Source of the DNA: Escherichia coli
Lineage (GTDB): Bacteria > Pseudomonadota > Gammaproteobacteria > Enterobacterales > Enterobacteriaceae
DNA: 64,000 nt
NCBI RefSeq assembly: GCF_002854065.1
Contig: NZ_CP024147.1
Direction: 5' to 3' (one strand)
In this document: in pieces, positions 1-64,000 of the stretch
How the letters are laid out: each line of letters starts with the position of its first letter
How positions within the stretch are numbered: the first letter of the stretch is position 1
Made by a program: the position numbers and the translations under genes
Notes under the pieces: model-generated
Seen by the model: the letters and a program-made list of their open reading frames with translations, nothing else
Databases searched by the model: none
What the model was told of the DNA's origin: nothing

Positions 1-10112: not shown

Positions 10113-12089
10113 ATGTCTGACGACATGTCTATGGGTTTGCCTTCGTCAGCGGGCGAACACGGTGTACTACGCTCCATGCAGGAGGTTGCAATGAGCTCCC
10201 AGGAAGCCAGCAAGATGCTGCGTACTTACAATATTGCCTGGTGGGGCAATAACTACTATGACGTTAACGAGCTGGGCCACATTAGCGTGTGCCCGGACCC
10301 GGACGTCCCGGAAGCTCGCGTCGATCTCGCGCAGTTAGTGAAAACTCGTGAAGCACAGGGCCAGCGTCTGCCTGCACTGTTCTGTTTCCCACAGATCCTG
10401 CAGCACCGTTTGCGTTCCATTAACGCCGCGTTCAAACGTGCGCGGGAATCCTACGGCTATAACGGCGATTACTTCCTTGTTTATCCGATCAAAGTTAACC
10501 AGCACCGCCGCGTGATCGAGTCCCTGATTCATTCGGGCGAACCACTGGGTCTGGAAGCCGGTTCCAAAGCCGAGTTGATGGCAGTGCTGGCACATGCTGG
10601 CATGACCCGTAGCGTCATCGTCTGCAACGGTTATAAAGACCGCGAATATATCCGCCTGGCATTAATTGGCGAGAAGATGGGGCACAAGGTCTATCTGGTC
10701 ATTGAGAAGATGTCAGAAATCGCCATTGTGCTGGATGAAGCAGAACGTCTGAATGTCGTTCCTCGTCTGGGCGTGCGTGCACGTCTGGCTTCGCAGGGCT
10801 CGGGTAAATGGCAGTCCTCCGGCGGGGAAAAATCGAAGTTCGGCCTGGCTGCGACTCAGGTACTGCAACTGGTTGAAACCCTGCGTGAAGCCGGGCGTCT
10901 CGACAGCCTGCAACTACTGCACTTCCACCTCGGTTCGCAGATGGCGAATATTCGCGATATCGCCACAGGCGTTCGTGAATCGGCGCGTTTCTATGTGGAA
11001 CTGCACAAGCTGGGCGTCAATATTCAGTGCTTCGACGTCGGCGGCGGTCTGGGCGTGGATTATGAAGGTACTCGTTCGCAGTCCGACTGTTCGGTGAACT
11101 ACGGCCTCAATGAATATGCCAACAACATCATCTGGGCGATTGGTGATGCGTGTGAAGAAAACGGTCTGCCGCATCCGACGGTAATCACCGAATCGGGTCG
11201 TGCGGTGACTGCGCATCACACCGTGCTGGTGTCGAATATCATCGGCGTGGAACGTAACGAATACACGGTGCCGACCGCGCCTGCAGAAGATGCGCCGCGC
11301 GCGCTGCAAAGCATGTGGGAAACCTGGCAGGAGATGCACGAACCGGGAACTCGCCGTTCTCTGCGTGAATGGTTACACGACAGTCAGATGGATCTGCACG
11401 ACATTCATATCGGCTACTCTTCCGGCACCTTTAGCCTGCAAGAACGTGCATGGGCTGAGCAGCTTTATTTGAGCATGTGCCATGAAGTGCAAAAGCAACT
11501 GGATCCGCAAAACCGTGCTCATCGTCCGATTATCGACGAGCTGCAGGAACGTATGGCGGACAAAATGTACGTCAACTTCTCGCTGTTCCAGTCGATGCCG
11601 GATGCGTGGGGGATCGACCAGTTGTTCCCGGTTCTGCCGCTGGAAGGGCTGGATCAAGTGCCGGAACGCCGCGCTGTGCTGCTGGATATTACCTGTGACT
11701 CTGACGGTGCTATCGACCACTATATCGATGGTGATGGTATTGCCACGACAATGCCTATGCCGGAGTACGATCCAGAGAATCCGCCGATGCTCGGTTTCTT
11801 TATGGTCGGCGCATATCAGGAGATCCTCGGCAACATGCACAACCTGTTCGGTGATACCGAAGCGGTTGACGTGTTCGTCTTCCCTGACGGTAGTGTAGAA
11901 GTGGAACTGTCTGACGAAGGCGATACCGTGGCGGACATGCTGCAATATGTACAGCTCGATCCGAAAACGCTGTTAACTCAGTTCCGTGATCAAGTGAAGA
12001 AAACCGATCTTGATGCTGAACTGCAACAACAGTTCCTTGAAGAGTTCGAGGCAGGTTTGTACGGTTATACCTATCTTGAAGATGAATAA
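10113..12089 (+). CDS. speA: Biosynthetic arginine decarboxylase, 658 aa
   Basis: ORF in track (listed from a TTG at 10101); ATG at 10113 gives [40 protein letters not shown]. Confidence 0.95.
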
Positions 12090-12105
12090 TTAAGATTATT
12101 CTGCT

Positions 12106-12148
12106 GGCGGGTCGATTTATTTACGTAAATCGGCCCGCTTTCTTTTTA
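12106..12148 (+). terminator. Rho-independent terminator after speA
   Basis: Hairpin gcgggtcgattta-tttacg-taaatcggcccgc followed by tttcttttt. Confidence 0.6.
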
Positions 12149-12234
12149 TATATTCTTAAAAATAATTTAGCTGCTTTTCTTATTAAATAATCTCCCTACA
12201 ATCGCTGCATTAATTAAATGCAGAGGGAACGGTT

Positions 12235-12513
12235 ATGAAAAAATGGAAAGTACGTAGCGCGTTGGTGGCATTAATCGTGCTGCTGGCCGGTTGTTCCAGT
12301 AATGCGCAGTATAATAGCAGTGCATCGGGCAATGTCGGCACCGCCTGGGGTGGGGATGTGCACTCAACGGTTCAGGGCGTATCTGCTGAGCGAGCCTGGC
12401 GCGATCCGGCGGAGATGATCGTTATTAGTTATTCGACTAATGTTCCTTCCGGCTACGACCGCGTTTATAGCATTCGTATTAACGAACTGGAATATGCTAT
12501 TCGCGATGGGTGA
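12235..12513 (+). pseudogene. 5-prime fragment of a lipoprotein gene, truncated by IS1 (stop codon supplied by the IS1 inverted repeat)
   Basis: Signal peptide plus lipobox MKKWKVRSALVALIVLLAGC-SS; reading frame runs into the IS1 left end and ends at TGA inside ggTGAtgctgcc. Confidence 0.55.
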
Positions 12514-12563
12514 TGCTGCCAACTTACTGATTTAGTGTATGATGGTGTTTTTGAGGTGCTCCA

Positions 12564-12839
12564 GTGGCTTCTGTTTCTATCAGCTGTCCCTCCTGTTCAG
12601 CTACTGACGGGGTGGTGCGTAACGGCAAAAGCACTGCCGGACATCAGCGCTATCTCTGCTCTCACTGCCGTAAAACATGGCAACTGCAGTTCACTTACAC
12701 CGCTTCTCAACCCGGTACGCACCAGAAAATCATTGATATGGCCATGAATGGCGTTGGATGCCGGGCAACCGCCCGCATTATGGGCGTTGGCCTCAACACG
12801 ATTTTCCGCCATTTAAAAAACTCAGGCCGCAGTCGGTAA
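12564..12839 (+). CDS. insA: IS1 InsA (transposition repressor / N-terminal part of InsAB-prime transposase)
   Basis: [43 protein letters not shown]...; A6C slippery site ttaaaaaactc near 12816. Confidence 0.9.
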
Positions 12840-13261
12840 CCTCGCGCATACAGCCGGGCAGTGACGTCATCGTCTGCGCGGAAATGGACGAACAGTGGGG
12901 ATACGTCGGGGCTAAATCGCGCCAGCGCTGGCTGTTTTACGCGTATGACAGGCTCCGGAAGACGGTTGTTGCGCACGTATTCGGTGAACGCACTATGGCG
13001 ACGCTGGGGCGTCTTATGAGCCTGCTGTCACCCTTTGACGTGGTGATATGGATGACGGATGGCTGGCCGCTGTATGAATCCCGCCTGAAGGGAAAGCTGC
13101 ACGTAATCAGCAAGCGATATACGCAGCGAATTGAGCGGCATAACCTGAATCTGAGGCAGCACCTGGCACGGCTGGGACGGAAGTCGCTGTCGTTCTCAAA
13201 ATCGGTGGAGCTGCATGACAAAGTCATCGGGCATTATCTGAACATAAAACACTATCAATAA
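12758..13261 (+). CDS. insB: IS1 InsB reading frame (expressed as InsAB-prime by -1 frameshifting)
   Basis: ORF in track ...[50 protein letters not shown]... Confidence 0.9.
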
Positions 13262-13463
13262 GTTGGAGTCATTACCCACGCAAAGCACTGTTTAGTTTTA
13301 CCATAGTACTTAGTAATAAAAGCATTCATGTTTTCCTCGTATATTATTATTTAAATTCAAACCACCAACTTCATTTGCGAGTCACCGGTATCCCATATTT
13401 TTGGGATGTAGCTATAATTATCCATTCCCGCTATTTAGTCTTCAAAAAAAATTACATTTAATA

Positions 13464-14069
13464 TCATTTATCTTGATTGAGAAATAGTAAGACTAAAAAA
13501 ACAAGCGTCGTCAACCAGCACACTGCTAACACGGTAAGAACGCTAATAAAAACACTCCACTGCTTCGTTTTATACCATTCAATATTTTTGTCAGTATGTT
13601 TTATTGGGAGTAGCTCTTCAGTAGAGAATTCCTGGCTGTTATCATTCCCAGAAATGTGTGCATCAGTGTTTACTTCCCTGGCCTCGCTATCATTGGTATA
13701 GCTACTACAGTCTTCATCACTGCCACGCTCATTCTCACAGACATGTTTCTCGACCTTTCCAAGATATCTGACGCCTTTTCGCGGAATGGTTTTAATTAGA
13801 GAACTCGACAAACCAGCGATGTCTAATGCCTTTCTAAGCATGTAAATCTGCCCATAATAACTGCTGTCGCTTACCGAACCTTTCTGCTCCCGCCAAACCT
13901 CATTGATAATATGTTGCTTATCGGATTCTCCCTGTAGTAAAAGGAGTAAAAATCGATAGCCGTTTTCAGACAGATTAATTACATTGCCTGTACTGGTGGT
14001 GATACGTCGAGACGCTGGGTAAAACTTAACTCCCTGCCCTAAAGAAAAATAAAAACGGTCATCGCTCAT
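13464..14069 (-). CDS. Putative membrane-anchored ToxR/CadC-like transcriptional regulator (N-terminal winged-helix domain, C-terminal TM helix), 201 aa
   Basis: ORF in track; N-terminal region resembles OmpR/ToxR-type DNA-binding domains (GVRYLGKV); hydrophobic stretch WSVFISVLTVLAVCWLTTLVFLVLLFL near the C-terminus; lies in AT-rich DNA. Confidence 0.45.
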   Translation of the reverse strand: MSDDRFYFSLGQGVKFYPASRRITTSTGNVINLSENGYRFLLLLLQGESDKQHIINEVWREQKGSVSDSSYYGQIYMLRKALDIAGLSSSLIKTIPRKGVRYLGKVEKHVCENERGSDEDCSSYTNDSEAREVNTDAHISGNDNSQEFSTEELLPIKHTDKNIEWYKTKQWSVFISVLTVLAVCWLTTLVFLVLLFLNQDK

Positions 14070-15395
14070 AAGTACCGAACCCTGTTTTCTTCTTCACATG
14101 ACTACTCATTACAACTTTGTATGAAGTAAGATGCAAAATCATATTGTTTACATTAAGTTAAGCAATTATACCGTTTAAACAAAGACAATACGTCTCTTTA
14201 TTTCTCATAAAACCCAAATCCCTTACAGGGCTTATTGAAAAATTTAAAAATCACAAATTTCTCAATACTAAAAATGAGATCACATAAGAAATCAAAAAAC
14301 CTTCTCATCTATTTTAAGTTTTCCCAACGTAAAATAAGAGCTTTTATTAATAACTGAACCACTTTACTGTTCTATTTGTTCAGGTATTGCATTACGGTGT
14401 GCTGAGATCCATAGGTGCATCCCTGTATCCCGCGATGAGACTAAAATAGTCGTGATTTAAGCTCGTATCAGATTCTTAGTGAATACCACATTTGTTATAA
14501 TTAAGTGAAAAGATACATTGCTGATTTACATTTTTTGGTTTACAAAATGTCATCACTTACAGAGTTATCGCTGACATATACCTTTAATCTCTTAATCCTT
14601 TCGTGTTATTGCAATACAACCATCCATAAAGCAGGCTATTTTTAGCAGGAAATACTCAGGTGTCAACATTCGAACCCCAACCCTGAAATATTCATATAAA
14701 TTAATGATTTTTTCATTTATTCACACCTAATCAAAGTATTCAAATTCAGATGATTTTTCTGCTCAACAGACACAAACAGGCAATAATACTCTCCAAAGCG
14801 AACAATATTTGGCATTACGATTTAATGCTTCATAATCACCAAATCATTTAACTATAAATTTTCTTATTTTTAACGAAATGGTTGGTGTTTTTTTGGAATT
14901 AAAACACATACATAATATTAACATCTACCGACATTTCACTTTCCGCAAGACGAATGATTTCGAATCCTCATCTACGTTCTCCCATCCCAAATATCTTTAT
15001 TAATAGGCAGTAACGAACACTGTTATAGCAAGATTACCTTATTAACCTAATGGAATCCTTTATGTAACAAGTGAAAATAAATTCCTTAAAATTGATTCTC
15101 AGCAAATCTTAAAAGTTCTCATTATTCTGCAAAATCAGCTTTGCGAATAATCTTATGTTTTTGGGAATTTTGATCTGCTCATTGCTCTCGTGAAAAATAC
15201 AAACAAGAGAAAAAACGCCATTCGTCATGAAAAGAACAGACGTAGCAATGTAATAACATACTAAAATTGATCTCATGAAAGTGGGTGCTTTATAACCAGC
15301 ACAGAAGCTCAGACGTATAAATATTAAACAATTTGCATTGTAAAACGGAGACTATGTATTAAGAAGCCAATCGTAAAAACGGTTCCCTGGCGAGA

Positions 15396-15443
15396 TAAAC
15401 GACAAACAAATGGAAAGCCGGATGATATTTACCTTCATCCGGC
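15396..15443 (-). terminator. Putative rho-independent terminator after glcA
   Basis: Hairpin gccggatga / tcatccggc followed on the minus strand by tttccatttgtttgtcgttta. Confidence 0.5.
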
Positions 15444-15452
15444 ATTATTGAC

Positions 15453-17135
15453 TTACGAAACTAACATCCCGGTAAACACATACGCCTGCAACAGCGTGAT
15501 AATGCCGATAACGCTGGCAAAAATCAGACTGTGCTTCACGGTATAGCGGAACAGTTCAGATTCTCGGCCCACCATGCCCGTCGCGGCGCAGGCCACGGCG
15601 ATAGATTGCGGGGAGATCATCTTGCCAGTTACGCCGCCGCTGGTATTTGCTGCCACCAGCAGAGTGTCAGAGACGTTGATTTGCTGCGCCGTGGTCGATT
15701 GCAGTGAACCAAACAGGGCGTTAGAGGAGGTGTCCGAGCCGGTAAGGAATACGCCCAGCCAGCCGAGAAACGGTGAGAAGAACGGGAACATCACGCCTGT
15801 ACCTGCCAGTACCAGCGCCAGCGTGGTGGACATGCCGGAATAGTTGGTGACGAAAGCGAACGCCAGCACCATGCCAATCGACAATATCGGCCACTTCAGA
15901 CTAATTAGCGTTTCGGCAAAGACGCCAATCCCTTTCTTGATGCCCACGCCGAGGATGAAGATAGAGATAATCGCCGCAATAAAAATAGCGGTGCCGCCAG
16001 CCGAGAGGGGGTCGAATTTAAACACCGCATCCATCGGCGTTGGTTGGGCGACAATGGGTGCCGCTTTCAACACTTGTTGATGCAAATGAGGGATCTGGAA
16101 ATTAATCACCAGTGAATAAAACGCGCCGCCCGGAGCAAATAACGCTTTAAACGGCTTCATGGTCCAGATGGTGACCAGCACCGTTAAGATTAAAAACGGT
16201 GACCACGCTCGAATGATTTGCCCCAGACTATATTCTGAAGGCACGGGACCGCCAGAAGATGGCTTATTTACCACCATCGCACCTGCGGATTGTCCCATGC
16301 TGATTGCCGTTTCGGTATTTTTCGGCCGCCAGACTTTAAGGAATAAAGCGAGTGAGACGATACTCACCAGCGCCGAAGTAATATCCGGCAGTTCCGGACC
16401 AATATAATTAGAGGTAAAGAACTGAGTGACAGCGAAGCTTCCCCCAGCAACCAGCGCCGCTGGCCACGTCTCTTTCACCCCTTTCCAGCCGTCCATCATT
16501 GCTACCAGCCAGAACGGCACAAGAACCGACAGGAACGGTAACTGACGTCCCGCCATTGCGCCAATGTGGAACGGATCGATTCCCGTTACCTGACCGGCGA
16601 CCAGAATCGGCACGCCCAACGCACCAAACGCCACCGGCGCAGTATTGGCAATCAGACACAGCCCTGCCGCGTATAAAGGTTTGAAGCCCAGGCCCACCAG
16701 CAGAGCACCAGTAATCGCCACCGGAGCACCAAAGCCAGCCGCCCCTTCCAGCAGCGCGCCAAAGGAGAAACCAATCAGTAACACCTGCAAACGCTGATCG
16801 TCAGTGATGGAGATGACCGAGCTGCGGATAATATCAAACTGACCGCTGGCAACGGTTAATTTATAGAGGAATACCGCTGCAACAATAATCCAGGCAATAG
16901 GCCATAAACCATAAATAAAGCCATAGCCCGCAGCAGCAAATGCCATATCAATCGGCATTTTAAAGGCGAATATCGCAATCAGGATAGATAATATAAGGGT
17001 TATCGCTCCAGCGACATGTCCTTTCAGACGTAATACCGCGAGTGCAACGAAGAAGAATATTATCGGGATCAGGGCGACCAGAGCGGATAGCCCCAGTCCT
17101 CCCATCGGCATATACATTTGGGTCCAGGTAACCAT
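15453..17135 (-). CDS. glcA: Glycolate/lactate permease (LctP family), 560 aa
   Basis: Full-length polytopic ORF recognised as GlcA; last gene of the glc operon. Confidence 0.9.
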
Positions 17136-17489
17136 ATTGTTCAGTCTCTTATTATCTTTATATGCTTGATATACTTAAGGTTGTAATAAGCAAAAGAGGA
17201 CTGAACTGTAAAATATAGGCGTTATACTTTACAGCAACAGTACGCCGCTAACGCAATTGCTACCTCTGGCATAACAAGTATATCGGGTAAGGGTTTCTGT
17301 TCCGCACACGCAGGCGCAGAGTATCGTTAAGATGTCCATATTGTTGTTTTAATCCCGCTAGTAATGCGCTACGGGTATTTAATATTGTTAAACCCTGATA
17401 ATCGCTCCGGTTATTTCCGGGATAAATGTACTACCGCAGTTACTATCATAGCCCCGACAATAAAACTTGCCGGGGCTTTTTTGACGCTA

Positions 17490-19661
17490 TTAATGACTTT
17501 CTTTTTCGCGTAAACGCCAGGCGTGTAATAACGGTTCGGTATAACCGTTTGGCTGTTTCACGCCGAGGAAGATCAAATCGCTGGCAGCTTTAAAAGCACA
17601 CGAGTTAGCGAAATTCCCCGCCATCGGACGATAAGCCGGATCGCCAGCGTTTTGCTGATCAACCACTTTCGCCATATTCTCCAGCGACGCCTGCACCTGT
17701 TCTTTGGTCAGAATACCGTGACGTAACCAGTTGGCGATATGCTGGCTGGAGATGCGCAGCGTTGCGCGGTCTTCCATCAGCGCCACATTGTGAATATCCG
17801 GCACTTTTGAACAACCAATCCCCTGCTCCACCCAGCGCACCACGTACCCCAGAATCCCCTGCACGTTGTTATCCAGCTCTTGTTGGATCTCTTGCGCCGA
17901 CCAGTTAGCGTTTTCAGCAACCGGAATAGTCAGCAGATCGTCCAGCAGCGGTTCAAATTCAGCATTGAACTCGGTCTGGGCAATGTTGGCTTGCACGCTC
18001 TGTACGTTGGTTTGGTGGTAGTGCAGCGCATGGAGCGTAGCAGCGGTTGGTGACGGAACCCAGGCTGTGTTTGCCCCGGCACGCAGCTGATCGCCCTTCT
18101 GGCTGTACATGTCTGCCATCAGGTCCGGCATTGCCCACATGCCTTTACCAATTTGCGCTTTACCGCGCAGCCCACAGAACAGACCGGAAAGCACGTTATT
18201 ACGCTCGTAGGCTTTGATCCAAGGCGTCGATTTCATCTGATTTTTACGCAGCATCGGGCCAGCTTCCATCACCGAATGCATTTCATCGCCGGTACGGTCG
18301 AGGAAACCGGTATTGATGAACGCCACGCGGTTGCGCGCCTGAGCGATACAGCTACGCAAGTTCAGCGAGGTCCGACGTTCTTCATCCATAATGCCCATTT
18401 TCAGGGTATTCGGTGCCATACCGAGCATTGTCTCAATGCGGGTAAACAGTTTGTTGGCGAACGCCACTTCCTGCGGACCGTGCATTTTCGGTTTCACAAT
18501 ATAGACGCTGCCAGTGCGCGAGTTTTTCTGCACTTTTAAATCATAGAGGGCAATCGCGCCAGTCATGACGCCATCAAGAATGCCTTCCGGGATTTCATTG
18601 CCTTCACTGTCCCAAATCACAGGAATGGTCATCAAATGACCCACGTTGCGGATAAACAGCAACGAGCGTCCGTGCAGAGAAATTTCAGAGCCATCGGCGG
18701 CGGTGTACTGACGATCGTCATTCAGTTTACGTACGATTTGCCGACCGTTTTTCTCCATTTTCTCTTGCAGAGTCCCCTGCATCAGGCCCAGCAGATTGCG
18801 GTACAGCAGGATTTTATCTTCCGCATCAACCGCCGCGACCGAATCTTCGCAGTCGAGAATGGTACTGATAGCAGCTTCGACGATAACATCGTTGATGTGC
18901 GCCGGATCGTCTTTGCCAATCCGCCCGTTGGCATCAATTTGCAGTTCAATATGCAGGCCGTTATTTTTCAGCAAAATGCAGGACGGCGCAGCGGCATTGC
19001 CACGGTAACCGACAAACTGCGCCGGGGTACGTAACGTGGTTTCTTTACCATTTTTCAACTGGATGCGTAATTGTTTATCAACTACCTTAAACGCCACCAC
19101 ATCCTGATAGCTGCCGTTTTCCAGCGGTAGTGATTCATCGAGGAAACGCCGAACCCAGGCGATAACCTGCTCACCGCGCTGCGGATCGTAGCCGCTGACC
19201 ATCGCCCCTTCCTGCGGGATGATGTCGCTGCCGTATAACGCATCGTACAGTGAGCCCCAGCGAGCGTTCGCCGCGTTCAGCGCGTAGCGGGCGTTCATTG
19301 CCGGAACCACCAGCTGTGGCCCCGCCTGGCTGGTGATTTCGCTGTCAATGCCCGTGGTTTCCACCGTCACGCGCTCCGGTTGCGGCACCAGGTAGCCCAG
19401 TTCACGCAGGAAAGATTTATAGGCCGCTTTATCTTTTACCGGCCCCGGATTGCTGCGATGCCACTCATCAAGCGCCGCCTGAATGCGATCGCGTTCTGCC
19501 AGCAACTGACGATTTTCTGGTGCCAGATCGTGAACGATCTCATCAAAATTGCGCCAGAACGCCGCAGCGTCTAGCCCTGTTCCCGGTAAAACTTCTTCAT
19601 CCACAAAACGTTTAAAATTGGCGTCAATGCGTAAACGGCCCTGGGTTATGGTTTGACTCAT
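17490..19661 (-). CDS. glcB: Malate synthase G, 723 aa
   Basis: ORF in track; start set at [25 protein letters not shown]. Confidence 0.95.
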
Positions 19662-19682
19662 TGTTTCTCTCCTCATTTTCGC

Positions 19683-20087
19683 TTATTTCGCCAACACCGC
19701 TGCTGCCGCTTTCGCGACCTGCGCATCCTGTGCTCCGGTTAAACCAGAAACGCCCACGGCACCAATAATTTGCCCATCAACAACAACCGGTACGCCGCCT
19801 TCCAGCGACGTTAATAACGGCGCAGTCACGAACGCGGTACGTCCGTTGTTCACCATCTCTTCATAGCCCTTAGTTTCACGACGCCCCAACGCGGCGGTAC
19901 GCGCTTTCTCCTGGGAGATGTAAGCCGCAATCGGCGCGCAATCGTCCATGCGACTTAACGCCAGCAGATGACCGCCGTCATCGGCAACAGCAATGGAAAC
20001 AGACCAGTTATTTTTCTGCGCCTCTTCCTGACCTGCGGCAATAATTGCACTCGCCATTTGCTGGCTAAGAATGACTTTAGTTTTCAT
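19683..20087 (-). CDS. glcG: GlcG (heme-binding-like protein of the glc operon), 134 aa
   Basis: ORF in track; start set at MKTKVILSQQMASAIIAAGQEEA. Confidence 0.85.
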   Translation of the reverse strand: MKTKVILSQQMASAIIAAGQEEAQKNNWSVSIAVADDGGHLLALSRMDDCAPIAAYISQEKARTAALGRRETKGYEEMVNNGRTAFVTAPLLTSLEGGVPVVVDGQIIGAVGVSGLTGAQDAQVAKAAAAVLAK

Positions 20088-20091
20088 TTTT

Positions 20092-21315
20092 TTATTCCTT
20101 TTCAAGGGCTTGTTCTACAATTTCAATCCAGTGACGCACAGAGGTACGACCGGCGCTCGCCAGATGCGTCTGGCAACCAATGTTGGCGGTGACGATCATT
20201 TCCGGTTTGCCGCTTTCCAGCGCATTCATTTTGTTATCCCGCAGCTGGCGTGCCAGATCGGGATGCGTTAACGCATATGTTCCCGCTGAACCGCAGCACA
20301 GATGGCTGTCAGGAACGTCCGTTAAGGTAAATCCAAGACGAAGCAACACTTTTTCCACTTCGCCGTTCAGCTTTTGCGCATGTTGTAGGGTACACGGGCA
20401 GTGGAAGGCCAGTTTTTTATCGCCGCGAATTGCCAGTTTTTCCAGCGGTTCCTCGCGCAGAAGCTCGACTAAATCGACCGCTAGTTCACTGACCTGACGC
20501 GCTTTATCGGCATATAACGCATCGTTTTTCAGCATCTGCCCATACTCTTTGACAAACGCGCCGCAGCCGCTGGCGGTTTGCAAAATTGCCTCGGCACCTG
20601 CTTCAATCGCGGGCCACCAGGCATCAATATTATTGCGCGCCCGTGCCAGCCCTTTCTCCTGCGCATTAAGATGATAGTCCACCGCGCCACAACAGCCTGC
20701 TTCGTTAGCTGGCATGACGCTGATCCCCAGACGATCCAGCACTCGCGCAGTTGCCGCGTTGGTGTTGGGCGAAAGCGTAGGCTGGGCGCAGCCTTCCAGC
20801 ATTAAAACCCGACGCTTATGGCGCAGCGGCGGACGCGGTTTAGCTTTCACCGTTTCAGCAGGCAGTTTTGCTCTGACCTGTTCCGGTAAAAACGGTCGCA
20901 GCACCAGCCCTACCTGCGTCAGCGCACGGAAGACCGCCGGACGCGGCACTACCTGGCGCAATCCTTCGCGCAGTATTCGCTCCGGCAGTGGGCGTTTCAC
21001 TTTCTGCTCGACAATATCACGCCCGATATCCAGCAAATTGTGATAGCGCACACCAGAAGGACAGGTGGTTTCACAATTGCGGCAAGTGAGGCAGCGATCG
21101 AGATGCTCCTGTGTTTTAAGCGTGACTTCGTTGCCTTCCAGCACCTGTTTAATCAGATAGATGCGCCCGCGCGGCCCGTCCAGTTCATCGCCCAGAAGCT
21201 GATAGGTTGGGCAGGTTGCGGTACAAAATCCGCAGTGAACACAGGCGCGCAGGATGCTGTCGGCTTCCTGCGCCCGCGCGTTCTGCCGCATCTCTTCGGT
21301 TAAACGGGTTTGCAT
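20092..21315 (-). CDS. glcF: Glycolate oxidase iron-sulfur subunit, 407 aa
   Basis: ORF in track; start set at MQTRLTEEMRQNARAQEADSILRACVHCGFCTATCPTYQ; two CxxCxxCxxxCP ferredoxin-type motifs. Confidence 0.9.
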   Translation of the reverse strand: MQTRLTEEMRQNARAQEADSILRACVHCGFCTATCPTYQLLGDELDGPRGRIYLIKQVLEGNEVTLKTQEHLDRCLTCRNCETTCPSGVRYHNLLDIGRDIVEQKVKRPLPERILREGLRQVVPRPAVFRALTQVGLVLRPFLPEQVRAKLPAETVKAKPRPPLRHKRRVLMLEGCAQPTLSPNTNAATARVLDRLGISVMPANEAGCCGAVDYHLNAQEKGLARARNNIDAWWPAIEAGAEAILQTASGCGAFVKEYGQMLKNDALYADKARQVSELAVDLVELLREEPLEKLAIRGDKKLAFHCPCTLQHAQKLNGEVEKVLLRLGFTLTDVPDSHLCCGSAGTYALTHPDLARQLRDNKMNALESGKPEMIVTANIGCQTHLASAGRTSVRHWIEIVEQALEKE

Positions 21316-21325
21316 AGCCTGCTCC

Positions 21326-22378
21326 TTAAAGTTCCGCGTACATGCGACCGGGGTTAAACACGCCGCAAGGATCGAGCTGCTGTTTAAGCTGCTGGTGATA
21401 GCGGAATAAAGGAGCCGGTAGCGGGGCAAAGCCACCATCTCCGGCACTAAAGCGGGTCGCATGACCGCCAGCGTTGCGGGCGATGCGATGGATTTGATTG
21501 TCATCGGCTGTCGATTTCAGCCAGCGTAACGCCCCGCCCCAGTCGATCAGTTGCTCGCCGGGTAAATCCATCATCGGCGCATCGCTGGGTAATGAAATGC
21601 GCCATAAGGTACCTGGTAACGAGAAGAACGGCAGTTGTTGTTCACGCAATTGCTGCCAGAACTGACCCGCCACCTCTTCGCCACCCAGCAGTTCACGCGC
21701 TGCTTTTACCGATCCTTCGCCGCCCTCAAGACGGATCCACAACGCATTGTCGAAGTAACATAAGCCACTAATGGGTAATGGCTGGAGTTGCCACTCGGCG
21801 ATTTCACTCATGGCTTCTTGCAGGCTGATTTCCCGACGCAGGCTCAGGGAGGCGCGCGGTCGCGGTAACACTTTCATTGAGATTTCAGTGAGCACGCCAA
21901 GACAACCGTAGCTTCCGGCCATTAACCGTGAGAGATCGTATCCGGCAACGTTTTTCATCACTTCGCCACCAAAACGCAGATGTTTTCCAGCGCCGGTAAT
22001 GATGCGCGTGCCGAGGACAAAATCGCGGACCGAACCGCTCCACGGGCGACGCGGCCCCGCCAGCCCGCAGGCGACCATCCCGCCCCAGGTGGCTTCTTCA
22101 CCATAATGCGGCGGCTCGCAGGGAAGCATTTGCCCGGCGCTCTCCAGCGCCGCTTCAATCGCCACCAGCGGCGTTCCGGCACGAGCGGTTATCACCAGCT
22201 CGGTCGGGTCGTAATTAACAATGCCGCGATGACAACGCACATCCAGCGTTTGCCCGGTGACTGGGCGACCTAAAAAGGCTTTGCTATTGCTGCCCTGAAT
22301 CACCAGCGGCGTTTTATCGCTAATTGCCTGATTCACCTGCTCCAGCAGCGCCTGACTGTAATCACACTCGCGTAGCAT
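21326..22378 (-). CDS. glcE: Glycolate oxidase FAD-binding subunit, 350 aa
   Basis: Full-length ORF; FAD-binding PCMH-type domain. Confidence 0.9.
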   Translation of the reverse strand: MLRECDYSQALLEQVNQAISDKTPLVIQGSNSKAFLGRPVTGQTLDVRCHRGIVNYDPTELVITARAGTPLVAIEAALESAGQMLPCEPPHYGEEATWGGMVACGLAGPRRPWSGSVRDFVLGTRIITGAGKHLRFGGEVMKNVAGYDLSRLMAGSYGCLGVLTEISMKVLPRPRASLSLRREISLQEAMSEIAEWQLQPLPISGLCYFDNALWIRLEGGEGSVKAARELLGGEEVAGQFWQQLREQQLPFFSLPGTLWRISLPSDAPMMDLPGEQLIDWGGALRWLKSTADDNQIHRIARNAGGHATRFSAGDGGFAPLPAPLFRYHQQLKQQLDPCGVFNPGRMYAEL

Positions 22379-23877
22379 CAGAAGCGCTCCAGTTCAGGAA
22401 AAGGTAAATGACCGTGATGCACATGCATGGCACCAAATTCAGCACAGCGGTGTAGCGTGGGAATGTTTTTCCCAGGGTTCAGCAAACCATCGGGGTCAAA
22501 CGCCGCCTTGACCGCATGGAAGGTCGTGATTTCATCGCTATTGAACTGGGCGCACATTTGATTGATTTTTTCTCGCCCGATGCCATGTTCCCCACTGATG
22601 CTGCCGCCAACTTCAACGCAGAGTTCCAGGATCTTCCCGCCCAACTCTTCCGCGCGGGCAAATTCACCGGGTTCGTTGGCATCGAAAAGGATTAACGGGT
22701 GCATGTTGCCATCTCCGGCATGAAACACGTTGGCAACACGTAAATCATATTGCTGCGATAAACGGGCAATGCCTTCCAGTACGCCAGGCAGGGCGCGACG
22801 CGGGATGGTGCCATCCATGCAGTAGTAATCCGGGGAGATACGTCCTACCGCCGGGAACGCATTTTTGCGACCGGCCCAGAAACGTACGCGCTCTGCTTCG
22901 TCCTGTGCCAGACGGACGTCAGTCGTGCCCGCTTTCAACAAGATGTCGTTAACCCGCTCGCAGTCTTCCTGTACGTCAGACTCCACGCCGTCCAGCTCGC
23001 ATAACAAAATCGCTTCGGCGTCGACGGGATAACCGGCATGAATAAAATCTTCCGCCGCGCGGATCGACAGGTTATCCATCATCTCCAGCCCGCCGGGGAT
23101 AATGCCATTGGCGATGATGTCACCAACTGCAAGTCCGGCTTTTTCTACCGAGTCAAAGCTTGCTAACAGAACCCGCGCCACGGGCGGCTTCGGCAGCAGT
23201 TTTACCGTCACTTCGGTGGTCACGCCGAGCATACCTTCCGATCCGGTGAACAACGCCAGCAGGTCAAAACCAGGCGAATCCAGCGCATCCGATCCCAGCG
23301 TCAGTGCCTCGCCATCCAGCGTTTGCACTTCAATTTTCAGCAGGTTATGTACGGTCAGACCATATTTCAGGCAGTGGACGCCGCCGGCATTTTCTGCCAC
23401 GTTGCCGCCAATGGAACAGGCGATTTGTGAGGAAGGGTCCGGTGCGTAGTAGAGATTATGCGGTGCAACGGCCTGGGAGATCGCCAGGTTACGCACGCCT
23501 GGCTGCACGCGCGCGCGGCGACCAACGGGGTTAATGTCGAGGATCTCTTTAAAGCGCGCCATCACCAACAACACACCTTTTTCCAGCGGCAGCGCGCCAC
23601 CAGAAAGCCCGGTGCCTGCACCACGGGTCACCACCGGTACACGCAGGCGATGGCAGACAGCCAGAATCGCTGTCACCTGTTCCATCTGCTTAGGCAGAAC
23701 AACCAGTAATGGACGCGTGCGATACGCGCTCAACCCGTCACACTCGTAAGGAATGATCTCCTCATCGGTATGCAGGATCTCCAGTCCAGGGACATGCTCA
23801 CGCAGTGCCATCAGTACCGATGTGCGGTCGACATCGGGTAAAGCGCCATCAAGACGCTCTTCGTACAAGATGCTCAT
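22378..23877 (-). CDS. glcD: Glycolate oxidase subunit GlcD (FAD-linked oxidase), 499 aa
   Basis: Full-length ORF MSILYEERLDGALPDVDRTSVLMALREHVPGLEILHTDEE... Confidence 0.95.
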   Translation of the reverse strand: MSILYEERLDGALPDVDRTSVLMALREHVPGLEILHTDEEIIPYECDGLSAYRTRPLLVVLPKQMEQVTAILAVCHRLRVPVVTRGAGTGLSGGALPLEKGVLLVMARFKEILDINPVGRRARVQPGVRNLAISQAVAPHNLYYAPDPSSQIACSIGGNVAENAGGVHCLKYGLTVHNLLKIEVQTLDGEALTLGSDALDSPGFDLLALFTGSEGMLGVTTEVTVKLLPKPPVARVLLASFDSVEKAGLAVGDIIANGIIPGGLEMMDNLSIRAAEDFIHAGYPVDAEAILLCELDGVESDVQEDCERVNDILLKAGTTDVRLAQDEAERVRFWAGRKNAFPAVGRISPDYYCMDGTIPRRALPGVLEGIARLSQQYDLRVANVFHAGDGNMHPLILFDANEPGEFARAEELGGKILELCVEVGGSISGEHGIGREKINQMCAQFNSDEITTFHAVKAAFDPDGLLNPGKNIPTLHRCAEFGAMHVHHGHLPFPELERF

Positions 23878-24127
23878 GAGTAGGCTTCGCTTTGTTATGT
23901 TGTGTGGCAGCTGATTTTTGCGCGCTGCTTCTGTGAACAGTTATTAAGCGGGCTTTTCGTTTTCGTCTATCTCTTTAGCTACCGGTCAGACCATTTTTTT
24001 TCCAGCTCTGTGACCTTGTCTTGGTTAACTTAATGTTAAATTGATGTAACATAATCACTTGCGTGATGTGCGTGTTTTGCGAGTTAAGAACAGAAAAATT
24101 GGTCCTACCTGTGCACGAGGTCTGGGA

Positions 24128-24892
24128 ATGAAAGATGAACGTCGCCCTATTTGCGAAGTGGTTGCAGAGAGTATCGAACGGTTAATTATCGACGGCGTAC
24201 TGAAGGTCGGTCAGCCGCTTCCCTCGGAACGTCGACTGTGTGAAAAGCTCGGCTTCTCACGCTCCGCACTGCGTGAAGGGCTGACCGTGCTGCGCGGGCG
24301 CGGGATTATTGAAACGGCGCAGGGTCGCGATTCTCGTGTCGCACGGCTTAATCGGGTGCAGGACACCAGTCCGCTGATCCATCTGTTCAGTACGCAACCG
24401 CGAACGCTGTACGATCTGCTCGATGTTCGCGCATTACTGGAGGGCGAATCGGCAAGGCTTGCGGCAACGCTGGGAACGCAGGCTGATTTTGTTGTGATAA
24501 CCCGCTGTTATGAAAAAATGCTCGCCGCCAGTGAGAACAACAAAGAGATTTCGCTGATCGAACATGCGCAGTTGGATCACGCTTTCCATCTCGCCATTTG
24601 TCAGGCTTCTCACAATCAGGTGCTGGTGTTTACGCTGCAATCATTGACCGATCTGATGTTTAATTCAGTGTTTGCCAGCGTAAATAATCTCTACCATCGA
24701 CCACAGCAAAAAAAGCAGATCGATCGCCAGCATGCGCGGATCTACAACGCGGTGTTGCAGCGGCTGCCGCACGTCGCCCAGCGCGCAGCACGCGATCATG
24801 TGCGGACCGTGAAAAAGAATCTCCACGATATCGAGCTGGAAGGCCACCATTTGATTCGCTCGGCGGTGCCGCTGGAGATGAACCAGAGTTAG
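24128..24892 (+). CDS. glcC: GntR-family transcriptional activator of the glc operon, 254 aa
   Basis: ORF in track; start set at MKDERRPICEVVAESIERLIIDGVLKVGQPLPSERRL (ATG 24128); divergent from glcD. Confidence 0.9.
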   Translation: MKDERRPICEVVAESIERLIIDGVLKVGQPLPSERRLCEKLGFSRSALREGLTVLRGRGIIETAQGRDSRVARLNRVQDTSPLIHLFSTQPRTLYDLLDVRALLEGESARLAATLGTQADFVVITRCYEKMLAASENNKEISLIEHAQLDHAFHLAICQASHNQVLVFTLQSLTDLMFNSVFASVNNLYHRPQQKKQIDRQHARIYNAVLQRLPHVAQRAARDHVRTVKKNLHDIELEGHHLIRSAVPLEMNQS

Positions 24893-24898
24893 CTGGTA

Positions 24899-26041
24899 TT
24901 AAATCTGCTTTTCATACAATCGGTAACGCTTGTACGGCTCTGCCCCAATGCGTTCCAGCATGTTATTCATGCCTGTATTGGTTTCGAGGATCCATGACAT
25001 CTCCAGCGCATCGATCTTCCGGCGGGCAAACGGATCGCGTAAGGCTTCAATCAATAACAGCGCAATCACCGGGCCGATGCGGCTGAACTGATACTCGTCC
25101 CGCACGCCCATCAGCGGCACTCGCGCAGTTCGCACACCGCTGACTTTCAAACGCCACAGCAATTTTGCCCAGCCGAAGGGAAAGAGCGATCCGTTCAGAT
25201 CGGCAATCGCCTCGTTGATGTTCGGCAAGCCGACAATAAACGCGCAGGGTGCAGAATCAATCTCAGCGATGTAGATCATATCGTCCGGCACCAGATATTT
25301 AAGTTGATCGCCCATGGTCGCGAATTCATGTTCGGTAAACGGCACAAATCCCCAGTTGTGCTGCCAGCCAGAGTTGAAAATCTCACGCAGGATCTGCATC
25401 TCTTCGGCAAACCGCTGGCGATTGATGCAGCGAATGGTCACCTTTTTGCGCACCTGATCCATCAGTTTTTTTAGCGCCGGAGAGAAAGTGAGATCGGTTC
25501 GCTGCATCCACCACGCCAGTAAATCAATGCCTTTGTGATAACCCAGTTGTTCAATATGCGCGGCATACCACGGTTTGCCGTGTGGCATCATCGCACAGGG
25601 TGGTGTGTCAAAACCTTCAATCAGTAATCCGCTTTCCTGATTGATATTCAGGCTGAAAGGCCCGCTGATCTTACTTGCACCTTGTGACTTCAACCACGCT
25701 TCCGCTGCGCCAAACAACGCGGCAAAAACCTGCGGATCATCAATGGCGTCAATCATTCCGAAATGACCGGTATCTTCACCGTAACGCTCACGGTGCAAGG
25801 TATCTATTTGCGCGGTAATACGCCCAACTATCTGCCCCGCTTTTTTTGCCACCCACGCCTGCCAGATGATATGGTCCGTCCCCGGATTTTTCGCAGACAA
25901 ATGCTCGCTGCGTTCAATGAATAAAGGGGGTATCCAGTTTGGATCATCGGGATAAAGTGATGACGGAAAAGCGATAAATGCCTTAAGGTCATTTTTATTA
26001 ATTACTTTTTCAATTTTGATCATCAGCAGATCGCATTCCAT
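24899..26041 (-). CDS. yghO: YghO-family protein, predicted acyltransferase (GNAT-like), about 375-380 aa
   Basis: Full-length ORF; start ATG at 26041 or 26023; recognised as YghO family; fold assignment is from memory of family annotation. Confidence 0.6.
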   Translation of the reverse strand: MECDLLMIKIEKVINKNDLKAFIAFPSSLYPDDPNWIPPLFIERSEHLSAKNPGTDHIIWQAWVAKKAGQIVGRITAQIDTLHRERYGEDTGHFGMIDAIDDPQVFAALFGAAEAWLKSQGASKISGPFSLNINQESGLLIEGFDTPPCAMMPHGKPWYAAHIEQLGYHKGIDLLAWWMQRTDLTFSPALKKLMDQVRKKVTIRCINRQRFAEEMQILREIFNSGWQHNWGFVPFTEHEFATMGDQLKYLVPDDMIYIAEIDSAPCAFIVGLPNINEAIADLNGSLFPFGWAKLLWRLKVSGVRTARVPLMGVRDEYQFSRIGPVIALLLIEALRDPFARRKIDALEMSWILETNTGMNNMLERIGAEPYKRYRLYEKQI

Positions 26042-26411
26042 AGTTCTGTGGGTAACAAATAATTAACGGTGAAAAACAGGTTGCAACAGCAACGAACGGC
26101 ATCTTAATAATCAACCCAATGAATACAAACGACGAATAAATAGTATTTATTAATGATTACGATAGGGTCAGCGACTACGCAGAAGCGCCACAATGCCTTT
26201 TGTCGATTTAAGGCGACCGGACAAGGCTTCTTCTTAATATATTCATAAATTAAATATCATTCACAATAAAAACAAAAAACTTAAATTCATTATTTAAATC
26301 AATGTTCATTTTCACACCGATGAAAATACTATCTCATTTATCTTTTATGCCTATATAATCCACCGCATTATTGTCATTTTATTTTGGATATCCAATTTTT
26401 TCGTGGTGTAT

Positions 26412-28133
26412 ATGTCTAATAAAATCTTTACGCATTCCCTACCTATGCGCTATGCCGATTTTCCAACGCTGGTTGATGCTTTGGACTACGCCGCTCTGAG
26501 TAGCGCTGGAATGAATTTTTATGACAGACGTTGCCAACTTGAAGATCAACTGGAATATCAGACGTTAAAAGCGCGTGCCGAAGCTGGTGCGAAGCGGTTG
26601 TTATCGCTAAACCTGAAAAAAGGCGATCGCGTGGCGCTGATTGCCGAAACCAGTAGCGGGTTCGTAGAGGCTTTTTTTTCCTGCCAGTATGCCGGCTTAG
26701 TCGCCGTCCCGTTGGCGATTCCAATGGGCGTCGGTCAGCGGGATTCCTGGAGCGCCAAACTGCAGGGTTTACTGGCAAGTTGCCAGCCCGCTGCCATTAT
26801 CACTGGTGATGAGTGGTTGCCGCTGGTCAATGCCGCCACGCATAACAACCCCGAATTGCATGTATTAAGCCACGCCTGGTTTAAGGCATTACCGGAAGCT
26901 GATGTTGCGCTCCAGCGCCCAGTTCCGGACGATATCGCCTACCTCCAGTACACCTCCGGCAGCACCCGTTTTCCCCGTGGCGTCATTATCACCCATCGCG
27001 AAGTGATGGCTAATCTACGTGCTATAAGCCACGATGGCATTAAATTACGCCCTGGCGACCGCTGCGTCTCCTGGCTGCCTTTCTACCATGATATGGGACT
27101 GGTCGGCTTTCTCCTGACCCCGTTCGCCACGCAGCTTTCAGTAGATTATTTGCGCACTCAGGATTTTGCCATGCGTCCTCTGCAATGGCTTAAATTGATC
27201 AGTAAAAATCGCGGCACCGTTTCCGTTGCGCCGCCGTTTGGCTATGAATTGTGCCAGCGCCGCGTGAATGAAAAAGATCTCGCTGAACTGGATCTTTCCT
27301 GCTGGCGCGTCGCTGGTATTGGTGCAGAACCCATCTCCGCAGAACAACTCCATCAATTCGCTGAATGTTTCCGTCAGGTTAACTTTGACGATAAAACTTT
27401 CATGCCGTGCTACGGACTGGCAGAAAATGCGCTGGCTGTCAGTTTCTCTGATGAAGCCTCCGGGGTTGTGGTTAACGAAGTGGATCGCGACATCCTCGAA
27501 TATCAGGGTAAAGCCGTTGCGCCGGGTGCAGAGACACGCGCCGTATCGACTTTCGTCAACTGCGGTAAAGCGTTGCCGGAACATGGTATTGAAATCCGCA
27601 ATGAAGCAGGTATACCTGTCGCGGAACGTGTGGTAGGCCATATTTGCATCTCCGGCCCTAGCCTGATGAGCGGTTACTTTGGCGACCAGGTTTCACAAGA
27701 CGAGATTGCCGCGACGGGCTGGTTAGACACCGGGGACCTCGGTTATCTGCTGGACGGTTATCTGTATGTCACCGGACGCATTAAAGATCTGATTATTATT
27801 CGTGGCCGTAATATCTGGCCGCAGGATATTGAATATATTGCGGAACAGGAACCGGAAATTCATTCTGGCGATGCGATTGCTTTTGTTACCGCCCAGGAAA
27901 AAATCATTTTGCAGATCCAGTGTCGGATCAGCGATGAAGAACGTCGCGGGCAGCTTATCCACGCGCTGGCAGCACGGATCCAAAGCGAATTTGGCGTAAC
28001 AGCGGCTATCGATCTGTTGCCGCCCCACAGTATTCCCCGAACGTCCTCCGGTAAGCCTGCCCGTGCGGAAGCGAAAAAACGTTATCAGAAGGCTTATGCT
28101 GCCAGTCTTCATGTGCAGGAATCCCTGGCATGA
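26412..28133 (+). CDS. Fatty acyl-AMP ligase / acyl-CoA synthetase-like adenylating enzyme, about 573 aa
   Basis: AMP-binding core motif YTSGSTRFPRGVIITH and the overall architecture of ANL-superfamily enzymes; first gene of a 4-gene operon. Confidence 0.75.
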   Translation: MSNKIFTHSLPMRYADFPTLVDALDYAALSSAGMNFYDRRCQLEDQLEYQTLKARAEAGAKRLLSLNLKKGDRVALIAETSSGFVEAFFSCQYAGLVAVPLAIPMGVGQRDSWSAKLQGLLASCQPAAIITGDEWLPLVNAATHNNPELHVLSHAWFKALPEADVALQRPVPDDIAYLQYTSGSTRFPRGVIITHREVMANLRAISHDGIKLRPGDRCVSWLPFYHDMGLVGFLLTPFATQLSVDYLRTQDFAMRPLQWLKLISKNRGTVSVAPPFGYELCQRRVNEKDLAELDLSCWRVAGIGAEPISAEQLHQFAECFRQVNFDDKTFMPCYGLAENALAVSFSDEASGVVVNEVDRDILEYQGKAVAPGAETRAVSTFVNCGKALPEHGIEIRNEAGIPVAERVVGHICISGPSLMSGYFGDQVSQDEIAATGWLDTGDLGYLLDGYLYVTGRIKDLIIIRGRNIWPQDIEYIAEQEPEIHSGDAIAFVTAQEKIILQIQCRISDEERRGQLIHALAARIQSEFGVTAAIDLLPPHSIPRTSSGKPARAEAKKRYQKAYAASLHVQESLA

Positions 28134-29044
28134 ATCAAACTGTCGCGGTGACGGGCGCTACCGGGTTTATCGGTAAATATATTATCGATAACCTGCTCAC
28201 CCGCGGCTTTCACGTTCGCGCATTGACGCGTACTGCCCGCGCTCACGTCAATGATAATCTTACTTGGGTGCGCGGTTCGCTGGAAGATACACATTCGCTT
28301 AGCGAACTGGTTGCCGGAGCCAGCGCGGTGGTCCATTGCGCCGGGCAAGTGCGCGGACACAAAGAAGAGATTTTTACCCACTGTAACGTTGACGGCAGCC
28401 TGCGCCTGATGCAAGCAGCAAAAGAGAGCGGCTTTTGCCAACGTTTTCTGTTTATCTCTTCGCTGGCGGCGCGCCATCCCGAGCTCTCCTGGTACGCAAA
28501 TTCCAAACACGTCGCCGAACAACGGCTGACGGCAATGGCTGACGAAATTACGCTGGGCGTTTTTCGCCCGACAGCCGTGTATGGTCCCGGCGATAAAGAG
28601 TTAAAACCGCTGTTTGACTGGATGCTGCGCGGCCTGCTGCCACGACTTGGTGCACCAGATACACAGTTCTCTTTCCTGCATGTCACCGATTTTGCGCAAG
28701 CAGTGGGTCAGTGGTTAAGCGCCGAAACTGTACAGACGCAAACCTATGAATTATGCGATGGCGTCGCTGGCGGCTATGACTGGCAACGCGTACGACAGCT
28801 TGCCGCCGAAGCCCGTTGTGGTTCCGTGCGGATGGTTGGCCTTCCTCTGCCGGTACTCACCTGCCTTGCGGATATCAGTACTGCGTTGAGTCGCCTGGCA
28901 GGTAAAGAACCTATGCTGACCCGCTCGAAAATTCGTGAATTAACCCACGCCGACTGGTCGGCAAGTAATAACCGTATTTCTGAAGATATTAATTGTTTTC
29001 CCGGGATTAGCCTGGAACACGCATTACGCAACGGGCTATTTTGA
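28130..29044 (+). CDS. NAD(P)-dependent epimerase/dehydratase-family (SDR) oxidoreductase, 304 aa
   Basis: N-terminal Rossmann motif VTGATGFIGKYI; start overlaps the upstream stop (ATGA). Confidence 0.7.
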   Translation: MNQTVAVTGATGFIGKYIIDNLLTRGFHVRALTRTARAHVNDNLTWVRGSLEDTHSLSELVAGASAVVHCAGQVRGHKEEIFTHCNVDGSLRLMQAAKESGFCQRFLFISSLAARHPELSWYANSKHVAEQRLTAMADEITLGVFRPTAVYGPGDKELKPLFDWMLRGLLPRLGAPDTQFSFLHVTDFAQAVGQWLSAETVQTQTYELCDGVAGGYDWQRVRQLAAEARCGSVRMVGLPLPVLTCLADISTALSRLAGKEPMLTRSKIRELTHADWSASNNRISEDINCFPGISLEHALRNGLF

Positions 29045-29075
29045 TTGTCTTGTTTAAAGGTGTGTTAACGTTTCT

Positions 29076-29324
29076 ATGGTAAATCGTGAAATAGTAATGG
29101 ATTACATCCTTTCCTGTTTACAGGATTTGGTCGAAAACGGTGTGGAAATTAAGCCCGACAGCGATCTCGTCAACGATCTTGGCCTGGAGTCGATCAAAGT
29201 GATGGATCTCTTAATGATGCTGGAAGACAGATTCGATATTTCCATTCCTATTAATATTCTGCTGGATGTCAAAACCCCTGCGCAATTAATGGAAACTCTA
29301 CTTCCATGGCTGGAGAATAAATAA
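29076..29324 (+). CDS. Acyl carrier protein-like small protein, about 75-82 aa
   Basis: Phosphopantetheine-attachment-like motif DLGLESIKVMDL; acidic helical protein; start ambiguous (29076 or 29097). Confidence 0.6.
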   Translation: MVNREIVMDYILSCLQDLVENGVEIKPDSDLVNDLGLESIKVMDLLMMLEDRFDISIPINILLDVKTPAQLMETLLPWLENK

Positions 29325-30496
29325 TGGGGCTATACGATAAATATGCGCGCCTTGCTGGCGAGCGACTGCAATTTAGTGACAACGGGTTAACACCGTTTGG
29401 CACCTGTATTGATGAAGTGTATTCCGCCACCGAAGGCCGGATCGGCAATAAAAAAGTGATTCTGGCCGGGACCAATAATTACCTCGGTTTAACCTTTAAT
29501 CATGATGCCATCGCCGAAGGTCAGGCAGCGTTAGCGGCCCAAGGCACCGGCACCACCGGTTCTCGTATGGCAAACGGCAGTTATGCGCCGCACCTGGCGT
29601 TAGAGAAAGAGATTGCCGAGTTTTTCAATCGCCCTACCGCTATCGTTTTTTCAACCGGTTATACCGCTAATTTAGGCGTCATCAGCGCACTTGCCGACCA
29701 TAACGCCGTGGTGTTACTGGATGCCGACAGCCACGCCAGTATTTATGACGCCTGTTCTCTCGGTGGCGCGGAAATTATTCGTTTCCGCCATAACGATGCT
29801 AAAGATCTGGAACGGCGCATGGTTCGCCTCGGTGAACGGGCGAAAGAGGCGATTATCATCGTTGAGGGTATCTACAGCATGCTCGGTGACGTTGCGCCGC
29901 TGGCGGAAATTGTTGATATCAAACGTCGTCTCGGTGGTTATTTGATTGTCGATGAAGCGCATTCGTTTGGCGTGTTAGGCGCAACGGGGCGCGGACTGGC
30001 TGAAGCTGTCGGCGTTGAAGATGATGTGGATATTATCGTTGGCACCTTCAGTAAAAGTCTGGCCTCGATTGGCGGTTTTGCTGTCGGTTCGGAAGCGATG
30101 GAAGTACTGCGCTACGGCAGCCGCCCGTATATTTTTACCGCCTCTCCTTCTCCGTCCTGCATTGCGACCGTGCGCTCGTCGTTAAAAACTATTGCCACAC
30201 AACCAGAGCTGCGGCAAAAGCTGATGGATAACGCCAACCATCTGTATGACGGTCTGCAAAAACTGGGTTATGAGTTAAGTTCACATATTAGCCCGGTAGT
30301 GCCGGTAATAATCGGTTCGAAAGAGGAAGGTTTACGCATCTGGCGCGAGCTTATTTCGCTGGGCGTTTATGTGAATCTTATCCTGCCACCTGCCGCGCCT
30401 GCAGGCATCACGCTGCTGCGCTGTAGCGTAAACGCTGCCCACAGTCGTGAGCAAATCGATGCCATCATTCAGGCATTTGCTACTCTGAAGCAGTAA
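29324..30496 (+). CDS. PLP-dependent alpha-oxoamine synthase family enzyme (BioF / serine palmitoyltransferase / CqsA-like), 390 aa
   Basis: Class-II aminotransferase fold with lysine motif GTFSKSLASIGGF; start overlaps the ACP stop. Confidence 0.75.
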   Translation: MGLYDKYARLAGERLQFSDNGLTPFGTCIDEVYSATEGRIGNKKVILAGTNNYLGLTFNHDAIAEGQAALAAQGTGTTGSRMANGSYAPHLALEKEIAEFFNRPTAIVFSTGYTANLGVISALADHNAVVLLDADSHASIYDACSLGGAEIIRFRHNDAKDLERRMVRLGERAKEAIIIVEGIYSMLGDVAPLAEIVDIKRRLGGYLIVDEAHSFGVLGATGRGLAEAVGVEDDVDIIVGTFSKSLASIGGFAVGSEAMEVLRYGSRPYIFTASPSPSCIATVRSSLKTIATQPELRQKLMDNANHLYDGLQKLGYELSSHISPVVPVIIGSKEEGLRIWRELISLGVYVNLILPPAAPAGITLLRCSVNAAHSREQIDAIIQAFATLKQ

Positions 30497-30530
30497 TGTG
30501 AGCCCGCCGTGGTGTTGCGCCACGGCGGGT

Positions 30531-31610
30531 TTAATGTTGTCTGTCATACCAATACACCAGGCTCAACGCCACCAGCACAAACGCTATCGGTAAACCGAGC
30601 GCGGTAACAGGTGCGCTCAACGCAAATAGCAATCCCAGATTGACCATGATTTGATAGCTGATCCAGGTGAGTAAGCCAACGATGACACCTACAGCGAGAC
30701 GGCTACCCATCCCTGGCGAGCGCGGGGCACTAAAGGTAAACGGCACAGCCAGCAAAATCATCGCCAGGGTCAGGATGGGTTGCCCCAGTTTTTCCCACAG
30801 TGCAAGGCGGTATTCGCTGCTGGGTTGCCCGGTTTCCTGCAAATAATGGATGTAATGATTAAGCTGACGGACAGAAAAAGTATTCCCCGGCATCGATAGC
30901 TCTTCAAGATCCATACTGGTGAAGGCCGATTGCCAGGCAAGATTATCTGATGTTTCCAGCGTTTCTTTGCCATTCAGCCATTTTTTATGATTCACACCAT
31001 GCAGGATCCACGTTTTGTCGTCTTCAATGGTGGCACTGCGTGCATAAATGTAGGATTCGAGCGAAAGATCATCACGATAATGAAAAATCTCCACGCGCAC
31101 AGGCTGGCCCTGCTCGTTCAGCGATTTTACCGTCACAAATTCATTACCGCGCCTGGCCCACAGCATATTGCCGGTAATGTCATCGTCCTCACCCAACGCA
31201 GTGGCAGTCGATTTGATTTGCAGCGCCTGTTGCTGCAATGGCGACGCTACCCACTCATCTATCGCGCCTAACGAAACAGTCCACAATATCCCGGCAACCA
31301 GCGCCACCAGTGCAATACGGAAGATAGAAAACCCCGTGCTGCGAATGGCGGTAAGCTCACTGTTTTTCGATAACTGCCCCAGGCCAACAATCCCTCCCAA
31401 TAAGGCGATAAACGGCGAAAGTTCGACCAGTGTGCGCGGTAAGGTCATTAGCACCACCAGCACCGCCTGAGTCCAGCGATAACCGCCCGGGCTGACATCA
31501 TCCAGTTCGTTAATCAGGTTGAAGGTGGTAAAAAGCGGCAGCAATAGCCCTGCGGCGGCGGCAAAACCGAGAAAGAGATGACGGATTAAATAGCGACTGA
31601 AAACATTCAT
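30531..31610 (-). CDS. LptF/LptG-family (YjgP/YjgQ) permease paralog, about 359 aa
   Basis: N-terminus MNVFSRYLIRHLFLGFAAAAGLL resembles LptF/LptG; polytopic with a large central soluble loop; start set at the Met with overlap to the upstream gene stop. Confidence 0.55.
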   Translation of the reverse strand: MNVFSRYLIRHLFLGFAAAAGLLLPLFTTFNLINELDDVSPGGYRWTQAVLVVLMTLPRTLVELSPFIALLGGIVGLGQLSKNSELTAIRSTGFSIFRIALVALVAGILWTVSLGAIDEWVASPLQQQALQIKSTATALGEDDDITGNMLWARRGNEFVTVKSLNEQGQPVRVEIFHYRDDLSLESYIYARSATIEDDKTWILHGVNHKKWLNGKETLETSDNLAWQSAFTSMDLEELSMPGNTFSVRQLNHYIHYLQETGQPSSEYRLALWEKLGQPILTLAMILLAVPFTFSAPRSPGMGSRLAVGVIVGLLTWISYQIMVNLGLLFALSAPVTALGLPIAFVLVALSLVYWYDRQH

Positions 31611-32677
31611 CGGGAAAATTTCTGCAGCAAAGAGAAGTCGCGTGCGACCAGCATCAGCAGGCCCATTAGCATGAGTCCGGGCACTAACCACAAACCAGGA
31701 ATGAGAGGAATCGCGCCGTTAGCCACCAGCGTACGGCAGACGTCGCCGCCATAAAAAATGGCAATAAACAGCAACGTCAGTGGCAATAACGTTGAAAATC
31801 GCCCCTGCCGCGGTTTTACCCGACTTAATGAAATGGCCAGCAGCGCCATCAACAATGCTGTCAGGCCACGGCTTTGTCGCCATTGCAGTTCGGCATGATC
31901 GGCTGGAAAGACGGAGCGCGCCAGCTCCGTGACCGATTTCGCTTTGCGTTTGACGTTAGGGCTTTGATCCAGCGGATTCAGATGTAATTGCAGATTACGG
32001 TAGATCTGTTCGTTGTCGTCACGCCCCTGATGATCGAGAAGATAGGCAGTGCCGTTGTGCAACATAACAGTCGGTTTCTCGGGTGATGGGTCAACCACAT
32101 CAACCGAACGGGCGCGGAAAATGCGGGTTCGATTGGCAGTAGAAGTATAAATCAGCGCGTCAGTCAGGCGATTATTATCCTGATCAACCGTCTGCGAAAG
32201 GATCATTCGTCCGTTATCGTTAGTGTTAAATTTCTTTGCCCGCAACTGGCGAACATCCAGCTCCGACTGCGACTGCTGCTCCAGTTGATAAATCTGCGCA
32301 TAAGCCCACGGACGACCATACATCGACAGAAGGGTGACAAAAATACTTAGCGGTATCGCCAGATAAAGAACGGCTTTGTACAAGCGTCCCGGACTGCCCC
32401 CCGCCGCAGAGATAGCGGTAATTTCCGAGTCGGTATACATCTGCCCTAGCGTCACGCCAACTGACACATACAGTCCAACAGGTAACAACATCTCCAGTGC
32501 AATCAGCACTTTGTAGAAAACGATATCCAGCACAACATCAAGTGCTAATGTCCCATTTGCCGCTTCGGTCAGATAACGCTGTGCGGAGTAGCTGGCGAAA
32601 ATAAAGATCAGAAAACCGACGATAATCAGCACCAGACGGCGCGTACCACGCATGATGTAGTGTTCAACCAGCTTCAT
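31607..32677 (-). CDS. LptF/LptG-family (YjgP/YjgQ) permease paralog, 356 aa
   Basis: Same architecture as the adjacent gene; translationally coupled pair. Confidence 0.55.
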   Translation of the reverse strand: MKLVEHYIMRGTRRLVLIIVGFLIFIFASYSAQRYLTEAANGTLALDVVLDIVFYKVLIALEMLLPVGLYVSVGVTLGQMYTDSEITAISAAGGSPGRLYKAVLYLAIPLSIFVTLLSMYGRPWAYAQIYQLEQQSQSELDVRQLRAKKFNTNDNGRMILSQTVDQDNNRLTDALIYTSTANRTRIFRARSVDVVDPSPEKPTVMLHNGTAYLLDHQGRDDNEQIYRNLQLHLNPLDQSPNVKRKAKSVTELARSVFPADHAELQWRQSRGLTALLMALLAISLSRVKPRQGRFSTLLPLTLLFIAIFYGGDVCRTLVANGAIPLIPGLWLVPGLMLMGLLMLVARDFSLLQKFSR

Positions 32678-32707
32678 CTCACTAACGCCCTCAATCCTTT
32701 GAATTTT

Positions 32708-33271
32708 TTATTCATTGATCAGTTTCTGCGCCAGCGCAATGACATGATCTACCTCTTCCGGCGTCAGGCTGCCGTCCTTTGCCCACTGAATTTGCCCAGC
32801 TTTATTCAGCACCAGAATGGTTGAACTCTGCTCCGGCAAGCGCCAGGCAACGCGTCCCTGTCCATTGCCGTCAATAACGAATTGCGCCCACGGATAGCGG
32901 CGTTTATTTTTTTCGATTTTGCCAACGACAAAATAGCCAGTACCAAAGATGGCATCATCAGTGTTCACAATGGTGGTGGGCTGAAAACGATCCTGTGGAA
33001 AGTTTGCCGCTTCAACCGCTTTAATTAACAGTGAGTTCTTCTTCTTCGCTGACTTACGCCCGGCGATATACTGGATAATGCGGACTTTTCCCGCCAATTG
33101 TGTGCTGTTCCACTTTTGGTAGTGAATTTCGTCGTCGCTATTCAGAAGCAGCTCGCCGCCTTCCTGAATATAAACAGGGGTAACCGTTTTGCCAGTGACG
33201 AAATTGTGTGCCTGCACACCCGGGGCTAATAGCATGATAATCAGCGCAATAATCAAACGAGATGACATCAT
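32708..33271 (-). CDS. YtfJ-family secreted/periplasmic protein paralog, 187 aa
   Basis: Signal peptide MMSSRLIIALIIMLLAPGVQA; conserved blocks TTIVNTDDAI and WAKDGSLTPEEV resemble YtfJ (from memory). Confidence 0.5.
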   Translation of the reverse strand: MMSSRLIIALIIMLLAPGVQAHNFVTGKTVTPVYIQEGGELLLNSDDEIHYQKWNSTQLAGKVRIIQYIAGRKSAKKKNSLLIKAVEAANFPQDRFQPTTIVNTDDAIFGTGYFVVGKIEKNKRRYPWAQFVIDGNGQGRVAWRLPEQSSTILVLNKAGQIQWAKDGSLTPEEVDHVIALAQKLINE

Positions 33272-33279
33272 TGCTCCGG

Positions 33280-34104
33280 TTATAGCGGAAAACGCGAAAT
33301 CAGCAGCTCTAAGCGCTGACGAATATCGCTATCCAGCGCCACCGGTGCATCATACGACTGGCGGTTTTCCATATCATCCGCCACCATGTCGTCGTGTTTA
33401 TCCCCCATCAGGCCATTAATGGCGGCGAGGAAACGGGAAATCTGTAACGCCTCTTTATTTTCAGGATCAAGCGATCTTAAGGTGTCGTAATAAGAAACCT
33501 GCTGGCTGATGATTTTTCGCACATCATGAAATTCCCTGCCGGTTAGTCGCGGTTTGGCAATTATCTCTTTCAGGGCATGCATTTGCTTTTGCCGATAGGC
33601 AATAAAACCGCTTACGCTTTCTAACTGGCTATGGCGTAATGAATAGTTCACCAACGACCAGACCGGAGAGCTTAAATAAATTCGTAACAGGTTGCCGTAA
33701 TACGACACAATATTTTTCTTACCGTTACGAAATCCGTCCTGAAAACGTCCCAGAAAAACGGTCGTTTTGCCGAATAAAAATCCGGCCTGATGCTTCTTTA
33801 AATACAGCCGTTGCGCAAAACGCAGGTGCTTGTAGCGCGCTCGCATGTATTTAAACTGTTTACGCTCGTCTGTCGTCAGCTCATCGCCTTTGGCTTGTTT
33901 GCGAATTAAACGAAGTAATTCCTGGCGATCAACGCCATTGAGCCAGAATTGCAGGCATAACGCGTAATTATCATGGATGATTTCGGTGGTACAACTTAGT
34001 GCGATAGTCGGCGGCAAACTGACCTGGGCATCAACAACATCATCTTCCTCAATCGCAACAAATAGATGCTCGCTCGCCTCAAGCGGGAAATATTTTCTCA
34101 TCAT
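33280..34104 (-). CDS. Hypothetical protein, 274 aa, no recognised domain
   Basis: ORF in track, tightly packed between flanking genes of the same operon; coding-like composition. Confidence 0.5.
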   Translation of the reverse strand: MMRKYFPLEASEHLFVAIEEDDVVDAQVSLPPTIALSCTTEIIHDNYALCLQFWLNGVDRQELLRLIRKQAKGDELTTDERKQFKYMRARYKHLRFAQRLYLKKHQAGFLFGKTTVFLGRFQDGFRNGKKNIVSYYGNLLRIYLSSPVWSLVNYSLRHSQLESVSGFIAYRQKQMHALKEIIAKPRLTGREFHDVRKIISQQVSYYDTLRSLDPENKEALQISRFLAAINGLMGDKHDDMVADDMENRQSYDAPVALDSDIRQRLELLISRFPL

Positions 34105-35453
34105 CAGGATTTCTCTCCGGCTGCGTTATAAAGCAAGGAATGGCGCTGAAAAAATGCCTTTAAGGTCGGAATTAGCGAAAGCACCACATCCAGGCATTGA
34201 CCGCCGAAATAAGCAAACGCTGCTCCCAGCACGCCAAACAGATGACAGAACATGAACAGCAATACGATGTAGCCGATTGAGGCGATGGTTTGCGCCACGA
34301 GAAAAGCGCGCTGTTTTCCCGCCATCAATAGCAATGACTCCTGAGGGAAGCCCAGCATCGAGATCACAATTGCGCCCAGCATCACCTGAATCAGGTCATA
34401 CGCTTCGAGATACTTAACGCCAAACACCAGCGAAATGAGCGGCTTGCCGACGATCAACACCGCGAGCGCCACCAGAATACCGATTCCGCCCGCCAGTAAA
34501 CCGGACTTCACACCTAACAACCACGGTCTGGTGGTGCGCGGATCTAAACGCATCACCTCTGGGTAAAAACTTTTACCCAGCAAACCCGCTGGCGTTCCGG
34601 CGGCGTCGAAGAATGTCATGGCGATTTTAAATAACCCGGCGGCAGCGGGTCCTAACACGATCCCCACCAACACTGTGCTGCACGAGTTACGTGCCGACCA
34701 GATGGAGTGGGCAATGTTGGTTGACCAGACAAAACTCCACGCGCCTTTAATGTGTCGGGCAGACTCAAACAGATTCAATTTGAAGGCGTTATGGATATTT
34801 CTGCGGCGTAATTCGCGCGCGGCAAACCACCAGTACATGGTGCCGCCAACCAGATTCGACACGTACCAGGCAATAACAAAACCCGCAAAACCAAAGTCAA
34901 AATACCAGGCTGCGACGCTCCCCGCTGCGCGCAGAAAAGGTTTCGTCGCCTGCTGTACAGCAATCAAATCAAAGCGATCTACCGCACGCAGAATGCCGGT
35001 CGGCGTGGAGGAAGCCATTGAAGGAATGAGCGTGCAATACAGCGCCGCCAGCCAAAAGCTTTGGTCATCCAGACCTAATGAATGGGAAAGGAATGGCAGT
35101 AAGGCAATGCCGCCGACAATCGCCACCGCGCCGCTGACGATATCCAGCGAGAAGGAAAATGAGACGACATTGCGAAATTGCTGCGGATTATTGTTGGTCA
35201 AGGCTGGCGTTCCGTACTGAACCACCAGCTGCCATGTCTGAAACTTAATAAAATCGCTGATCGACTTGGCGTACGATTGTACAATCACCAGTACGCCAAA
35301 CATGGCGGGCGTCATCCCTTTACCGGCACACGAGAGCGCCAACAGACCCAGCAAGGCGCTCACGACATTACTGGAGCCTAACCAGGCGCTATTGCGAATA
35401 ATGGTGCGAAACGCGCCATCTGCAAACCAATGTTTGATGTTAAAACCCGCCAA
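34104..35453 (-). CDS. yghQ: Polytopic membrane protein, putative MOP-superfamily (Wzx/MATE-like) flippase; start codon uncertain (TTG in track)
   Basis: About 449-aa ORF with multiple hydrophobic segments; gene symbol by synteny with yghR/S/T. Confidence 0.5.
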   Translation of the reverse strand: MAGFNIKHWFADGAFRTIIRNSAWLGSSNVVSALLGLLALSCAGKGMTPAMFGVLVIVQSYAKSISDFIKFQTWQLVVQYGTPALTNNNPQQFRNVVSFSFSLDIVSGAVAIVGGIALLPFLSHSLGLDDQSFWLAALYCTLIPSMASSTPTGILRAVDRFDLIAVQQATKPFLRAAGSVAAWYFDFGFAGFVIAWYVSNLVGGTMYWWFAARELRRRNIHNAFKLNLFESARHIKGAWSFVWSTNIAHSIWSARNSCSTVLVGIVLGPAAAGLFKIAMTFFDAAGTPAGLLGKSFYPEVMRLDPRTTRPWLLGVKSGLLAGGIGILVALAVLIVGKPLISLVFGVKYLEAYDLIQVMLGAIVISMLGFPQESLLLMAGKQRAFLVAQTIASIGYIVLLFMFCHLFGVLGAAFAYFGGQCLDVVLSLIPTLKAFFQRHSLLYNAAGEKS

Positions 35454-35498
35454 TTCAGCCTGACCTTATCGTTGATAGTAAAAAGTATCCCGCCAGCC

Positions 35499-36257
35499 TT
35501 AAGTTAAACTTCGGCGGTCAGAAACGATGGCAACCAGAGAAACCGCCTTCTGTGCCTGTTCCAGCACTTCGCTGTAGGGCGCTCTGGAATCAATCTCAAG
35601 AATTTTTGTGCCGTTATAGCCAATCGTCGACATAACACCGATTTTGTCCTGCAGCTCGGCATAGTCATGGTCAGGCTTGCGGGAGATGGCAGTCTCAATA
35701 TCAATGCCCAGGCGAATAATTAATTCCGGGCGATATTGCGCCATTTGTTGGTATAAACGCCGTTCGCGCTGCGCCAGAAACATGCTTATTTTCCCGGTCG
35801 CACGTTCGACGCCAATCCCCGGTCCATCATAATAAAAGCCCGAAATTTCAGCCTGCGGGAAGCGATCGCTGACCACCAGAACGCCACTTTGCGCCAGTCG
35901 CTGAACCTTGCGTAGATTCGCCATTCTTCGCAGCGAGAAGCAGTACATAATCACCGCCGCCCATAGCGCCGGAGATTTGGTTTTCATGCTTTGGGTTTTC
36001 GAGGATTTGGCCGCCAGTCGCCGTTCCAGCCAGACGCCAACCAACGGCAATCGTTTTATTTTGTCGCCGTCTTCGCCCGAGAGCAGCCCCAAATAGCGGC
36101 GCTCGGTTTGCCAGTGTTGTTGCAGCGATTTCACCAGGTCGGTGGTCAGTGTGGATTTACCGGTGCCATCACACCCGACCACCGCAATCAGCCCCGGAAT
36201 GTAGTTGGGCTGCGGCGCGGTTGTACTAATAACAGTTTGTGTTTGTAGTGCATCCAT
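35499..36257 (-). CDS. yghR: P-loop NTPase (kinase-like), paralog 1 of 3, 252 aa
   Basis: Walker A IAVVGCDGTGKSTLT; shares SDRFPQ...DGP and RKPDH blocks with the next two genes. Confidence 0.65.
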   Translation of the reverse strand: MDALQTQTVISTTAPQPNYIPGLIAVVGCDGTGKSTLTTDLVKSLQQHWQTERRYLGLLSGEDGDKIKRLPLVGVWLERRLAAKSSKTQSMKTKSPALWAAVIMYCFSLRRMANLRKVQRLAQSGVLVVSDRFPQAEISGFYYDGPGIGVERATGKISMFLAQRERRLYQQMAQYRPELIIRLGIDIETAISRKPDHDYAELQDKIGVMSTIGYNGTKILEIDSRAPYSEVLEQAQKAVSLVAIVSDRRSLT

Positions 36258-36288
36258 TCGTTAAATCATCCCCTATCCATTTTGGTGA

Positions 36289-37002
36289 TCAGGAAAGCGC
36301 GGCGTGAATTGCGCGTAGTGACGCTTGCATAATTTCATCGGCTGGTTGCCGACCATCCAGTTCAAGGATCTTTGCGCCATTGAATGTCAGTTGCGGCGTA
36401 ACGGCGATTTTTTCCTGTAACGCTGCCAGTTGGTGGTCAGGTTTACGCGCAAACGCGGTTTGTTCATCAATGCCAAGACGAATCAACAATACGGGCAAAT
36501 AAGACGCCATCCATTGGTACAGCTTCAGCTCGCGCTGCCTTAACATTTTTATCCAACCGTTACCGCCCGTGGTTTTTGCCAATTGCGGGCCATCAAAGCG
36601 AAAACCCGGCACTTCAACCTGCGGGTAGCGGTCGGTGATGAGCAGATAGCCTTGCTGGCTTTTACACAACATTTTGCGAAACTTGTACGCCCGCCAGCAG
36701 GAAAGCAGATAGATAACCAGCGCAGTAATATTGCCAGGCGGTGTTGAGGGTTTTTCGTGCACATGTGCCGCTTTACTTCGCAGATAACGCCCACAAGGTG
36801 CGCCAATAACAGGGAGCTGTGAAATCCATTCGCCAATTCGCCCGGACGATTGCCCGAGATAAATGCGTTCTGTTGGCATTCTTGCTGCCAGTTCATTTAC
36901 CAGGCTTGCCGTGAGGGTCGATTTACCTGAACCATCACATCCTACAATGGCAATAACACGCACTGGCGTGGAATTAATTATTGACATATTACGTTGATTC
37001 AC
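36289..37002 (-). CDS. yghS: P-loop NTPase (kinase-like), paralog 2 of 3, 237 aa
   Basis: Walker A IAIVGCDGSGKSTLT; TDRYPQ...DGP; RKPDH. Confidence 0.65.
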   Translation of the reverse strand: MNQRNMSIINSTPVRVIAIVGCDGSGKSTLTASLVNELAARMPTERIYLGQSSGRIGEWISQLPVIGAPCGRYLRSKAAHVHEKPSTPPGNITALVIYLLSCWRAYKFRKMLCKSQQGYLLITDRYPQVEVPGFRFDGPQLAKTTGGNGWIKMLRQRELKLYQWMASYLPVLLIRLGIDEQTAFARKPDHQLAALQEKIAVTPQLTFNGAKILELDGRQPADEIMQASLRAIHAALS

Positions 37003-37175
37003 GAAAAACCCGGCAGTAAATAATGTATTGAATATTACGTGATCCGTGCTCAGAATATCCGTTCAACCTTATTGTGACAATGGTTAATTGTGACATTGAC
37101 CTGAATTACGCTTTCATAAAAACATATTAACCAAATAAATATTTTGGATGGATATTTAAATTTAAGGATATATTC

Positions 37176-37868
37176 ATGCAGTCAATAACACCTCCATTAA
37201 TTGCCGTTATTGGTAGCGATGGTTCAGGCAAGTCAACGGTGTGTGAACATCTCATTACCGTTGTCGAAAAATATGGTGCTGCCGAAAGAGTTCATTTAGG
37301 AAAACAAGCCGGAAATGTCGGTCGTGCAGTGACAAAATTACCGTTGATGGGAAAATCCTTACATAAAACAATTGAACGAAATCAGGTGAAAACAGCAAAA
37401 AAATTGCCAGGACCAGTTCCGGCGCTGGTAATTACAGCGTTTGTCGCCCGTCGCTTACTGCGCTTTCTTCATATGCTTGCCTGTCGTCGTCGCGGGTTAA
37501 TTGTTCTAACCGACCGTTATCCTCAGGACCAAATTCCGGGCGCTTACGATGGTACGGTGTTCCCACCTAACGTTGAAGGTAGTCGTTTTGTCTCATGGCT
37601 GGCAAGCCAGGAACGTAAAGCGTTTCACTGGATGGCGAGCCATAAGCCTGATCTGGTCATCAAACTCAATGTTGACCTTGAAGTTGCCTGCGCGCGTAAA
37701 CCCGACCATAAACGGGAATCGCTGGCGAGGAAGATTGCCATAACGCCACAGTTAACCTTTGGTGGTGCACAACTGGTTGATATCGATGCTAATCAGCCAC
37801 TGGAAAAGGTGCTGGTTGATGCAGAAAAAGCGATTACGGATTTTATGACCGCGCGTGGTTATCACTAG
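37176..37868 (+). CDS. yghT: P-loop NTPase (kinase-like), paralog 3 of 3, 230 aa
   Basis: Walker [26 protein letters not shown]; divergent from yghS. Confidence 0.65.
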
Positions 37869-37916
37869 CCAAAAATGGAAATGCCCGATCGCCAGGACCG
37901 GGCATTTTCAGGAAGG

Positions 37917-39416
37917 TTAAATCAACTGCAATGCTATCCAGTACAACCCACCAGAAAGAAAAATCGCCGCCGGTAAAGTAAATACCCACGCCATCAGGAT
38001 GCTGGTTACCGTTTTACGCTGTAACCCTCCGCCGTCCACCACCATCGTTCCTGCTACGGCAGATGAGAGTACGTGTGTTGTGGAGACGGGCATCCCAATA
38101 TAACTGGCAAGGCCGATAGACACTGCCGCCGTCATTTGTGCCGCCATGCCTTGCGCATACGTCATGCCGCGCTTACCAATCTTCTCACCGATGGTCATCG
38201 CAACACGACGCCAGCCAATCATGGTGCCAATGCCGAGCGCCAGTGCTACTGCCGTGATGATCCACACCGGAGCGTACTCAATGGTGCTTAACATATCGCT
38301 GCGCAGTTTTTTCAGCAGGTTCTGGTCTTCTTTACTGACGCCTGGCAGTTTCGCCAGCTTCGCGGAAGTATCAGAGATACACAGCATAATGCGGCGCAGC
38401 TGGCTGCGCTGACTCACGCTTAACGGCTCGTAACTTTCCATATTGCCTGGCAGCATCGTTTTAACGCGCGCAATCGCATCAAAGGTATTTGCCGGATGAC
38501 AGTGAAACTCCGTTACTTGCGTGCCATCAGTCGATGCCGCAGGCAATGGAGGTTCCATCGCAATCAACTTCTGCGGCAGTTCAGGATGCTGTTGCAGGTA
38601 GTGTTCGAAGTTGGTAACGGCATCGCGGGTACGGGTAATTTCATAGCCGGACGCGTTCATATTGACGACGAAGCCAGCAGGGGCAATCCCCACCAGTACC
38701 AGCATCACCAGGCCGATCCCTTTCTGCCCGTCGTTAGCGCCGTGCGAAAACGCCACGCCCGCAGCGGAAACAATCAGCGCAATACGCGTCCAGAATGGCG
38801 GCTTACGTTTGCCTTTTTTCTTTTTGCGATCTTCCGGAATGCGGTGAATACGGTCACGCTTTTTCGTTCCGCTCCAGTAGCGTCGCAGCAGGAATATCAG
38901 GCCTCCCGCAATGACCAGGCCGACGATTGGGGAAACAATCAGCGAGGAGAAAATTTTGGTCACTTCACGCAGGTTTAACGCATCCATCACCGATGAGCCG
39001 GTTAACAGCGCGTTGGTTAAACCGATGCCGATAATCGCGCCAATCAAGGTATGCGAACTGGAGGCCGGTAAACCAAAGAACCACGTTCCCAGGTTCCAGA
39101 TAATCGCCGCCAGCAGCATGGAAAAGACCATCGCCAGGCCGTGGGTTGACCCCATATTCAGCAACAAATCGGTTGGCAACATATGGACAATGGCATAGGC
39201 AACGCTAAGTCCGCCCAATAACACGCCAAAAAAGTTAAAAAATGCCGCCATCACCACAGCAAGTTGTGGCTGCATGGCACGAGTATAAATAACGGTTGCC
39301 ACCGCATTCGCCGTGTCATGAAAACCATTGATTGCTTCGTAGAACAACACAAATGCCAGAGCAAGTAATAACAAAAGCCCTGTGTATATATCAAGGCCAA
39401 CAAATAAATTTAGCAT
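37917..39416 (-). CDS. pitB: Low-affinity inorganic phosphate transporter (PiT family), 499 aa
   Basis: Full-length ORF recognised as PitB. Confidence 0.85.
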
Positions 39417-39658
39417 ATATTAGATTACGCCATTTTGAATTTACGAACGGACGCATTATCAGTGACTTTAACGGTGTGGGCAAAGTGAAATATCATTTTT
39501 TAACGATAAAAAGAGTGTTATTTCTTGTGTATCAGACAATAAGCATTCATTAAAAATCTTTAGAAATAATTAGAACACAGGCATTCTGCTGGTTAATGTA
39601 TTCACATATGAAATGAATAAATATTTGAATATATAAATATTGAATATTTTGATTAATC

Positions 39659-50944: not shown

Positions 50945-51985
50945 ATGGTCTGGTTAGCGAATCCCGAGCGTTACGGGCAGATGCAGTACCGTTATTGCGG
51001 AAAAAGCGGTTTACGCCTGCCCGCGTTATCGCTCGGTTTATGGCACAATTTCGGTCACGTTAACGCGCTGGAATCACAGCGTGCGATCCTGCGTAAAGCG
51101 TTTGATTTAGGCATTACGCACTTTGATTTAGCCAACAATTACGGGCCGCCTCCAGGAAGCGCAGAAGAGAACTTTGGTCGCCTGCTGCGGGAGGATTTTG
51201 CCGCTTATCGCGATGAACTGATTATCTCTACCAAGGCTGGCTACGATATGTGGCCCGGCCCTTACGGCTCTGGCGGTTCACGTAAATACCTGCTCGCCAG
51301 CCTCGACCAAAGCCTGAAGCGTATGGGGCTTGAGTATGTCGATATCTTTTACTCTCATCGCGTCGATGAAAATACGCCGATGGAAGAAACCGCCTCTGCG
51401 CTGGCTCATGCGGTACAAAGCGGTAAGGCGCTGTATGTCGGGATCTCCTCTTACTCGCCAGAGCGGACGCAAAAAATGGTCGAGTTGCTGCACGAGTGGA
51501 AAATTCCGCTGTTAATTCATCAACCTTCGTACAATTTACTAAACCGCTGGGTGGATAAAAGCGGCCTGCTGGATACCCTGCAAAATAACGGCGTGGGCTG
51601 CATTGCCTTTACTCCTCTGGCTCAGGGATTGCTGACCGGAAAATATCTCAACGGCATTCCTGAAGATTCACGGATGCATCGTGAAGGGAATAAAGTTCGT
51701 GGCCTGACGCCGAAAATGCTCACCGAAGCCAACCTCAACAGCCTGCGCTTATTGAATGAAATGGCACAGCAGCGTGGACAATCAATGGCGCAAATGGCGT
51801 TAAGCTGGTTGCTGAAAGATGATCGCGTGACGTCGGTATTGATTGGTGCCAGCCGCGCGGAGCAACTTGAGGAGAACGTGCAGGCGCTGAATAATCTGAC
51901 ATTTAGCACCGAGGAACTGGCGCAGATTGATCAGCATATCGCCGATGGCGAGCTGAATCTGTGGCAGGCGTCTTCCGATAAATGA
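50945..51985 (+). CDS. gpr: L-glyceraldehyde 3-phosphate reductase (aldo-keto reductase), 346 aa
   Basis: MVWLANPERYGQMQYRYCGKSGLRLPALSLGLWHNFG... Confidence 0.9.
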   Translation: MVWLANPERYGQMQYRYCGKSGLRLPALSLGLWHNFGHVNALESQRAILRKAFDLGITHFDLANNYGPPPGSAEENFGRLLREDFAAYRDELIISTKAGYDMWPGPYGSGGSRKYLLASLDQSLKRMGLEYVDIFYSHRVDENTPMEETASALAHAVQSGKALYVGISSYSPERTQKMVELLHEWKIPLLIHQPSYNLLNRWVDKSGLLDTLQNNGVGCIAFTPLAQGLLTGKYLNGIPEDSRMHREGNKVRGLTPKMLTEANLNSLRLLNEMAQQRGQSMAQMALSWLLKDDRVTSVLIGASRAEQLEENVQALNNLTFSTEELAQIDQHIADGELNLWQASSDK

Positions 51986-52024
51986 CCTGTTAATAACGGG
52001 CGCGAGAACCGCGCCCGAATCAGA

Positions 52025-52588
<564 letters not shown>

Positions 52589-52709
52589 TCAACATATCCG
52601 TTAAACCTTTGTCGCATAATTCTGAGGGTTAGGGATCTTCCTGGTTCCCTTATCAACGCATCGAGAGCGTCTACCCTTAAAGGACGTTGAACCTGAAGGG
52701 AGAAAAACG

Positions 52710-53594
52710 ATGTCTCATTTAAAAGACCCGACCACGCAGTATTACACTGGTGAATATCCCAAACAGAAACAACCGACGCCAGGCATCCAGGCGAAGATGA
52801 CACCGGTACCGGATTGCGGCGAGAAAACCTATGTTGGTAGCGGTCGCCTGAAAGATCGTAAAGCCCTGGTGACAGGGGGCGATTCCGGAATCGGTCGCGC
52901 TGCCGCCATCGCTTACGCGCGTGAAGGGGCTGACGTGGCGATCAGTTATCTTCCCGTGGAAGAAGAAGACGCTCAGGATGTGAAAAAGATCATTGAAGAA
53001 TGCGGACGCAAAGCCGTTCTGCTGCCAGGCGATTTAAGCGATGAGAAATTTGCCCGTTCGCTGGTTCACGAAGCGCATAAGGCCTTAGGTGGGCTGGATA
53101 TTATGGCGCTGGTCGCCGGGAAACAGGTTGCCATTCCTGATATTGCAGACCTCACCAGCGAACAGTTTCAAAAGACCTTTGCCATTAACGTTTTCGCGCT
53201 GTTCTGGCTAACCCAGGAAGCGATCCCCCTGCTACCGAAAGGTGCAAGTATTATCACCACTTCGTCAATCCAGGCATACCAGCCAAGCCCGCATTTACTG
53301 GACTATGCGGCTACGAAGGCGGCAATTCTGAACTACAGCCGTGGCCTGGCAAAACAGGTCGCAGAGAAAGGTATTCGGGTGAATATTGTCGCGCCAGGCC
53401 CGATCTGGACAGCACTGCAAATTTCCGGCGGACAAACGCAGGATAAGATCCCGCAGTTTGGTCAGAAAACGCCGATGAAGCGTGCGGGGCAACCGGCGGA
53501 ACTGGCCCCTGTATATGTTTATCTGGCAAGTCAGGAGTCGAGCTACGTCACCGCAGAAGTGCACGGCGTGTGCGGCGGCGAGCATTTAGGTTAA
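52710..53594 (+). CDS. yghA: Short-chain dehydrogenase/reductase YghA, 294 aa
   Basis: [12 protein letters not shown]ossmann motif; full-length ORF. Confidence 0.9.
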
Positions 53595-53639
53595 AAAAAT
53601 ACCCGGTTGTGAAAAGCAACCGGGCATCATTGTGAATTC

Positions 53640-53860
53640 ACTCTTACCTGATGTGGCGAAAACGCCTTATCCACCTACAAACGCATGAAGATTCAACATG
53701 TTGCAATAGATTTTGTAGGACTGATAAGCGTAGCGCATCAGGCATTGAGCACCTAATGCCGGATGCGGCGTGAACGCCTTATCCGGCCTACAAACGCACG
53801 AAGATTCAACATGTTGCAATAGATTTTGTAGGCCTGATGAGCGTAGCGCATCAGGCAATT
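53640..53860. repeat. Tandem BIME/REP cluster (about 100-bp unit present twice)
   Basis: Unit acaaacgca(t/c)gaagattcaacatgttgcaatagattttgtagg(a/c)ctgat(a/g)agcgtagcgcatcaggca repeated at about 53680 and 53790, flanked by REP motif gccggatgcggcgtgaacgccttatccggcctac. Confidence 0.7.
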
Positions 53861-53865
53861 CTACT

Positions 53866-54291
53866 TTACTTCGCTTTGGCAGTTTCTTCGCCAACCAGAC
53901 CTATCTTCAGGTAACCCGCCTGATGCAGCGTATCCATTACCTTCATCAACGTCTCGTAATCGACGGTTTTGTCCGCTCGGAAGAAGATGGTGGTGTCTTT
54001 CTTACCTTCGGTTAACGCATTCAACGCCGTAATCATTGTTTCATCGGTGACCGGATCGTTACCGATAAACATCGAGTTGTCTGCCTTCACCGACAGATAA
54101 ACCGGTTTTTCCGGGCGCGGCTGCGGCGTGCTGGTAGAAGCAGGCAAGTTAACCTTCACATCTACCGTCGCTAACGGTGCCGCCACCATAAAGATAATCA
54201 GCAGAACCAACATCACGTCGATAAACGGCGTCACGTTGATATCATGCATTTCGCCGTTATCATCGAGGTTTTCGTTAAGATGCATTGCCAT
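53866..54291 (-). CDS. exbD: TonB-system energizer component ExbD, 141 aa
   Basis: MAMHLNENLDDNGEMHDINVTPFIDVMLVLLIIFMVAAP... Confidence 0.95.
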   Translation of the reverse strand: MAMHLNENLDDNGEMHDINVTPFIDVMLVLLIIFMVAAPLATVDVKVNLPASTSTPQPRPEKPVYLSVKADNSMFIGNDPVTDETMITALNALTEGKKDTTIFFRADKTVDYETLMKVMDTLHQAGYLKIGLVGEETAKAK

Positions 54292-54297
54292 CGGACA

Positions 54298-55032
54298 TTA
54301 TCCTGCGCGTAATTTTTGTGCGACACGAACCGGATGCGCAGCGGCGCTGGCTTCCAGATCCAGGTCACGGCTTTGCAGCAATAATACCTGCGCTGCAACA
54401 TCACCCAGCATCGCTTTAAAGCCGCCAATCTGACGCGCGAATACGTTATAGATAACGACCGCCGGAATCGCTGCCACCAGACCGATTGCCGTTGCTAACA
54501 GAGCTTCTGCGATACCCGGCGCAACGACTGCCAGGTTAGTAGTCTGCGTTTGCGCGATACCAATAAAGCTGTTCATGATGCCCCAGACCGTACCAAACAG
54601 CCCAACGAACGGCGAAATCGCGCCGATGGTTGCCAGATAGCCGTTACCGCGGCCCATTTGACGACCTACTGCGGCGACCCGACGCTCCAGACGGAAGCTG
54701 GTACGTTCTTTAATACCTTCGTTATCGTCGCTGCCTTCTGACAGTTCCAGCTCATTCTGCGCTTCATTGAGCAAATGCAGGCTTAAGCTTTTGCTACCAA
54801 AATCAGCGGCGATATCGTTGGCCTGGTTTAAGGAACGCGCTTCAGCCAGCAGTTGCTGCTCGCGCTTAAGGCGACGCTTCTGATTGAAGAACTCTACGCT
54901 CTTACTGAAGAAGATTGCCCAGGTGACTACGGAGGCCAAAATAAGCCCAATCATCACACACTTAACGACAATATCGGCGTGCTGATACATACCCCAGACG
55001 GAAAGGTCCGTCTGCATTAAATTATTACCCAC
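54298..55032 (-). CDS. exbB: TonB-system proton channel component ExbB, 244 aa
   Basis: Full-length ORF MGNNLMQTDLSVWGMYQHADIVVKCVMIGLILASVVTWAIFF... Confidence 0.95.
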   Translation of the reverse strand: MGNNLMQTDLSVWGMYQHADIVVKCVMIGLILASVVTWAIFFSKSVEFFNQKRRLKREQQLLAEARSLNQANDIAADFGSKSLSLHLLNEAQNELELSEGSDDNEGIKERTSFRLERRVAAVGRQMGRGNGYLATIGAISPFVGLFGTVWGIMNSFIGIAQTQTTNLAVVAPGIAEALLATAIGLVAAIPAVVIYNVFARQIGGFKAMLGDVAAQVLLLQSRDLDLEASAAAHPVRVAQKLRAG

Positions 55033-55095
55033 TGTGTATCTCCAGGACGCAAGTCACAAAATCTGCGCATAATAATATCAAAACGACGTCGAATT

Positions 55096-55114
55096 GATAG
55101 TCGTTCTCATTACT
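55096..55114. promoter_or_regulatory. Candidate Fur box upstream of exbB
   Basis: gatagtcgttctcattact matches the 19-bp Fur consensus gataatgataatcattatc at 12 of 19 positions; located in the exbB promoter region. Confidence 0.35.
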
Positions 55115-55249
55115 ATTTGCATACTGCCGTACCTTTGCTTTCTTTTCCTTGCGTTTACGCAGTAAAAAAGTCACCAGCACGCCATTTGCGAAAATTTTCT
55201 GCTTTATGCCAATTCTTCAGGATGCGCCCGCGAATATTCATGCTAGTTT

Positions 55250-55265
55250 AGACATCCAGACGTAT
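55250..55265 (+). promoter_or_regulatory. Two tandem MetJ boxes upstream of metC
   Basis: agacatcc agacgtat, each 6 of 8 matches to the met-box consensus agacgtct, about 20 nt upstream of the metC ATG. Confidence 0.5.
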
Positions 55266-55283
55266 AAAAACAGGAATCCCGAC

Positions 55284-56471
55284 ATGGCGGACAAAAAGCT
55301 TGATACTCAACTGGTGAATGCAGGACGCAGCAAAAAATACACTCTCGGCGCGGTAAATAGCGTGATTCAGCGCGCTTCTTCGCTGGTATTTGAGAGTATG
55401 GAAGCCAAAAAGCACGCGACGCGCAATCGCGCCAATGGCGAGTTGTTCTATGGACGGCGCGGAACGTTAACCCATTTTTCCTTACAACAAGCGATGTGTG
55501 AACTGGAAGGTGGCGCAGGCTGCGCGCTATTTCCCTGCGGGGCGGCAGCGGTTGCTAATTCGATTCTTGCTTTTGTCGAACAGGGCGATCATGTGTTGAT
55601 GACCAACACCGCCTATGAACCGAGTCAGGATTTCTGTAGCAAAATCCTCAGCAAACTGGGCGTAACGACATCGTGGTTTGATCCGCTGATTGGTGCCGAT
55701 ATCGTTAAGCATCTGCAGCCAAACACTAAAATCGTGTTTCTGGAATCGCTAGGCTCCATCACCATGGAAGTCCACGACGTTCCGGCGATTGTTGCCGCCG
55801 TACGCAGTGTGGTGCCGGATGCCATCATTATGATCGACAACACCTGGGCAGCCGGTGTGCTGTTTAAGGCGCTGGATTTTGGCATCGATGTTTCTATTCA
55901 GGCCGCCACCAAATATCTGGTTGGGCATTCAGATGCGATGATTGGCACTGCCGTGTGCAATGCCCGTTGCTGGGAGCAGCTACGGGAAAATGCCTATCTG
56001 ATGGGCCAAATGGTCGATGCTGATACCGCCTATATAACCAGCCGTGGCCTGCGCACATTAGGTGTGCGTTTGCGTCAACATCATGAAAGCAGTCTGAAAG
56101 TGGCCGAATGGCTGGCAGAACATCCGCAAGTTGCGCGAGTTAACCACCCTGCCCTGCCAGGCAGTAAAGGACACGAATTCTGGAAACGAGACTTTACAGG
56201 CAGCAGCGGGCTATTTTCCTTTGTGCTTAAGAAAAAACTCAATGATGAAGAGCTGGCGAACTATCTGGATAACTTCAGTTTATTCAGCATGGCCTACTCG
56301 TGGGGCGGGTATGAATCGTTGATCCTGGCAAATCAACCAGAACATATCGCCGCCATTCGCCCACAAGGCGAGATCGATTTTAGCGGGACCTTGATTCGCC
56401 TGCATATTGGTCTGGAAGATGTCGACGATCTGATTGCCGATCTGGACGCCGGTTTTGCGCGGATTGTATAA
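55284..56471 (+). CDS. metC: Cystathionine beta-lyase, 395 aa
   Basis: ORF in track; start set at [33 protein letters not shown] (ATG 55284). Confidence 0.95.
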
Positions 56472-56610
56472 CATTGCCACTTTTGGACAATTTTGCAGAC
56501 ATTTTATTGTGAAAAGTCTTAAATTGTTGCGTCCGGGATCAAGGCGTCCCGGACGATTCAGGAGTACAATAGGCAGATAAAGGCTTAAACGCTGTTCCAC
56601 AGGAAAGTCC

Positions 56611-57270
56611 ATGGCTGTTATTCAAGATATCATCGCTGCGCTCTGGCAACACGACTTTGCCGCGCTGGCGGATCCTCATATTGTTAGCGTTGTTTACTTT
56701 GTCATGTTTGCCACGCTGTTTTTAGAAAACGGCCTGCTGCCCGCCTCATTTTTGCCAGGCGACAGCTTGTTGATATTGGCTGGCGCATTGATTGCCCAGG
56801 GGGTTATGGATTTTCTGCCTACGATTGCGATTCTGACCGCCGCAGCAAGTCTGGGCTGCTGGCTAAGTTATATTCAGGGGCGCTGGTTAGGGAATACCAA
56901 AACGGTGAAAGGCTGGCTGGCACAGCTTCCTGCTAAATATCATCAGCGCGCCACCTGCATGTTTGACCGCCACGGTCTGCTGGCGCTGCTGGCTGGACGT
57001 TTTCTTGCATTTGTCCGTACGCTGCTGCCAACCATGGCGGGAATTTCCGGTCTGCCAAACCGCCGTTTCCAGTTTTTCAACTGGTTAAGCGGATTGCTGT
57101 GGGTCAGCGTGGTAACCAGTTTCGGCTATGCCTTAAGTATGATTCCGTTCGTTAAACGCCATGAAGATCAGGTAATGACGTTCCTGATGATCCTGCCAAT
57201 TGCCTTGTTAACCGCTGGCTTGTTAGGCACGCTGTTTGTGGTGATTAAAAAAAAATACTGTAACGCCTGA
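56611..57270 (+). CDS. yghB: DedA-family inner membrane protein, 219 aa
   Basis: Full-length [47 protein letters not shown]... Confidence 0.9.
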
Positions 57271-57279
57271 CGATTTTCC

Positions 57280-57305
57280 CTGTTCCCGGTTGCTGTACCG
57301 GGAAC
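57280..57305. terminator. Putative bidirectional terminator between yghB and yqhC
   Basis: Hairpin gttcccggt-tgctgt-accgggaac between convergent genes. Confidence 0.4.
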
Positions 57306-57309
57306 GTAT

Positions 57310-58266
57310 TTAATTCCCCTGCATCGCCCGCATTCTTGCCGCATCTTCCCCCGGCGTCACACCGAAGTAACGTTTAAACTCACGGCTAAATTGCGATGCG
57401 CTTTCATAGCCGACGCGCATCGCTGCTGCGCTGGCCTTCATGCCGTCATGGATGATCATCATCCGCGCCTTATGCAGACGGTAATTCTTCAAATACTGCA
57501 ACGGCGAGGTGCTGGTGACAGACTTAAAATTATGGTGGAACGCCGATACGCTCATATTGGCTTCTGCCGCCAGTTGCTCGACGCTCAGGTTTTCGGTGTA
57601 TTTATTCTCAATCCGTTTCAGTACGCGGCTAATCAGACTGAAGTGAGTCTGGCGACTGACCAGCGCCAGTAACGCGCCGCCGCAAGGTCCGGTCAGCACG
57701 TAGTACAGAATTTCGCGGATGATCTGTTTGCCGAGAATACGCGCATCCAGTGGTCGCTCCATCACGTCGAGTAACCGCTCCGCCGCGCATAAAATCTCTT
57801 CTGATAACGTGGCGGAGTTAATCCCGCTGGCTGCCATCGACGGCTGGAAATGCTCATCTTCGCCAATGTCCATCAACAGTTCCTGTAACTGCAAAATATC
57901 GACATTGAGACGCAACCCTGCCAGCGGCACCTCTGACGTGGCATAGGTTTCGCACTCAAACGGCAACGGCACCGTCAGCAGCAGGTATTCATTGGCATCA
58001 TAACGAAACACGCGTTCATTGATATAACCGATTTTATGTCCGGAAAAGAGAATTATGATGCCAGGCTCGTACATCACCGGTGTACGTGCGAAAGGCGTCT
58101 CGCCATACAACAAACGCACATCGGGCAACAGTTCTGACAAACTATTTTCTTTATTTTTCAGTTTATTAACTTTATCCGCCAGCAAGCGGCAAATCTCTTC
58201 ACGTTTCATATCGCGTAATTTCTTAGGAATAATGCGGCAATTTGATTGTGCGCAATTTTGTAGCAT
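57310..58266 (-). CDS. yqhC: AraC-family transcriptional activator of yqhD-dkgA, 318 aa
   Basis: Start set at [17 protein letters not shown]-terminal AraC HTH. Confidence 0.85.
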
Positions 58267-58402
58267 TTCTCCAGCACTCTGGAGAAATAGGCAAGACATT
58301 GGCAGAAATGAGCATTGAGAGCCAGGGCGCTGGCGATCACAATGAAAAACATCAGGCAGATCGTTCTCTGCCCTCATATTGGCCCAGCAAAGGGAGCAAG
58401 TA

Positions 58403-59566
58403 ATGAACAACTTTAATCTGCACACCCCAACCCGCATTCTGTTTGGTAAAGGCGCAATCGCTGGTTTACGCGAACAAATTCCTCACGATGCTCGCGTATT
58501 GATTACCTACGGTGGCGGCAGCGTGAAAAAAACCGGCGTTCTCGATCAAGTTCTGGATGCCCTGAAAGGCATGGACGTGCTGGAATTTGGCGGTATTGAG
58601 CCAAACCCGGCTTATGAAACGCTGATGAACGCCGTGAAACTGGTTCGCGAACAGAAAGTGACTTTCCTGCTGGCGGTTGGCGGCGGTTCTGTACTGGACG
58701 GCACCAAATTTATCGCCGCAGCGGCTAACTATCCGGAAAATATCGATCCGTGGCACATTCTGCAAACGGGTGGTAAAGAGATTAAAAGCGCCATCCCGAT
58801 GGGCTGTGTGCTGACGCTGCCAGCAACCGGTTCAGAATCCAACGCCGGTGCGGTGATCTCCCGTAAAACCACAGGCGATAAGCAGGCGTTCCATTCTGCT
58901 CATGTTCAGCCCGTATTTGCCGTGCTCGATCCGGTTTATACCTACACCCTGCCGCCGCGTCAGGTGGCTAACGGCGTAGTGGACGCCTTTGTACACACCG
59001 TGGAACAGTATGTTACCAAACCGGTTGATGCCAAAATTCAGGACCGTTTCGCAGAAGGCATTTTGCTGACGCTGATCGAAGATGGTCCGAAAGCCCTGAA
59101 AGAGCCAGAAAACTACGATGTGCGCGCCAACGTCATGTGGGCGGCGACTCAGGCGCTGAACGGTTTGATTGGCGCTGGCGTACCGCAGGACTGGGCAACG
59201 CATATGCTGGGCCACGAACTGACTGCGATGCACGGTCTGGATCACGCGCAAACACTGGCTATCGTCCTGCCTGCACTGTGGAATGAAAAACGCGATACCA
59301 AGCGCGCTAAGCTGCTGCAATATGCTGAACGCGTCTGGAACATCACTGAAGGTTCCGACGATGAGCGTATTGACGCCGCGATTGCCGCAACCCGCAATTT
59401 CTTTGAGCAATTAGGCGTGCCTACCCACCTCTCCGACTACGGTCTGGACGGCAGCTCCATCCCGGCTTTGCTGAAAAAACTGGAAGAGCACGGCATGACC
59501 CAACTGGGCGAAAATCATGACATTACGCTGGATGTCAGCCGCCGTATATACGAAGCCGCCCGCTAA
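58403..59566 (+). CDS. yqhD: NADPH-dependent aldehyde reductase (iron-type alcohol dehydrogenase family), 387 aa
   Basis: Start set at [27 protein letters not shown]. Confidence 0.95.
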
Positions 59567-59670
59567 GCTTTTTACGCCTCAAACTTTCGTTTTCGGGCAT
59601 TTCGTCCAGACTTAAGTTCACAACACCTCACCGGAGCCTGCTCCGGTGAGTTCATATAAAGGAGGAACGT

Positions 59671-60498
59671 ATGGCTAATCCAACCGTTATTAAGCTACAG
59701 GATGGCAATGTCATGCCCCAGTTGGGACTGGGCGTCTGGCAAGCAAGTAATGAGGAAGTAATCACCGCCATTCAAAAAGCGTTAGAAGTGGGTTATCGCT
59801 CGATTGATACCGCCGCGGCCTATAAGAACGAAGAAGGTGTCGGCAAAGCCCTGAAAAATGCCTCAGTCAACAGAGAAGAACTGTTCATCACCACTAAGCT
59901 GTGGAACGACGACCACAAGCGCCCCCGCGAAGCCCTGCTCGACAGCCTGAAAAAACTCCAGCTTGATTATATCGACCTCTACTTAATGCACTGGCCCGTT
60001 CCCGCTATCGACCATTATGTCGAAGCATGGAAAGGCATGATCGAATTGCAAAAAGAGGGATTAATCAAAAGCATCGGCGTGTGCAACTTCCAGATCCATC
60101 ACCTGCAACGCCTGATTGATGAAACTGGCGTGACGCCTGTGATAAACCAGATCGAACTTCATCCGCTGATGCAACAACGCCAGCTACACGCCTGGAACGC
60201 GACACACAAAATCCAGACCGAATCCTGGAGCCCATTAGCGCAAGGAGGGAAAGGCGTTTTCGATCAGAAAGTCATTCGCGATCTGGCAGATAAATACGGC
60301 AAAACCCCGGCGCAGATTGTTATCCGCTGGCATCTGGATAGCGGCCTGGTGGTGATCCCGAAATCGGTCACACCTTCACGTATTGCCGAAAACTTTGATG
60401 TCTGGGATTTCCGTCTCGACAAAGACGAACTCGGCGAAATTGCAAAACTCGATCAGGGCAAGCGTCTCGGTCCCGATCCTGACCAGTTCGGCGGCTAA
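59671..60498 (+). CDS. dkgA: 2,5-diketo-D-gluconate / methylglyoxal reductase A (aldo-keto reductase), 275 aa
   Basis: MANPTVIKLQDGNVMPQLGLGVWQASNEEVITAIQKALEVGYRSIDTAAAY... Confidence 0.95.
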   Translation: MANPTVIKLQDGNVMPQLGLGVWQASNEEVITAIQKALEVGYRSIDTAAAYKNEEGVGKALKNASVNREELFITTKLWNDDHKRPREALLDSLKKLQLDYIDLYLMHWPVPAIDHYVEAWKGMIELQKEGLIKSIGVCNFQIHHLQRLIDETGVTPVINQIELHPLMQQRQLHAWNATHKIQTESWSPLAQGGKGVFDQKVIRDLADKYGKTPAQIVIRWHLDSGLVVIPKSVTPSRIAENFDVWDFRLDKDELGEIAKLDQGKRLGPDPDQFGG

Positions 60499-60697
60499 CG
60501 TGCAAATTCTCCCGGTGGCGGTAATGTTCCGCTACCGGACTTTTCAGAAATCATTTATTCCCCTCGCGTCCCGCCCGTTGTTACTCTTCCTTGTTCAGGA
60601 ATGCCAAATATAAGGACATCATCATGCAGAGCCGGAAGCTCTTAAAAGAACAACTCATCTATATCCGGGATAAACGCAACGGAGAGGTGAAAAACAG

Positions 60698-61624
60698 ATG
60701 AAAATAATACTTCTGTTTTTAGCAGCCCTGGCAAGTTTTACCGTGCACGCACAGCCCCCCTCACAGACCGTAGAACAAACAGTCCGGCATATTTATCAGA
60801 ACTATAAATCAGATGCCACTGCCCCTTATTTTGGTGAAACCGGAGAGCGGGCGATAACTTCTGCGCGTATTCAACAGGCGCTTACCCTGAACGACAATCT
60901 TACGCTGCCGGGCAATATTGGCTGGCTGGATTATGATCCGGTTTGTGATTGTCAGGATTTTGGCGATCTGGTGCTAGAAAACGTAGCGATAACCGAAACT
61001 GACGCCGATCATGCCGATGCCGTTGTGCGCTTTCGTATCTTTAAAGATGATAAAGAAAAGACCACGCAGACACTGAAAATGGTGGCGGAAAATGGTCGTT
61101 GGGTCATTGACGATATTGTCAGCAATCATGGCAGCGTCTTACAAGCAGTTAATAGCGAGAATGAAAAAACGCTGGCCGCTTTAGCTTCGTTGCAAAAAGA
61201 ACAGCCGGAAGCCTTTGTTGCCGAACTCTTTGAACATATTGCCGATTATAGCTGGCCGTGGACGTGGGTGGTTTCCGACTCTTACCGCCAGGCGGTCAAT
61301 GCCTTCTATAAAACCACCTTCAAAGCGGCCAACAATCCCGATGAAGATATGCAAATAGAACGGCAATTTATTTACGACAATCCGATCTGTTTTGGCGAAG
61401 AGTCGCTATTTTCACGCGTTGATGAAATTCGAGTCCTGGAGAAAACCGCCGATTCCGCCCGCATTCATATTCGTTTTACGCTGACCAATGGCAACAACGA
61501 AGAGCAAGAACTGGTTTTACAACGGCGCGCAGGTAAGTGGGAAATCGCTGATTTTATCCGCCCGAACAGCGGCAGCCTACTTAAGCAGATTGAGGCAAAA
61601 ACCGCCGCCAGATTAAAGCAATGA
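60698..61624 (+). CDS. yqhG: Secreted protein YqhG (DUF3828), 308 aa
   Basis: Signal peptide MKIILLFLAALASFTVHA; full-length ORF. Confidence 0.8.
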   Translation: MKIILLFLAALASFTVHAQPPSQTVEQTVRHIYQNYKSDATAPYFGETGERAITSARIQQALTLNDNLTLPGNIGWLDYDPVCDCQDFGDLVLENVAITETDADHADAVVRFRIFKDDKEKTTQTLKMVAENGRWVIDDIVSNHGSVLQAVNSENEKTLAALASLQKEQPEAFVAELFEHIADYSWPWTWVVSDSYRQAVNAFYKTTFKAANNPDEDMQIERQFIYDNPICFGEESLFSRVDEIRVLEKTADSARIHIRFTLTNGNNEEQELVLQRRAGKWEIADFIRPNSGSLLKQIEAKTAARLKQ

Positions 61625-61674
61625 GCTGAATTAAATAACAATTAGCCGGAACAATAAATAAAAGGGAACACTAT

Positions 61675-61932
61675 ATGAAAACGATTTTCACCGTGGGAGC
61701 TGTTGTTCTGGCAACCTGCTTGCTCAGTGGCTGCGTCAATGAGCAAAAGGTCAATCAACTGGCGAGCAATGTACAAACATTAAATGCCAAAATCGCCCGG
61801 CTTGAGCAGGATATGAAAGCACTACGCCCACAAATCTATGCTGCCAAATCCGAAGCTAACAGAGCCAATACGCGTCTTGATGCACAGGACTATTTTGAAT
61901 GCCTACGCTGCATGCGTATGTACGCAGAATGA
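61675..61932 (+). CDS. yqhH: Lpp-like small lipoprotein YqhH, 85 aa
   Basis: Lipobox LLSGC plus coiled-coil region [17 protein letters not shown] similar to Braun lipoprotein. Confidence 0.8.
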
Positions 61933-61933
61933 T

Positions 61934-61976
61934 AAAAAAATCCCCGGCAGCATGTCAGTTGCCGGGGATTTTTTTA
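61934..61976. terminator. Bidirectional rho-independent terminator between yqhH and ygiQ
   Basis: aaaaaaa-tccccggcagc-atgtca-gttgccgggga-ttttttt, with A/T tracts on both sides. Confidence 0.7.
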
Positions 61977-64000
61977 ACGTCCAACCGCCGCTTTAGGGCG
62001 TTTCTTCGCACCAGCATTCACCGGACGAGATTGCGTAGACGACGCTTTTTTTGCCGTAGCAGGCGTCTGACGCTGGGTCGCCATCGGCGTATGTTTCGTC
62101 AACGCCGGACGGGTATTGCGGTTCTGGCGACGAGCCTCACGCATCTCTTCAATGGTTGGCGCAGGCACTAAGCAATCGCGACGGCTGCCAATCAGATGCT
62201 TTTTGCCCATCGCTTCCAGCGCCTGACGGATTAACGGCCAGTTTGCCGGATCGTGGTAACGCAACAACGCTTTATGCAAACGACGCTGTTTGTCACCCTT
62301 CGGTACAAAGACGTCTTCGCTCTTATAACCAATCTTCGCCAGCGGGTTTTTCCCGGTGTAATACATGGTGGTTGAGTTCGCCAGCGGCGACGGATAGAAG
62401 TTCTGCACCTGGTCGAGGCGGAAGCGGTGCTTTTTCAGCCACAGCGCCAGATTCACCATATCTTCATCACGCGTACCGGGGTGCGCGGAGATGAAATAGG
62501 GGATCAGATACTGCTCTTTACCTGCCTGTTTCGAGTAGGTATCGAACAGCTCTTTAAAGCGGTCATAACTGCCCATGCCCGGCTTCATCATCTTCGACAA
62601 CGGCCCTTCTTCGGTATGTTCCGGAGCAATCTTCAGATAACCGCCGACGTGATGGGTCGCCAGTTCTTTGATATAGCGCGGATCTTCCACGGCGATGTCA
62701 TAACGTACGCCTGAGGCAATCAGAATCTTTTTAATGCCTTTCAGATCGCGAGCGCGGCGATAGAGGTTGATCGTCGGTTCGTGGTTAGTGTCCATATGCG
62801 GACAAATATCCGGATAAACGCAGGACAAACGACGGCAGGTTTGTTCAGCGCGTGGCGATTTGCAGCGCAACATATACATGTTGGCAGTTGGCCCACCGAG
62901 ATCGGAAATTACGCCCGTAAAACCTGGAACGGTGTCGCGGATCGCTTCGATCTCATTAATGATCGAATCTTCGGAACGGCTCTGAATAATGCGCCCTTCG
63001 TGCTCGGTGATAGAACAGAAAGAGCAGCCGCCAAAGCAGCCGCGCATAATGTTGACCGAGAAACGGATCATTTCGTAAGCCGGAATACGGGCATTGCCAT
63101 AGGCCGGATGCGGCACGCGCTTGTACGGCAGCGCAAAAACGCTGTCCATCTCTTCGGTAGAAAGCGGAATAGCAGGCGGGTTGATCCACACATAGCGGTC
63201 GCCGTGTTTTTGCATCAATGCGCGGGCACAGCCTGGGTTGGTTTCGTGGTGCAGAATACGCGAAGCATGGGCGTACAGCACTTTATCGCCCTTCACTTTC
63301 TCGAAAGAAGGCAGCAACACGTAGGTTTTTTCCCACGGTTTCGGGCGCGGTGGCTGCACGGTTACGGCTTTGGCTTCCTGCTTTTTCGGTGCCACCGGTT
63401 TGTTATCCGCGCACGGCAAATCTTCACCATACGGATGCGGGATTGGGTCGATTTTTCCAGGGGTATCAAGACGGGTGGAATCCACGCCGCTCCAGCCAGG
63501 CAGCGCCTCTTTCACGATAATCGCGGTATTACGCACATCGCGGATTTCACTAATCGGCTCGCCCATCGCCAGACGGTGCGCCACCTCCACCAGCGGACGC
63601 TCACCGTTACCAAACATCAGCATGTCGGCTTTCGAATCCACCAGCACGGAACGGCGCACGGTATCGGACCAGTAATCATAATGCGCGGTACGGCGCAGAC
63701 TAGCCTCAATACCACCGAGGATCACCGGTACATCTTTCCACGCCTCTTTACAACGCTGGGTATAAACCAGTGTGGCGCGATCCGGGCGCTTACCCGCGAC
63801 GTTATCCGGCGTGTAGGCATCGTCATGACGTAAACGGCGATCGGCGGTATAACGGTTGATCATCGAATCCATGTTGCCAGCAGTAACACCGAAAAACAGA
63901 TTCGGTTTACCCAGACGCATGAAATCGTCTTTGCTGCTCCAGTCTGGCTGAGCGATGATCCCAACGCGAAAGCCCTGTGCTTCCAGCATACGACCGCAAA
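61974..64000 (-). CDS. ygiQ: Radical SAM-family protein YgiQ (UPF0313), C-terminal about 670 aa; N-terminus lies beyond window end
   Basis: ORF in track reaches 63989 without an upstream stop; CxxxCxxC motif [11 protein letters not shown]; lysine/arginine-rich C-terminal tail. Confidence 0.85.

Follow-up and report, generated by a model that had tools for sequence, protein, structure and literature searches.

An IS1 copy between two truncated genes very probably marks one end of a chromosomal inversion in Escherichia coli

A complete IS1 element at positions 12509-13276 of the window (the whole 64,000-nucleotide stretch of Escherichia coli DNA analysed here, contig NZ_CP024147.1) very probably marks one end of a real, IS1-mediated chromosomal inversion. 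The element separates the 5′ fragments of two genes of one chromosome whose usual positions are distant from each other: on the left, an uncharacterised lipoprotein gene located between speA and speB, and on the right flp, the first gene of a tad pilus locus adjoining a winged-helix regulator gene and glcA. This place had been read as a rearrangement junction by the first-pass annotation, made from the letters of the window, and the comparison with related genomes bears this reading out. The relevant features are the following.

10113-12089, + strand: speA, biosynthetic arginine decarboxylase (ORF; every matching E. coli genome names it speA in its annotation), within the segment that would be inverted
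12235-12508, + strand: 5′ fragment of the lipoprotein gene, 274 nt (91 codons plus 1 nt), the parent gene encoding 243 aa
12500-12508: ttcgcgatg, the 9 bp at the IS1 left end, IS1 target within the lipoprotein gene
12509-12531 and 13254-13276: imperfect 23-bp terminal repeats of IS1 (GGTGATGCTGCCAACTTACTGAT and GGTAATGACTCCAACTTATTGAT, respectively)
12564-12839, + strand: insA, intact ORF
12815-12821: A6C frameshift site (AAAAAAC), intact
12758-13261, + strand: ORF of the insB′ frame, intact
13277-13285: cacgcaaag, the 9 bp at the IS1 right end, old target site in flp
13277-13329, − strand: 5′ fragment of the Flp family type IVb prepilin gene, 53 nt (17 codons plus 2 nt), leader-peptide residues only
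13334-13338, − strand: Shine-Dalgarno sequence GAGGA of the flp fragment
13464-14069, − strand: 201-aa winged-helix (ToxR/HilA-like) regulator, intact, upstream of flp, on the flank that would not be inverted
15453-17135, − strand: glcA, glycolate permease, which anchors the right flank to the glc region

The IS1 element and its flanks

The element is an IS1 of the IS1B type, read from left end to right end on the + strand. All the hallmarks of the family were found: a length of 768 bp, terminal repeats of about 23 bp, and insA and insB′ frames joined by a −1 frameshift at the A6C site. It is identical over 768/768 positions to both IS1 copies of the sister clone CUWW06 (NZ_CP182139.1), whose transposase is annotated as IS1B family, with programmed frameshift (WP_095033700.1). 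As one of these two identical copies is bordered by a perfect 9-bp duplication (gctcttcag), the ends of the element could be placed exactly. The coordinates and completeness first proposed for it were thereby upheld, by length, terminal repeats and identity to the CUWW06 copies. A search of the whole window found it to be its sole IS1.

A simple IS1 insertion is recognised by a direct duplication of 8 or 9 bp on both sides of the element. The two sets of 9 bp flanking the window copy, ttcgcgatg and cacgcaaag, differ, and no direct repeat of 8 to 14 bp was detected when every offset was searched. The earlier remark that this copy lacks a target duplication is therefore correct. As controls, nine simple IS1 insertions were mapped, namely IS1#2 (the second IS1 copy of CUWW06) and eight copies located between speA and speB in other strains; all nine have clean duplications of 8 or 9 bp.

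Both parent genes, whose identification had been left as a follow-up by the first-pass annotation, are now known: the 243-aa lipoprotein gene of the speA-speB interval, and a gene for a 78-aa Flp prepilin. On the left side, the lipoprotein ORF (12235-12513) runs into the element as previously described, and stops after 92 aa at a TGA (12511-12513) within the IS1 terminal repeat. This truncated product does not report on the orientation of the element, given that an IS1 inserted either way round yields the same stop, and several contigs matching the 92-aa product merely end at that point. The lipoprotein gene is present between speA and speB in 3,545 of the 5,426 complete E. coli genomes (∼65%). 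Its intact product is WP_000758914.1 in CUWW06 and in the next relative, 100416, and WP_000758915.1 in PapRG-06-5, the genome used here as reference for gene order; Pfam and NCBIfam searches with this protein gave no convincing family. Further left, window 1-12508 still carries the speA to metK to yggS region.

On the right side, the ribosome binding site GAGGA and the ATG at 13329, on the minus strand, were found as announced. The count of 18 codons had to be corrected, as flp itself provides only 17 codons plus 2 nt, and codon 18 (W) is completed by the first base of IS1; six IS1 codons follow, so that the whole ORF (13255-13329) encodes 24 aa. The intact homologue, of 78 aa (MNTFITKYYGKTKQCFAC FAKDERG/VTAIEY...), matches PF04964 (Flp_Fap) and has the G/XXXXEY cleavage motif of Flp/Tad pilins. 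Neither is found in the window fragment, which is a gene remnant of 17 leader codons rather than a functional pilin gene. For annotation purposes, the 92-aa and 24-aa ORFs should both be regarded as artefacts of truncation. The tad/Flp locus is rare, with 32 carriers, many of serotype O145:H28, among the 5,426 complete E. coli genomes; the window keeps a remnant of it (13277-14069), and it is intact in two of the related loci, L001 and L005. In the wider assembly collection, 1,085 blocks list the exact protein of the winged-helix regulator.

Gene order in related genomes calls for an inversion

In PapRG-06-5, the order of genes is glcA, the winged-helix regulator, flp, the tad genes, a TcfC-like fimbrial cluster, a type VI secretion system (T6SS), tRNA-Phe (pheV), yqgA and speC, and further on metK, speA, the lipoprotein gene and speB. 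The flp and lipoprotein genes are carried by the same strand in PapRG-06-5, CUWW06 and 100416, and are separated by 78.8 kb, 37.0 kb and ∼108 kb, respectively. The two flanks of the window IS1 thus come from a single replicon, with a relative orientation that is reversed compared to the ancestral arrangement. Since the parent genes are co-oriented and the window joins their two 5′ parts head to head, an inversion is required. With the pheV island already reduced as in CUWW06, the inversion would cover 37 kb, which is its minimum length; with an intact island, as in PapRG-06-5 and 100416, it would cover 79 to 108 kb.

A deletion between the two breakpoints was also considered. It would fuse the 5′ part of flp to the 3′ part of the lipoprotein gene, and remove metK. 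It is excluded by the co-orientation of the parent genes and by the presence, on the left flank, of the intervening DNA (speA, metK). Of the two outcomes that had been left open by the first-pass annotation, inversion or deletion, the former is thus retained and the latter discarded.

The flp junction is older than the lipoprotein gene junction

CUWW06 is very close to the strain of the window, with 1 mismatch in the 12.5 kb of window 1-12508, and 3 mismatches in the 8.1 kb of window 13613-21745. It has the exact junction of the window between the IS1 right end and flp (100% identity, in one piece). Its lipoprotein gene is intact and free of IS1, and the segment going from speA to the T6SS is in the reference orientation. 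We conclude that within the clade the flp junction is ancestral and the lipoprotein gene junction is new, because CUWW06 shares the former and its lipoprotein gene is intact. The same IS1-flp junction was observed in a draft contig (L054), and many other draft contigs of the clade contain it or end there. In 100416, both flp and the lipoprotein gene are intact.

The left side of the same IS1 copy in CUWW06 (IS1#1) abuts a cut TcfC-like gene, without duplication. This copy has undergone an adjacent deletion of ∼12.3 kb reaching from flp into the TcfC-like gene, by which the tad locus was lost and the right junction kept. Three draft genomes carry this TcfC-IS1 junction on 126-kb contigs, which presumably run uninterrupted through the lipoprotein gene.

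Other IS1 events were noted in the island. The second IS1 of CUWW06 lies within the winged-helix regulator gene; in 100416 an IS1 sits inside the tad locus, and DNA is lost from there up to the T6SS; in UGBN01000001.1 the regulator gene is cut, and an IS1 links what is left of it to the TcfC-like gene 3′ part; and another draft contig of the clade ends in an IS1 upstream of the regulator gene. The loci considered for these events (L003:6002-7882, L019, L052 and L057) are relatives of window 13277-14400. Taken over the clade, this looks like a repeated, IS1-driven erosion of the pheV island. The window would add to it a further step in the continuing erosion of an island encoding a tad pilus and a T6SS, in an E. 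coli clone that is rich in IS1 (∼40 copies).

The junction between IS1 and the lipoprotein gene is so far unique to the genome of the window, as no complete genome among 5,426 carries it. When window 11500-14500 was compared by megablast to these 5,426 E. coli genomes, no genome reached a query coverage of 80%. The left junction, scanned for as an exact pattern, gave 0 matches in the metagenome contigs and 0 in the species-representative genomes, and the scan of metagenome contigs for the right junction gave 0 matches as well. Exact look-ups of four proteins (the 92-aa product, the winged-helix regulator, the IS1-fused TcfC-like protein and the GlcF allele of the window) never returned the arrangement of the window.

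As to the consequences, flp had been inactive already, prior to the inversion. What is newly inactivated is the lipoprotein gene, and speA and speB are separated, meaning that they are no longer linked in the strain of the window.

IS1 inserts recurrently between speA and speB

The speA-speB interval, of ∼1 kb, is a recurrent target of IS1: at least 7 distinct sites are occupied in complete genomes, by IS1A, IS1B, IS1X4 and other variants. This survey includes window 12090-12508 together with loci L002, L007-L010 and L028-L033. The 9-mer ttcgcgatg itself, whose context (GATGGTAAT) resembles the ends of IS1, has been used in both orientations across lineages, one way in L007, L009 and L010, and the other way in L008 and in the window. 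In CP055786.1, an independent IS1 of a different variant (8 differences) is bordered by a perfect duplication of ttcgcgatg, in the orientation opposite to that of the window. L008, a contig of metagenomic origin and of a different lineage (43 mismatches in 10.4 kb), has an IS1 at ttcgcgatg in the window orientation, of which one side is seen. Among complete E. coli genomes, none has an IS1 at this 9-mer in the window orientation.

Such recurrence could mean that ttcgcgatg is a true sequence-specific hotspot of IS1, or that loss of the lipoprotein is selected; two inverted IS1 copies could also make the speA-pheV segment a reversible flip-flop. We consider this group of readings unlikely; if the last one were true, flipping of the speA-to-pheV segment would couple and uncouple speA and speB.

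A third kind of junction was seen at the same nucleotide of the lipoprotein gene in L011:10255-10298 (GCA_021702555.1, DAFRTS010000059.1), which reads ...ttcgcgatgGTTGATGCGCCGCGCGATAAATGC and then reaches the contig end. The 22-nt tail of this junction had no match in the 5,426 complete E. coli genomes.

How the inversion may have arisen

Target-primed replicative transposition, when intramolecular, is described as giving either a deletion (in cis) or an inversion (in trans), after which the element has no direct repeats, and as typical of IS1 and Tn9 (PMC9330008, section 5.2.1). In a set of intrachromosomal IS1 events, the donor copy was kept in 210 of 210 mutants, with duplications of 8 or 9 bp (PMC12428005). 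The window presents the corresponding features: one of its junctions is pre-existing and the other is new, and its relatives CUWW06 and 100416 have no IS1 at the target. Its geometry fits the prediction for the in trans reaction, with the right-end junction retained, and a new left-end junction made of the target flank nearest to IS1, in inverted orientation. The in cis form of this reaction yields an adjacent deletion, which is found in CUWW06 at the same end of the element.

We infer from this a one-step origin of the inversion, by intramolecular replicative transposition of the resident IS1 with a partner junction outside the window, and hold it to be roughly an even bet. The IS1 would have been resident in flp, with the 5′ fragment of that gene at its right end. 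It would then have targeted the 9 bp ttcgcgatg of the lipoprotein gene, on the same chromosome, at a distance of 37 kb if the chromosome was arranged as in the sister genome, or 79-108 kb with the pheV island intact. Strand transfer in trans would copy IS1 and invert the segment between donor and target in a single step, the original IS1 retaining its old right junction with the flp 5′ part and acquiring a new left junction with the lipoprotein gene 5′ part. A second, inverted IS1 copy is predicted at the far breakpoint, more than 12.5 kb to the left of the window IS1. At its right end the predicted sequence is GGAGTCATTACC followed directly by TTCGCGATGGTAATTTTAATTC, i.e. the IS1 right end, ttcgcgatg, the 3′ part of the lipoprotein gene, and then speB. 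Its left end would keep the prior neighbour of the element, either as ACTCCCAGCCCG followed by GGTGATGC (TcfC-like gene, as in CUWW06), or as CCTTCGCGAAACACGCAAAG followed by GGTGATGC (3′ part of flp, with the old duplication). The 9-bp target should be found once at each of the new junctions, in inverted orientation.

The route suggested by the first-pass annotation was different: two IS1 copies, each of which had already interrupted a gene, would have undergone homologous recombination. Of these two copies, the one in flp is shown by CUWW06 to be pre-existing. The lipoprotein gene is free of IS1 in CUWW06 and 100416, and in this respect the earlier scenario is not supported as it was stated. 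It can be recast with an IS1 that entered the lipoprotein gene by simple insertion, duplicating ttcgcgatg, once the lineages of CUWW06 and the window had separated, followed by RecA-mediated recombination between the two inverted 768-bp copies. We tentatively keep it in this form as a serious possibility, though somewhat on the doubtful side. It yields exactly the observed junction, the product sequence being identical by either route, and the distance to CUWW06 (∼2 SNPs per 10 kb) leaves time for two events. The target does take simple insertions elsewhere, as seen with the perfect duplication of CP055786.1 and with L008, which has the same target and orientation in another lineage. The IS1 copies of the clone, 100% identical, are good substrates for recombination, and inversions between IS1 copies are documented in Shigella (PMC1550401). 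On the other hand, two events are needed where one suffices, and the intermediate is found in no close relative, the lipoprotein gene being intact in CUWW06, in 100416 and, by deduction, in the three drafts. It is because no close relative shows this uninverted intermediate that the one-step transposition is preferred; as an account of the data it is at least equal to homologous recombination between pre-existing insertions, which is neither the only route nor the best supported, and stays a live rival.

Two further explanations would do without an inversion. In an assembly chimera, a true simple insertion in the lipoprotein gene and the separate IS1 of flp would have had their repeat exits misjoined. 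The ∼40 identical IS1 copies are classic sites for such misjoins, and the full junction is present in no other assembly (0 of 5,426 complete genomes, and empty scans of metagenomes and species representatives). However, a contig of at least 64 kb passing through one of ∼40 identical repeats implies long reads, which easily span an IS1. Chance would also have had to pick as wrong partner the nearest IS1 on that side, and in the sole orientation whose outcome is a viable local inversion and not a lethal metK deletion; a chimera would still demand that the new left junction of IS1 with the lipoprotein gene be real. We regard a chimera as improbable. Hardly credible at all is a simple insertion whose duplication has decayed, or an adjacent deletion mediated by IS1. 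Both account for the missing direct repeats, which are missing also at the adjacent deletion of CUWW06 IS1#1, but the flank loci lie 37-108 kb apart in the opposite relative orientation, and the intervening genes are kept on the left flank. An adjacent deletion would moreover join the 3′ part of the lipoprotein gene to the 5′ part of flp and lose metK, and flanks that are 99.99-100% identical to their intact counterparts leave no room for decay.

Comparison with known IS-mediated rearrangements

The closest parallel to the preferred one-step transposition is the intramolecular transposition of IS1 studied by Turlan and Chandler (1995, EMBO J 14:5410), as summarised in PMC9330008 (section 5.2.1). 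Shared with that description are the element itself, the loss of direct repeats, and an old junction that is kept next to a new one at a normal IS1 target; the sister clone displays the deletion outcome at the same IS1 end. The window differs in being a natural event, deduced from genome comparison, in which the second IS1 copy is predicted. An IS1 transposition leading to a 920-kb inversion in E. coli was reported by Badia et al. (1998, J Biol Chem 273:8376), according to its citation in PMC1550401. That inversion was selected for constitutive expression of yiaK-S, whereas the one proposed here would span 37-108 kb and has no known selected phenotype.

In Klebsiella pneumoniae, an IS26 inversion at mgrB (PMC10501869) is similar in that a resident IS attacks and splits a gene of the same chromosome; two inverted IS copies bound the segment, the target duplication is reversed at the two ends, and the parent has no IS at the target. 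The element there belongs to the IS6 family and makes an 8-bp duplication, and both ends as well as the parent were sequenced, with PCR confirmation, whereas the window shows one end. In Shigella (PMC1550401), IS1 copies likewise bound inversions separating closely related strains. Those inversions differ in that they are ascribed to recombination of copies already in place, in genomes where IS elements number in the hundreds; here the closest relatives are without the second copy.

The event is well-known, ordinary IS1 biology, and involves no new mechanism or element. If it did occur by one-step transposition, the window and CUWW06 would offer a natural example of a single resident IS1 copy giving both intramolecular outcomes in sister clones, an adjacent deletion in one and an inversion in the other.

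Other observations in the window

The yggR gene (PilT/PilU-type ATPase, window 859-1913, + strand) is broken into two overlapping ORFs. The identical region of CUWW06 is annotated as a frameshifted pseudogene, and the sole SNP of the left flank (position 1630) falls inside yggR. Beyond glcC, at ∼24900-31700, annotations of matching genomes point to a cluster of genes for a fatty acyl-AMP ligase, an acyl carrier protein, an NAD-dependent epimerase, an aminotransferase and an "LPS biosynthesis protein". Finally, positions 53647-53857 contain two direct repeats of 99 bp, 91% identical, with REP/BIME-like palindromes (gcctgatgcgctacgcttatcaggcctaca type), which are ordinary intergenic repeat DNA of E. 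coli.

Follow-up and report, generated by a model that had tools for sequence, protein, structure and literature searches.

What is the reading frame that follows speA at the position where speB would be expected? In the window (the whole 64,000-nt stretch of Escherichia coli DNA analysed here), speA is followed by a short open reading frame (ORF) that begins like a lipoprotein gene and ends at an IS1 element. The initial annotation offered two explanations, a lineage-specific gene that replaced or preceded speB, or sequence brought in by an earlier rearrangement. The evidence below makes it very probable that the ORF is what remains, the 5′ third, of a conserved native gene encoding a lipoprotein of 243 residues, truncated by IS1 into a pseudogene at the probable breakpoint of a ~37-kb inversion. 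The features on which the argument rests are the following:

12106–12149, plus strand: intrinsic terminator of speA with a 15-bp stem, a 4-nt loop and a T-run (terminator scan; RNA fold)
12235–12294, plus strand: lipoprotein signal peptide with lipobox LAGC and predicted lipidation site Cys20 at 12292–12294 (translation)
12235–12513, plus strand: the 92-codon ORF as originally flagged, with codon 92 (GGG) and the TGA completed by IS1 bases
12235–12508, plus strand: 5′ remnant (codons 1–91 and 1 nt) of the lipoprotein gene downstream of speA, whose full product has 243 aa; presumed pseudogene (blastn versus the gene in locus L001)
12500–12508, no strand: 9-bp target site ttcgcgatg at the left end of IS1, absent from the other side of the element
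12509–13276, plus strand: IS1, 768 bp, with intact insA (12564–12839) and insB′ frame (12758–13261) (end repeats, ORFs)
13277–13329, minus strand: 5′ remnant (17 codons and 2 nt) of a type IVb pilin gene of the Flp family (translation)
13464–14069, minus strand: intact but orphaned winged-helix regulator (OmpR/ToxR-type), left over from the tad/flp locus that has been lost (Pfam Trans_reg_C, E = 5e-5)
15453–17135, minus strand: glcA, which serves as orientation anchor, the right flank having the K-12 orientation and the left flank (metK, speA) being reversed

The start of a lipoprotein gene directly after speA

The stop codon of speA lies at 12089 and is directly followed by the terminator, whose hairpin folds at −23.4 kcal/mol (z = −6.5 versus shuffled sequences) and which is identical in genomes carrying the intact lipoprotein gene (locus L001, 6017–6060). 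The ORF listing then gives a 92-codon ORF on the plus strand (12235–12513), which starts with ATG, encodes 92 aa and begins MKKWKVRSALVALIVLLAGCSSN... / MKKWKVRSALVALIVLLAGCSSNAQYNSS.... A Shine-Dalgarno sequence, GAGGGA, is located 6 nt before the ATG, and a promoter scan returned no consensus sigma-70 promoter upstream of the ORF. The N-terminus has the make-up of a lipoprotein precursor: the n-region is positively charged, with four basic residues among the first seven (K2, K3, K5 and R7), the hydrophobic core reads ALVALIVLL, and the lipobox L17-A18-G19-C20 fits the pattern [LVI][ASTVI][GAS]C, with the Cys within ~35 residues. In translation, 72 residues remain after Cys20, in agreement with the original description of a lipoprotein gene start with an LLAGC lipobox and about 70 further residues. 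It was likewise correct that the ORF does not encode agmatinase. Pfam searches with the fragment and with the full-length protein revealed no arginase/agmatinase domain (PF00491), and blastn with speB found no copy of that gene in the whole 64-kb window. An Rfam scan of 9300–15500 yielded no RNA family.

The ORF is the 5′ part of a longer gene

In loci L001, L002 and L015, the annotation places a full version of this gene between speA and speB, and its product is variously named 'lipoprotein', 'membrane protein' or 'hypothetical protein' (WP_000758914.1, WP_080029964.1). The full gene comprises 732 bp and encodes 243 aa, the first 92 of which are identical to the window ORF. In blastn with the L001 copy, window 12235–12509 is 100% identical to nt 1–275 of the annotated full gene; the native sequence ends at 12508/12509, where IS1 cuts the gene after nt 274, and nothing beyond nt 1–275 matched, i.e. 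the 3′ 457 nt of the gene are not in the 64-kb window. The stop codon of the ORF (12511–13) sits within the left inverted repeat of IS1. Since the native gene reads gat ggt aat where the ORF ends (reference locus L001), Gly92, native ggt versus the IS1-completed GGG, is kept by coincidence.

Compared to the gene encoding WP_000758914.1 or WP_080029964.1 (O157:H7, O145:H28, clone D i14, CUWW06), residues 1–92 are identical, and the window shares with these strains the speA terminator, the intergenic sequence before the gene and the gene's location. Unlike in the WP_000758914.1 strains, however, the window copy stops at codon 92, residues 93–243 with the conserved core are absent and no speB follows. 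The remnant keeps the ribosome-binding site, the signal peptide, the lipobox and 72 mature residues. It retains only 3 of the 18 invariant positions of the family and has lost the other 15; the invariant residues from Y122 to F182 all lie beyond codon 92, and the core motif (residues ~119–213, YxLxxRNxS...YEIVATVDGLDV...GY...IxGFR...AAFxF) is missing. In the AF2 model of the intact protein, 5 of the 15 predicted strands fall within residues 1–92. With 15 invariant residues and most of the predicted beta-sandwich lost, we therefore regard the window ORF as a remnant of a family member rather than a functional member, that is, an IS1-truncated pseudogene from which no function is expected. The appropriate annotation would be IS1-truncated pseudogene of the speA-downstream lipoprotein, not new gene.

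IS1 joins the gene to an unrelated locus

The element at the truncation point has a left-end repeat reading GGTGATGCTGCC... / GGTGATGCTGCCAACTTACTG... from 12509 and a right end reading ...GGAGTCATTACC at 13276, imperfect terminal inverted repeats of ~23 bp and overlapping insA/insB′ frames. It is the only IS1 in the window, the left-end repeat having been matched once, and it is 100% identical to the annotated IS1B copies of CUWW06. The 9 bp on its left flank (ttcgcgatg) differ from those on its right flank (cacgcaaag, 13277–13285); there is therefore no 9-bp target duplication. The IS1 junction is the product of a rearrangement and not of a simple insertion.

On its right side, IS1 abuts the remnant of the pilin gene, the translation of which, MNAFITKYYGKTKQCFA, was compared with the intact 78-aa Flp pilin of PapRG-06-5. 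The winged-helix regulator is annotated (WP_032281583.1) beside flp in the PapRG-06-5 locus (L004), and the glc operon continues beyond glcA. A tad/flp locus beside glcA occurs in few E. coli. In the window, the ~12 kb tad/flp type IVb pilus operon beside glcA has been deleted from IS1 outwards (window 13277–14069; L004 1–12053; L003 8310–9077), leaving 17 flp codons and the orphaned winged-helix regulator, and this deletion is common to CUWW06.

The flanks of IS1 are in opposite orientation relative to other genomes

In K-12, the genes are arranged in the order tktA(−) loiP(+) speB(−) speA(−) ... metK(+) galP(+) ... speC, pheV ... glcA(−) glcB(−). The window has the order ... galP(−) metK(−) speA(+) lipo′(+), then IS1, then flp′(−) wHTH(−) glcA(−) glcB(−). 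The two window flanks thus match opposite strands in K-12, and they also do so in CUWW06, 100416 and PapRG-06-5.

Left of IS1, up to and including position 12509, CUWW06 (NZ_CP182139.1) agrees with the window at every base; right of IS1, there are 14 mismatches in 49,901 positions. CUWW06 carries an intact lipoprotein gene with speB, loiP and tkt behind it, in the standard orientation. The IS1-flp junction of the window, gtcattacc/cacgcaaag (slash at the boundary), is identically present in CUWW06, where the left end of this IS1 abuts a TcfC-like gene (cccagcccg/ggtgatg). In PapRG-06-5, the entire tad operon separates flp from the TcfC-like gene, which lies ~12 kb farther on. In CUWW06, the position of the gene breakpoint and the flp-side IS1 are ~37 kb apart. 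As CUWW06 shares both the IS1-flp junction and the tad deletion, IS1 at flp and the deletion of the tad locus would predate the split of the two strains, and the lipoprotein junction would be newer and specific to the window genome. The exact lipoprotein-IS1-flp junction was found in none of the 5,426 complete E. coli genomes, and an exact-junction scan of GTDB species representatives gave no match. CUWW06 carries an additional IS1 in the winged-helix regulator gene (L003 9424–10191, corresponding to window ~13621) with a clean 9-bp duplication, gctcttcag; this copy is absent from the window. IS1 is therefore actively transposing within the clone.

An inversion most likely separated the gene from its 3′ part and speB

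From the orientation of the flanks, an inversion is the most likely origin of the junction, with a reciprocal junction that is predicted to lie outside the window and was found in no collection. In a first step, IS1 would already have resided at the flp junction and the tad pilus locus would have been deleted, the state common to CUWW06. In a second step, the ~37-kb segment from the lipoprotein gene to IS1 (speA, metK, ... speC, pheV) would have been inverted. Two routes could lead there. The flp-side IS1 may have undergone intramolecular replicative transposition into the ttcgcgatg hot spot in one step (route a), which would keep the old right-end junction, make a new left-end junction, invert the segment and leave a second, inverted IS1 copy. 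Alternatively, an independent, inverted IS1 may have inserted in the gene, followed by homologous recombination between the two inverted copies (route b). By both routes, the 3′ part of the gene, then speB, would be located beside an inverted IS1 ~25 kb beyond the left end of the window. The predicted reciprocal junction would read ...AAGTTGGAGTCATTACC/TTCGCGATG/GTAATTTTAATTCTCTACC..., then the remaining 457 nt of the gene, then speB; the predicted retained junction would read ...CACTCCCAGCCCG/GGTGATGCTGCC..., i.e. the TcfC-like gene joined to the left end of IS1. If IS1 generated the inversion, the 9 bp TTCGCGATG would be expected at each new junction. The history could also have been more complex, for instance if the 3′ part and speB had been lost after an inversion.

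Deletions and inversions by intramolecular transposition are typical of IS1 (reviewed in PMC9330008). The window resembles such IS1-promoted intramolecular rearrangements in that the junction is situated exactly at the IS1 terminus, there is no target duplication and the neighbouring segment is inverted (PMC9330008). What defines the IS1-promoted mechanism is a second, inverted IS1 copy together with a split target duplication; the window spans one end of the presumed inversion.

The same element could in principle have produced an adjacent deletion between the lipoprotein gene and flp, with speB, loiP and tktA lost from the genome. Such an event would agree with the lack of a target duplication at IS1, IS1 is known for it (PMC9330008), and the same IS1 evidently removed the tad locus in the ancestor shared with CUWW06. 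However, a deletion between the two breakpoints in the reference order would take away speA and metK while leaving speB and the gene's 3′ part in place. The window shows the opposite: speA, metK and the 5′ part of the gene are present, reversed relative to glcA. Moreover, the intervening segment holds metK and ruvX (yqgF), both of which are essential in E. coli. We consider this scenario improbable, and a plain-deletion reading of the IS1 junction was rejected based on strand orientation relative to K-12 and three other genomes. Under the preferred inversion, the lack of speB here should, pending a check of the remaining genome, be read as rearrangement rather than as pathway loss. The likely ~37-kb, IS1-bounded inversion sets this genome apart from the near-clonal CUWW06.

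The truncation site resembles an IS1 insertion hot spot

A look-up in public assemblies retrieved the exact 92-aa product on at least 23 contigs, and the lineages carrying it share 97.99% to 99.6% identity with the window across 10 kb. In CP055786.1 (L024 10265–11050), IS1 resides at the same 9 bp, and ttcgcgatg is duplicated, with the gene's 3′ part and speB next in line; the orientation of this IS1 is opposite to that in the window. Two short-read contigs have IS1 in the orientation seen in CP055786.1, one metagenome contig has the window's junction of the gene and the left end of IS1, and one contig carries a diverged IS1-like end (GGTTGATGCGCC) at the same place, 1–2 nt away (loci L025–L028). 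Judging from these alleles, ttcgcgatg (window 12500–12508) looks like an insertion hot spot for IS1, used in several unrelated lineages and in both orientations. Other strains have IS1 at different points of the gene, LY180 (E. coli W lineage) at 16 bp upstream and GN25 close to codon 182, and a 174-aa truncated allele of the lipoprotein comprises 448 member sequences. Given the IS1 alleles, the 174-aa allele and the absence of the gene from K-12, the lipoprotein gene is therefore dispensable and has been repeatedly inactivated.

The LY180, GN25 and CP055786.1 alleles have in common with the window that IS1 lies in the same lipoprotein gene, and CP055786.1 and several short-read contigs additionally share its 9-bp target and its 92-aa product. 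All three are nevertheless simple insertions with a 9-bp duplication and with the 3′ part and speB following, while the far side of the window IS1 is the unrelated flp/glcA locus, inverted. The CP055786.1 insertion was rejected as a precursor of the window arrangement, as its IS1 has the opposite orientation and recombination with the flp-side IS1 would delete, not invert, the segment in between.

These alleles also bear on the idea that a functional, lineage-specific 92-aa lipoprotein gene replaced speB. The ORF is intact, with a Shine-Dalgarno sequence, a signal peptide and a lipobox, and gene finders called the exact product on the 23 or more public contigs. Yet a 243-aa protein begins with exactly these 92 residues, the stop codon of the ORF lies within IS1, IS1 truncation at this site also accounts for the identical products elsewhere, and the best-conserved part of the family is missing; we thus consider a functional short gene very unlikely. 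The finding rather identifies a recurrent IS1 target site and represents ordinary genome decay in an IS1-rich E. coli clone.

The lipoprotein gene belongs to the speA-speB region

We searched 5,426 complete E. coli genomes by megablast with 12090–12513 as the query. Matches were obtained in 3,557 genomes, with 3,543 (65%) covering at least 80% of the query; all of the latter are chromosomal, with 90–100% identity (nearly all at least 95%). Every megablast match ends at query position 420, which corresponds to window 12509. In Klebsiella, the gene order is speA-lipoprotein-speB, and in Salmonella speA-lipoprotein is followed by a GntR/mannitol-dehydrogenase insert. Relative to Salmonella and Klebsiella orthologues, the dN/dS of the lipoprotein gene is ~0.07–0.12 with saturated dS, and the intact family is under purifying selection.

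K-12 MG1655 lacks the lipoprotein gene; the speA-speB spacing is 137 bp. A match of the fragment to a known K-12 gene directly after speA, which would have refuted the initial annotation, is thus not the case. MG1655 shares speA, as well as the hairpin and leader immediately upstream of speB, with gene-carrying strains. In the alignment, K-12 has 60 bp in place of a 935-bp segment made up of the speA terminator, the lipoprotein gene and 58 bp flanking its 3′ end (L013 4799–4935 versus L001 6001–6935), and these 60 bp loosely resemble only the last ~50 bp of the 935-bp segment. Presence or absence of the lipoprotein gene between speA and speB is an old polymorphism, with ~35% of complete E. coli genomes being of the K-12 type.

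Taken by its distribution, the gene is native to the spot after speA, chromosomal and neither new nor imported. Its adjoining an IS element and its absence from K-12 could suggest a foreign origin, with entry alongside IS1 or through an older rearrangement. This is scarcely credible, given that the intergenic region and the beginning of the gene run on from speA with 100% identity in thousands of genomes, that the position is common to Klebsiella and Salmonella and that matches to the lipoprotein sequence in a plasmid collection were confined to non-mobilizable records, most of them megabase-scale, with no sign of mobility. Of the two explanations offered at the outset, the first holds insofar as the gene does precede speB, but it is not lineage-specific, being found in 65% of complete E. 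coli genomes and in Klebsiella and Salmonella, and it did not replace speB. The second has to be turned around: the gene is native to the spot, and the rearrangement would have split it from its 3′ two-thirds and from speB.

The intact lipoprotein represents a widespread family

A word-indexed search with the intact protein returned 229 proteins at E ≤ 1e-3, the best homologues reaching E = 1e-154. Homologues from Salmonella, Klebsiella, Citrobacter and Kluyvera show 60–75% identity, those from Variovorax, Acidovorax, Paracoccus and Azoarcus 36–43%. An exhaustive profile search extended the family to 4,183 clusters (50% identity) at E ≤ 1e-3, with 3,253 at E ≤ 1e-10. Cys20 is invariant in 89 homologues, and residues ~119–213 are the best-conserved part. 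Between E. coli and Salmonella, the stretch lost from the window shows slower evolution than the part that is left (dN/dS of 0.04 versus 0.14).

Pfam and NCBIfam searches with the fragment and the full-length protein gave only sub-threshold matches confined to the signal peptide. DUF7537 (15.1 bits versus a cut-off of 31.7), ActS (16.7 bits versus 375) and LptM (15.2 bits versus 27.7) were each rejected, the matches covering residues ~1–50 only. Pfam searches with 89 aligned homologues and 10 longer, distant members yielded no match, and a profile search of PDB sequences gave none even at E = 10. The AlphaFold model of the intact protein is predicted to be all-beta, with a pLDDT of 81 overall and of more than 90 for residues ~32–215. 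In E. coli, a Ser at position +2 of a lipoprotein predicts sorting to the outer membrane (+2 rule), and with Ser at +2 the intact protein is probably anchored there. Our working reading is that of a binding module, built as a beta-sandwich, that would face the periplasm and be tethered to the outer membrane.

In Variovorax and Acidovorax (Comamonadaceae), the homologue gene is located between hisD and hisC, inside the his operon. Other distant homologues are encoded in unrelated contexts or stand alone, with no consistent partner, and no polyamine-linked neighbourhoods of homologues were seen outside Enterobacteriaceae. Literature searches (speA/speB/lipoprotein, locus tags, extra genes in his operons) found no paper on the protein. 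The fixed place of the gene between the enzymes leading from arginine to putrescine might hint at an envelope role tied to agmatine/polyamine handling via a new beta-sandwich fold, a speculation that we rate as a long shot; if it were true, the window remnant would be a natural knockout in an IS1-rich lineage. Two-thirds of E. coli carry the gene, which is conserved across Enterobacteriaceae and has been repeatedly lost; its family has no Pfam model, solved relative or literature.

Some members (e.g. P0254; proteins P0135–P0280) carry the N-terminal 'GTxWGE...IxY' module after the core domain, a placement that suggests two separable modules or a circular permutation. A small ORF (122–129 aa) follows the his-operon homologue in Variovorax and Acidovorax (L009 5837–6205; L017 4844–5233), and the Variovorax version weakly matches Rap1a, a T6SS immunity-protein family.

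Other features of the window

Elsewhere in the window, yggR, encoding a PilT/PilU-type ATPase (859–1913), is split in two overlapping ORFs, 859–1392 and 1350–1913, and is annotated as frameshifted in CUWW06 too. Beside yghO, at ~26403–32677, there are genes for a fatty acyl-AMP ligase, an epimerase/dehydratase, an acyl carrier protein and a serine palmitoyltransferase, a cluster that suggests an unusual lipid pathway. It is followed by second copies of lptF and lptG (all names from the CUWW06 annotation), and K-12 has remnants only. Between yghA and exbD, at 53647–53857, a pair of inverted ~99-bp repeats that are ~91% alike is probably an intergenic element of the REP/BIME type.

Follow-up and report, generated by a model that had tools for sequence, protein, structure and literature searches.

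Among the systems described so far, the closest to the locus reported here is PypB of Yersinia, a protein that reportedly activates the tad operon when overproduced, whose gene is said to be part of that operon, and whose linkage to tad was reportedly thought to be confined to Yersinia. By its title, a 2010 paper (J Bacteriol 192:3809) presents PypB as an activator of the Y. enterocolitica tad operon, a 2023 survey places it among transmembrane regulators, with Flp type IVb pilin expression under its control in Y. enterocolitica and Y. ruckeri (PMC10269533), and it acts on hreP and pypC in Yersinia too (PMC3521999). More generally, V. cholerae ToxR tethers a cytoplasmic winged helix by one membrane helix, its periplasmic domain measuring ~100 aa and its partner being ToxS, while E. 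coli CadC, of 512 aa, combines a ToxR-like topology and a disordered cytoplasmic linker with a large periplasmic pH/cadaverine sensor and the partner LysP. Periplasmic segments are likewise present in PsaE/MyfE, TcpP, YqeI and GrvA. The latter are one-component membrane regulators heading acquired adhesin or secretion loci, and PsaE, MyfE and YqeI have the partner proteins PsaF, MyfF and YqeJ (PMC10269533). Locus-linked activators of flp/tad transcription are also found in PprB of P. aeruginosa and ECA0785/0786 of Pectobacterium, which are phosphorylation-driven and contain receiver domains.

We analysed a 64-kb stretch of Escherichia coli DNA, referred to as a whole as the window, and followed up one of its genes (Table 1). 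With considerable confidence, we read this ORF as the E. coli/Shigella-lineage orthologue of PypB, an activator tail-anchored in the inner membrane and heading an acquired Flp/Tad island, which an IS1 rearrangement has severed from the genes downstream. The architecture, family, synteny and rearrangement on which this reading draws come from the present analysis.

Table 1. Features of the window around the pypB-like gene, in order of position.
Feature	Position	Strand	Description	Basis
speA	10101-12089	+		window ORF list
Lipoprotein gene, 5' part	12235..12508	+	about 92 codons, cut by IS1; between speA and speB in reference genomes	
IS1	12509..13276	+	768 bp, at rearrangement junction	sequence read
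flp (Flp type IVb prepilin), 5' stub	13279..13329	-	17 codons, then IS1	tblastn
Promoter-like site TTGAAG-17-GATAAT	13417..13445	-	flp-proximal; overlaps box GAAGACTAAAT	promoter scan
Conserved box GAAGACTAAAT	13433-13443	-	21 nt past regulator stop	
pypB-like gene	13464..14069	-	intact; 201-aa tail-anchored ToxR-type regulator	ORF and identity to intact-locus allele
Single transmembrane helix and 4-residue tail (predicted)	13467..13556	-	codons 172-201	
Linker	13575..13739	-	codons 111-165; acidic, poorly conserved, predicted disordered	
Winged helix-turn-helix, OmpR/PhoB/ToxR-type	13740..14057	-	codons 5-110	
AT-rich, island-specific non-coding tract	14070..15343	.	upstream of regulator; probable promoter and silencing region	
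Candidate operator, direct repeat TATGAGAAATAAAGAGAC	14192..14209	-	TGAGA-N5-AGAGA, ~10-bp period; 124-141 nt upstream of start	
glcA	15453..17135	-	core gene; island abuts its 3' end and terminator hairpin	

A preliminary description of this DNA had proposed a ToxR/CadC-like regulator of 201 aa with an N-terminal winged helix, a single hydrophobic helix near the C-terminus and almost no periplasmic part, and each of these elements has held. The 606-bp gene begins with ATG (window ORF list). When compared with solved structures, the family profile matches V. cholerae ToxR DNA-binding domains alone (E=2.6e-11). The AlphaFold2 model, with a pLDDT of 94-97 for most of residues 11-110, finds DNA-bound ToxR as its best Foldseek match (8b4d, E=4e-7, target-normalised TM 0.80, 33% identity), with CadC (5ju7) and PhoB behind it. 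The domain comprises a 4-stranded sheet, helices at 35-45, 51-58 and 68-84, and a wing at 92-102 whose conserved motif is TIPRKGVRY. A Pfam Trans_reg_C match, which the preliminary description had suggested looking for, does exist at residues 29-99 (E=5e-5, 23.7 bits) but stays below the curated cut-off of 26.2 bits, and comparably weak matches occur in 20 of 27 family members. Membership of the YgeH/HilA family (NCBIfam) was considered and rejected, the score being 21.7 bits against a cut-off of 800.

The linker holds 15 D+E residues against 4 K+R, and its pLDDT is below 50 at residues 128-161. Beyond it lies the sole hydrophobic segment (~172-197; VFISVLTVLAVCWLTTLVFLVLLFL), with a 19-residue Kyte-Doolittle maximum of 2.72 at residues 177-195; AlphaFold2 places a helix at 169-199, with a pLDDT of about 93-97 across residues 171-200, and just NQDK follows before the protein ends. 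No receiver domain with a phospho-acceptor aspartate was found, the winged helix starting at about residue 5 and Response_reg giving no match. With 4 residues beyond the helix, a periplasmic sensor domain is absent, as is the CadC C-terminal sensor domain, the Pfam search giving no match besides Trans_reg_C. Judged by sequence and predicted structure, the product is a ToxR/CadC-type membrane-anchored one-component regulator.

Comparison with the systems introduced above places it more closely. ToxR, the best match to its DNA-binding domain in both sequence and structure, shares the winged helix tethered by one membrane helix, but the window protein has 4 periplasmic residues, no adjacent partner gene and a strongly conserved membrane helix. 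CadC is alike in topology, DNA-binding domain and linker, but nothing corresponding to its sensor or to LysP is found in the window protein. PprB and ECA0785/0786 resemble it in being linked to the loci they activate, whereas the window protein has neither a receiver domain nor a kinase. The Pectobacterium tad regulator was also considered as a relative and rejected, being an unrelated two-component system.

The homologues found in database searches number about 190, with lengths of 175-242 aa (median 198); the 155 full-length ones span Enterobacterales and Aeromonas. Both the DNA-binding match and the conservation in related genomes on which the preliminary description had staked its proposal were thus found. 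The family is small and sharply bounded: an HMM search of 1.84 billion cluster representatives yielded 12 clusters at E<=1e-30, and outside the PypB clade profile scores fall from ~1e-39 to 1e-24, PsaE/MyfE, TcpP, YqeI and GrvA belonging to different clades. Eight of the nine next-best proteins sampled are ToxR-like, of 246-286 aa, with a mid-protein helix and periplasmic tails of ~60-100 aa; the ninth, of 149 aa, ends straight after its helix. Distant matches from the genome scan, in Bradyrhizobium and elsewhere, were assigned to a different family because their similarity was confined to the winged helix and no tad genes lay nearby.

The Y. enterocolitica tad-linked member, of 199 aa, is 41% identical over its full length, from residue 1 through the helix (E=4e-47), and the family profile recovers the Y. 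enterocolitica members at E~1e-75. Its gene stands directly upstream of a 66-aa ORF and of Peptidase_A24, secretin, T2SSE and T2SSF genes, with no other regulator gene beside tad at the examined locus. The name PypB is given by no source to any of the about 190 homologues; we infer that the family is PypB from position, architecture, the survey table, the title of the 2010 paper and what the abstract of that paper reportedly states. The window protein shares with PypB a length of about 200 aa, a winged helix, a linker, a C-terminal helix with a CW motif and, ancestrally, the place of first gene before flp-tadV-rcp-tad. It differs in its host, of the E. coli/Shigella lineage, in the canonical Flp encoded downstream and in the severing of the operon by IS1.

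Linkage to tad genes is a consistent property of this family. Scanning a species-representative collection (one genome per species), we recovered full-length homologues at 30 loci, which belong to Intestinirhabdus, two Mixta, Hafnia, Serratia, Izhakiella, Phytobacter, Pluralibacter, Leminorella, two Budvicia, Pragia, 13 Yersinia species, Sodalis (a pseudogene), Aeromonas and three unclassified or MAG genomes. At all 30 the regulator lies directly upstream of, and co-directional with, flp-tadV-rcpCAB-tadZABCDEFG. A canonical Flp prepilin motif (G/VTAIEY) follows 110-320 nt past the regulator stop in the non-Yersinia loci; the motif has no match in Yersinia Flp.

The same arrangement is preserved intact within E. 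coli. O145:H28 and PapRG-06-5 carry the same 606-bp gene between glcA and an Flp-family pilin gene, the full order being glcA, AT tract, regulator, flp (78 aa at full length) and tadV onward. After the pilin come an A24 prepilin peptidase, CpaB/RcpC, a secretin, RcpB, TadZ and CpaF/TadA, then two T2SS-F proteins (TadB/C), a TPR protein (TadD) and TadE/F/G, and this gene set makes up a whole tad (tight adherence) operon for a type IVb pilus. The regulator likewise precedes flp/tad at all of the at least 10 places listed as encoding the identical protein. No partner gene of the ToxS/TcpH/PsaF type, which not all ToxR-like regulators have, occurs between regulator and flp in intact loci, nor upstream of the regulator in the AT tract. 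The regulator is thus the dedicated first gene of an Flp/Tad type IVb pilus island, a feature absent from the earlier reading, which had nonetheless proposed searching for full-length homologues and their neighbours; those neighbours prove to be the Flp/Tad operon. In PapRG-06-5 and another island locus, tad is followed by a TcfC E-set-like usher-type protein, hypothetical proteins and then type VI secretion. The glcA-adjacent site is a composite island, since an usher-type cluster and a type VI secretion locus follow tad.

This linkage is ancestral and now broken in the window, as just 17 flp codons remain before IS1. Past the regulator stop at 13464, a normal 134-bp spacer leads into the flp stub, which is 94% identical to Flp residues 1-17 (tblastn), and the stub runs into the IS1 end; the 64-kb window contains no other tad genes and a single IS1 copy. 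The element sits at a recombination junction and is no simple insertion, because its flanks lack a target-site duplication (the 9-bp flanks ttcgcgatg and cacgcaaag differ). The left flank, with speA and the lipoprotein 5' part, matches the minus strand of NZ_CP007133.1 (E. coli O145:H28 RM12761), ending at 3,639,077, and the right flank matches the plus strand of the same chromosome from 3,695,842. RM12761 has the order speA-lipoprotein-speB, and IS1 joins the lipoprotein gene and flp in inverted relative orientation. Since the flanks match opposite strands, an IS1-associated inversion of ~56.8 kb relative to RM12761 is indicated; judging from these alignments, the window probably represents one end of it, possibly with loss of sequence, and the reciprocal junction lies beyond the window. 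The outcome is that flp is split and the operon separated from the regulator and its upstream region, leaving the regulator intact and its adjacent target lost. The junction is absent from 5426 complete E. coli genomes and from the at least 10 listed places that encode the identical protein.

The preliminary description had taken the position beside an IS1 junction as the mark of an island remnant on horizontally acquired DNA, and the flp stub and the IS1 without target duplication agree with this. So does the distribution of the gene: of 5426 complete E. coli genomes just 36 carry it, each time in the chromosome and with an identity of >=99%. Six of these 36 retain all 11.7 kb of the regulator-tad stretch. 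The other 30 islands are truncated at a minimum of 10 distinct distal points, with the glcA-proximal regulator end nearly always kept. Strain CUWW06 has its regulator gene split by IS1, several further E. coli strains hold partial copies, and S. flexneri assemblies retain regulator-flp-tadV only, between other IS elements and in an arrangement unlike that of the window. The island is rare and decaying in this lineage, undergoing repeated and independent erosion, and the window is another erosion variant.

The regulator may have been kept since it controls other genes here, as a co-opted orphan that functions without flp. Its ORF bears no inactivating mutation, the regulator end has almost always been spared in the truncated islands, and the action of PypB on hreP and pypC offers a precedent for wider targets. 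Position explains the retention equally well, however, since the island erodes from its distal end and the regulator borders the core gene glcA. Moreover, the regulator has itself been hit by IS1 or truncated in other strains, the candidate operator pattern has its single match in the 64-kb window at the regulator's own upstream region, and identity to intact alleles suggests a recent event and not selection. We therefore consider co-option quite unlikely; the gene has probably lost its function in this genome.

The window holds a further accessory cluster at 26403-32677, beside yghO, encoding an AMP-binding fatty-acyl ligase, an NAD epimerase/reductase, a class I/II aminotransferase (serine palmitoyltransferase in a reference genome's annotation) and a second LptF/LptG permease pair. 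It looks like a lipid synthesis and export module.

The AT-rich DNA next to the regulator, which the preliminary description had singled out as gene-free, is indeed so, and proves to be island DNA and no separate feature. Positions 14070-15452 (1.38 kb) have 32% GC against 51% for the window and contain no credible ORF. Counting copies with >=80% coverage, 36 of 5426 E. coli genomes have the tract, roughly as many as have the gene, and it is never annotated; of its length, just the final ~110 bp by the glcA terminator also occur in a few other genomes. Since tract and gene are found together in the same set of ~36 genomes, this DNA belongs to the island as its upstream region. The 500 bp preceding the gene are AT-rich (24-42% GC) in all orthologues, and 277-1656 bp separate the gene from the end of the closest upstream ORF of >=100 aa. 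No Rfam match was obtained in 12000-15600 at a permissive E-value, and comparison of the tract with the 30 orthologous loci (blastn word 7, tblastx) revealed no conserved ORF or block, only one 20-nt match in Phytobacter. The tract is probably a long promoter and silencing region, of a kind that H-NS targets on acquired islands. Just past the glcA stop, at ~15408-15440 on the - strand, a hairpin GCCGGATGA...TCATCCGGC followed by a T-rich run is likely to be the terminator of glcA; it delimits the island on the core side.

The Phytobacter match led to the direct repeat listed as a candidate operator in Table 1. In Hafnia, Serratia, Phytobacter and a MAG, TGAGA-N5-TGAGR repeats are found 126-163 nt before the start codon, and the pattern, which was defined post hoc, occurs at 6 of 31 loci against 0.5+-0.7 in shuffles; it is absent or degenerate in several loci. 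Head-to-tail winged-helix dimers that bind tandem repeats of 10-bp period are established for PhoB, OmpR and ToxR. A run of (TGAGA)5, the same pentamer, stands 60-80 nt upstream of a pypB-like start in Y. enterocolitica, and could be an operator array or a slipped-strand switch.

On the flp side, the box GAAGACTAAAT recurs in Yersinia (gtaattttaAAAGACTAAAT; AAAGACTAAAT, whose GTAATTTT prefix is the same) and is similar to AATGAGGAC in other genera; its summed best mismatches are 93 against 121+-3.9 in shuffles, a figure in which the 13 Yersinia loci are not independent. The regulator-flp spacer also includes an inverted repeat, ATCCCA-AAAATA-TGGGAT (13386-13403, - strand), possibly bound by a protein or forming an RNA hairpin within the flp leader, and Yersinia spacers have a GGGAT-N-ATCCC palindrome near the flp start. 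An unbiased search for enriched 9-mers (1 mismatch) in the 500 bp upstream of 21 orthologues returned only A/T-rich words, none above shuffles, and MAFFT found the proximal upstream and intergenic DNA mostly unalignable between genera. As regulatory sites, these candidate elements, read from sequence patterns, are suggestive only.

Conservation along the protein bears on how it may be controlled. Across 64 sequences, non-redundant at 80% identity, the top-residue frequency averages 0.70 for the winged helix and 0.61 for the membrane helix, against 0.23 for the linker. Residues C184 and W185 are invariant; conservation is 88-98% at W171, L178, A179, L186 and L189 and ~70% at I175 and A182; the Cys-Trp pair lies inside the helix in all 155 full-length homologues. 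As the conserved positions recur every 3-4 residues, they fall on one face of the helix, and since a plain anchor would not need conservation, such one-sidedness suggests helix-helix packing. The helix could pack against another copy of itself or against a constantly co-occurring membrane partner, for example a Tad or Flp protein. In the former case, self-association would stand in for the periplasmic domains and partners through which ToxR and TcpP dimerise.

We may thus outline how the regulator would act. The sites bound by its cytoplasmic winged helix would be direct repeats, located within the AT-rich region preceding the regulator gene and/or within the 134-bp spacer, and the bound regulator would recruit RNA polymerase to transcribe pypB-flp-tadV-rcpCAB-tadZABCDEFG. 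Because a periplasmic sensor is absent, control would probably fall on the regulator's own expression, through a long AT-rich, probably H-NS-silenced and autoregulated promoter region, and/or on the conserved membrane-helix face, through self-association or contact with a membrane partner. A more specific proposal, which we put forward as speculative and on balance unlikely, is that in the sensor-less PypB family the helix is itself the signal input, the stripe (W171, I175, L178, A182, W185, L189) and the Cys-Trp pair contacting the Flp prepilin or the Tad platform in feedback control; alternatively, the stripe would drive dimerisation. Pseudomonas PilS, which senses pilin, is an analogue for such intramembrane feedback.

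The strict co-occurrence with tad genes, and a helix conserved nearly as well as the N-terminal domain, might also be expected if the protein were not primarily a transcription factor and instead a membrane component of the Tad machinery, its winged-helix-like domain serving, for example, for protein docking. We consider this highly improbable. The domain matches DNA-bound effector domains (ToxR, CadC and PhoB) and keeps a recognition helix and the T-I-P-R-K-G wing, and PypB, to go by the title of the 2010 paper, was published as a transcriptional activator. Canonical tad loci elsewhere assemble pili without such a protein, and the Pectobacterium tad locus uses a two-component system instead.

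Finally, that the protein is a truncated CadC/ToxR-type sensor whose periplasmic domain was lost by mutation or to the nearby IS1, a possibility raised in the preliminary description and prompted by the mere 4 residues past the helix, the IS1 at 187 bp and the longer tails of the nearest out-group relatives, is scarcely credible, as all 155 full-length homologues end 0-8 residues past the helix, the protein is 100% identical (201/201 residues) to the one encoded in the complete locus of PapRG-06-5, and past its stop codon come the conserved spacer and the start of flp, just as where the locus is unbroken. The short tail is a trait of the PypB family.

The regulator itself is of an ordinary and already known kind, and holds nothing surprising to a specialist. 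What the analysis offers is, firstly, a sharper annotation, from 'winged helix-turn-helix domain-containing protein' to regulator of an Flp/Tad adhesion-pilus island, and a further example of insertion sequences dismantling a tad island. Secondly, the linkage of PypB to tad, found in at least 15 lineages besides Yersinia, reaches well beyond that genus. On the long-standing question of what membrane tethering adds, members of this family, being ToxR-like regulators without a periplasmic sensor, may serve as a minimal model.

What the first reader, a model, noticed from the sequence alone, without database searches (positions are those of the whole stretch)
14070..15395. A 1.3-kb AT-rich tract with no ORF of 60 aa or more, downstream of glcA
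The ORF track lists nothing between 14069 and 15453 on either strand, and the sequence is visibly AT-rich with frequent stops in all frames, in contrast to the flanking core genes. Candidate explanations: decayed remnant of horizontally acquired genes, an H-NS-bound silencing region, or a locus encoding small RNAs or small proteins below the ORF cutoff. It adjoins the IS1 junction, so it may mark the edge of an island that was partly deleted.
Basis: seen in the sequence. Interest (0 to 1): 0.4.

Follow-up and report, generated by a model that had tools for sequence, protein, structure and literature searches.

The report
Orphaned upstream flank of Tad-pilus island
The AT-rich "empty" 1.4 kb next to glcA is the non-coding front end of a rare, horizontally acquired Tad/Flp pilus island whose pilus genes IS1 has deleted in this genome; it is an ordinary relic of island DNA, not a hidden gene.

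Summary
Window 14070-15452 is 32% GC (window average 51%), has no ORF of 60 aa or more, and is the most AT-rich 1.3 kb in the window. The lack of ORFs is what random sequence of this composition gives.

The tract is accessory DNA, found in only 42 of 5,426 complete E. coli genomes. In intact carriers it lies between the glcA terminator and a ToxR/PypB-like membrane-anchored regulator gene that heads a flp-tad pilus operon, which is followed by fimbrial and T6SS genes. In this window IS1 (12509-13276) cut flp after codon 17, so only the regulator and its upstream tract survive.

Pfam, a profile of the GerE-type gene found at this position in the closest relatives, and an exhaustive HMMER scan of 1.84 billion proteins found no pseudogene. 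There is no Rfam hit, and the small ORFs break in a diverged Shigella flexneri allele.

Only the proximal ~150-250 bp shows conservation across 10 aligned loci: a GAGAnnnAAAnGAGA direct repeat 22 nt upstream of a TATAAT. The other ~1.1 kb diverges at about the synonymous rate.

Best reading: promoter/operator plus an unconstrained AT-rich spacer, probably H-NS-bound (inferred, untested). Low novelty and low interest.

The parts
12509..13276 (+). IS1 copy that truncates the tad island and joins it to the speA side of the chromosome
   Evidence: The terminal inverted repeats were read directly, and the insA/insB ORFs appear. Homology to the intact island starts at 13277. The same junction is found in one complete genome, CUWW06.
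13277..13329 (-). Stub of the flp (Flp type IVb pilin) gene: the first 17 codons, then IS1
   Evidence: The window encodes MNAFITKYYGKTKQCFA followed by IS1. The intact Flp in L001 begins MNTFITKYYGKTKQCFACFAKDERGVTAIEY.
13464..14069 (-). Intact 201-aa ToxR/PypB-like regulator (N-terminal winged helix, one C-terminal membrane helix). It is the first gene of the tad operon in intact carriers.
   Evidence: Pfam Trans_reg_C scores 23.7 bits, just under the 26.2-bit cut-off. The best solved relatives are V. cholerae ToxR, E = 1.7e-7. The hydrophobic C-terminus WSVFISVLTVLAVCWLTTLVFLVLLFL is read. Orthologues precede flp-tadV-cpaB-rcpA and the rest of the operon in 11 loci.
14070..14158 (-). Predicted 5' untranslated leader of the regulator gene (inferred)
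   Evidence: Follows from the position of the -10-like element. No transcript data are available.
14165..14170 (-). -10-like TATAAT of the putative regulator/tad promoter (inferred)
   Evidence: Read from the sequence. An equivalent TATAAT/TATATT element lies at a similar distance in the closest orthologous loci. In S. flexneri an IS1 is inserted at 14168/14169.
14193..14207 (-). Conserved direct repeat TGAGAAATAAAGAGA (10-bp period); candidate operator for the wHTH regulator
   Evidence: It is the only block conserved across the 10 aligned loci, with consensus GAGAnnnAAAnGAGA. It is part of the only significant blastn match to a relative's upstream region (L009).
14185..14310 (.). Cluster of TGAGA-type motifs in both orientations, including a 14-bp inverted repeat
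   Evidence: There are 4 exact TGAGA/TCTCA copies in 126 bp, against 0.24 expected. A cluster this dense arises in 0.4% of shuffled tracts, but the motif was chosen post hoc. The cluster explains the only notable folding signal, z = -3.7 / -3.0.
14311..15413 (.). About 1.1 kb of AT-rich island DNA with no detectable gene, RNA family or repeat; probably an H-NS-bound spacer (inferred)
   Evidence: Its divergence between alleles is close to the synonymous rate of glcA.
15414..15446 (-). glcA terminator-type hairpin, which is the last core sequence; the island/core boundary lies just to its left
   Evidence: Inverted repeat I16. Identity with K-12 and with most E. coli begins here.
15453..17135 (-). 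glcA (glycolate permease), a core gene co-directional with the tract and the regulator

Best explanation
The tract is the non-coding, AT-rich front end of a horizontally acquired Tad/Flp pilus island. The island sits in the variable region bounded on one side by glcA; in S. flexneri the other side is yqgA-speC-nupG-mltC.

Shown: the tract is accessory DNA that begins right after the glcA terminator hairpin. In intact carriers it lies upstream of a ToxR/PypB-like membrane-anchored regulator gene that heads the flp-tad operon. In this genome IS1 has removed everything from flp codon 18 onward, leaving the tract and the regulator as a relic. No gene, pseudogene or known RNA is detectable in the tract.

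Inferred: the regulator-proximal ~150-250 bp carries the promoter. This comprises a -10 element at 14170-14165, a TGAGA-N5-AGAGA direct-repeat operator at -35 to -49, and further TGAGA sites upstream. The regulator would bind these sites to activate its own gene and, in intact carriers, the pilus operon.

Also inferred: the remaining ~1.1 kb is essentially unconstrained AT-rich spacer. Like other acquired AT-rich DNA in enterobacteria, it is probably coated by H-NS, which would keep the operon silent until the regulator counteracts it. The spacer also separates the tad operon from the co-directional glc operon.
For: Accessory status: 42 of 5,426 complete E. coli genomes carry the tract, none of them has a feature annotated in it, and there is no plasmid match.

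Context: in intact carriers the order is wHTH regulator, flp, tadV, cpaB, rcpA, then on to tadG, followed by fimbrial and T6SS genes.

Boundary: the core ends at the glcA hairpin 15414-15446.

IS1 truncation of flp.

No coding signal:
- ORF lengths match shuffles.
- Pfam finds nothing in six frames.
- The GerE tblastn and HMM searches find nothing.
- The exhaustive HMMER scan returns only tiny ORFs called on the tract itself.
- Gene callers on other assemblies call nothing there.
- Small ORFs are broken in other alleles.

No RNA family and no internal terminator.

Conserved operator and -10 block across the 10 aligned loci, with local motif clustering.

Regulator family: ToxR structures are the closest solved relatives. 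PypB is listed as the transmembrane regulator of Flp pilin expression in Y. enterocolitica and Y. ruckeri (PMC10269533), and Y. ruckeri proteins are among the homologues.

Long AT-rich gene-free stretches (0.63-1.6 kb) recur upstream of the regulator in 6 of the 11 other orthologous loci.

Divergence between the window and S. flexneri alleles is 5.1% in the tract, against 6.1% at glcA third positions and 0.36% at positions 1+2.

AT 68%, with TpA steps at twice and A/T-tracts at 2.4 times the window density.
Against: H-NS binding is inferred from composition only. The published high-affinity H-NS motif is not enriched beyond shuffles (3 matches against 4.0 expected), and A-tracts show no clear helical phasing.

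The promoter and operator are predictions. The consensus promoter scan did not list this site because its -35 is poor, and the TGAGA motif was chosen by eye before being tested.

Three features are compatible with very old coding sequence or with transcription through the tract:
- a weak period-3 signal (ratio 3.0 against 1.7 +/- 0.7 in shuffles, p about 0.035);
- a G>C excess on the sense strand (252 against 178, p = 4e-4);
- the presence of a divergent GerE-type gene at this position in 4 of the 5 closest relatives.

The lower divergence of the proximal half (2.9% against 7.4%) could reflect recombination rather than constraint, because one allele is a demonstrable mosaic.
Confidence: 0.7

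Rival explanations
1. The tract is the decayed remnant of one or more island genes. One candidate is the divergently transcribed GerE/LuxR-type regulator that sits about 400 bp upstream of the wHTH gene in the closest relatives. Another is an integrase or phage-type module, as seen at that flank in other loci. In either case the gene would have eroded beyond recognition.
For: Four of the five closest orthologous loci (60-64% regulator identity) carry a 179-201-aa GerE-type gene at the equivalent position. L009 has an integrase there, and L007 and L008 have phage-like genes further upstream. There is a weak period-3 signal, p about 0.035. There is a strand G/C asymmetry.
Against: tblastn with four GerE proteins gives only chance-level hits, E of 2.9 or worse. 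The 3- and 4-member GerE HMMs score about 0 bits against all six frames. Pfam finds nothing. The exhaustive scan of 1.84 billion representatives finds only ORFs called on the tract itself. The distribution of stop-free lengths equals random expectation. Even the short, AT-rich bona fide regulator gene scores only 3.8 on the period-3 measure, so the test has little power either way.
Confidence: 0.13
2. The tract encodes an unannotated small RNA, a long structured 5' leader, or one or more small proteins below the ORF cut-off.
For: Long gene-free upstream regions recur at orthologous loci. One 120-nt window (14190-14309, minus strand) folds better than shuffles, z = -3.7. A stretch at 14733-14844 is invariant between the window and the S. 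flexneri allele and contains a plus-strand promoter-like site and a 33-aa ORF.
Against: No Rfam match at E <= 1. No intrinsic terminator inside the tract, and promoter-like sites are fewer than in shuffles, 5 against 9.2. The stable fold is explained by DNA-level inverted copies of a binding-type motif upstream of the predicted start site, and it loses significance in a longer context, z = -1.3. Mean z over 66 windows is -0.4. The 55-aa ORF gains stops in two other alleles, the 46- and 40-aa ORFs are frameshifted, and the 41-aa ORF has 9 of 41 residues replaced. Only the 55-aa ORF exists in a 15-billion-protein collection, as a singleton.
Confidence: 0.1
3. The tract is simply neutral filler left by the history of insertions and deletions at a recombination hot spot. 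It would have no role even in intact carriers, with all regulation residing in the proximal ~150 bp.
For: Divergence is at about the synonymous rate, and there are 9-10-bp indels. The distal part is the most diverged. The tract is repeatedly hit by IS elements: IS1 at 14168/9 and about 15344, IS3 at about 15141. No conserved element was found beyond the proximal block.
Against: This reading overlaps largely with the best explanation and differs only on whether H-NS coating of the spacer matters. The recurrence of 0.6-1.6 kb gene-free AT-rich stretches in distant orthologous loci hints that length and composition are not purely accidental.
Confidence: 0.3

Closest known systems
PypB-tad locus of Yersinia enterocolitica / Y. 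ruckeri (Schilling et al. 2010, J Bacteriol 192:3809; cited as reference 42 in PMC3767616 and tabulated in PMC10269533)
   Same: A ToxR-like membrane-anchored wHTH regulator is encoded immediately upstream of, and co-directional with, a flp-tad type IVb pilus operon. Y. ruckeri proteins are detectable homologues of the window's regulator at 41% identity. The locus architecture is the same.
   Different: I could not read the primary paper, which is not held, and I did not compare directly with Y. enterocolitica PypB. The E. coli locus has a 1.38-kb gene-free upstream tract, against 0.63 kb in Y. ruckeri. Nothing has been tested experimentally in E. coli or Shigella. In this window the operon itself is deleted.
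ToxR antagonism of H-NS at horizontally acquired AT-rich promoters in Vibrio cholerae (Kazi et al. 2016, PMC4829181)
   Same: The regulator's DNA-binding domain is closest to solved ToxR structures. The target DNA is AT-rich and acquired. The candidate operator is a direct repeat overlapping the -35 region.
   Different: The mechanism is transferred by analogy only, with no binding or expression data here. The regulator has almost no periplasmic domain (about 5 residues after the membrane helix), unlike ToxR.
glcA-sslE (yghJ) spacer of E. coli K-12, the upstream region of the sslE / type II secretion cluster
   Same: It occupies the same chromosomal slot immediately after the glcA terminator. 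It is also 29-32% GC and lies upstream of an accessory secretion locus on the same strand.
   Different: It is unrelated in sequence: only the terminator aligns, and blastn with 11-base words found no match. It is 484 bp rather than 1.38 kb and serves a different gene cluster.
flp/tad cluster of Pectobacterium (Nykyri et al. 2013, PMC3767616)
   Same: It is an orthologous enterobacterial cluster headed by a homologue of the same regulator at 45% identity. It has an even longer gene-free upstream stretch of 1.6 kb, and the related operator-like block TGGGACTAAATGAGG.
   Different: That paper attributes regulation to an adjacent two-component system and does not discuss the upstream tract or the wHTH gene. 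There is no DNA similarity to the E. coli tract outside the short block.

Membership tests
Horizontally acquired (xenogeneic) AT-rich DNA subject to H-NS silencing | AT content well above the host genome average over hundreds of bp | tested here: met
   68% AT over 1,344 bp against 49% for the window. It is the most AT-rich stretch of that length in the window.
Horizontally acquired (xenogeneic) AT-rich DNA subject to H-NS silencing | Patchy, accessory distribution within the species | tested here: met
   Present in 42 of 5,426 complete E. coli genomes. Alleles are shared across lineages whose adjacent glcA differs by 5.5% at third positions.
Horizontally acquired (xenogeneic) AT-rich DNA subject to H-NS silencing | H-NS/StpA occupancy in vivo and de-repression in an hns mutant | not testable with these tools
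   No ChIP or expression data are available. The high-affinity motif count is not above shuffles.
Promoter region of a PypB/ToxR-type regulator-headed tad (Flp pilus) operon | The adjacent gene encodes an N-terminal OmpR/ToxR-type winged helix and a single transmembrane helix | tested here: met
   ToxR structures match at E = 1.7e-7 over residues 8-108. Pfam Trans_reg_C scores 23.7 bits, slightly below the 26.2 cut-off. The hydrophobic helix near the C-terminus is read.
Promoter region of a PypB/ToxR-type regulator-headed tad (Flp pilus) operon | The regulator gene is directly followed by flp, the prepilin peptidase, rcp and tad genes on the same strand | tested here: met
   Met in intact E. 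coli carriers and in 11 orthologous loci. In the window itself only a 17-codon flp stub remains before IS1.
Promoter region of a PypB/ToxR-type regulator-headed tad (Flp pilus) operon | Orthology of the regulator to experimentally characterised PypB of Y. enterocolitica | tested here: inconclusive
   Y. ruckeri homologues match at 41% identity, E about 1e-31, and a review lists PypB for Y. ruckeri too. The Y. enterocolitica protein itself was not compared.
Promoter region of a PypB/ToxR-type regulator-headed tad (Flp pilus) operon | A mapped transcription start and regulator binding in the upstream DNA | not testable with these tools
   Only a conserved direct repeat plus a -10-like element was found.
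Pseudogene remnant | The conceptual translation retains detectable similarity to a protein family | tested here: not met
   The word-index search was also negative but missed a known exact match, so it counts for little.
Pseudogene remnant | Residual codon periodicity | tested here: inconclusive
   The period-3 ratio is 3.0 against 1.7 +/- 0.7 in shuffles (p about 0.035). glcA scores 20-25 and the regulator gene 3.8.
Small RNA gene | Match to a described RNA family, or a promoter-terminator unit with a structure better than shuffles | tested here: not met
   No Rfam hit at E <= 1. No internal terminator. Fold z-scores are unremarkable apart from the motif cluster.
Small protein gene | The ORF is kept intact, with mostly silent changes, between diverged alleles | tested here: not met
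   The 55-, 46- and 40-aa ORFs are disrupted in the S. flexneri and/or GDSC alleles. The 41-aa ORF has 9 of 41 residues replaced.

The most novel reading that the evidence does not exclude
A long (0.6-1.6 kb), gene-free, AT-rich leader may be a selected architectural feature of enterobacterial PypB-type tad loci rather than filler. It would act as an extended H-NS nucleation and bridging platform and as an insulator from the co-directional upstream operon. The membrane-tethered regulator would open it from a cluster of TGAGA direct and inverted repeats. That would make this a tractable model for how a membrane-bound activator relieves long-range silencing of a pilus island.
Probability: 0.15. 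Interest if true: 0.4.

Novelty: new member of a known kind. Interest (0 to 1): 0.2.

Why it matters
The result explains an apparently empty 1.4 kb without invoking a hidden gene. It is the regulatory front end and spacer of a rare Tad-pilus/fimbrial/T6SS island at the glcA end of a chromosomal variable region, left stranded here by an IS1 deletion.

For annotation, the stretch should be labelled as island-derived non-coding DNA. The adjacent 201-aa gene should be labelled an orphan PypB/ToxR-like regulator, and the 53-bp flp stub should be recognised.

For biology, it offers a concrete and testable promoter/operator prediction for the E. coli/Shigella tad island. I found no paper on this island in the held library. 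It is also one more example of IS elements eroding adhesin islands in Shigella-type genomes. It does not open a new question.

Tried and rejected
1. GerE/LuxR pseudogene. tblastn with four orthologous-locus proteins and two HMMs gave only chance-level hits. The 'FCKIS' 5-mer match at 15126-15140 was judged to be chance (E = 3.6).

2. Any protein remnant. Pfam on six X-masked frames found nothing. The word-index search of 5.8 billion proteins with concatenated stop-free segments found nothing, but I showed it missed an exact 55-aa member, so I repeated the test with the exhaustive HMMER scan. That scan returned only tiny ORFs called on the tract itself.

3. RNA families and terminators: none.

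4. Repeats and tandem repeats: nothing beyond short chance-level pairs and the glcA hairpin.

5. Similar DNA elsewhere: none in plasmids. In E. coli there were no matches outside the 42 records, even with blastn at 11-base words.

6. Conserved small ORFs across orthologous upstream regions by tblastx: only the GerE genes themselves and a Serratia-Pectobacterium block.

7. H-NS high-affinity motif and A-tract phasing: no enrichment and no clear phasing.

8. Divergence gradient as evidence of constraint: set aside because the GDSC2227PM allele is a recombinant mosaic.

9. Strand G/C skew as evidence of transcription: significant in the window but inconsistent across orthologues.

10. tRNA or att features at the boundary: no tRNA in the window.

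11. Literature. The PypB primary paper is not held. No paper describing a tad island next to glcA in E. coli or Shigella was found.

12. Twelve orthologous or allelic loci were already in hand, and the finding is of low novelty.
Full report
OBSERVATION. The gap is real. Between the start codon of a minus-strand ORF (13464-14069) and the stop codon of glcA (15453-17135, minus strand) lie 1,383 bp (14070-15452) with no start-to-stop ORF of 60 aa or more. The longest is 55 aa. GC is 0.29-0.35 in every 300-bp window, against 0.50-0.60 in the flanking core genes. Overall GC is 0.32 against 0.51, and this is the most AT-rich 1.34 kb of the window. The absence of ORFs adds nothing beyond composition: the longest stop-to-stop frame is 80 codons, and 500 Markov-1 shuffles give 79.9 +/- 17.8. 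The tract does not touch IS1. An intact 201-aa gene and a flp stub lie in between.

WHAT IT BELONGS TO. Megablast and blastn with 11-base words find the tract in only 42 of 5,426 complete E. coli genomes, always once, always on the chromosome, and always without any annotated feature. There is no plasmid match. In an intact carrier (PapRG-06-5) the order on one strand is:
- glcA;
- the tract;
- a 201-aa 'winged helix-turn-helix' gene;
- flp, an A24 prepilin peptidase, cpaB/rcpC, a secretin, tadZ, tadA (CpaF family), tadB, tadC, and tadD-G;
- then a chaperone-usher-type cluster and a T6SS.

O145:H28 strains have the same front end, with the operon cut by IS3. Ordinary E. coli, K-12 included, align with the window only from about 15413 rightward, that is, from the glcA terminator-type hairpin 15414-15446. 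K-12 has an unrelated 484-bp, 29-32% GC spacer there, followed by sslE. The whole tract is therefore island DNA, and the island/core boundary is the glcA hairpin. In S. flexneri 2850-71 the other side of the remnant is IS elements followed by yqgA, speC, nupG and mltC. From my knowledge of the K-12 map, that is the pheV side of this variable region. No tRNA lies in the window.

STATE IN THIS WINDOW. Homology to the intact island runs from 13277 to beyond 14100 at 99.9%. IS1 occupies 12509-13276, and its terminal repeats were read directly. The flp gene is cut after codon 17: the window encodes MNAFITKYYGKTKQCFA followed by IS1, whereas intact Flp begins MNTFITKYYGKTKQCFACFAKDERGVTAIEY. Left of IS1 lie a truncated lipoprotein-like ORF and speA, so IS1 has both deleted the pilus genes and rearranged the region. 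One complete genome, CUWW06, shares this exact junction; it has at least 40 IS1 copies. Partial forms of the regulator are common in Shigella flexneri assemblies.

THE ADJACENT GENE. The 201-aa protein has an N-terminal OmpR/ToxR-type winged helix. Pfam Trans_reg_C scores 23.7 bits, just under the cut-off, and the closest solved structures are V. cholerae ToxR at E = 1.7e-7. A single hydrophobic helix lies near the C-terminus (sequence). Homologues at 37-64% identity occur across Enterobacterales, including Enterobacter, Intestinirhabdus, Mixta, Serratia, Hafnia, Pectobacterium, Erwinia and Yersinia ruckeri. In all 11 loci I fetched they directly precede flp-tadV-rcp-tad genes. A review of transmembrane transcription regulators lists PypB of Y. 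enterocolitica and Y. ruckeri as controlling Flp type IVb pilin expression (PMC10269533). The primary paper (Schilling et al. 2010) is cited in PMC3767616 but is not held. I therefore call the gene PypB/ToxR-like. Direct orthology to Y. enterocolitica PypB was not tested.

IS ANYTHING ENCODED IN THE TRACT? In four of the five closest relatives a divergently transcribed GerE/LuxR-type gene (179-201 aa) sits about 400 bp upstream of the regulator. That made 'decayed GerE gene' a concrete hypothesis. It failed:
- tblastn with the four proteins gives E of 2.9 or worse.
- GerE HMMs score about 0 bits on all six frames.
- Pfam on the six X-masked frames finds nothing.
- A word-index search of 5.8 billion proteins was negative. 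I showed it had missed an exact 55-aa entry, so I reran the test as an exhaustive HMMER scan of 1.84 billion representatives. That gave eight hits, all 41-85-aa ORFs called by gene finders on this same tract in E. coli or Shigella assemblies, some mislabelled 'transposase, partial' because they run out of an IS.
- Gene callers on three more assemblies call nothing there.

Rfam gives no hit at E <= 1 within the tract. No intrinsic terminator lies inside it, and promoter-like sites are fewer than in shuffles. Repeat finders show nothing notable. Period-3 power is marginal, 3.0 against 1.7 +/- 0.7 (p about 0.035). glcA scores 20-25 and the true but short AT-rich regulator gene only 3.8, so this test cannot exclude very old coding sequence.

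A SECOND ALLELE AND WHAT IT SHOWS. The tiny-ORF hits led to a diverged S. flexneri allele (L022, L023). It aligns from 14169 rightward, with an IS1 to its left. Against the window, the tract differs at 5.1% of sites and has one 9-bp and one 10-bp insertion. glcA differs at 6.1% of third positions and 0.36% of positions 1+2. As a whole, then, the tract evolves like unconstrained DNA. Divergence rises from 2.9% in the regulator-proximal 650 bp to 7.4% in the distal 600 bp (Fisher p = 4e-4). However, the GDSC2227PM allele is window-like up to about 15158 and S. flexneri-like beyond, so recombination occurs inside the tract and the gradient cannot be read as constraint. The small ORFs do not survive the comparison. 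The 55-aa ORF gains stop codons, the 46- and 40-aa ORFs are frameshifted, and the 41-aa ORF has 9 of 41 residues changed. O145 strains share the window's tract (0.24% different) while their glcA differs by 5.5% at third positions, so the island has moved between lineages with a breakpoint at the terminator.

WHAT IS CONSERVED. Upstream regions of the orthologous loci share almost no DNA similarity. The exceptions are one 29-bp match between the window and L009 about 125-150 bp upstream of the ATG, and a Serratia-Pectobacterium block. Aligning the proximal 200 bp of ten loci gives a single conserved block with consensus GAGAnnnAAAnGAGA. Examples:
- window and L009: GAGAAATAAAGAG;
- Hafnia and Serratia: TGAGATCAAATGAG;
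- Pectobacterium: TGGGACTAAATGAGG.

The block is followed some 20-30 nt later, in the closer loci, by a -10-like TATAAT/TATATT. In the window the repeat is TGAGAAATAAAGAGA at 14207-14193 (minus strand) and the TATAAT is at 14170-14165. If transcription starts about 7 nt downstream (near 14158), the repeat spans -35 to -49 and the leader is about 89 nt. A direct repeat with a 10-bp period overlapping a poor -35 is what an OmpR/ToxR-family activator site looks like; this rests on established knowledge of that family and is an inference here. Just upstream, 14185-14310 holds four exact TGAGA/TCTCA copies, against 0.24 expected. A cluster this dense arises in 0.4% of shuffled tracts, but the motif was picked by eye first. 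The cluster includes a 14-bp inverted repeat. These DNA-level repeats explain the one notable RNA-folding signal, z = -3.7 in the scan and -3.0 with the tool, which falls to -1.3 in a longer context. Strikingly, the S. flexneri IS1 sits at 14168/14169, inside the predicted -10.

MECHANISM, WITH SHOWN AND INFERRED STEPS.
- Shown: accessory origin, position, boundary, IS1 truncation, absence of detectable genes or RNA families, near-neutral divergence, and one conserved proximal block.
- Inferred (moderate confidence): the proximal 150-250 bp is the promoter/operator through which the membrane-anchored regulator activates its own gene and, in intact carriers, the co-transcribed pilus operon, as reported for PypB.
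- Inferred (from composition and general knowledge of xenogeneic silencing; not tested): the remaining ~1.1 kb, at 68% AT with twice the window's TpA density and 2.4 times its A/T-tract density, is coated by H-NS/StpA, which helps keep the island silent. It also spaces the operon from the co-directional glc operon, whose terminator abuts it.

Two results counsel caution. The published high-affinity H-NS motif is not enriched, and A-tracts are not clearly phased. Gene-free AT-rich stretches of 0.63-1.6 kb recur upstream of the regulator in Mixta, Hafnia, Serratia, Pectobacterium, Y. ruckeri and L009. This is the one hint that length may matter, and I carry it as the 'novel case' at low probability.

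COMPARISON AND NOVELTY. The closest known system is the PypB-headed tad operon of Yersinia. By analogy, ToxR counteracting H-NS at acquired AT-rich promoters in V. cholerae (PMC4829181) is also close. The K-12 glcA-sslE spacer is a positional analogue. Nothing here departs from these kinds. The tract is a new, undescribed instance: I found no paper on a tad island at glcA in E. coli or Shigella. It is an instance of a known kind of sequence, and in this genome it is functionally orphaned.

VERDICT. Observation confirmed. Interest 0.2.

Noticed in passing
window 17214-17435 (+): A full-length match to the Rfam sRNA family C0719 (297 bits, E = 3e-78) lies in the glcA-glcB intergenic region. It is outside the finding.
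   Followed up: no
window 12235-12513 (+), abutting IS1 at 12509: A 92-aa lipoprotein-like ORF (MKKWKVRSALVALIVLLAGCSS...) lies just downstream of speA and runs into the IS1 end, so it appears truncated. NCBIfam gives only weak signal-peptide-type hits. Its identity is unresolved, as is whether it marks the other breakpoint of an IS1-mediated inversion or deletion.
   Followed up: partly
window 14168/14169, about 15141 and about 15344 (equivalents in L022/L023, L003, L004): The tract is a repeated IS target. IS1 sits inside the predicted -10 in S. flexneri, IS3 at about 15141 in strain 2018-05-2CC, and IS1 at about 15344 in four genomes. Each leaves a glcA-proximal remnant.
   Followed up: partly
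L006 851-1420, L007 5013-5618, L008 5025-5603, L017 687-1226: A divergently transcribed GerE/LuxR-type regulator gene of 179-201 aa accompanies the PypB-like gene in four of the five closest tad loci. It is absent from E. coli/Shigella and from L009, so there may be a second, lineage-specific layer of tad regulation.
   Followed up: partly
L005 (GDSC2227PM) against window 15158-15413: This allele is identical to the window up to about 15158 and then carries the S. flexneri-type variants, including the 9-bp insertion. That indicates a recombination breakpoint inside the tract.
   Followed up: yes
window 14169-17135 against L002 (O145:H28): The tract differs by 0.24% while the adjacent glcA differs by 5.5% at third codon positions. 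The island has therefore been exchanged between lineages, with the breakpoint at or near the glcA terminator.
   Followed up: partly
window 14733-14844: A 112-bp stretch has no difference between the window and the S. flexneri allele; 3-6 differences would be expected. It contains a plus-strand promoter-like site (14809-14836) and overlaps a 33-aa ORF (14750-14851). This is probably chance after multiple looks.
   Followed up: no
method note: The word-index protein search returned nothing for a query that contains an exact 55-aa match to a database representative (P0061). Local phmmer scores that match at E = 2.6e-24. Null results from that tool with long X-spaced, low-complexity queries should not be trusted on their own.
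   Followed up: yes
window 14070-15413, minus strand: G exceeds C on the regulator/glcA sense strand (252 against 178, p = 4e-4) although the region is non-coding. The sign matches the neighbouring genes but is inconsistent across orthologous loci.
   Followed up: partly

Follow-up and report, generated by a model that had tools for sequence, protein, structure and literature searches.

What does the product of yghO do, and how is it related to the lipid operon from which the gene diverges? In the window (the whole 64,000-nt stretch of E. coli DNA analysed here), yghO occupies positions 24899–26041 on the minus strand as a 380-codon ORF; it was identified from its translation, and an identical stretch is named 'yghO: protein YghO' in RefSeq. 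The fatty acyl-AMP ligase gene aasR begins on the plus strand with an in-frame ATG at 26412, hence the intergenic region measures 370 bp (26042–26411). These coordinates reproduce the divergent, AT-rich layout described in an earlier annotation of the same DNA made from its letters alone (the sequence-only reading). This analysis showed what the genes encode, the predicted fold of YghO, the synteny and distribution of the cluster and the junctions of its K-12 allele; published work has shown that AasR, AcpR and Spt of E. coli are active and that Caulobacter requires CC_1154 for ceramide formation. From these we infer the activity of YghO: it is very probably orthologous to the bacterial ceramide synthase (CC_1154/CerS/bCerS/Aca), as a predicted tandem GNAT N-acyltransferase whose substrate would be supplied by the divergent operon.

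The AF2 model of YghO (pLDDT 97.4, pTM 0.93) was compared with PDB structures using Foldseek, and the best matches were all tandem GNATs, namely the clavulanic-acid structures 2wpw/2wpx, glucosamine N-acetyltransferase 5kf1, MAB_4324 7q3a, MshD 1ozp, Eis and FemX (E 5e-16 to 1e-8, probability 1.00, TM-score 0.5–0.7). On this model a GNAT acyltransferase fold with tandem domains can be predicted for YghO with high confidence; the sequence-only reading had named the lack of an acyltransferase-like domain as a refuting outcome, and the model shows the opposite. The solved proteins have the two-domain architecture in common with YghO, but at 9–14 % identity, and the best matches are 40–80 residues shorter than YghO. 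Acetyl-CoA and soluble substrates are used by most of these enzymes, whereas YghO would be expected to transfer a long acyl chain to a lipid acceptor. The GNAT relationship was revealed only by the family profile, the homologues and the fold. The YghO sequence itself gave no match in Pfam (E ≤ 0.01), in NCBIfam or in a phmmer search of the PDB; the homologues P0121, P0122 and P0044 exceeded the cutoff of Pfam PF00583 in their C-terminal half, and the family profile matched the PDB GNAT chain 3tt2 (E 8.6e-4).

The comparison of YghO with Caulobacter crescentus is that of the published BL21 table, in which CC_1154 (CCNA_01212) and BL21 yghO (ECD_02850) share 44 % identity at 98 % coverage (E 1e-107; PMC9386255, Table S2); the YghO of the window differed from that of BL21 at two of its 380 residues. 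Over residues 2–374, YghO was 49–60 % identical to homologues from Nitrosomonas eutropha and Azotobacter vinelandii, both of which appear in published orthologue tables. The family is large (6518 cluster representatives), and its distant members could act on other substrates. Cluster names for ten representatives at 44–49 % identity were Kiloniellales names only.

The neighbourhoods of these genes were examined in a genome scan with a 14-sequence YghO alignment, from which the best 80 species loci were taken (Caulobacter was not among them). AasR, CerR, Spt or LptF2/G2 was encoded within 10 kb of the YghO homologue in 76 of the 80 loci, and the same was true of all 50 loci with full flanks. 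LptF2/G2 co-occurred with the homologue in 49 loci, whilst AasR was both divergent from it and adjacent to it in 45, across spacers of 229–1367 bp; this divergent arrangement extends over distant lineages, among them Pseudomonas, Azotobacter and metagenome bins of Gemmatimonadetes and Desulfobacteraceae. In addition, proteins were found in which a YghO-like domain is joined to an AMP-binding (FAAL) domain, as in P0191, or to a fatty-acid hydroxylase domain, as in P0132. Together with the predicted fold, the synteny and the fusions support the earlier suggestion that YghO is acyltransferase-like and tied to the lipid operon.

It is extremely unlikely, against linkage in 76 of 80 species and in 50 of 50 full-flank loci, against the fusions and against the requirement for the Caulobacter orthologue in ceramide formation, that yghO lies beside the operon by coincidence and that this GNAT has a target with no connection to it, for instance a protein lysine or a small molecule. 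The solved structures closest to YghO do acetylate small molecules, and yghO was among the K-12 GNAT candidates screened for lysine acetyltransferase activity, but that screen yielded RimI, YiaC, YjaB and PhnO only, and the K-12 YghO tested in it has an IS5-derived N-terminus. Older database names present YghO as a 'DNA-binding protein' or regulator, whereas the two GNAT domains account for the whole model, which contains no DNA-binding domain.

As a ceramide synthase with tandem GNAT domains, YghO would be either soluble or peripheral; bCerS is described as cytoplasmic, peripheral and of GNAT type (PMC11087976). The reaction predicted for YghO, N-acylation of a sphingoid base, is the same as that of the eukaryotic ceramide synthases (Lag1/CerS, TLC domain), but those are integral membrane proteins of unrelated fold; YghO lies outside their family, and the likeness is one of convergence.

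The four plus-strand genes of the operon supply the remaining steps of the proposed pathway. The product of aasR (26412–28133) is a fatty acyl-AMP ligase, a specialised acyl-ACP synthetase (NCBIfam NF006624, 873 bits with the cutoff at 600; Pfam AMP-binding) that would charge the dedicated carrier AcpR with a fatty acid, and its BL21 orthologue has been shown to acylate AcpR (PMC9386255). The cerR homologue (28130–29044) encodes an NAD-dependent epimerase/dehydratase-family reductase (Pfam Epimerase/NmrA), a predicted 3-keto reductase, and ECD_02852 has been named as the candidate keto-sphinganine reductase (PMC9386255). The specialised acyl carrier protein is encoded by acpR (29076–29324; Pfam PP-binding), and BL21 AcpR was shown experimentally to carry 4'-phosphopantetheine (PMC9386255). 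Finally, spt (29324–30496) encodes serine palmitoyltransferase (NCBIfam NF047599, 600 bits with the cutoff at 500), which would condense acyl-AcpR with serine to give 3-oxo-sphinganine. YghO would then perform the ceramide-forming N-acylation, and dihydroceramide is the predicted product of the pathway.

The sequence-only reading had called the locus uncharacterised, which it is not: assays of BL21(DE3) AasR, AcpR and Spt exist, and a 2022 study named yghO as the homologue of CC_1154. The assignment of yghO holds but is not new, as it had already been published (Padilla-Gomez et al. 2022, PMC9386255). In the same study, overexpression of SPT, AcpR and AasR in BL21 gave TLC spots that co-migrated with sphinganine and ceramide, formed 'possibly by intrinsic enzymes' (PMC9386255). 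The literature searched contained no assay of E. coli YghO itself and no report of a native E. coli sphingolipid, and the search for enterobacterial sphingolipids returned nothing besides this paper.

The idea that YghO tailors an amino-lipid made by the operon stood in part. The acyltransferase and its tie to the operon were upheld, but the 'amino-lipid' is the sphingoid base and the predicted step is the core, ceramide-forming N-acylation. A tailoring enzyme in the strict sense would N-acylate some other amine of the pathway, such as one in the head group, in place of the long-chain base, and the chemistry may indeed differ in the Enterobacterales, whose head-group genes (yghQ, yghR/S/T, the gene for a 274-aa protein and ytfJ) are unlike those of Caulobacter. 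We nevertheless consider such a role very unlikely: the block contains, by Pfam, no other acyltransferase that could form the ceramide amide bond, YghO is a full-length homologue of CC_1154, and YghO homologues occur alongside aasR, cerR and spt in taxa from which the enterobacterial head-group genes are absent.

Downstream of the operon, seven genes lie on the minus strand. The first two, lptG2 (30531–31610) and lptF2 (31607–32677), encode second-copy LPS-export permeases (Pfam LptF_LptG) that are putative sphingolipid export components; sphingolipid transport has been proposed for Caulobacter LptF2/G2. They are followed by a YtfJ-family gene (32708–33271; Pfam), the gene for the 274-aa protein (33280–34104), which had no family match and no match in the PDB or NCBIfam, and yghQ (34104–35453), which encodes a MOP/Wzx-type flippase (Pfam) and is intact in the window. 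The genes yghR (35499–36257) and yghS (36289–37002), together with yghT (37176–37868) on the plus strand at the far end of the block, encode P-loop, dTMP-kinase-like proteins with weak Thymidylate_kin/AAA matches. All these genes, from lptF2/G2 to yghR/S/T, would probably serve in modification and export of the lipid. The YtfJ-family gene, the 274-aa gene and yghQ were syntenic with the cluster in Enterobacterales, as were yghR/S/T in varying order, and the whole set mostly accompanied the sphingolipid cluster there. In Serratia, Citrobacter, Pluralibacter and Kosakonia the operon side of yghO was constant and the outer flank differed. The segment from yghO to yghT (24.9–37.9 kb) moves as a unit into different enterobacterial neighbourhoods, in agreement with the earlier proposal that the entire 25–38 kb block forms one island.

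Caulobacter CC_1154 shares the GNAT-type family with YghO, and both cluster with aasR, cerR, acpR, spt and second lptF/lptG copies. The organization differs in that CC_1154 is placed approximately eight genes away from spt and does not diverge from aasR (CC_1154 compared with CC_1162–1165), whereas E. coli yghO is divergent and adjacent. The CPG head-group genes of Caulobacter (ceramide kinase and the Tam41-like CC_1161) are missing from the E. coli block, which contains yghQ/R/S/T, the 274-aa gene and ytfJ instead.

The published study attributes the E. coli genes to E. coli B and ETEC B7A (PMC9386255), whereas here 4043 of 5426 complete genomes of E. coli contained the intact 13.8-kb block, which makes it the majority state, and many Enterobacterales had it too. 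ECD_02850–ECD_02854 of BL21(DE3) are the same locus, and BL21 Star(DE3) possesses the whole block at 98.1 % identity. The sequence-only reading had mentioned a disruption in K-12, with IS5 beside yghO, and had named alignment to the K-12 reference beforehand as a refuting test. The alignment confirmed the disruption: K-12 lacks the intact gene set. By BLAST of a K-12-type locus (L002) against the window, 8383 bp (26002–34384) were absent and a 1194-bp IS5 was found in their place, with homology ending at 26001 and restarting at 34385 (junction alignment and annotation); the IS5 end GGAAGGTGCGAACAAG follows position 26001 at the junction. K-12 has thereby lost the start of yghO, the spacer, all four operon genes, another four genes downstream of them and part of yghQ at its 3' end. 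As the flanks, TTAA and CTAA, show no target duplication, the insertion of IS5 was accompanied by deletion. The deletion is not discussed in PMC9386255; in BW25113, IS5 copy 9 is listed as 'yghO' (PMC11677980). Owing to this IS5-linked deletion, K-12 would be unable to make sphingolipids.

Sphingolipids were long regarded as uncommon among bacteria, and lipid biochemistry has E. coli K-12 as its reference organism. It is possible, at a little under an even chance in our judgement, that around three-quarters of E. coli and many Enterobacterales (Serratia, Citrobacter, Erwinia, Hafnia, Pluralibacter and others) make an undescribed outer-membrane sphingolipid. Its ceramide would be formed by AasR, AcpR, Spt, YghO and CerR, its head group by YghQ, YghR/S/T, the 274-aa protein and YtfJ and not by Cpg enzymes, its export would depend on the second LptF/LptG, and its control would be exerted from the yghO–aasR spacer; as part of the same tentative proposal, the lipid, if made, would have escaped notice owing to the IS5 deletion in K-12. 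The ceramide step of yghO being already published, no new kind of system is added by this work. It adds that the block is the majority state of E. coli, that the ends of the K-12 deletion are defined to the base, that the yghO–aasR divergence is conserved in distant lineages and that Enterobacterales and Caulobacter have different head-group and transport genes. Which sphingolipid E. coli makes, when, and with what role in the gut or in infection are directly testable questions in common strains such as BL21(DE3).

By sequence and composition (G+C 0.32), the 370-bp spacer presumably drives transcription of both yghO and the operon, from promoters that we infer; this divergent layout is retained well outside E. 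coli. The ATG at 26412 was kept in five genera, and PGAP places the ligase start at 26445 in some genomes. When six E. coli spacer sequences were aligned, the centre was variable and the operon-proximal part invariant, with a nearly invariant block of about 115 bp immediately upstream of the aasR start (26296–26411, plus strand) that is a candidate for the operon promoter and 5' UTR. A lenient hexamer scan detected a perfect −10 element (TATAAT, 26354–26359) with a weak −35 element (ATCTCA, 3/6) at a 17-bp spacing; judged from sequence, this is a candidate operon promoter and the sole promoter lead. The standard promoter/terminator scan of the spacer gave two weak sites against 2.9 expected, which is not above shuffled sequences, and no convincing yghO promoter was found in the spacer scans. 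An Rfam search of the spacer gave no credible match, and alignment of the spacers of five genera revealed no conserved operator-like block besides the two start regions. An 18-nt AT-rich direct repeat (26238 and 26282) was dismissed as chance because its second copy falls in a segment that is variable among E. coli, and resemblances to Pho and Fur boxes in the spacer, judged by eye, were too weak.

From AT content alone, with runs such as ttatttaaatcaatgttcattttcac (26290–26315) cited, the sequence-only reading had taken the spacer to be possibly H-NS-silenced. Were it so, the cluster would be cryptic in laboratory conditions, as the searched literature with its lack of a native E. coli sphingolipid could suggest, and a need for an activator or anti-silencer would be in keeping with the poor −35 element of the best promoter candidate. 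The G+C content of the spacer is certainly low (0.319 compared with 0.512 for the window, with 1.5 % of 370-bp windows as low), but it is not unusual, other spacers of the same window being as AT-rich (0.29–0.30; yghS–yghT 0.301, pitB–gss 0.292). The cluster genes have a genome-typical G+C content of 0.50–0.52, the same as the window and unlike typical H-NS-bound foreign DNA. The H-NS consensus TCGATAAATT had one match with two mismatches in the spacer (26242–26251), and its total of 67 matches in the window was at chance level (64.7 expected), for a motif that is weakly predictive in any case. Moreover, the orthologous spacers were AT-shifted in all 45 divergent taxa, including some well outside the enterobacteria, and the shift is therefore a general property of promoter regions. 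The ceramide-like spots from BL21 hint at expression of chromosomal yghO and cerR (PMC9386255). A literature search combining H-NS with this locus, spt included, found no paper linking them, and K-12 H-NS data are inapplicable to the spacer because the region is deleted in K-12. On balance, silencing of the spacer by H-NS appears unlikely.

The yghO start codon and the state of the alleles showed some variation. Homologues in other genera are 374 aa long and begin at the codon equivalent to the ATG at 26023, and the ATG at 26041 adds six codons (MECDLL) to this conserved core; the extension is therefore E. coli-specific and the true start uncertain. In O145 strain RM8995-C1, yghO carries a stop at codon 116 and lptF2 a frameshift, and CUWW06 has a stop in yghQ, so that selection on the sphingolipid pathway is not universal.

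The yghO gene (24899–26041, minus strand) was an unbroken ORF of 380 codons, and identical DNA in RefSeq genomes carries the annotation 'yghO: protein YghO'. It is convergent with glcC (plus strand), the two stop codons lying 6 bp apart (24892–24899), and the glcC–yghO pair was among the overlapping-transcript ('excludon') candidates in a K-12 RNA-seq study (PMC12288877). In Serratia, Citrobacter, Pluralibacter, Pantoea, Erwinia and Kosakonia the YghO homologues comprise 374 aa and begin at the equivalent of ATG 26023, so that codons 1–6 of YghO (MECDLL) appear to be an extension confined to E. coli, with ATG 26041 as a candidate start. On the other side, PGAP annotations disagree on the start of the fatty acyl-AMP ligase (FAAL) gene aasR: some genomes, CUWW06 and BL21 Star among them, have it at 26445, others (MS 200-1) at the equivalent of 26412. 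The latter is the better prediction, since ATG-TCT at 26412 was kept across five genera and the alignment to the NCBIfam model begins at ligase residue 6; the shorter annotation is probably wrong. With the ligase ATG at 26412, the spacer between the divergent genes is 370 bp long and spans exactly 26042–26411, as the sequence-only reading had it.

Searches of Pfam, NCBIfam and PDB sequences gave no match for YghO itself. Its family comprised 6518 representatives of 50 %-identity clusters (E ≤ 1e-3), some of which exceeded the Pfam threshold for GNAT acyltransferases in their C-terminal half, and the family profile gave weak matches to GNAT chains in PDB. The AlphaFold2 model of YghO (pLDDT 97.4, pTM 0.93; 124 homologues as input) was a tandem GNAT. 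Its best PDB fold matches were all two-domain GNAT acyltransferases (E from 5e-16 to 1e-8), namely the clavulanic-acid tandem GNAT, glucosamine N-acetyltransferase, MAB_4324, mycothiol synthase MshD, VipF, Eis and FemX, and the earlier description of YghO as acyltransferase-like was thus borne out. Some old database names make YghO a DNA-binding protein, but the GNAT fold leaves no part of it for a DNA-binding domain. Natural fusions were found among metagenomic homologues: a YghO-like domain followed by an AMP-binding (FAAL) domain at the C-terminus (P0191, 940 aa), a fatty-acid hydroxylase domain N-terminal to a YghO-like domain (P0132, 630 aa), and a tandem duplication (P0121, 784 aa). The FAAL-fusion gene adjoins an MGDG-synthase-type glycosyltransferase gene, and no spt gene was present within 8 kb.

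The genes facing yghO form an operon on the plus strand that encodes the ligase AasR (from 26412; NCBIfam NF006624, 873 bits, cutoff 600), a CerR homologue of the NAD-dependent epimerase/dehydratase family (from 28130), the 82-aa acyl carrier protein AcpR and the serine palmitoyltransferase Spt (NCBIfam NF047599, 600 bits, cutoff 500). In Citrobacter, Pluralibacter, Serratia and Kosakonia, yghO was always divergent from these four genes, whilst its outer neighbour varied (glcC in E. coli, a deoC-like gene in Citrobacter, usp in Pluralibacter, dgkA in Serratia and Kosakonia); because the operon side is constant and the outer side is not, yghO forms the edge of a mobile block.

Synteny was investigated in the best 80 YghO loci (one genome per species, 47–96 % identity), which were queried with the products of thirteen genes of the E. 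coli cluster. One or more of AasR, CerR, Spt and LptF2/G2 were encoded within 10 kb in 76 of these 80 loci, including every one of the 50 with flanks of 9 kb or more on each side. The ligase gene was divergent and adjacent in 45/80, with 229–1367 bp between the aligned starts, including loci of Pseudomonas, Azotobacter vinelandii and bins of Gemmatimonadetes and Desulfobacteraceae. LptF/G paralogues were within 10 kb in 49/80; the Nitrosomonas homologue adjoins lptF2/G2, with spt elsewhere, in agreement with the published account of that genome. Shimwellia pseudoproteus possessed two YghO homologues, one (84 % identity) in the usual cluster and the other (approximately 75 %) on another contig with no cluster genes within 10 kb; the second may be a paralogue with another role.

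The pathway has been studied in E. coli BL21(DE3) by Padilla-Gomez et al. (2022; PMC9386255), who demonstrated ECD_02853 (AcpR) to be a phosphopantetheinylated ACP that is acylated by ECD_02851 (AasR), with acyl-AcpR the preferred substrate of E. coli SPT. The same authors gave 'yghO ECD_02850' as homologous to Caulobacter CC_1154, an N-acyltransferase (E 1e-107, 44 % identity, 98 % coverage) and reported ceramide-like TLC spots in BL21, 'possibly by intrinsic enzymes' (PMC9386255). The YghO of the window differs from the BL21 protein by two residues, S45N and E89K. In Caulobacter, ceramide requires five genes, CC_1154 among them, and its product bCerS is cytoplasmic, peripherally membrane-bound and proposed to act before a periplasm-localized reductase (PMC11087976). 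K-12 YghO was also among the GNAT candidates in a lysine acetyltransferase screen, in which the only positives were RimI, YiaC, YjaB and PhnO.

YghO is very probably the cluster's ceramide synthase. In the proposed sequence of steps, AasR loads a fatty acid onto AcpR and Spt condenses acyl-AcpR with serine to 3-oxo-sphinganine, both steps having been established for the E. coli proteins by published work. Homology, fold and synteny suggest that YghO then uses an acyl thioester to N-acylate 3-oxo-sphinganine or the reduced base, and that the CerR homologue reduces the 3-keto group to give dihydroceramide. YghQ, LptF2/G2 and other gene products may modify and export the lipid, as synteny and the Caulobacter parallel indicate. 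The sequence-only reading was accurate and its main interpretation right, yet already published; the more interesting question lies beyond it, as no description was found in the literature of the lipid of E. coli or other Enterobacterales, the conditions of its synthesis or the role of yghQ/R/S/T, ytfJ and the gene for a 274-aa protein, a set found for the most part alongside the cluster in Enterobacterales.

These genes lie 3' of the operon. On the minus strand are lptG2 and lptF2 (30531–32677), encoding two LptF/LptG-family permeases, a YtfJ-family gene, the 274-aa protein gene (33280–34104; unmatched in Pfam, NCBIfam and PDB sequences) and yghQ, encoding a MOP-type flippase; yghR and yghS (minus) and yghT (plus), at 35499–37868, encode three paralogous P-loop dTMP-kinase-like proteins and are followed by pitB and gss. 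LptG2 and LptF2 are second copies of the LPS-export permeases within the sphingolipid block; the corresponding Caulobacter region has LptC2/F2/G2 and a flippase, for which a role in sphingolipid export is proposed (PMC11324152). The CerR homologue begins at once with a Rossmann motif (MNQTVAVTGATGFIGKY...) and no signal peptide was seen by eye (28130–28330), whereas Caulobacter CerR is reported to be periplasmic; either the predicted localization differs in E. coli or export is unconventional. YghR/S/T-like genes and the 274-aa protein accompanied the cluster mainly in Enterobacterales, although YghR/S/T-like genes were also present in two species of Pseudomonas and in two metagenome bins. A distant YghO homologue (44 % identity) is encoded divergently from ligase, reductase and PPTase genes, after which come DAGK_cat, Tam41-like and two LptF/G genes, the phosphosphingolipid set of the Caulobacter type. 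In place of the enterobacterial genes, distant relatives such as L004 have DAGK_cat (ceramide kinase type), Tam41-like, NTP_transf_3 and Metallophos genes. This difference in gene content suggests that enterobacterial head-group chemistry may differ from the DAGK_cat/Tam41-like type.

Of 5426 complete E. coli genomes, 4043 covered at least 80 % of the 13.8-kb block from glcC to yghT; the same threshold was reached for yghO with the spacer in 4139 and for the four-gene operon in 4067. In published papers the cluster genes are treated as characteristic of E. coli B and ETEC B7A; they are the majority state in E. coli. Coverage of the block was 39 % in K-12 derivatives, and other genomes had IS1-associated or larger losses. 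The earlier statement that the K-12 reference is disrupted by IS5 beside yghO was correct, and the intact gene set is absent from it: in a K-12-type genome, homology with the window ends at 26001 and restarts at 34385, with a 1194-bp IS5 in place of 26002–34384. The gap of 8383 bp includes the first codons of yghO, the whole spacer, aasR, cerR, acpR, spt, lptG2, lptF2, the ytfJ-family gene, the 274-aa protein gene and the 3' end of yghQ. Residues 1–12 of K-12 YghO derive from IS5, making the protein a chimera, and this IS5 copy has been listed under 'yghO' (PMC11677980). The tetranucleotides on either side, TTAA and CTAA, do not form a duplication, so a deletion accompanied the element. Lineage-specific decay is also indicated by the sequences of O145 RM8995-C1 (L014), with a stop at yghO codon 116 (841–1983) and an lptF2 frameshift (7645–8618), and of CUWW06 (L001), with a Trp-to-stop change in yghQ (23206–24555); the window is nearly identical to CUWW06 across the block, yet its yghQ is intact.

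The spacer presumably contains a promoter for each direction, given that the divergent arrangement is conserved. Among six E. coli sequences, no segment of the block varied more than the spacer (12.9 % variable columns, compared with 0.4–10.8 % in genes), with the last ~115 bp before the operon ATG nearly invariant. A perfect TATAAT at 26354–26359 within this part, with a poor −35, is a candidate operon promoter; no convincing yghO promoter was found in the spacer, and a consensus scan gave two weak sites against 2.9 expected. The spacers of five genera shared nothing beyond the two start regions, and checks for Rfam families, repeats and small ORFs gave nothing of note. A direct repeat of 18 nt, AT-rich (26238–26255, TATATTCATAAATTAAAT; 26282–26299, TAAATTCATTATTTAAAT; 44-bp spacing), is probably due to chance because its second copy falls in a segment variable among E. 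coli. The spacer was AT-rich as described (G+C 0.319, compared with 0.512 for the whole window; just 1.5 % of 370-bp windows were as low), with the AT run quoted earlier at 26290–26315. Silencing by H-NS, which had been proposed from this AT content, is possible but unsupported: the yghS–yghT (0.301) and pitB–gss (0.292) spacers were equally AT-rich, orthologous spacers were AT-shifted in 45/45 taxa with the divergent arrangement (mean −0.12), the cluster genes had ordinary G+C, the H-NS motif was at chance level and no paper linking H-NS to the locus was found.

Elsewhere in the window, speA (arginine decarboxylase, 10101–12089) is followed by an IS1 transposase ORF (12758–13261) and a winged-helix regulator ORF (13464–14069, 201 aa), the last two upstream of glcA in a low-G+C stretch at ~13.2–15.0 kb. 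At the equivalent of 10101–15041, the closest genome, CUWW06, differs in carrying IS1 twice, together with fragments of regulators and of a fimbrial usher, and the speA–glcA region looks like an IS1-associated rearrangement.

Follow-up and report, generated by a model that had tools for sequence, protein, structure and literature searches.

The four genes at positions 26412-30496 of the window, by which we mean the whole stretch of 64,000 nucleotides of Escherichia coli DNA that was analysed, very probably constitute the sphingolipid (dihydroceramide) synthesis module of proteobacteria as it occurs in E. coli. Earlier work had described this locus as the sphingolipid-precursor operon of E. coli strains other than K-12, and its biochemistry is known. 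[quoted passage not shown]

The list of open reading frames confirmed that the four genes are intact, co-directional and overlapping on the + strand. Gene 1, the predicted fatty acyl-AMP ligase (FAAL), is located at 26412..28133 or from 26403 (ORF of 573 or 576 aa), gene 2, a predicted SDR, at 28130..29044 (304 aa), gene 3, the predicted ACP, at 29076..29324 (82 aa) and gene 4, the predicted Spt, at 29324..30496 (390 aa). The stop and start codons of genes 1 and 2 share an ATGA at 28130-28133 and those of genes 3 and 4 a TAATG at 29322-29326. For gene 1 the start codon is uncertain: the ATG at 26412 agrees with the 3PBK construct and the NCBIfam profile, while RefSeq takes the ATG at 26445. 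All motifs quoted in the initial annotation were found: gene 1 has YTSGSTRFPRGVIITH at residue 180, gene 2 has VTGATGFIGKYI at residue 7, gene 3 has DLGLESIKV at residue 34 and gene 4 has GTFSKS at residue 240. The matches of the four genes to NCBIfam and Pfam profiles were far above chance level. A hairpin terminator at 30499..30533 (16-pair stem, 10 G-C) ends the operon and is common to the convergent spt and lptG2 genes. The divergent, AT-rich intergenic region of 370 bp at 26042..26411 (GC = 0.34 across 26000-26499) is a putative promoter region; sigma-70-like matches were not commoner there than in shuffled sequence, an Rfam search gave no match and a repeat search showed nothing notable. 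Of 5426 complete E. coli genomes, 4136 contain this region and 4065 carry the RefSeq labels fatty acyl-AMP ligase, epimerase-family protein, ACP and spt.

On NF006624, the fatty acyl-AMP ligase model of NCBIfam (cut-off 600), gene 1 scored 872.9 bits; against PDB 3PBK it scored 1290 bits, 8 of the 573 residues aligned being different (about 99% identity), and it showed 98% identity to its E. coli B orthologue. Judged by these matches, gene 1 is EcFAAL, a fatty acyl-AMP ligase/acyl-ACP synthetase. According to a review (PMC11837247), lauroyl- and myristoyl-adenylate are bound in 3PBK, and a C12 fatty acid was loaded in vitro onto holo-EcACP by EcFAAL (PMC8460268). Gene 3, which matches its E. 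coli B counterpart with 100% identity, has its carrier serine at residue 39 (DLGLES) and is, on sequence grounds, the dedicated acyl carrier protein AcpR; ECD_02853 of BL21(DE3) was reported to carry 4'-phosphopantetheine (PMC9386255).

Gene 4 scored 600 bits on the curated serine palmitoyltransferase model NF047599 of NCBIfam (cut-off 500), its top NCBIfam model being 'SerpalmtaseBetaP', and it shares 99.2% identity with its E. coli B counterpart. The catalytic residues H137, D210, H213 and K244 are conserved, K244 being the PLP lysine of GTFSKS, and both this lysine and the carrier serine Ser39 of gene 3, whose presence the initial annotation had made a test of its reading, are in place. In the PPAxP loop, Arg378 of the Sphingomonas paucimobilis SPT, which we take to bind the serine carboxylate, is a Leu in the E. 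coli clade and in all Enterobacterales Spt homologues, and substrate handling may therefore differ in detail.

The Pfam searches suggested at the outset matched gene 2 to Epimerase (3.7e-23) and gene 3 to PP-binding (1.5e-13). The best PDB sequence matches of gene 2 were mostly 39 kDa/NDUFA9 subunits of complex I (E about 3e-12), and its TGxxGxxG and YxxxK motifs are intact, with TGATGFIG at residues 8-15 and YANSK at residues 122-126. The ceramide reductase CerR has been described as an NDUFA9-like extended SDR (PMC11087976), and gene 2 is predicted to be an SDR of this kind, a CerR/Epi homologue acting as a 3-keto reductase. No export signal was visible in gene 2, in which the Rossmann strand starts already at residue 4, whereas Caulobacter CerR was reported to be periplasmic (PMC11087976), and this difference counts against the dihydroceramide reading.

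The divergent yghO gene (24899..26041, - strand) encodes a predicted N-acyltransferase, proposed as a bacterial ceramide synthase (bCerS/Aca homologue) and is named aca (ECD_02850) in PMC9386255. YghO gave no match in Pfam, NCBIfam or PDB sequence searches, and the best PDB matches of the fold of its AlphaFold2 model (pLDDT 95.8) were tandem GNAT acyltransferases (2wpw, E 1e-15; 7q3a, TM 0.63); YghO thus models as a tandem GNAT, which is newly seen here. Beyond the terminator, lptG2 (30531..31610, - strand; 306 bits on TIGR04408) and lptF2 (31607..32677, - strand; 318 bits on TIGR04407) encode second LptG- and LptF-type permeases, candidate subunits of a sphingolipid exporter. LptG2 scored only about 144 bits against the solved LptG chains and is therefore a distant paralogue, and LptF2 scored only about 94-114 bits against those of LptF. 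Within 10 kb of yghO homologues, lptG2 was present at 47 and lptF2 at 49 of 80 loci; the role of Caulobacter LptG2 is treated in bioRxiv 10.64898/2026.04.12.717747. Three accessory genes follow on the - strand (32708..35453), encoding a YtfJ-family protein (212 bits on TIGR01626), a 274-aa protein and the MOP-family flippase YghQ (weak MOP flippase match). In 11-15 of 80 loci, almost all of them from Enterobacterales, they are found together with the spt module, and their membership of the pathway is something that we only infer.

In the proposed pathway, EcFAAL/AasR would adenylate a free long-chain fatty acid and the acyl group would then be taken up by the phosphopantetheine arm of AcpR, attached at Ser39, instead of by CoA (step 1), after which Spt, with PLP held as a Schiff base by K244, would convert acyl-AcpR and L-serine to 3-oxo-sphinganine and CO2 (step 2). 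The NDUFA9-like SDR would reduce the 3-keto group and YghO would attach a second, amide-linked acyl chain, the two jointly giving dihydroceramide in either order (steps 3 and 4), and LptF2/LptG2 would probably draw the lipid out of the inner membrane for transfer to the outer membrane (step 5). Experiments on the E. coli B orthologues, with 98-100% identity to the proteins here, have shown steps 1 and 2 (PMC9386255), and step 1 was also shown with an EcFAAL-EcACP pair (PMC8460268). Steps 3 to 5 we infer from homology, from the fold and from the conservation of the gene neighbourhood. For the SDR and YghO, the roles in E. coli are predicted from homology only. Keto reduction and N-acylation by YghO, both foreseen in the initial annotation, agree with the protein families, but published accounts disagree on which comes first (PMC11087976 versus PMC9386255).

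Padilla-Gómez et al. (2022; PMC9386255) reported that ECD_02851, ECD_02853 and ECD_02854 (AasR, AcpR and SPT) of BL21(DE3) yield 3-oxo-sphinganine, that AasR requires its cognate AcpR and that, with L-[14C]serine, SPT gave a product co-migrating with 3-oxo-sphinganine, acyl-AcpR being the preferred donor. They assigned ECD_02852 as the reductase and yghO as the N-acyltransferase, and described, in BL21 expressing the AasR/AcpR/SPT trio, compounds whose migration was like that of sphinganine and ceramide; TLC co-migration served in that report to identify the E. coli products. The same report found 3-oxo-sphinganine undetectable in extracts of BL21(DE3) with an empty vector, so the chromosomal operon appears to be silent in those laboratory conditions.

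A role of gene 4 as a BioF, Kbl or CqsA type enzyme, directing the operon to a biotin precursor, aminoacetone or a CAI-1-like autoinducer, would account for the common fold and PLP chemistry and for significant matches to all three families. However, gene 4 remained under the curated cut-offs of bioF (334 vs 426), Kbl (298 vs 460) and CqsA (222 vs 428) while passing that of SPT, the S. paucimobilis SPT 2JG2 led the PDB ranking (2e-111, against 4e-59 for Kbl, about 1e-50 for BioF and 6e-35 for CqsA), the genes adjoining the operon are glc and lpt with no bio genes, and the E. coli B enzyme was reported to condense serine (PMC9386255). The profile scores and the published assay refute this identity, which we regard as having almost no chance of being correct; by its scores and residues, gene 4 is a serine palmitoyltransferase. 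The initial annotation had hedged between sphingoid and CAI-1-type products, and only the sphingoid side stood. It is also very unlikely that the operon is an evolutionary relic, functional if over-expressed but never expressed naturally and without a product, as might be suggested by the absence of SPT activity from empty-vector BL21 extracts (PMC9386255), by the loss of the region from K-12 through an IS5-associated deletion of 8.4 kb without obvious harm, and by the lack of a clear sigma-70 site in the AT-rich promoter region. Against this, all genes of the locus are under strong purifying selection, a new observation (dN/dS 0.02-0.14 in all seven genes, dS 0.13-0.50, vs one divergent Escherichia), and the operon, with intact ORFs, is present in about 75% of complete E. 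coli genomes. The architecture is moreover retained across Enterobacterales genera and beyond: the layout yghO(-) | faal-sdr-acp-spt(+), newly described here, was present in 31 of 33 loci with all four genes, from Enterobacterales, Pseudomonas, Nitrospira, Gemmatimonadetes, Methylomirabilis and Deltaproteobacteria.

Somewhat less improbable, though still unlikely, is that the chemistry proceeds via 3-oxo-sphinganine as described but that in nature E. coli ends the pathway in something other than a membrane ceramide; a long-chain base (free or modified), an alanine- or glycine-derived 1-deoxy base and a condition-specific signalling amino lipid jointly share this small likelihood. Our literature search found no paper reporting a sphingolipid from unmodified E. 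coli, Leu replaces Arg378, SPTs are reported to take alanine and glycine too, far less efficiently (PMC10196870), and the genes identified at the locus include no Caulobacter head-group genes and, instead, uncharacterised Enterobacterales-specific accessory genes. On the other side, YghO and the LptF2/G2 pair are tightly linked to the module across phyla, which points to a membrane lipid with two chains, bound for the outer membrane, and in PMC9386255 L-serine served the E. coli SPT as a substrate in vitro and the trio-expressing BL21 gave the sphinganine- and ceramide-like compounds. A dihydroceramide module is the reading that we retain.

Comparison with known systems showed that ECD_02850-ECD_02854 of E. 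coli BL21(DE3) (aca/yghO, aasR, epi, acpR and spt; PMC9386255) is this same locus on the chromosome of a second strain, with the same gene order and neighbours. Identity between the E. coli B and the window proteins is 96-100% and the differences are allelic only, the SDR being the most divergent (95.7%). Gene 1 is nearly identical to the EcFAAL of 3PBK (Zhang et al. 2011, via PMC8460268 and PMC11837247), which adenylates fatty acids and passes them to holo-ACP, not CoA; the FAAL papers examined give the enzyme no place in sphingolipid synthesis, and a text search of the 2025 review PMC11837247 did not find the word "sphingolipid". BioF, Kbl and CqsA resemble gene 4 in fold, PLP-lysine and decarboxylative Claisen chemistry but use other acyl donors and amino acids, without a dedicated FAAL/ACP pair. 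The nearest solved relatives of gene 4, the SPTs of S. paucimobilis and S. wittichii (2JG2, 2X8U), have the same catalytic His/Asp/His/Lys, whereas in Sphingomonas aasR is distant from acpR-spt. In Nitrosomonas eutropha, Neut_0458-0461 (aasR, epi, acpR and spt) have consecutive locus tags and the order of E. coli, but the yghO homologue sits apart (Neut_1100), and in the Nitrosomonas loci retrieved it adjoins lptF2/lptG2, not spt. Caulobacter crescentus CC_1162-1165 and CC_1154 (Spt, AcpR, CerR/Epi, AasR and bCerS/Aca) comprise the same five enzyme types, and a second LptF/LptG pair (LptF2/LptG2) is likewise common to both, a likeness at the level of gene types. Caulobacter additionally encodes the head-group enzymes CpgA/B/C and LptC2, whereas the E. 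coli locus has the YtfJ-family protein, the 274-aa protein, yghQ and three P-loop kinase-like proteins.

The window covers the E. coli chromosome around glcDEFGB-glcC-yghO, and four intact genes occupy the plus strand at 26412-30496: the ligase EcFAAL/AasR (gene 1, 26412..28133), a short-chain dehydrogenase (SDR; gene 2, 28130..29044), an acyl carrier protein (ACP; gene 3, 29076..29324) and Spt (gene 4, 29324..30496). The initial annotation had described them as co-directional with overlapping or near-overlapping stop and start codons, which we confirmed for genes 1 and 2 (ATGA, 28130-28133) and for genes 3 and 4 (TAATG, 29322-29326); genes 2 and 3 are spaced by 31 bp. The four motifs that it quoted were all found in place, the catalytic lysine (K244 of Spt) and the carrier serine of the ACP were both present, and profile searches of the kind that it proposed matched FAAL, Epimerase, PP-binding and SPT-type alpha-oxoamine synthase models. 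A hairpin with a 16-bp stem (30499-30533) lies 3' of gene 4. The spacer between the operon and the divergent yghO gene (24899..26041, minus strand) is 370 bp long and AT-rich (GC 0.34), and this intergenic region contains no meaningful repeats. Apart from the hairpin, promoter and terminator scans gave no excess over shuffled sequences, and an Rfam scan of 23800-36000 returned nothing credible (a single chance match, E 0.11).

The operon is real and was correctly read, but it has already been described and annotated. The earlier statement that no product had been assigned to the locus was mistaken, because RefSeq labels the genes as fatty acyl-AMP ligase, NAD-dependent epimerase-family protein, acyl carrier protein and spt, and because exactly this locus was studied in E. 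coli BL21(DE3) by Padilla-Gómez et al. 2022 (PMC9386255). Identity between the window proteins and their counterparts in an E. coli B derivative is 96-100%, the ACP being unchanged (100%).

[quoted passage not shown] Gene 1 is thus assigned to the fatty acyl-AMP ligases, as the specialised acyl-ACP synthetase of the module. It would adenylate fatty acids and reject CoA by means of the FAAL-specific insertion and a blocked CoA pocket, since it is nearly identical to a structure that was used to analyse those features. EcFAAL was reported to load a C12 fatty acid onto holo-'EcACP' and to reject CoA (PMC8460268), 'EcACP' being that paper's label and not necessarily the gene 3 ACP, and the 3PBK crystal contains lauroyl- and myristoyl-adenylate according to a 2025 FAAL review (PMC11837247). 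The same E. coli protein has two literatures, as EcFAAL (3PBK, PMC8460268, PMC11837247) and as AasR (PMC9386255), which do not cite each other in these papers; sphingolipids are not mentioned in the review. The start of the ligase gene is ambiguous (26403-26447): the reading frame opens at GTG 26403, ATG 26412 is backed by the 3PBK construct and the NCBIfam profile, and RefSeq uses ATG 26445 (562 aa). None of the three starts is preceded by an obvious Shine-Dalgarno sequence.

Gene 2 encodes an extended short-chain dehydrogenase (Pfam Epimerase, 3.7e-23) with intact TGATGFIG (TGxxGxxG) and YANSK (YxxxK) motifs, and its closest solved sequence relatives are mostly complex I 39 kDa/NDUFA9 subunits (about E 3e-12). 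These features are those of the NDUFA9-like, NAD-binding, epimerase-family predicted reductase (CerR/Epi) of the proteobacterial sphingolipid module. Gene 3 carries a phosphopantetheine-attachment domain (PP-binding, 1.5e-13) with its serine, Ser39, within DLGLES, and provides the dedicated acp directly upstream of spt in one operon. The 4'-phosphopantetheine group was demonstrated on the BL21(DE3) counterpart AcpR, ECD_02853, in PMC9386255. A 443-aa 'eukprot' entry, 98% identical to E. coli Spt and containing both PP-binding and Aminotran_1_2 domains, looks like bacterial contamination in which the overlapping acp and spt genes were merged in one call.

The class of gene 4 was decided by comparing its scores on models of the alpha-oxoamine synthase family. 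It reached 600 bits on NF047599, the NCBI curated serine palmitoyltransferase equivalog (cut-off 500), and its best PDB relatives were the bacterial SPTs of Sphingomonas (2e-111), far above Kbl, BioF and CqsA. An 8-amino-7-oxononanoate synthase (BioF) would share the fold, and gene 4 does score 334 bits on TIGR00858, but this misses the cut-off of 426, and its neighbours are glc, yghO and lpt genes rather than a biotin operon. The autoinducer synthase CqsA (alpha-hydroxyketone synthesis) and the glycine C-acetyltransferase Kbl were likewise matched below their cut-offs (222 bits on NF005526 vs 428, and 298 bits on NF005394 vs 460, respectively); the PDB match to CqsA was 6e-35 vs 2e-111 for SPT, and Kbl also ranked below SPT. 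We therefore reject the BioF, Kbl and CqsA readings. A sulfonolipid enzyme (cysteate acyltransferase) is rejected as well: it was matched through PDB 28eh at just 5e-60, and the E. coli B enzyme takes serine.

The serine palmitoyltransferase assignment agrees with the alignment to 2JG2, in which K244, H137, D210 and H213 of Spt correspond to the catalytic K265, H159, D231 and H234, so that gene 4 is predicted to possess the PLP Schiff-base lysine and the catalytic His/Asp/His residues. The active-site loop at about residues 351-360 read LILPPAAPAG in 112 of the 120 closest homologues, and all named carriers of this loop were Enterobacterales. The S. paucimobilis SPT has MARPPATPAG instead, and E. 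coli Spt has a leucine at the position equivalent to its Arg378, a residue that contacts the serine carboxylate.

YghO gave no match in Pfam, NCBIfam or PDB sequence searches, and its family was therefore reached solely through structure prediction. The AlphaFold2 model, built with an alignment of 63 diverse homologues, had a pLDDT of 95.8, and its best PDB fold matches were tandem-GNAT acyltransferases (E 1e-15, TM up to 0.63). A tandem-GNAT YghO would fit the published bacterial ceramide synthase, an acyl-CoA N-acyltransferase in PMC9386255, the paper from which we also take the homology of YghO to Caulobacter CC_1154; the model thus points to a GNAT-type candidate N-acyltransferase (bCerS/Aca) genetically linked to spt. 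Some representatives of the family are much longer (784, 630 and 940 aa, among homologue proteins P0121, P0132, P0191 and P0317), which suggests fusions to other domains. The genomic contexts of distant representatives were mostly short, uninformative metagenomic contigs; two contexts were suggestive. Shimwellia pseudoproteus has two yghO homologues (loci L008 and L019), one of 83% identity in a full spt locus and one of 74% identity with no module genes within 10 kb.

The biochemical route proposed in the initial annotation was right. Adenylation, ACP loading and condensation with serine have been published for near-identical E. coli B proteins. A fatty acid would be adenylated and transferred to the dedicated ACP, and the PLP-dependent condensation of acyl-ACP with serine would yield 3-oxo-sphinganine. 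In PMC9386255, ECD_02851 (AasR) was active solely with its cognate AcpR, and ECD_02854 (SPT) converted L-[14C]serine to a product co-migrating with 3-oxo-sphinganine on TLC, with a preference for acyl-AcpR over acyl-CoA or acyl-AcpP as donor. YghO would then add the N-linked acyl chain and the SDR would reduce the 3-keto group, giving dihydroceramide; the same paper proposes yghO (ECD_02850) as the N-acyltransferase and ECD_02852 as the keto-reductase, and credits ceramide-like TLC spots obtained with the E. coli B orthologues to 'intrinsic enzymes'.

The literature disagrees on whether N-acylation or reduction comes first. In the scheme of the Klein laboratory, acylation precedes reduction and CerR is periplasmic, with an unidentified electron donor in Caulobacter (PMC11087976); the Geiger laboratory favours reduction first (PMC9386255). 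In the E. coli counterpart of CerR (28130-29044) the Rossmann beta-strand and glycine motif occupy residues 4-15, too close to the N-terminus for a Sec or Tat signal to precede them, and hence no export signal is visible. A signal-less SDR does not settle the order.

We then examined conservation with a scan of one genome per species, in which the YghO query was an alignment of 11 closer sequences. Homologues of YghO were found in 80 loci, from Enterobacterales, Pseudomonas, Nitrosomonas, Nitrospira, Gemmatimonadetes, Methylomirabilis, Desulfobacterales, Geobacteraceae and Roseovarius. Counting homologues no more than 10 kb away from yghO, we found the ligase in 45 of these loci, the SDR and Spt in 39 each and the ACP in 38, and a further LptF and LptG in 49 and 47, respectively. 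Short contigs account for many of the loci that lack such neighbours. The layout with yghO on one strand and faal-sdr-acp-spt on the opposite strand was conserved in 31 of the 33 loci holding all four operon genes, and Serratia liquefaciens has the arrangement of the window. Comparison with a divergent Escherichia genome gave dN/dS values of 0.02-0.14 (dS 0.13-0.50) across all seven genes, namely the four of the operon, yghO and the lptF2/lptG2 pair; the module is kept by selection and is not decaying.

At least 80% of a 5.8-kb query of the locus was present in 4065 of 5426 complete E. coli genomes (about 75%), the carriers including B strains and Nissle as well as UTI89 and O157-type isolates, these last two going by the names of loci or records. 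K-12-type genomes have an IS5 element in place of window positions 26002-34384 (8.4 kb) and retain glcC and most of yghO. This deletion removes the first codons of yghO, the entire operon, lptG2, lptF2, the YtfJ-family gene, the gene for a 274-aa protein and the 3' end of yghQ, which explains why the locus is unfamiliar to K-12 workers.

The second LptG/LptF permease pair (30531-32677, minus strand) is convergent to spt and scored 306 and 318 bits on the TIGR LptG and LptF models, respectively. Since the two proteins reached just 94-144 bits against solved LptF/G chains, they are distant paralogues. In Nitrosomonas the yghO homologue adjoins an lptF2/lptG2 pair, not spt. LptF2/G2 are sphingolipid exporters in Caulobacter according to a 2026 preprint (bioRxiv 10.64898/2026.04.12.717747), which also depicts a 'sphingolipid operon' of E. 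coli UTI89 alongside its Caulobacter and S. wittichii counterparts. The linkage of lptF2/lptG2 to yghO fits that report, and by analogy LptF2/LptG2 may act with LptB in export.

Six further genes (32708-37868) accompany the spt module in 9-10 Enterobacterales genera and not in other phyla, in a different order in Serratia. They encode a YtfJ-family protein (32708-33271), the 274-aa protein (33280-34104, minus strand), the MOP-family flippase YghQ (34104-35453) and the P-loop proteins YghR, YghS and YghT (35499-37868), the last three with weak dTMP-kinase-like matches. These genes are candidates for head-group or transport steps. The 274-aa protein had no Pfam or NCBIfam match; its AlphaFold2 model (10-sequence alignment, pLDDT 91) was an all-helical bundle whose top PDB fold match, the polyphosphate-binding CHAD domain 6qv5 (E 0.12, TM 0.48), is too weak for the CHAD family to be assigned. 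Arg, Lys and His are invariant at many positions of the protein, and a homologue of 51% identity adjoins the yghO homologue in Luteibacter (locus L083). PADLOC defence models did not match YghO, the YtfJ-like protein or the 274-aa protein, and gave two very weak matches for YghR (E 2e-4 and 2e-3).

The long-standing view has been that few bacteria have sphingolipids and that E. coli has none. Yet the predicted ceramide module, along with a candidate exporter pair of the Lpt type, is intact and maintained by selection in about three quarters of the complete E. coli genomes. Our literature searches brought up no sphingolipid described from unmodified E. coli, and the operon appears silent under standard conditions because empty-vector BL21 extracts had no SPT activity in PMC9386255. 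We suggest tentatively, and with more doubt than confidence, that a ceramide-based lipid is made for the outer membrane by most E. coli in nature, and by many other Enterobacterales, in circumstances that laboratory culture does not reproduce. Its head group and its export would depend on the flippase YghQ and on YghR/S/T, on the periplasmic YtfJ-family and helical 274-aa proteins, and on LptF2/G2. If so, the textbook E. coli without sphingolipids would merely reflect what K-12 lost in its IS5-associated deletion.

The present analysis adds the tandem-GNAT fold of YghO, the 80-locus scan, the conserved layout and the dN/dS values; it adds no new system, because the enzymology of the first steps was already published. 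Whether, when and with which head group the outer membrane of wild E. coli contains a sphingolipid bears on envelope biology, on permeability to polymyxin and other antibiotics and on host interactions, and it is of practical relevance because BL21(DE3), the standard expression host, has the genes. Compared with the known system of Caulobacter, whose locus contains cpg genes, the Enterobacterales loci contain instead the YtfJ-family, 274-aa helical, yghQ and YghR/S/T genes.

What the first reader, a model, noticed from the sequence alone, without database searches (positions are those of the whole stretch)
30531..35453. Export-type module next to the lipid operon: tandem LptF/LptG-like permeases without an adjacent ATPase, a YtfJ-like periplasmic protein, an unknown protein and a flippase-like membrane protein
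Five co-directional minus-strand genes are packed with overlapping or near-abutting boundaries (31607/31610, 34104/34104). The two permeases have the LptF/LptG (YjgP/YjgQ) architecture, yet no lptB-like ABC ATPase gene is in the window. Inference: a second, paralogous lipid extraction/transport system, distinct from the essential LPS Lpt machinery, dedicated to the product of the adjacent biosynthetic operon; it would have to borrow an ATPase encoded elsewhere, or act differently.
Basis: partly seen in the sequence, partly recalled or inferred. Interest (0 to 1): 0.65.

Follow-up and report, generated by a model that had tools for sequence, protein, structure and literature searches.

The report
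E. coli sphingolipid export module (LptF2/LptG2)
Most E. coli strains carry, next to a ceramide-synthesis operon, a second diverged copy of the LptF/LptG membrane extractor plus a flippase and two odd accessory proteins; it very probably exports a sphingolipid by borrowing the cell's normal LptB motor, a model already published for Caulobacter but untested in E. coli.

Summary
Five intact, tightly packed minus-strand genes lie at 30531-35453, and the co-directional array continues through yghR and yghS to 37002. The window is the E. coli yghO-pitB interval, present in about 75-85% of complete E. coli genomes and lost from K-12 next to an IS5 element.

The two permeases pass NCBI's LptF and LptG models but are only 28-29% identical to E. 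coli's own LptF/LptG. They belong to an old, separate group. In 67 of 76 genomes sampled, this group sits within 10 kb of serine palmitoyltransferase or bacterial ceramide synthase genes.

The glutamates that dock onto LptB are invariant. Several residues that bind the lipid A phosphates and core are charge-reversed or lost. No LptB, LptC or LptA copy lies in the window or in any related locus.

It matches a model proposed in 2024 and tested in Caulobacter in an April 2026 preprint, whose figure already draws the E. coli locus, so novelty is low.

New here: the "unknown" protein has a CHAD-like fold and is translationally coupled to the MOP flippase YghQ. The YtfJ-like protein is a cysteine-free thioredoxin fold with a basic motif. 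Both occur only in the enterobacterial loci sampled, and the native lipid is unknown.

The parts
30531..31610 (-). lptG2: LptG-like permease, 359 aa
   Evidence: TIGR04408 LptG 306 bits (cutoff 240) over positions 2-350 of 351. 28% identical to K-12 LptG. Matches solved LptG chains at E about 1e-40 over the full length. 3+3 hydrophobic segments around a periplasmic insert of about 160 aa. E85 aligns with LptG E88 and is kept in 76 of 77 clade members.
31607..32677 (-). lptF2: LptF-like permease, 356 aa, translationally coupled to lptG2
   Evidence: TIGR04407 LptF 318 bits (cutoff 230). 29% identical to K-12 LptF. Matches solved LptF chains at E 1e-32 to 1e-20. E85 aligns with LptF E84 and is invariant in 78 of 78. 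The position of LptF R212 is Ala here and is never Arg in the clade. ATGA overlap with lptG2.
32708..33268 (-). ytfJ2: secreted YtfJ-family protein, 186 aa; a cysteine-free thioredoxin-like fold
33280..34104 (-). unk274: cytoplasmic all-helical CHAD-like protein, 274 aa ('Ybl138' in UniProt names)
34104..35453 (-). yghQ: MOP-superfamily (Wzx-like) flippase candidate, 449 aa
   Evidence: Pfam Polysacc_synt PF01943 at 9e-9 and Polysacc_synt_3 at 2e-7. Weak NCBIfam MOP flippase match. At least 7 hydrophobic segments by a crude scan. Caulobacter CC_1166 carries the same InterPro family, IPR002797. K-12 yghQ is the 3' remnant.
35499..37002 (-). yghR and yghS: two dTMP-kinase-like P-loop proteins continuing the same co-directional array
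   Evidence: Gaps of 45 and 31 nt. A family profile matches thymidylate kinases at E 1e-6 and has a DRY-type motif. No ABC signature. Homologues sit in the enterobacterial loci and, as two copies, in Pseudomonas-type loci.
37176..37868 (+). yghT: third paralogous P-loop kinase-like gene, divergent from yghS
30499..30533 (.). 16-bp GC-rich hairpin between the convergent spt and lptG2 genes; likely a shared bidirectional terminator
   Evidence: 16 pairs, 10 of them G-C, followed by a T-rich tail. This is a consensus match only.
26445..30496 (+). aasR (FAAL) - cerR (SDR reductase) - acpR - spt: the sphingoid-base/ceramide operon that supplies the substrate
   Evidence: NCBIfam: FAAL 873 bits; serine palmitoyltransferase NF047599 600 bits (cutoff 500). 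The E. coli B enzymes were characterised biochemically in PMC9386255.
24899..26041 (-). yghO: bacterial ceramide synthase (aca/bCerS) homologue
   Evidence: PMC9386255 names yghO (ECD_02850) as aca. It travels with lptF2G2 even in distant loci, at about 49% identity in Nitrosomonas and Salinisphaera.

Best explanation
This is the transport half of E. coli's sphingolipid locus.

Proposed mechanism:
1. Ceramide, or a phosphorylated derivative, is made on the cytoplasmic face of the inner membrane by YghO, AasR, CerR, AcpR and Spt.
2. The MOP flippase YghQ moves the lipid to the periplasmic leaflet.
3. An LptF2-LptG2 heterodimer, powered by the housekeeping LptB dimer encoded elsewhere, extracts it from the membrane.
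4. The lipid then passes through the beta-jellyroll domain onto the cell's existing Lpt bridge (LptA/LptDE, with or without LptC) and reaches the outer membrane.

Status of each step:
- Shown here: family membership, an orthologous group distinct from LptF/LptG, linkage to spt/bCerS across Proteobacteria, retained LptB-coupling glutamates, altered LPS-contact residues, no dedicated LptB/LptC/LptA, and purifying selection.
- Shown by others, in Caulobacter only: the F2-G2 complex, binding to LptB, and spt-dependent essentiality.
- Inferred: all of this for E. coli, the flipping role of YghQ, and the periplasmic route.

Accessory proteins:
- The CHAD-like protein coupled to yghQ, together with the three dTMP-kinase-like proteins, most plausibly builds or handles a phosphate-rich head group on the cytoplasmic side.
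- The Cys-free, basic-motif thioredoxin-fold YtfJ2 acts in the periplasm in an unknown, non-redox way.
For: Family and homology
- Curated HMMs are passed full-length: LptF 318 bits (cutoff 230) and LptG 306 bits (cutoff 240).
- Only 28-29% identity to E. coli's own LptF/LptG.
- 77 of 77 and 75 of 76 homologues from 76 genomes score closer to the paralogues than to the canonical proteins. Nitrosomonas, for example, scores 172-182 bits against LptF2 and 59-81 against LptF.

Genomic linkage
- LptF2 is followed directly by a co-oriented LptG2 in 76 of 76 loci.
- Spt or bCerS lies within the fetched flank in 67 of 76. Eight of the other nine have upstream flanks under 5.5 kb.
- A 55%-identity metagenomic homologue (L005) sits in a locus with the same ceramide core but a different flippase type and head-group genes.

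Residues
- Coupling-helix Glu is kept in 78 of 78 (LptF2) and 76 of 77 (LptG2).
- Cavity residues LptG K34, K40 and K41 become D, N or E. R133 becomes L or I. LptF K322 becomes N.
- LptF R33 and K317 and LptG K62 and R136 stay basic.
- The roles of these residues, and the lethality of K34E, are from PMC6744409.

Other
- No ABC ATPase, LptC or LptA in the window or in any locus.
- dN/dS is 0.03-0.15.
- Present in 4090-4642 of 5426 complete E. coli genomes.

Literature
- PMC9386255 for the E. coli Spt/AcpR/AasR activities.
- PMC11324152 for the LptC2/F2/G2 plus CC_1166 proposal.
- bioRxiv 10.64898/2026.04.12.717747 for genetics and pull-downs with LptB, and a figure showing the E. coli UTI89 locus.
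Against: - Nothing has been tested in E. coli. With empty vectors, BL21(DE3) extracts made no detectable 3-oxo-sphinganine, so the native locus looks silent in the laboratory and its product is unknown.
- I could not compare the proteins directly with Caulobacter CCNA_01213/01214, because those sequences were not retrieved.
- The E. coli locus lacks Caulobacter's head-group genes (DAGK-type ceramide kinase, Tam41-like protein, CDP-alcohol transferase) and LptC2, so the cargo may differ.
- The flipping role of YghQ rests only on family membership and position.
- One distant locus (L072, a Geobacter MAG) has a full upstream flank without spt or bCerS.
- The LptG-like protein of one deltaproteobacterial MAG (L071) is as close to canonical LptG as to LptG2.
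Confidence: 0.75

Rival explanations
1. It is a spare or specialised LPS exporter, as the PGAP names 'LPS export ABC transporter permease LptF/LptG' imply. On this view it moves lipid A-core or an LPS variant rather than a sphingolipid.
For: Both proteins exceed the NCBIfam 'equivalog' cutoffs for LptF and LptG. Part of the phosphate-binding ring is kept: LptF R33 and K317, LptG K62 and R136.
Against: LptG K34, K40 and K41 are acidic or neutral throughout the clade, and K34E is lethal in the canonical protein. The inner-core contacts are lost. The genes travel with spt/bCerS, not with LPS genes. K-12 lacks them and grows normally. Identity to the canonical pair is only 28-29%.
Confidence: 0.04
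2. It is a silent relic. The module is no longer used by E. coli and is being lost.
For: K-12 has lost everything from aasR to unk274 next to an IS5 element. Some strains carry LptF2-PitB or FAAL-LptF2 fusion ORFs or truncated copies. About 15-25% of complete genomes lack all or part of the region. BL21 with empty vector makes no detectable 3-oxo-sphinganine.
Against: All module genes are intact in the window. dN/dS is 0.03-0.15 against sister Escherichia species. The gene set is kept at 50-88% protein identity across many enterobacterial genera. Translational-coupling junctions are preserved.
Confidence: 0.08
3. It does export the sphingolipid, but not as LptB2F2G2 feeding the standard Lpt bridge. 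For example, YtfJ2 might act as a soluble periplasmic lipid carrier, or a different energy source might be used.
For: No LptC2 or LptA2 exists in any locus. A secreted protein of unknown function, YtfJ2, is encoded immediately upstream of lptF2 in most enterobacterial loci. In Caulobacter, LptC2 did not co-purify with F2/G2, and the periplasmic route is explicitly unknown.
Against: The coupling-helix glutamates that dock LptB are essentially invariant. YghR/S/T are dTMP-kinase-like and not ABC domains. YtfJ2 has a compact thioredoxin fold, not a beta-jellyroll or an obvious lipid-carrier fold. YtfJ2 is absent from all non-enterobacterial loci that still have LptF2G2.
Confidence: 0.12

Closest known systems
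Caulobacter crescentus LptF2/LptG2 (CCNA_01214/01213), with LptC2: sphingolipid-locus paralogues that pair with the housekeeping LptB (Uchendu, Isom & Klein, bioRxiv 2026; proposed by Olea-Ozuna et al., PLoS Pathog 2024)
   Same: An LptF-like and an LptG-like gene in tandem inside a spt/bCerS locus. No dedicated lptB. A Polysacc_synt-family flippase candidate in the same locus (CC_1166 versus YghQ). The preprint's Fig. 2B draws the E. coli UTI89 locus with matching genes.
   Different: E. coli has no LptC2. It lacks the CPG2 head-group genes (DAGK-type ceramide kinase CpgB, Tam41-like CpgC, CDP-alcohol transferase CpgA, nucleotidyltransferases). In their place it has three dTMP-kinase-like proteins, a CHAD-like protein and a second YtfJ. 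No E. coli experiments exist, and direct sequence orthology was not tested here.
Canonical E. coli LptB2FGC lipopolysaccharide extractor
   Same: Same fold family (PF03739, TIGR04407/04408). Full-length alignment to solved LptF and LptG. F-then-G gene order with overlapping stop and start. Conserved coupling-helix Glu.
   Different: 28-29% identity. LptG K34/K40/K41 are charge-reversed, and R133 and the core-contact residues are lost. LptF R212 is replaced by Ala; in canonical LptF, R212G/S/C makes LptC dispensable when LptA is overexpressed (PMC9972910). The module is non-essential (absent from K-12) and linked to spt rather than to LPS genes.
Pseudomonas/Azotobacter-type sphingolipid loci (L005, L033, L052 and others)
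   Same: Same ceramide core and the same LptF2-LptG2 pair at 50-61% identity, with two YghR-like P-loop proteins in some Pseudomonas loci.
   Different: An MsbA/HepA-like fused ABC exporter takes the place of the MOP flippase. These loci also have a DAGK_cat (CpgB-like) kinase, an NTP_transf_3 protein and an OlsC/LpxO-like hydroxylase. They have no YtfJ2, CHAD-like protein or YghQ.
CHAD domain proteins (Ricinus CHAD 6qv5, Streptomyces PptA 6rn5, E. coli YgiF C-terminal domain)
   Different: It does not reach the Pfam CHAD threshold (best E 0.087, in 1 of 28 members). It is fused to no TTM or other catalytic domain. It is translationally coupled to a membrane flippase. Polyphosphate binding is untested.

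Membership tests
LptF/LptG permease family (PF03739; TIGR04407 / TIGR04408) | Full-length match to the curated family HMM above its cutoff | tested here: met
   LptF model 318 bits (cutoff 230); LptG model 306 bits (cutoff 240); cross-scores only 65-88 bits.
LptF/LptG permease family (PF03739; TIGR04407 / TIGR04408) | Six TM helices (3+3) flanking a periplasmic domain of about 150-180 aa | tested here: met
   Full-length alignment to solved LptF and LptG chains. The hydropathy scan gives 3+3 segments for LptG2 and 3+2 above threshold for LptF2, each with a large insert. The beta-jellyroll itself was not modelled.
LptF/LptG permease family (PF03739; TIGR04407 / TIGR04408) | Coupling-helix glutamate that docks into LptB (LptF E84, LptG E88; role recalled from the Lpt literature) | tested here: met
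   Aligned Glu kept in 78 of 78 and 76 of 77 clade members.
Functional equivalog 'LPS export permease' (as PGAP names it) | Cationic residues that bind the lipid A 1'- and 4'-phosphates and the inner core (LptG K34, K40, K41, K62, R133, R136; LptF R33, K317, K322) | tested here: not met
   K34 becomes N (D or N in the clade), K40 becomes D, K41 becomes D, R133 becomes L and LptF K322 becomes N. Only R33, K317, K62 and R136 stay basic. Residue roles from PMC6744409.
Sphingolipid-locus LptF2/LptG2 (Caulobacter type) | Encoded within or beside a spt/bCerS sphingolipid locus, in addition to a housekeeping lptFG | tested here: met
   The window has yghO-aasR-cerR-acpR-spt adjacent. 67 of 76 related loci show the same linkage. 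The housekeeping lptFG is at a separate site in K-12.
Sphingolipid-locus LptF2/LptG2 (Caulobacter type) | No dedicated LptB; the complex uses the housekeeping LptB | tested here: inconclusive
   Absence of an ABC ATPase, LptC or LptA in the window and in 78 loci is shown. Physical use of LptB is shown only in Caulobacter and cannot be tested with these tools.
Sphingolipid-locus LptF2/LptG2 (Caulobacter type) | Sequence orthology to CCNA_01214/CCNA_01213 | not tested
   The Caulobacter sequences were not among the 80 loci returned. I rely on the preprint's Fig. 2B legend.
Sphingolipid-locus LptF2/LptG2 (Caulobacter type) | Deletion tolerated only when sphingolipid (anionic head group) synthesis is blocked | not testable with these tools
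   This is a genetic experiment.
MOP flippase superfamily (Wzx-like, Pfam Polysacc_synt) | Significant match to Polysacc_synt / MOP models and a polytopic (12-14 TM) architecture | tested here: inconclusive
   PF01943 at 9e-9 and PF13440 at 2e-7. The NCBIfam MOP match is 33 bits, far below its cutoff of 273. The crude hydropathy scan finds at least 7 segments.
YtfJ_HI0045 family (TIGR01626 / PF09695) | Match above the curated cutoff; secreted protein | tested here: met
   212 bits (cutoff 151). 54% identity to K-12 YtfJ. An N-terminal hydrophobic segment precedes VQA|HNF.
Thiol-disulfide oxidoreductases / peroxiredoxins (thioredoxin-like fold) | Catalytic Cys (CxxC or peroxidatic Cys) | tested here: not met
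CHAD domain (PF05235) | Sequence match to the Pfam model | tested here: not met
   No hit for the window protein. Best E is 0.087, in 1 of 28 family members.
CHAD domain (PF05235) | Two-four-helix-bundle CHAD fold | tested here: met
CHAD domain (PF05235) | Binding of inorganic polyphosphate | not testable with these tools
   This is a biochemical assay.

The most novel reading that the evidence does not exclude
Enterobacterales have rebuilt the sphingolipid pathway around a different, phosphate-rich head group. This is done with an accessory set not described in the sphingolipid papers I read: three dTMP-kinase-like P-loop enzymes, a CHAD-like protein physically coupled to the MOP flippase YghQ, and a Cys-free thioredoxin-fold periplasmic protein, YtfJ2. 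On this reading LptF2, which naturally lacks the Arg at the LptF R212 position, hands its cargo directly to LptA without any LptC. That would be a natural six-protein Lpt bridge competing with LPS for LptB, LptA and LptDE in most wild E. coli.
Probability: 0.2. Interest if true: 0.75.

Novelty: new member of a known kind. Interest (0 to 1): 0.4.

Why it matters
E. coli is the reference organism for outer-membrane biogenesis, yet K-12 has lost this locus next to an IS5 element. The fact that most natural E. coli encode a complete ceramide pathway plus a second LptFG-type extractor has therefore stayed off the standard map.

If the module is active under some condition, two consequences follow. 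Wild E. coli outer membranes contain a lipid class missing from all K-12 models. LPS and sphingolipid export would also compete for the same LptB, and probably for the same LptA and LptDE, which are current antibiotic targets.

E. coli also offers the best genetic and structural toolkit for settling the open question from the Caulobacter work: how sphingolipids cross the periplasm. The CHAD-like and YtfJ2 assignments give two concrete, testable handles on the unknown head group.

Tried and rejected
Dead ends:
- A genome scan with a 21-sequence LptF2 alignment failed because no stretch was conserved enough. A 6-sequence alignment worked.
- The contexts of the two best distant representatives, P0127 and P0129, sat on contigs of about 2 kb and told me nothing.
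- A profile search for distant Unk274 relatives listed only enterobacterial proteins. I therefore could not check the gene neighbourhoods of the Sphingomonas and Acetobacteraceae CHAD-like proteins. P0379 was not on record for a context look-up.
- Sequence searches of Unk274 and YtfJ2 against PDB chains found nothing significant. Only fold comparison worked.
- The Caulobacter locus was not among the 80 loci returned, so direct orthology was not tested.

Ideas considered and rejected:
- YghR/S/T as the missing transporter ATPase. They have no ABC signature, they are thymidylate-kinase-like, and in Pseudomonas-type loci they sit beside an exporter that has its own ABC domain.
- YghR/S/T as homologues of the Caulobacter ceramide kinase CpgB. 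CpgB is a DAGK_cat enzyme with a GGDG motif.
- YtfJ2 as an LptC or LptA substitute. It has a thioredoxin fold, not a beta-jellyroll.
- YtfJ2 as a redox enzyme. It has no conserved Cys.
- Apparent absence of YtfJ2/Unk274/YghQ in the Rahnella, Erwinia sp. JUb26 and Pantoea coffeiphila loci. This is most likely an edge effect. Those loci end just after spt, and Unk274 homologues for Rahnella woolbedingensis and Pantoea coffeiphila are listed with longest-contig lengths equal to the L026 and L061 contigs.
- The promoter and terminator scans were at background level and add nothing beyond the one strong hairpin.
- The yghQ variants reported in chlorhexidine-adapted K-12 concern the truncated remnant next to IS5 and were not complemented.

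Full report
**1. What is there**

The window is E. coli chromosome. The order is glc operon, yghO, a plus-strand operon (aasR/FAAL, cerR, acpR, spt), a convergent minus-strand array (yghS, yghR, yghQ, a 274-aa ORF, a ytfJ paralogue, an lptF paralogue, an lptG paralogue), then yghT and pitB.

The five genes of the finding are intact and tightly packed. The lptF2 and lptG2 genes overlap by ATGA at 31607-31610. yghQ and the 274-aa ORF overlap by one base, TGATG, at 34104. The other gaps are 8-30 nt. The array continues upstream through yghR and yghS with gaps of 45 and 31 nt, so the functional unit is probably seven genes rather than five. The LptG-like gene most likely starts at the ATG at 31610.

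A 16-bp GC-rich hairpin at 30499-30533 separates it from the convergent spt gene.

The 6-kb region is found in 4642 of 5426 complete E. coli genomes, and in 4090 of them at 80% coverage or more. In K-12 an IS5 element sits between yghO and a 5'-truncated yghQ, and everything from aasR to the 274-aa ORF is missing.

**2. Family assignments**

- The two permeases match NCBI's curated LptF and LptG models over their full length and above cutoff: 318 bits against 230, and 306 against 240.
- They align end to end with solved LptF and LptG chains.
- They are only 29% and 28% identical to E. coli's own LptF and LptG.
- The third gene is a YtfJ-family protein (212 bits, cutoff 151), 54% identical to K-12 YtfJ.
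- The fifth gene, YghQ, matches Pfam Polysacc_synt, the Wzx-type MOP flippase family.
- The fourth gene matches no Pfam or NCBIfam family.
- The neighbouring operon includes a fatty acyl-AMP ligase and a serine palmitoyltransferase that passes its curated model at 600 bits against a cutoff of 500.
- Padilla-Gomez et al. 2022 showed that the E. coli B versions of AasR, AcpR and Spt make 3-oxo-sphinganine, and they named yghO as the N-acyltransferase (PMC9386255).

**3. Is the module tied to the lipid operon?**

A scan of one genome per species with an LptF2 alignment returned 76 loci. They come from Enterobacterales, Pseudomonas, Azotobacter, Nitrococcus, Nitrosomonas, Nitrosospira, Salinisphaera, Thiotrichales and others.

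- In all 76 loci the LptF-like gene is followed directly by a co-oriented LptG-like gene.
- In 67 loci, Spt or the YghO/bCerS homologue lies within the fetched flank.
- Eight of the remaining nine have an upstream flank shorter than 5.5 kb. Only one, a Geobacter MAG, has a full upstream flank without these genes.
- Every LptF-like homologue (77 of 77) and 75 of 76 LptG-like homologues score closer to the window proteins than to E. coli's canonical LptF/LptG. This holds even at 33-39% identity.

So this is an old orthologous group distinct from the housekeeping pair, and it travels with ceramide synthesis.

**4. No motor, no bridge**

- No ORF in the window has an ABC signature.
- E. coli LptB, LptA and LptC find nothing in the window.
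- LptC and LptA find nothing in any of the 78 loci searched.
- The only LptB-like hits in the loci are generic ABC domains at 35% identity or less. Most belong to a fused MsbA-like exporter of about 575 aa beside spt in Pseudomonas-type loci.

**5. Residue-level reading**

The glutamates in the coupling helices (LptF E84, LptG E88) are kept in 78 of 78 and 76 of 77 clade members. Their role in docking into LptB is recalled from the Lpt literature.

Tang et al. 2019 listed the residues that contact LPS in the cavity and showed that LptG K34E is lethal (PMC6744409). In the paralogue clade:

| Canonical residue | In the paralogue clade |
|---|---|
| LptG K34 | D or N |
| LptG K40 | D or E (76 of 77) |
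| LptG K41 | D (71 of 77) |
| LptG R133 | L or I |
| LptF K322 | N |
| LptF R33 | stays basic |
| LptF K317 | stays basic |
| LptG K62 | stays basic |
| LptG R136 | stays basic |

My reading is inference: the cavity no longer fits lipid A-core but still suits a smaller anionic lipid.

LptF R212 is the site where G, S or C substitutions let E. coli live without LptC, provided LptA is overexpressed, by bridging LptF directly to LptA (PMC9972910). In the paralogue clade this position is A, S, G, T, I, L, V, H or W and is never Arg. P. aeruginosa's canonical LptF has Arg there (alignment). This is suggestive, given that no LptC2 exists, but it is only a hint.

**6. What the literature already says**

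Olea-Ozuna et al. 2024 proposed that Caulobacter CC_1168, CC_1156 and CC_1155 (LptC2, LptF2, LptG2) and the IPR002797 flippase CC_1166 move phosphosphingolipids to the outer membrane (PMC11324152).

Uchendu, Isom and Klein (bioRxiv, April 2026) reported the following:
- lptF2, lptG2 and lptC2 can be deleted only in spt or cpgB mutant backgrounds.
- LptF2 and LptG2 co-purify with each other.
- Both bind the sole LptB.
- Their Figure 2B draws the E. coli UTI89 locus with matching genes, and they state that lptF2/G2 occur in many alpha- and gammaproteobacterial sphingolipid loci.

It remains untested in E. coli.

**7. The accessory genes**

This is the part I did not find described in the sphingolipid papers I read.

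*The 274-aa protein*
- It gives a confident AlphaFold model (pLDDT 92, pTM 0.89).
- Foldseek finds proteins annotated 'CHAD domain-containing' at TM 0.9 or above and 28-42% identity in Sphingomonas, Zymomonas, Acetobacter, Gluconobacter, Komagataeibacter and Pseudomonas veronii. Sphingomonas wittichii, Zymomonas mobilis and Gluconobacter oxydans are among the spt-carrying alphaproteobacteria listed in PMC9386255.
- It is basic (pI 9.2), has no TM segment, and has invariant Arg/Lys/His/Asp motifs.
- It stays co-oriented and abutting with yghQ even where that pair is inverted relative to lptF2G2, as in Sodalis and Rosenbergiella.
- That CHAD domains bind polyphosphate is recalled knowledge, consistent with the PDB entries matched.

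*YtfJ2*
- The family has no conserved cysteine. A near-invariant AGR-x-SAK-KKN motif lies where I expect the CxxC, judged from the position of the preceding strand; I did not check that register on a structural alignment.
- It therefore cannot be a thiol oxidoreductase, and it is not an LptC- or LptA-like beta-jellyroll.

*Distribution*
- YtfJ2, the CHAD-like protein and YghQ appear only in enterobacterial loci: 43 loci have at least one and 37 have all three.
- Profile searches find none of them near LptF2 elsewhere.

*Pseudomonas-type loci*
- These carry an MsbA-like exporter, a DAGK_cat kinase like Caulobacter's CpgB, a nucleotidyltransferase and an OlsC/LpxO-like hydroxylase.

*YghR/S/T*
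- These are thymidylate-kinase-like P-loop proteins, not ABC domains.

**8. Model**

Shown here: the family, the distinct orthologous group, linkage to the ceramide genes, retained LptB-coupling residues, altered LPS-contact residues, the absence of a dedicated ATPase or bridge protein, and purifying selection (dN/dS 0.03-0.15).

Inferred:
- Ceramide or a phosphorylated derivative is flipped by YghQ. An ABC exporter would do this job in Pseudomonas-type loci.
- LptB2-LptF2-LptG2 extracts the lipid.
- The lipid passes to the resident Lpt bridge.
- The CHAD-like protein and the three kinases act on the cytoplasmic side, on a phosphate-rich head group or its donor.
- YtfJ2 acts in the periplasm by a non-redox mechanism.

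The native product and the inducing condition are unknown. BL21 with empty vector makes no detectable 3-oxo-sphinganine.

**9. Rivals**

- A spare LPS exporter is unlikely, given the charge reversals, the linkage to spt and dispensability in K-12.
- A decaying relic is contradicted by strong purifying selection and conservation across genera. Individual lineages do lose the module, as shown by the K-12 IS5 deletion and by fusion or truncated ORFs in some strains.
- Export by a route other than LptB and the Lpt bridge cannot be excluded for the periplasmic step.

**10. Verdict**

I file it as a member of the Caulobacter-type sphingolipid LptF2/G2 kind that has not been characterised in E. coli, with a lineage-specific accessory set. 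The interest is moderate. It lies in the fact that the reference organism for envelope biology carries this system in most natural strains, and in the new CHAD-like and YtfJ2 leads.

Noticed in passing
window 35499-37868: Three paralogous thymidylate-kinase-like P-loop genes lie beside the module: yghR and yghS on the minus strand and yghT divergent. They share 31-40% identity with each other and are conserved with the locus across Enterobacterales. Some Pseudomonas-type loci have two copies next to the MsbA-like exporter (L005 57-815 and 832-1707). They are not ABC domains and not DAGK-type ceramide kinases, and their substrate is unknown.
   Followed up: partly
window 30499-30533: A 16-bp, GC-rich perfect hairpin lies exactly between the stop codons of the convergent spt and lptG2 genes. 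It is probably a bidirectional terminator shared by the two operons.
   Followed up: no
L083 (K-12) 4147-5341, versus window about 26042-34400: In K-12 MG1655, IS5LO sits between yghO and a 5'-truncated yghQ. The whole stretch from aasR to unk274 is missing, including spt, lptG2, lptF2 and ytfJ2. This explains why the locus is absent from standard K-12 models.
   Followed up: yes
proteins P0003-P0005, P0014-P0020 and P0105: Some E. coli and Shigella assemblies carry fused or truncated versions of lptF2. These include LptF2-PitB fusions (PF03739+PF01384, about 450 aa), FAAL-LptF2 fusions (556 aa), fused YtfJ2-LptF2 ORFs (553 aa, consistent with an in-frame stop loss) and a 238-aa Shigella boydii fragment. 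They point to independent deletions or stop losses in individual lineages.
   Followed up: no
L005 7998-14963; also L033, L075, L077, L078: Outside Enterobacterales there is a recurring gene order: bCerS, an NTP_transf_3-type nucleotidyltransferase (about 270-290 aa), lptF2, lptG2, a DAGK_cat lipid kinase, an unknown of about 321 aa, and an OlsC/LpxO-like acyl hydroxylase. An MsbA/HepA-like ABC exporter lies next to spt. This looks like the more widespread layout of the locus.
   Followed up: partly
window about 10000-16000: Flp/Tad-type pilus genes (Flp pilin, A24 peptidase, CpaB, a pilus assembly protein) and a winged-helix regulator lie upstream of the glc operon. GC content dips to 0.39 at 14001-16000, which suggests a separate horizontally acquired island.
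   Followed up: no
L084 4709-5263 (K-12 ytfJ) versus window 32708-33268: E. coli strains with this locus have two YtfJ paralogues that are 54% identical. The housekeeping YtfJ also lacks cysteines, shares the near-invariant AGR-x-SAK motif, and has no known function.
   Followed up: partly
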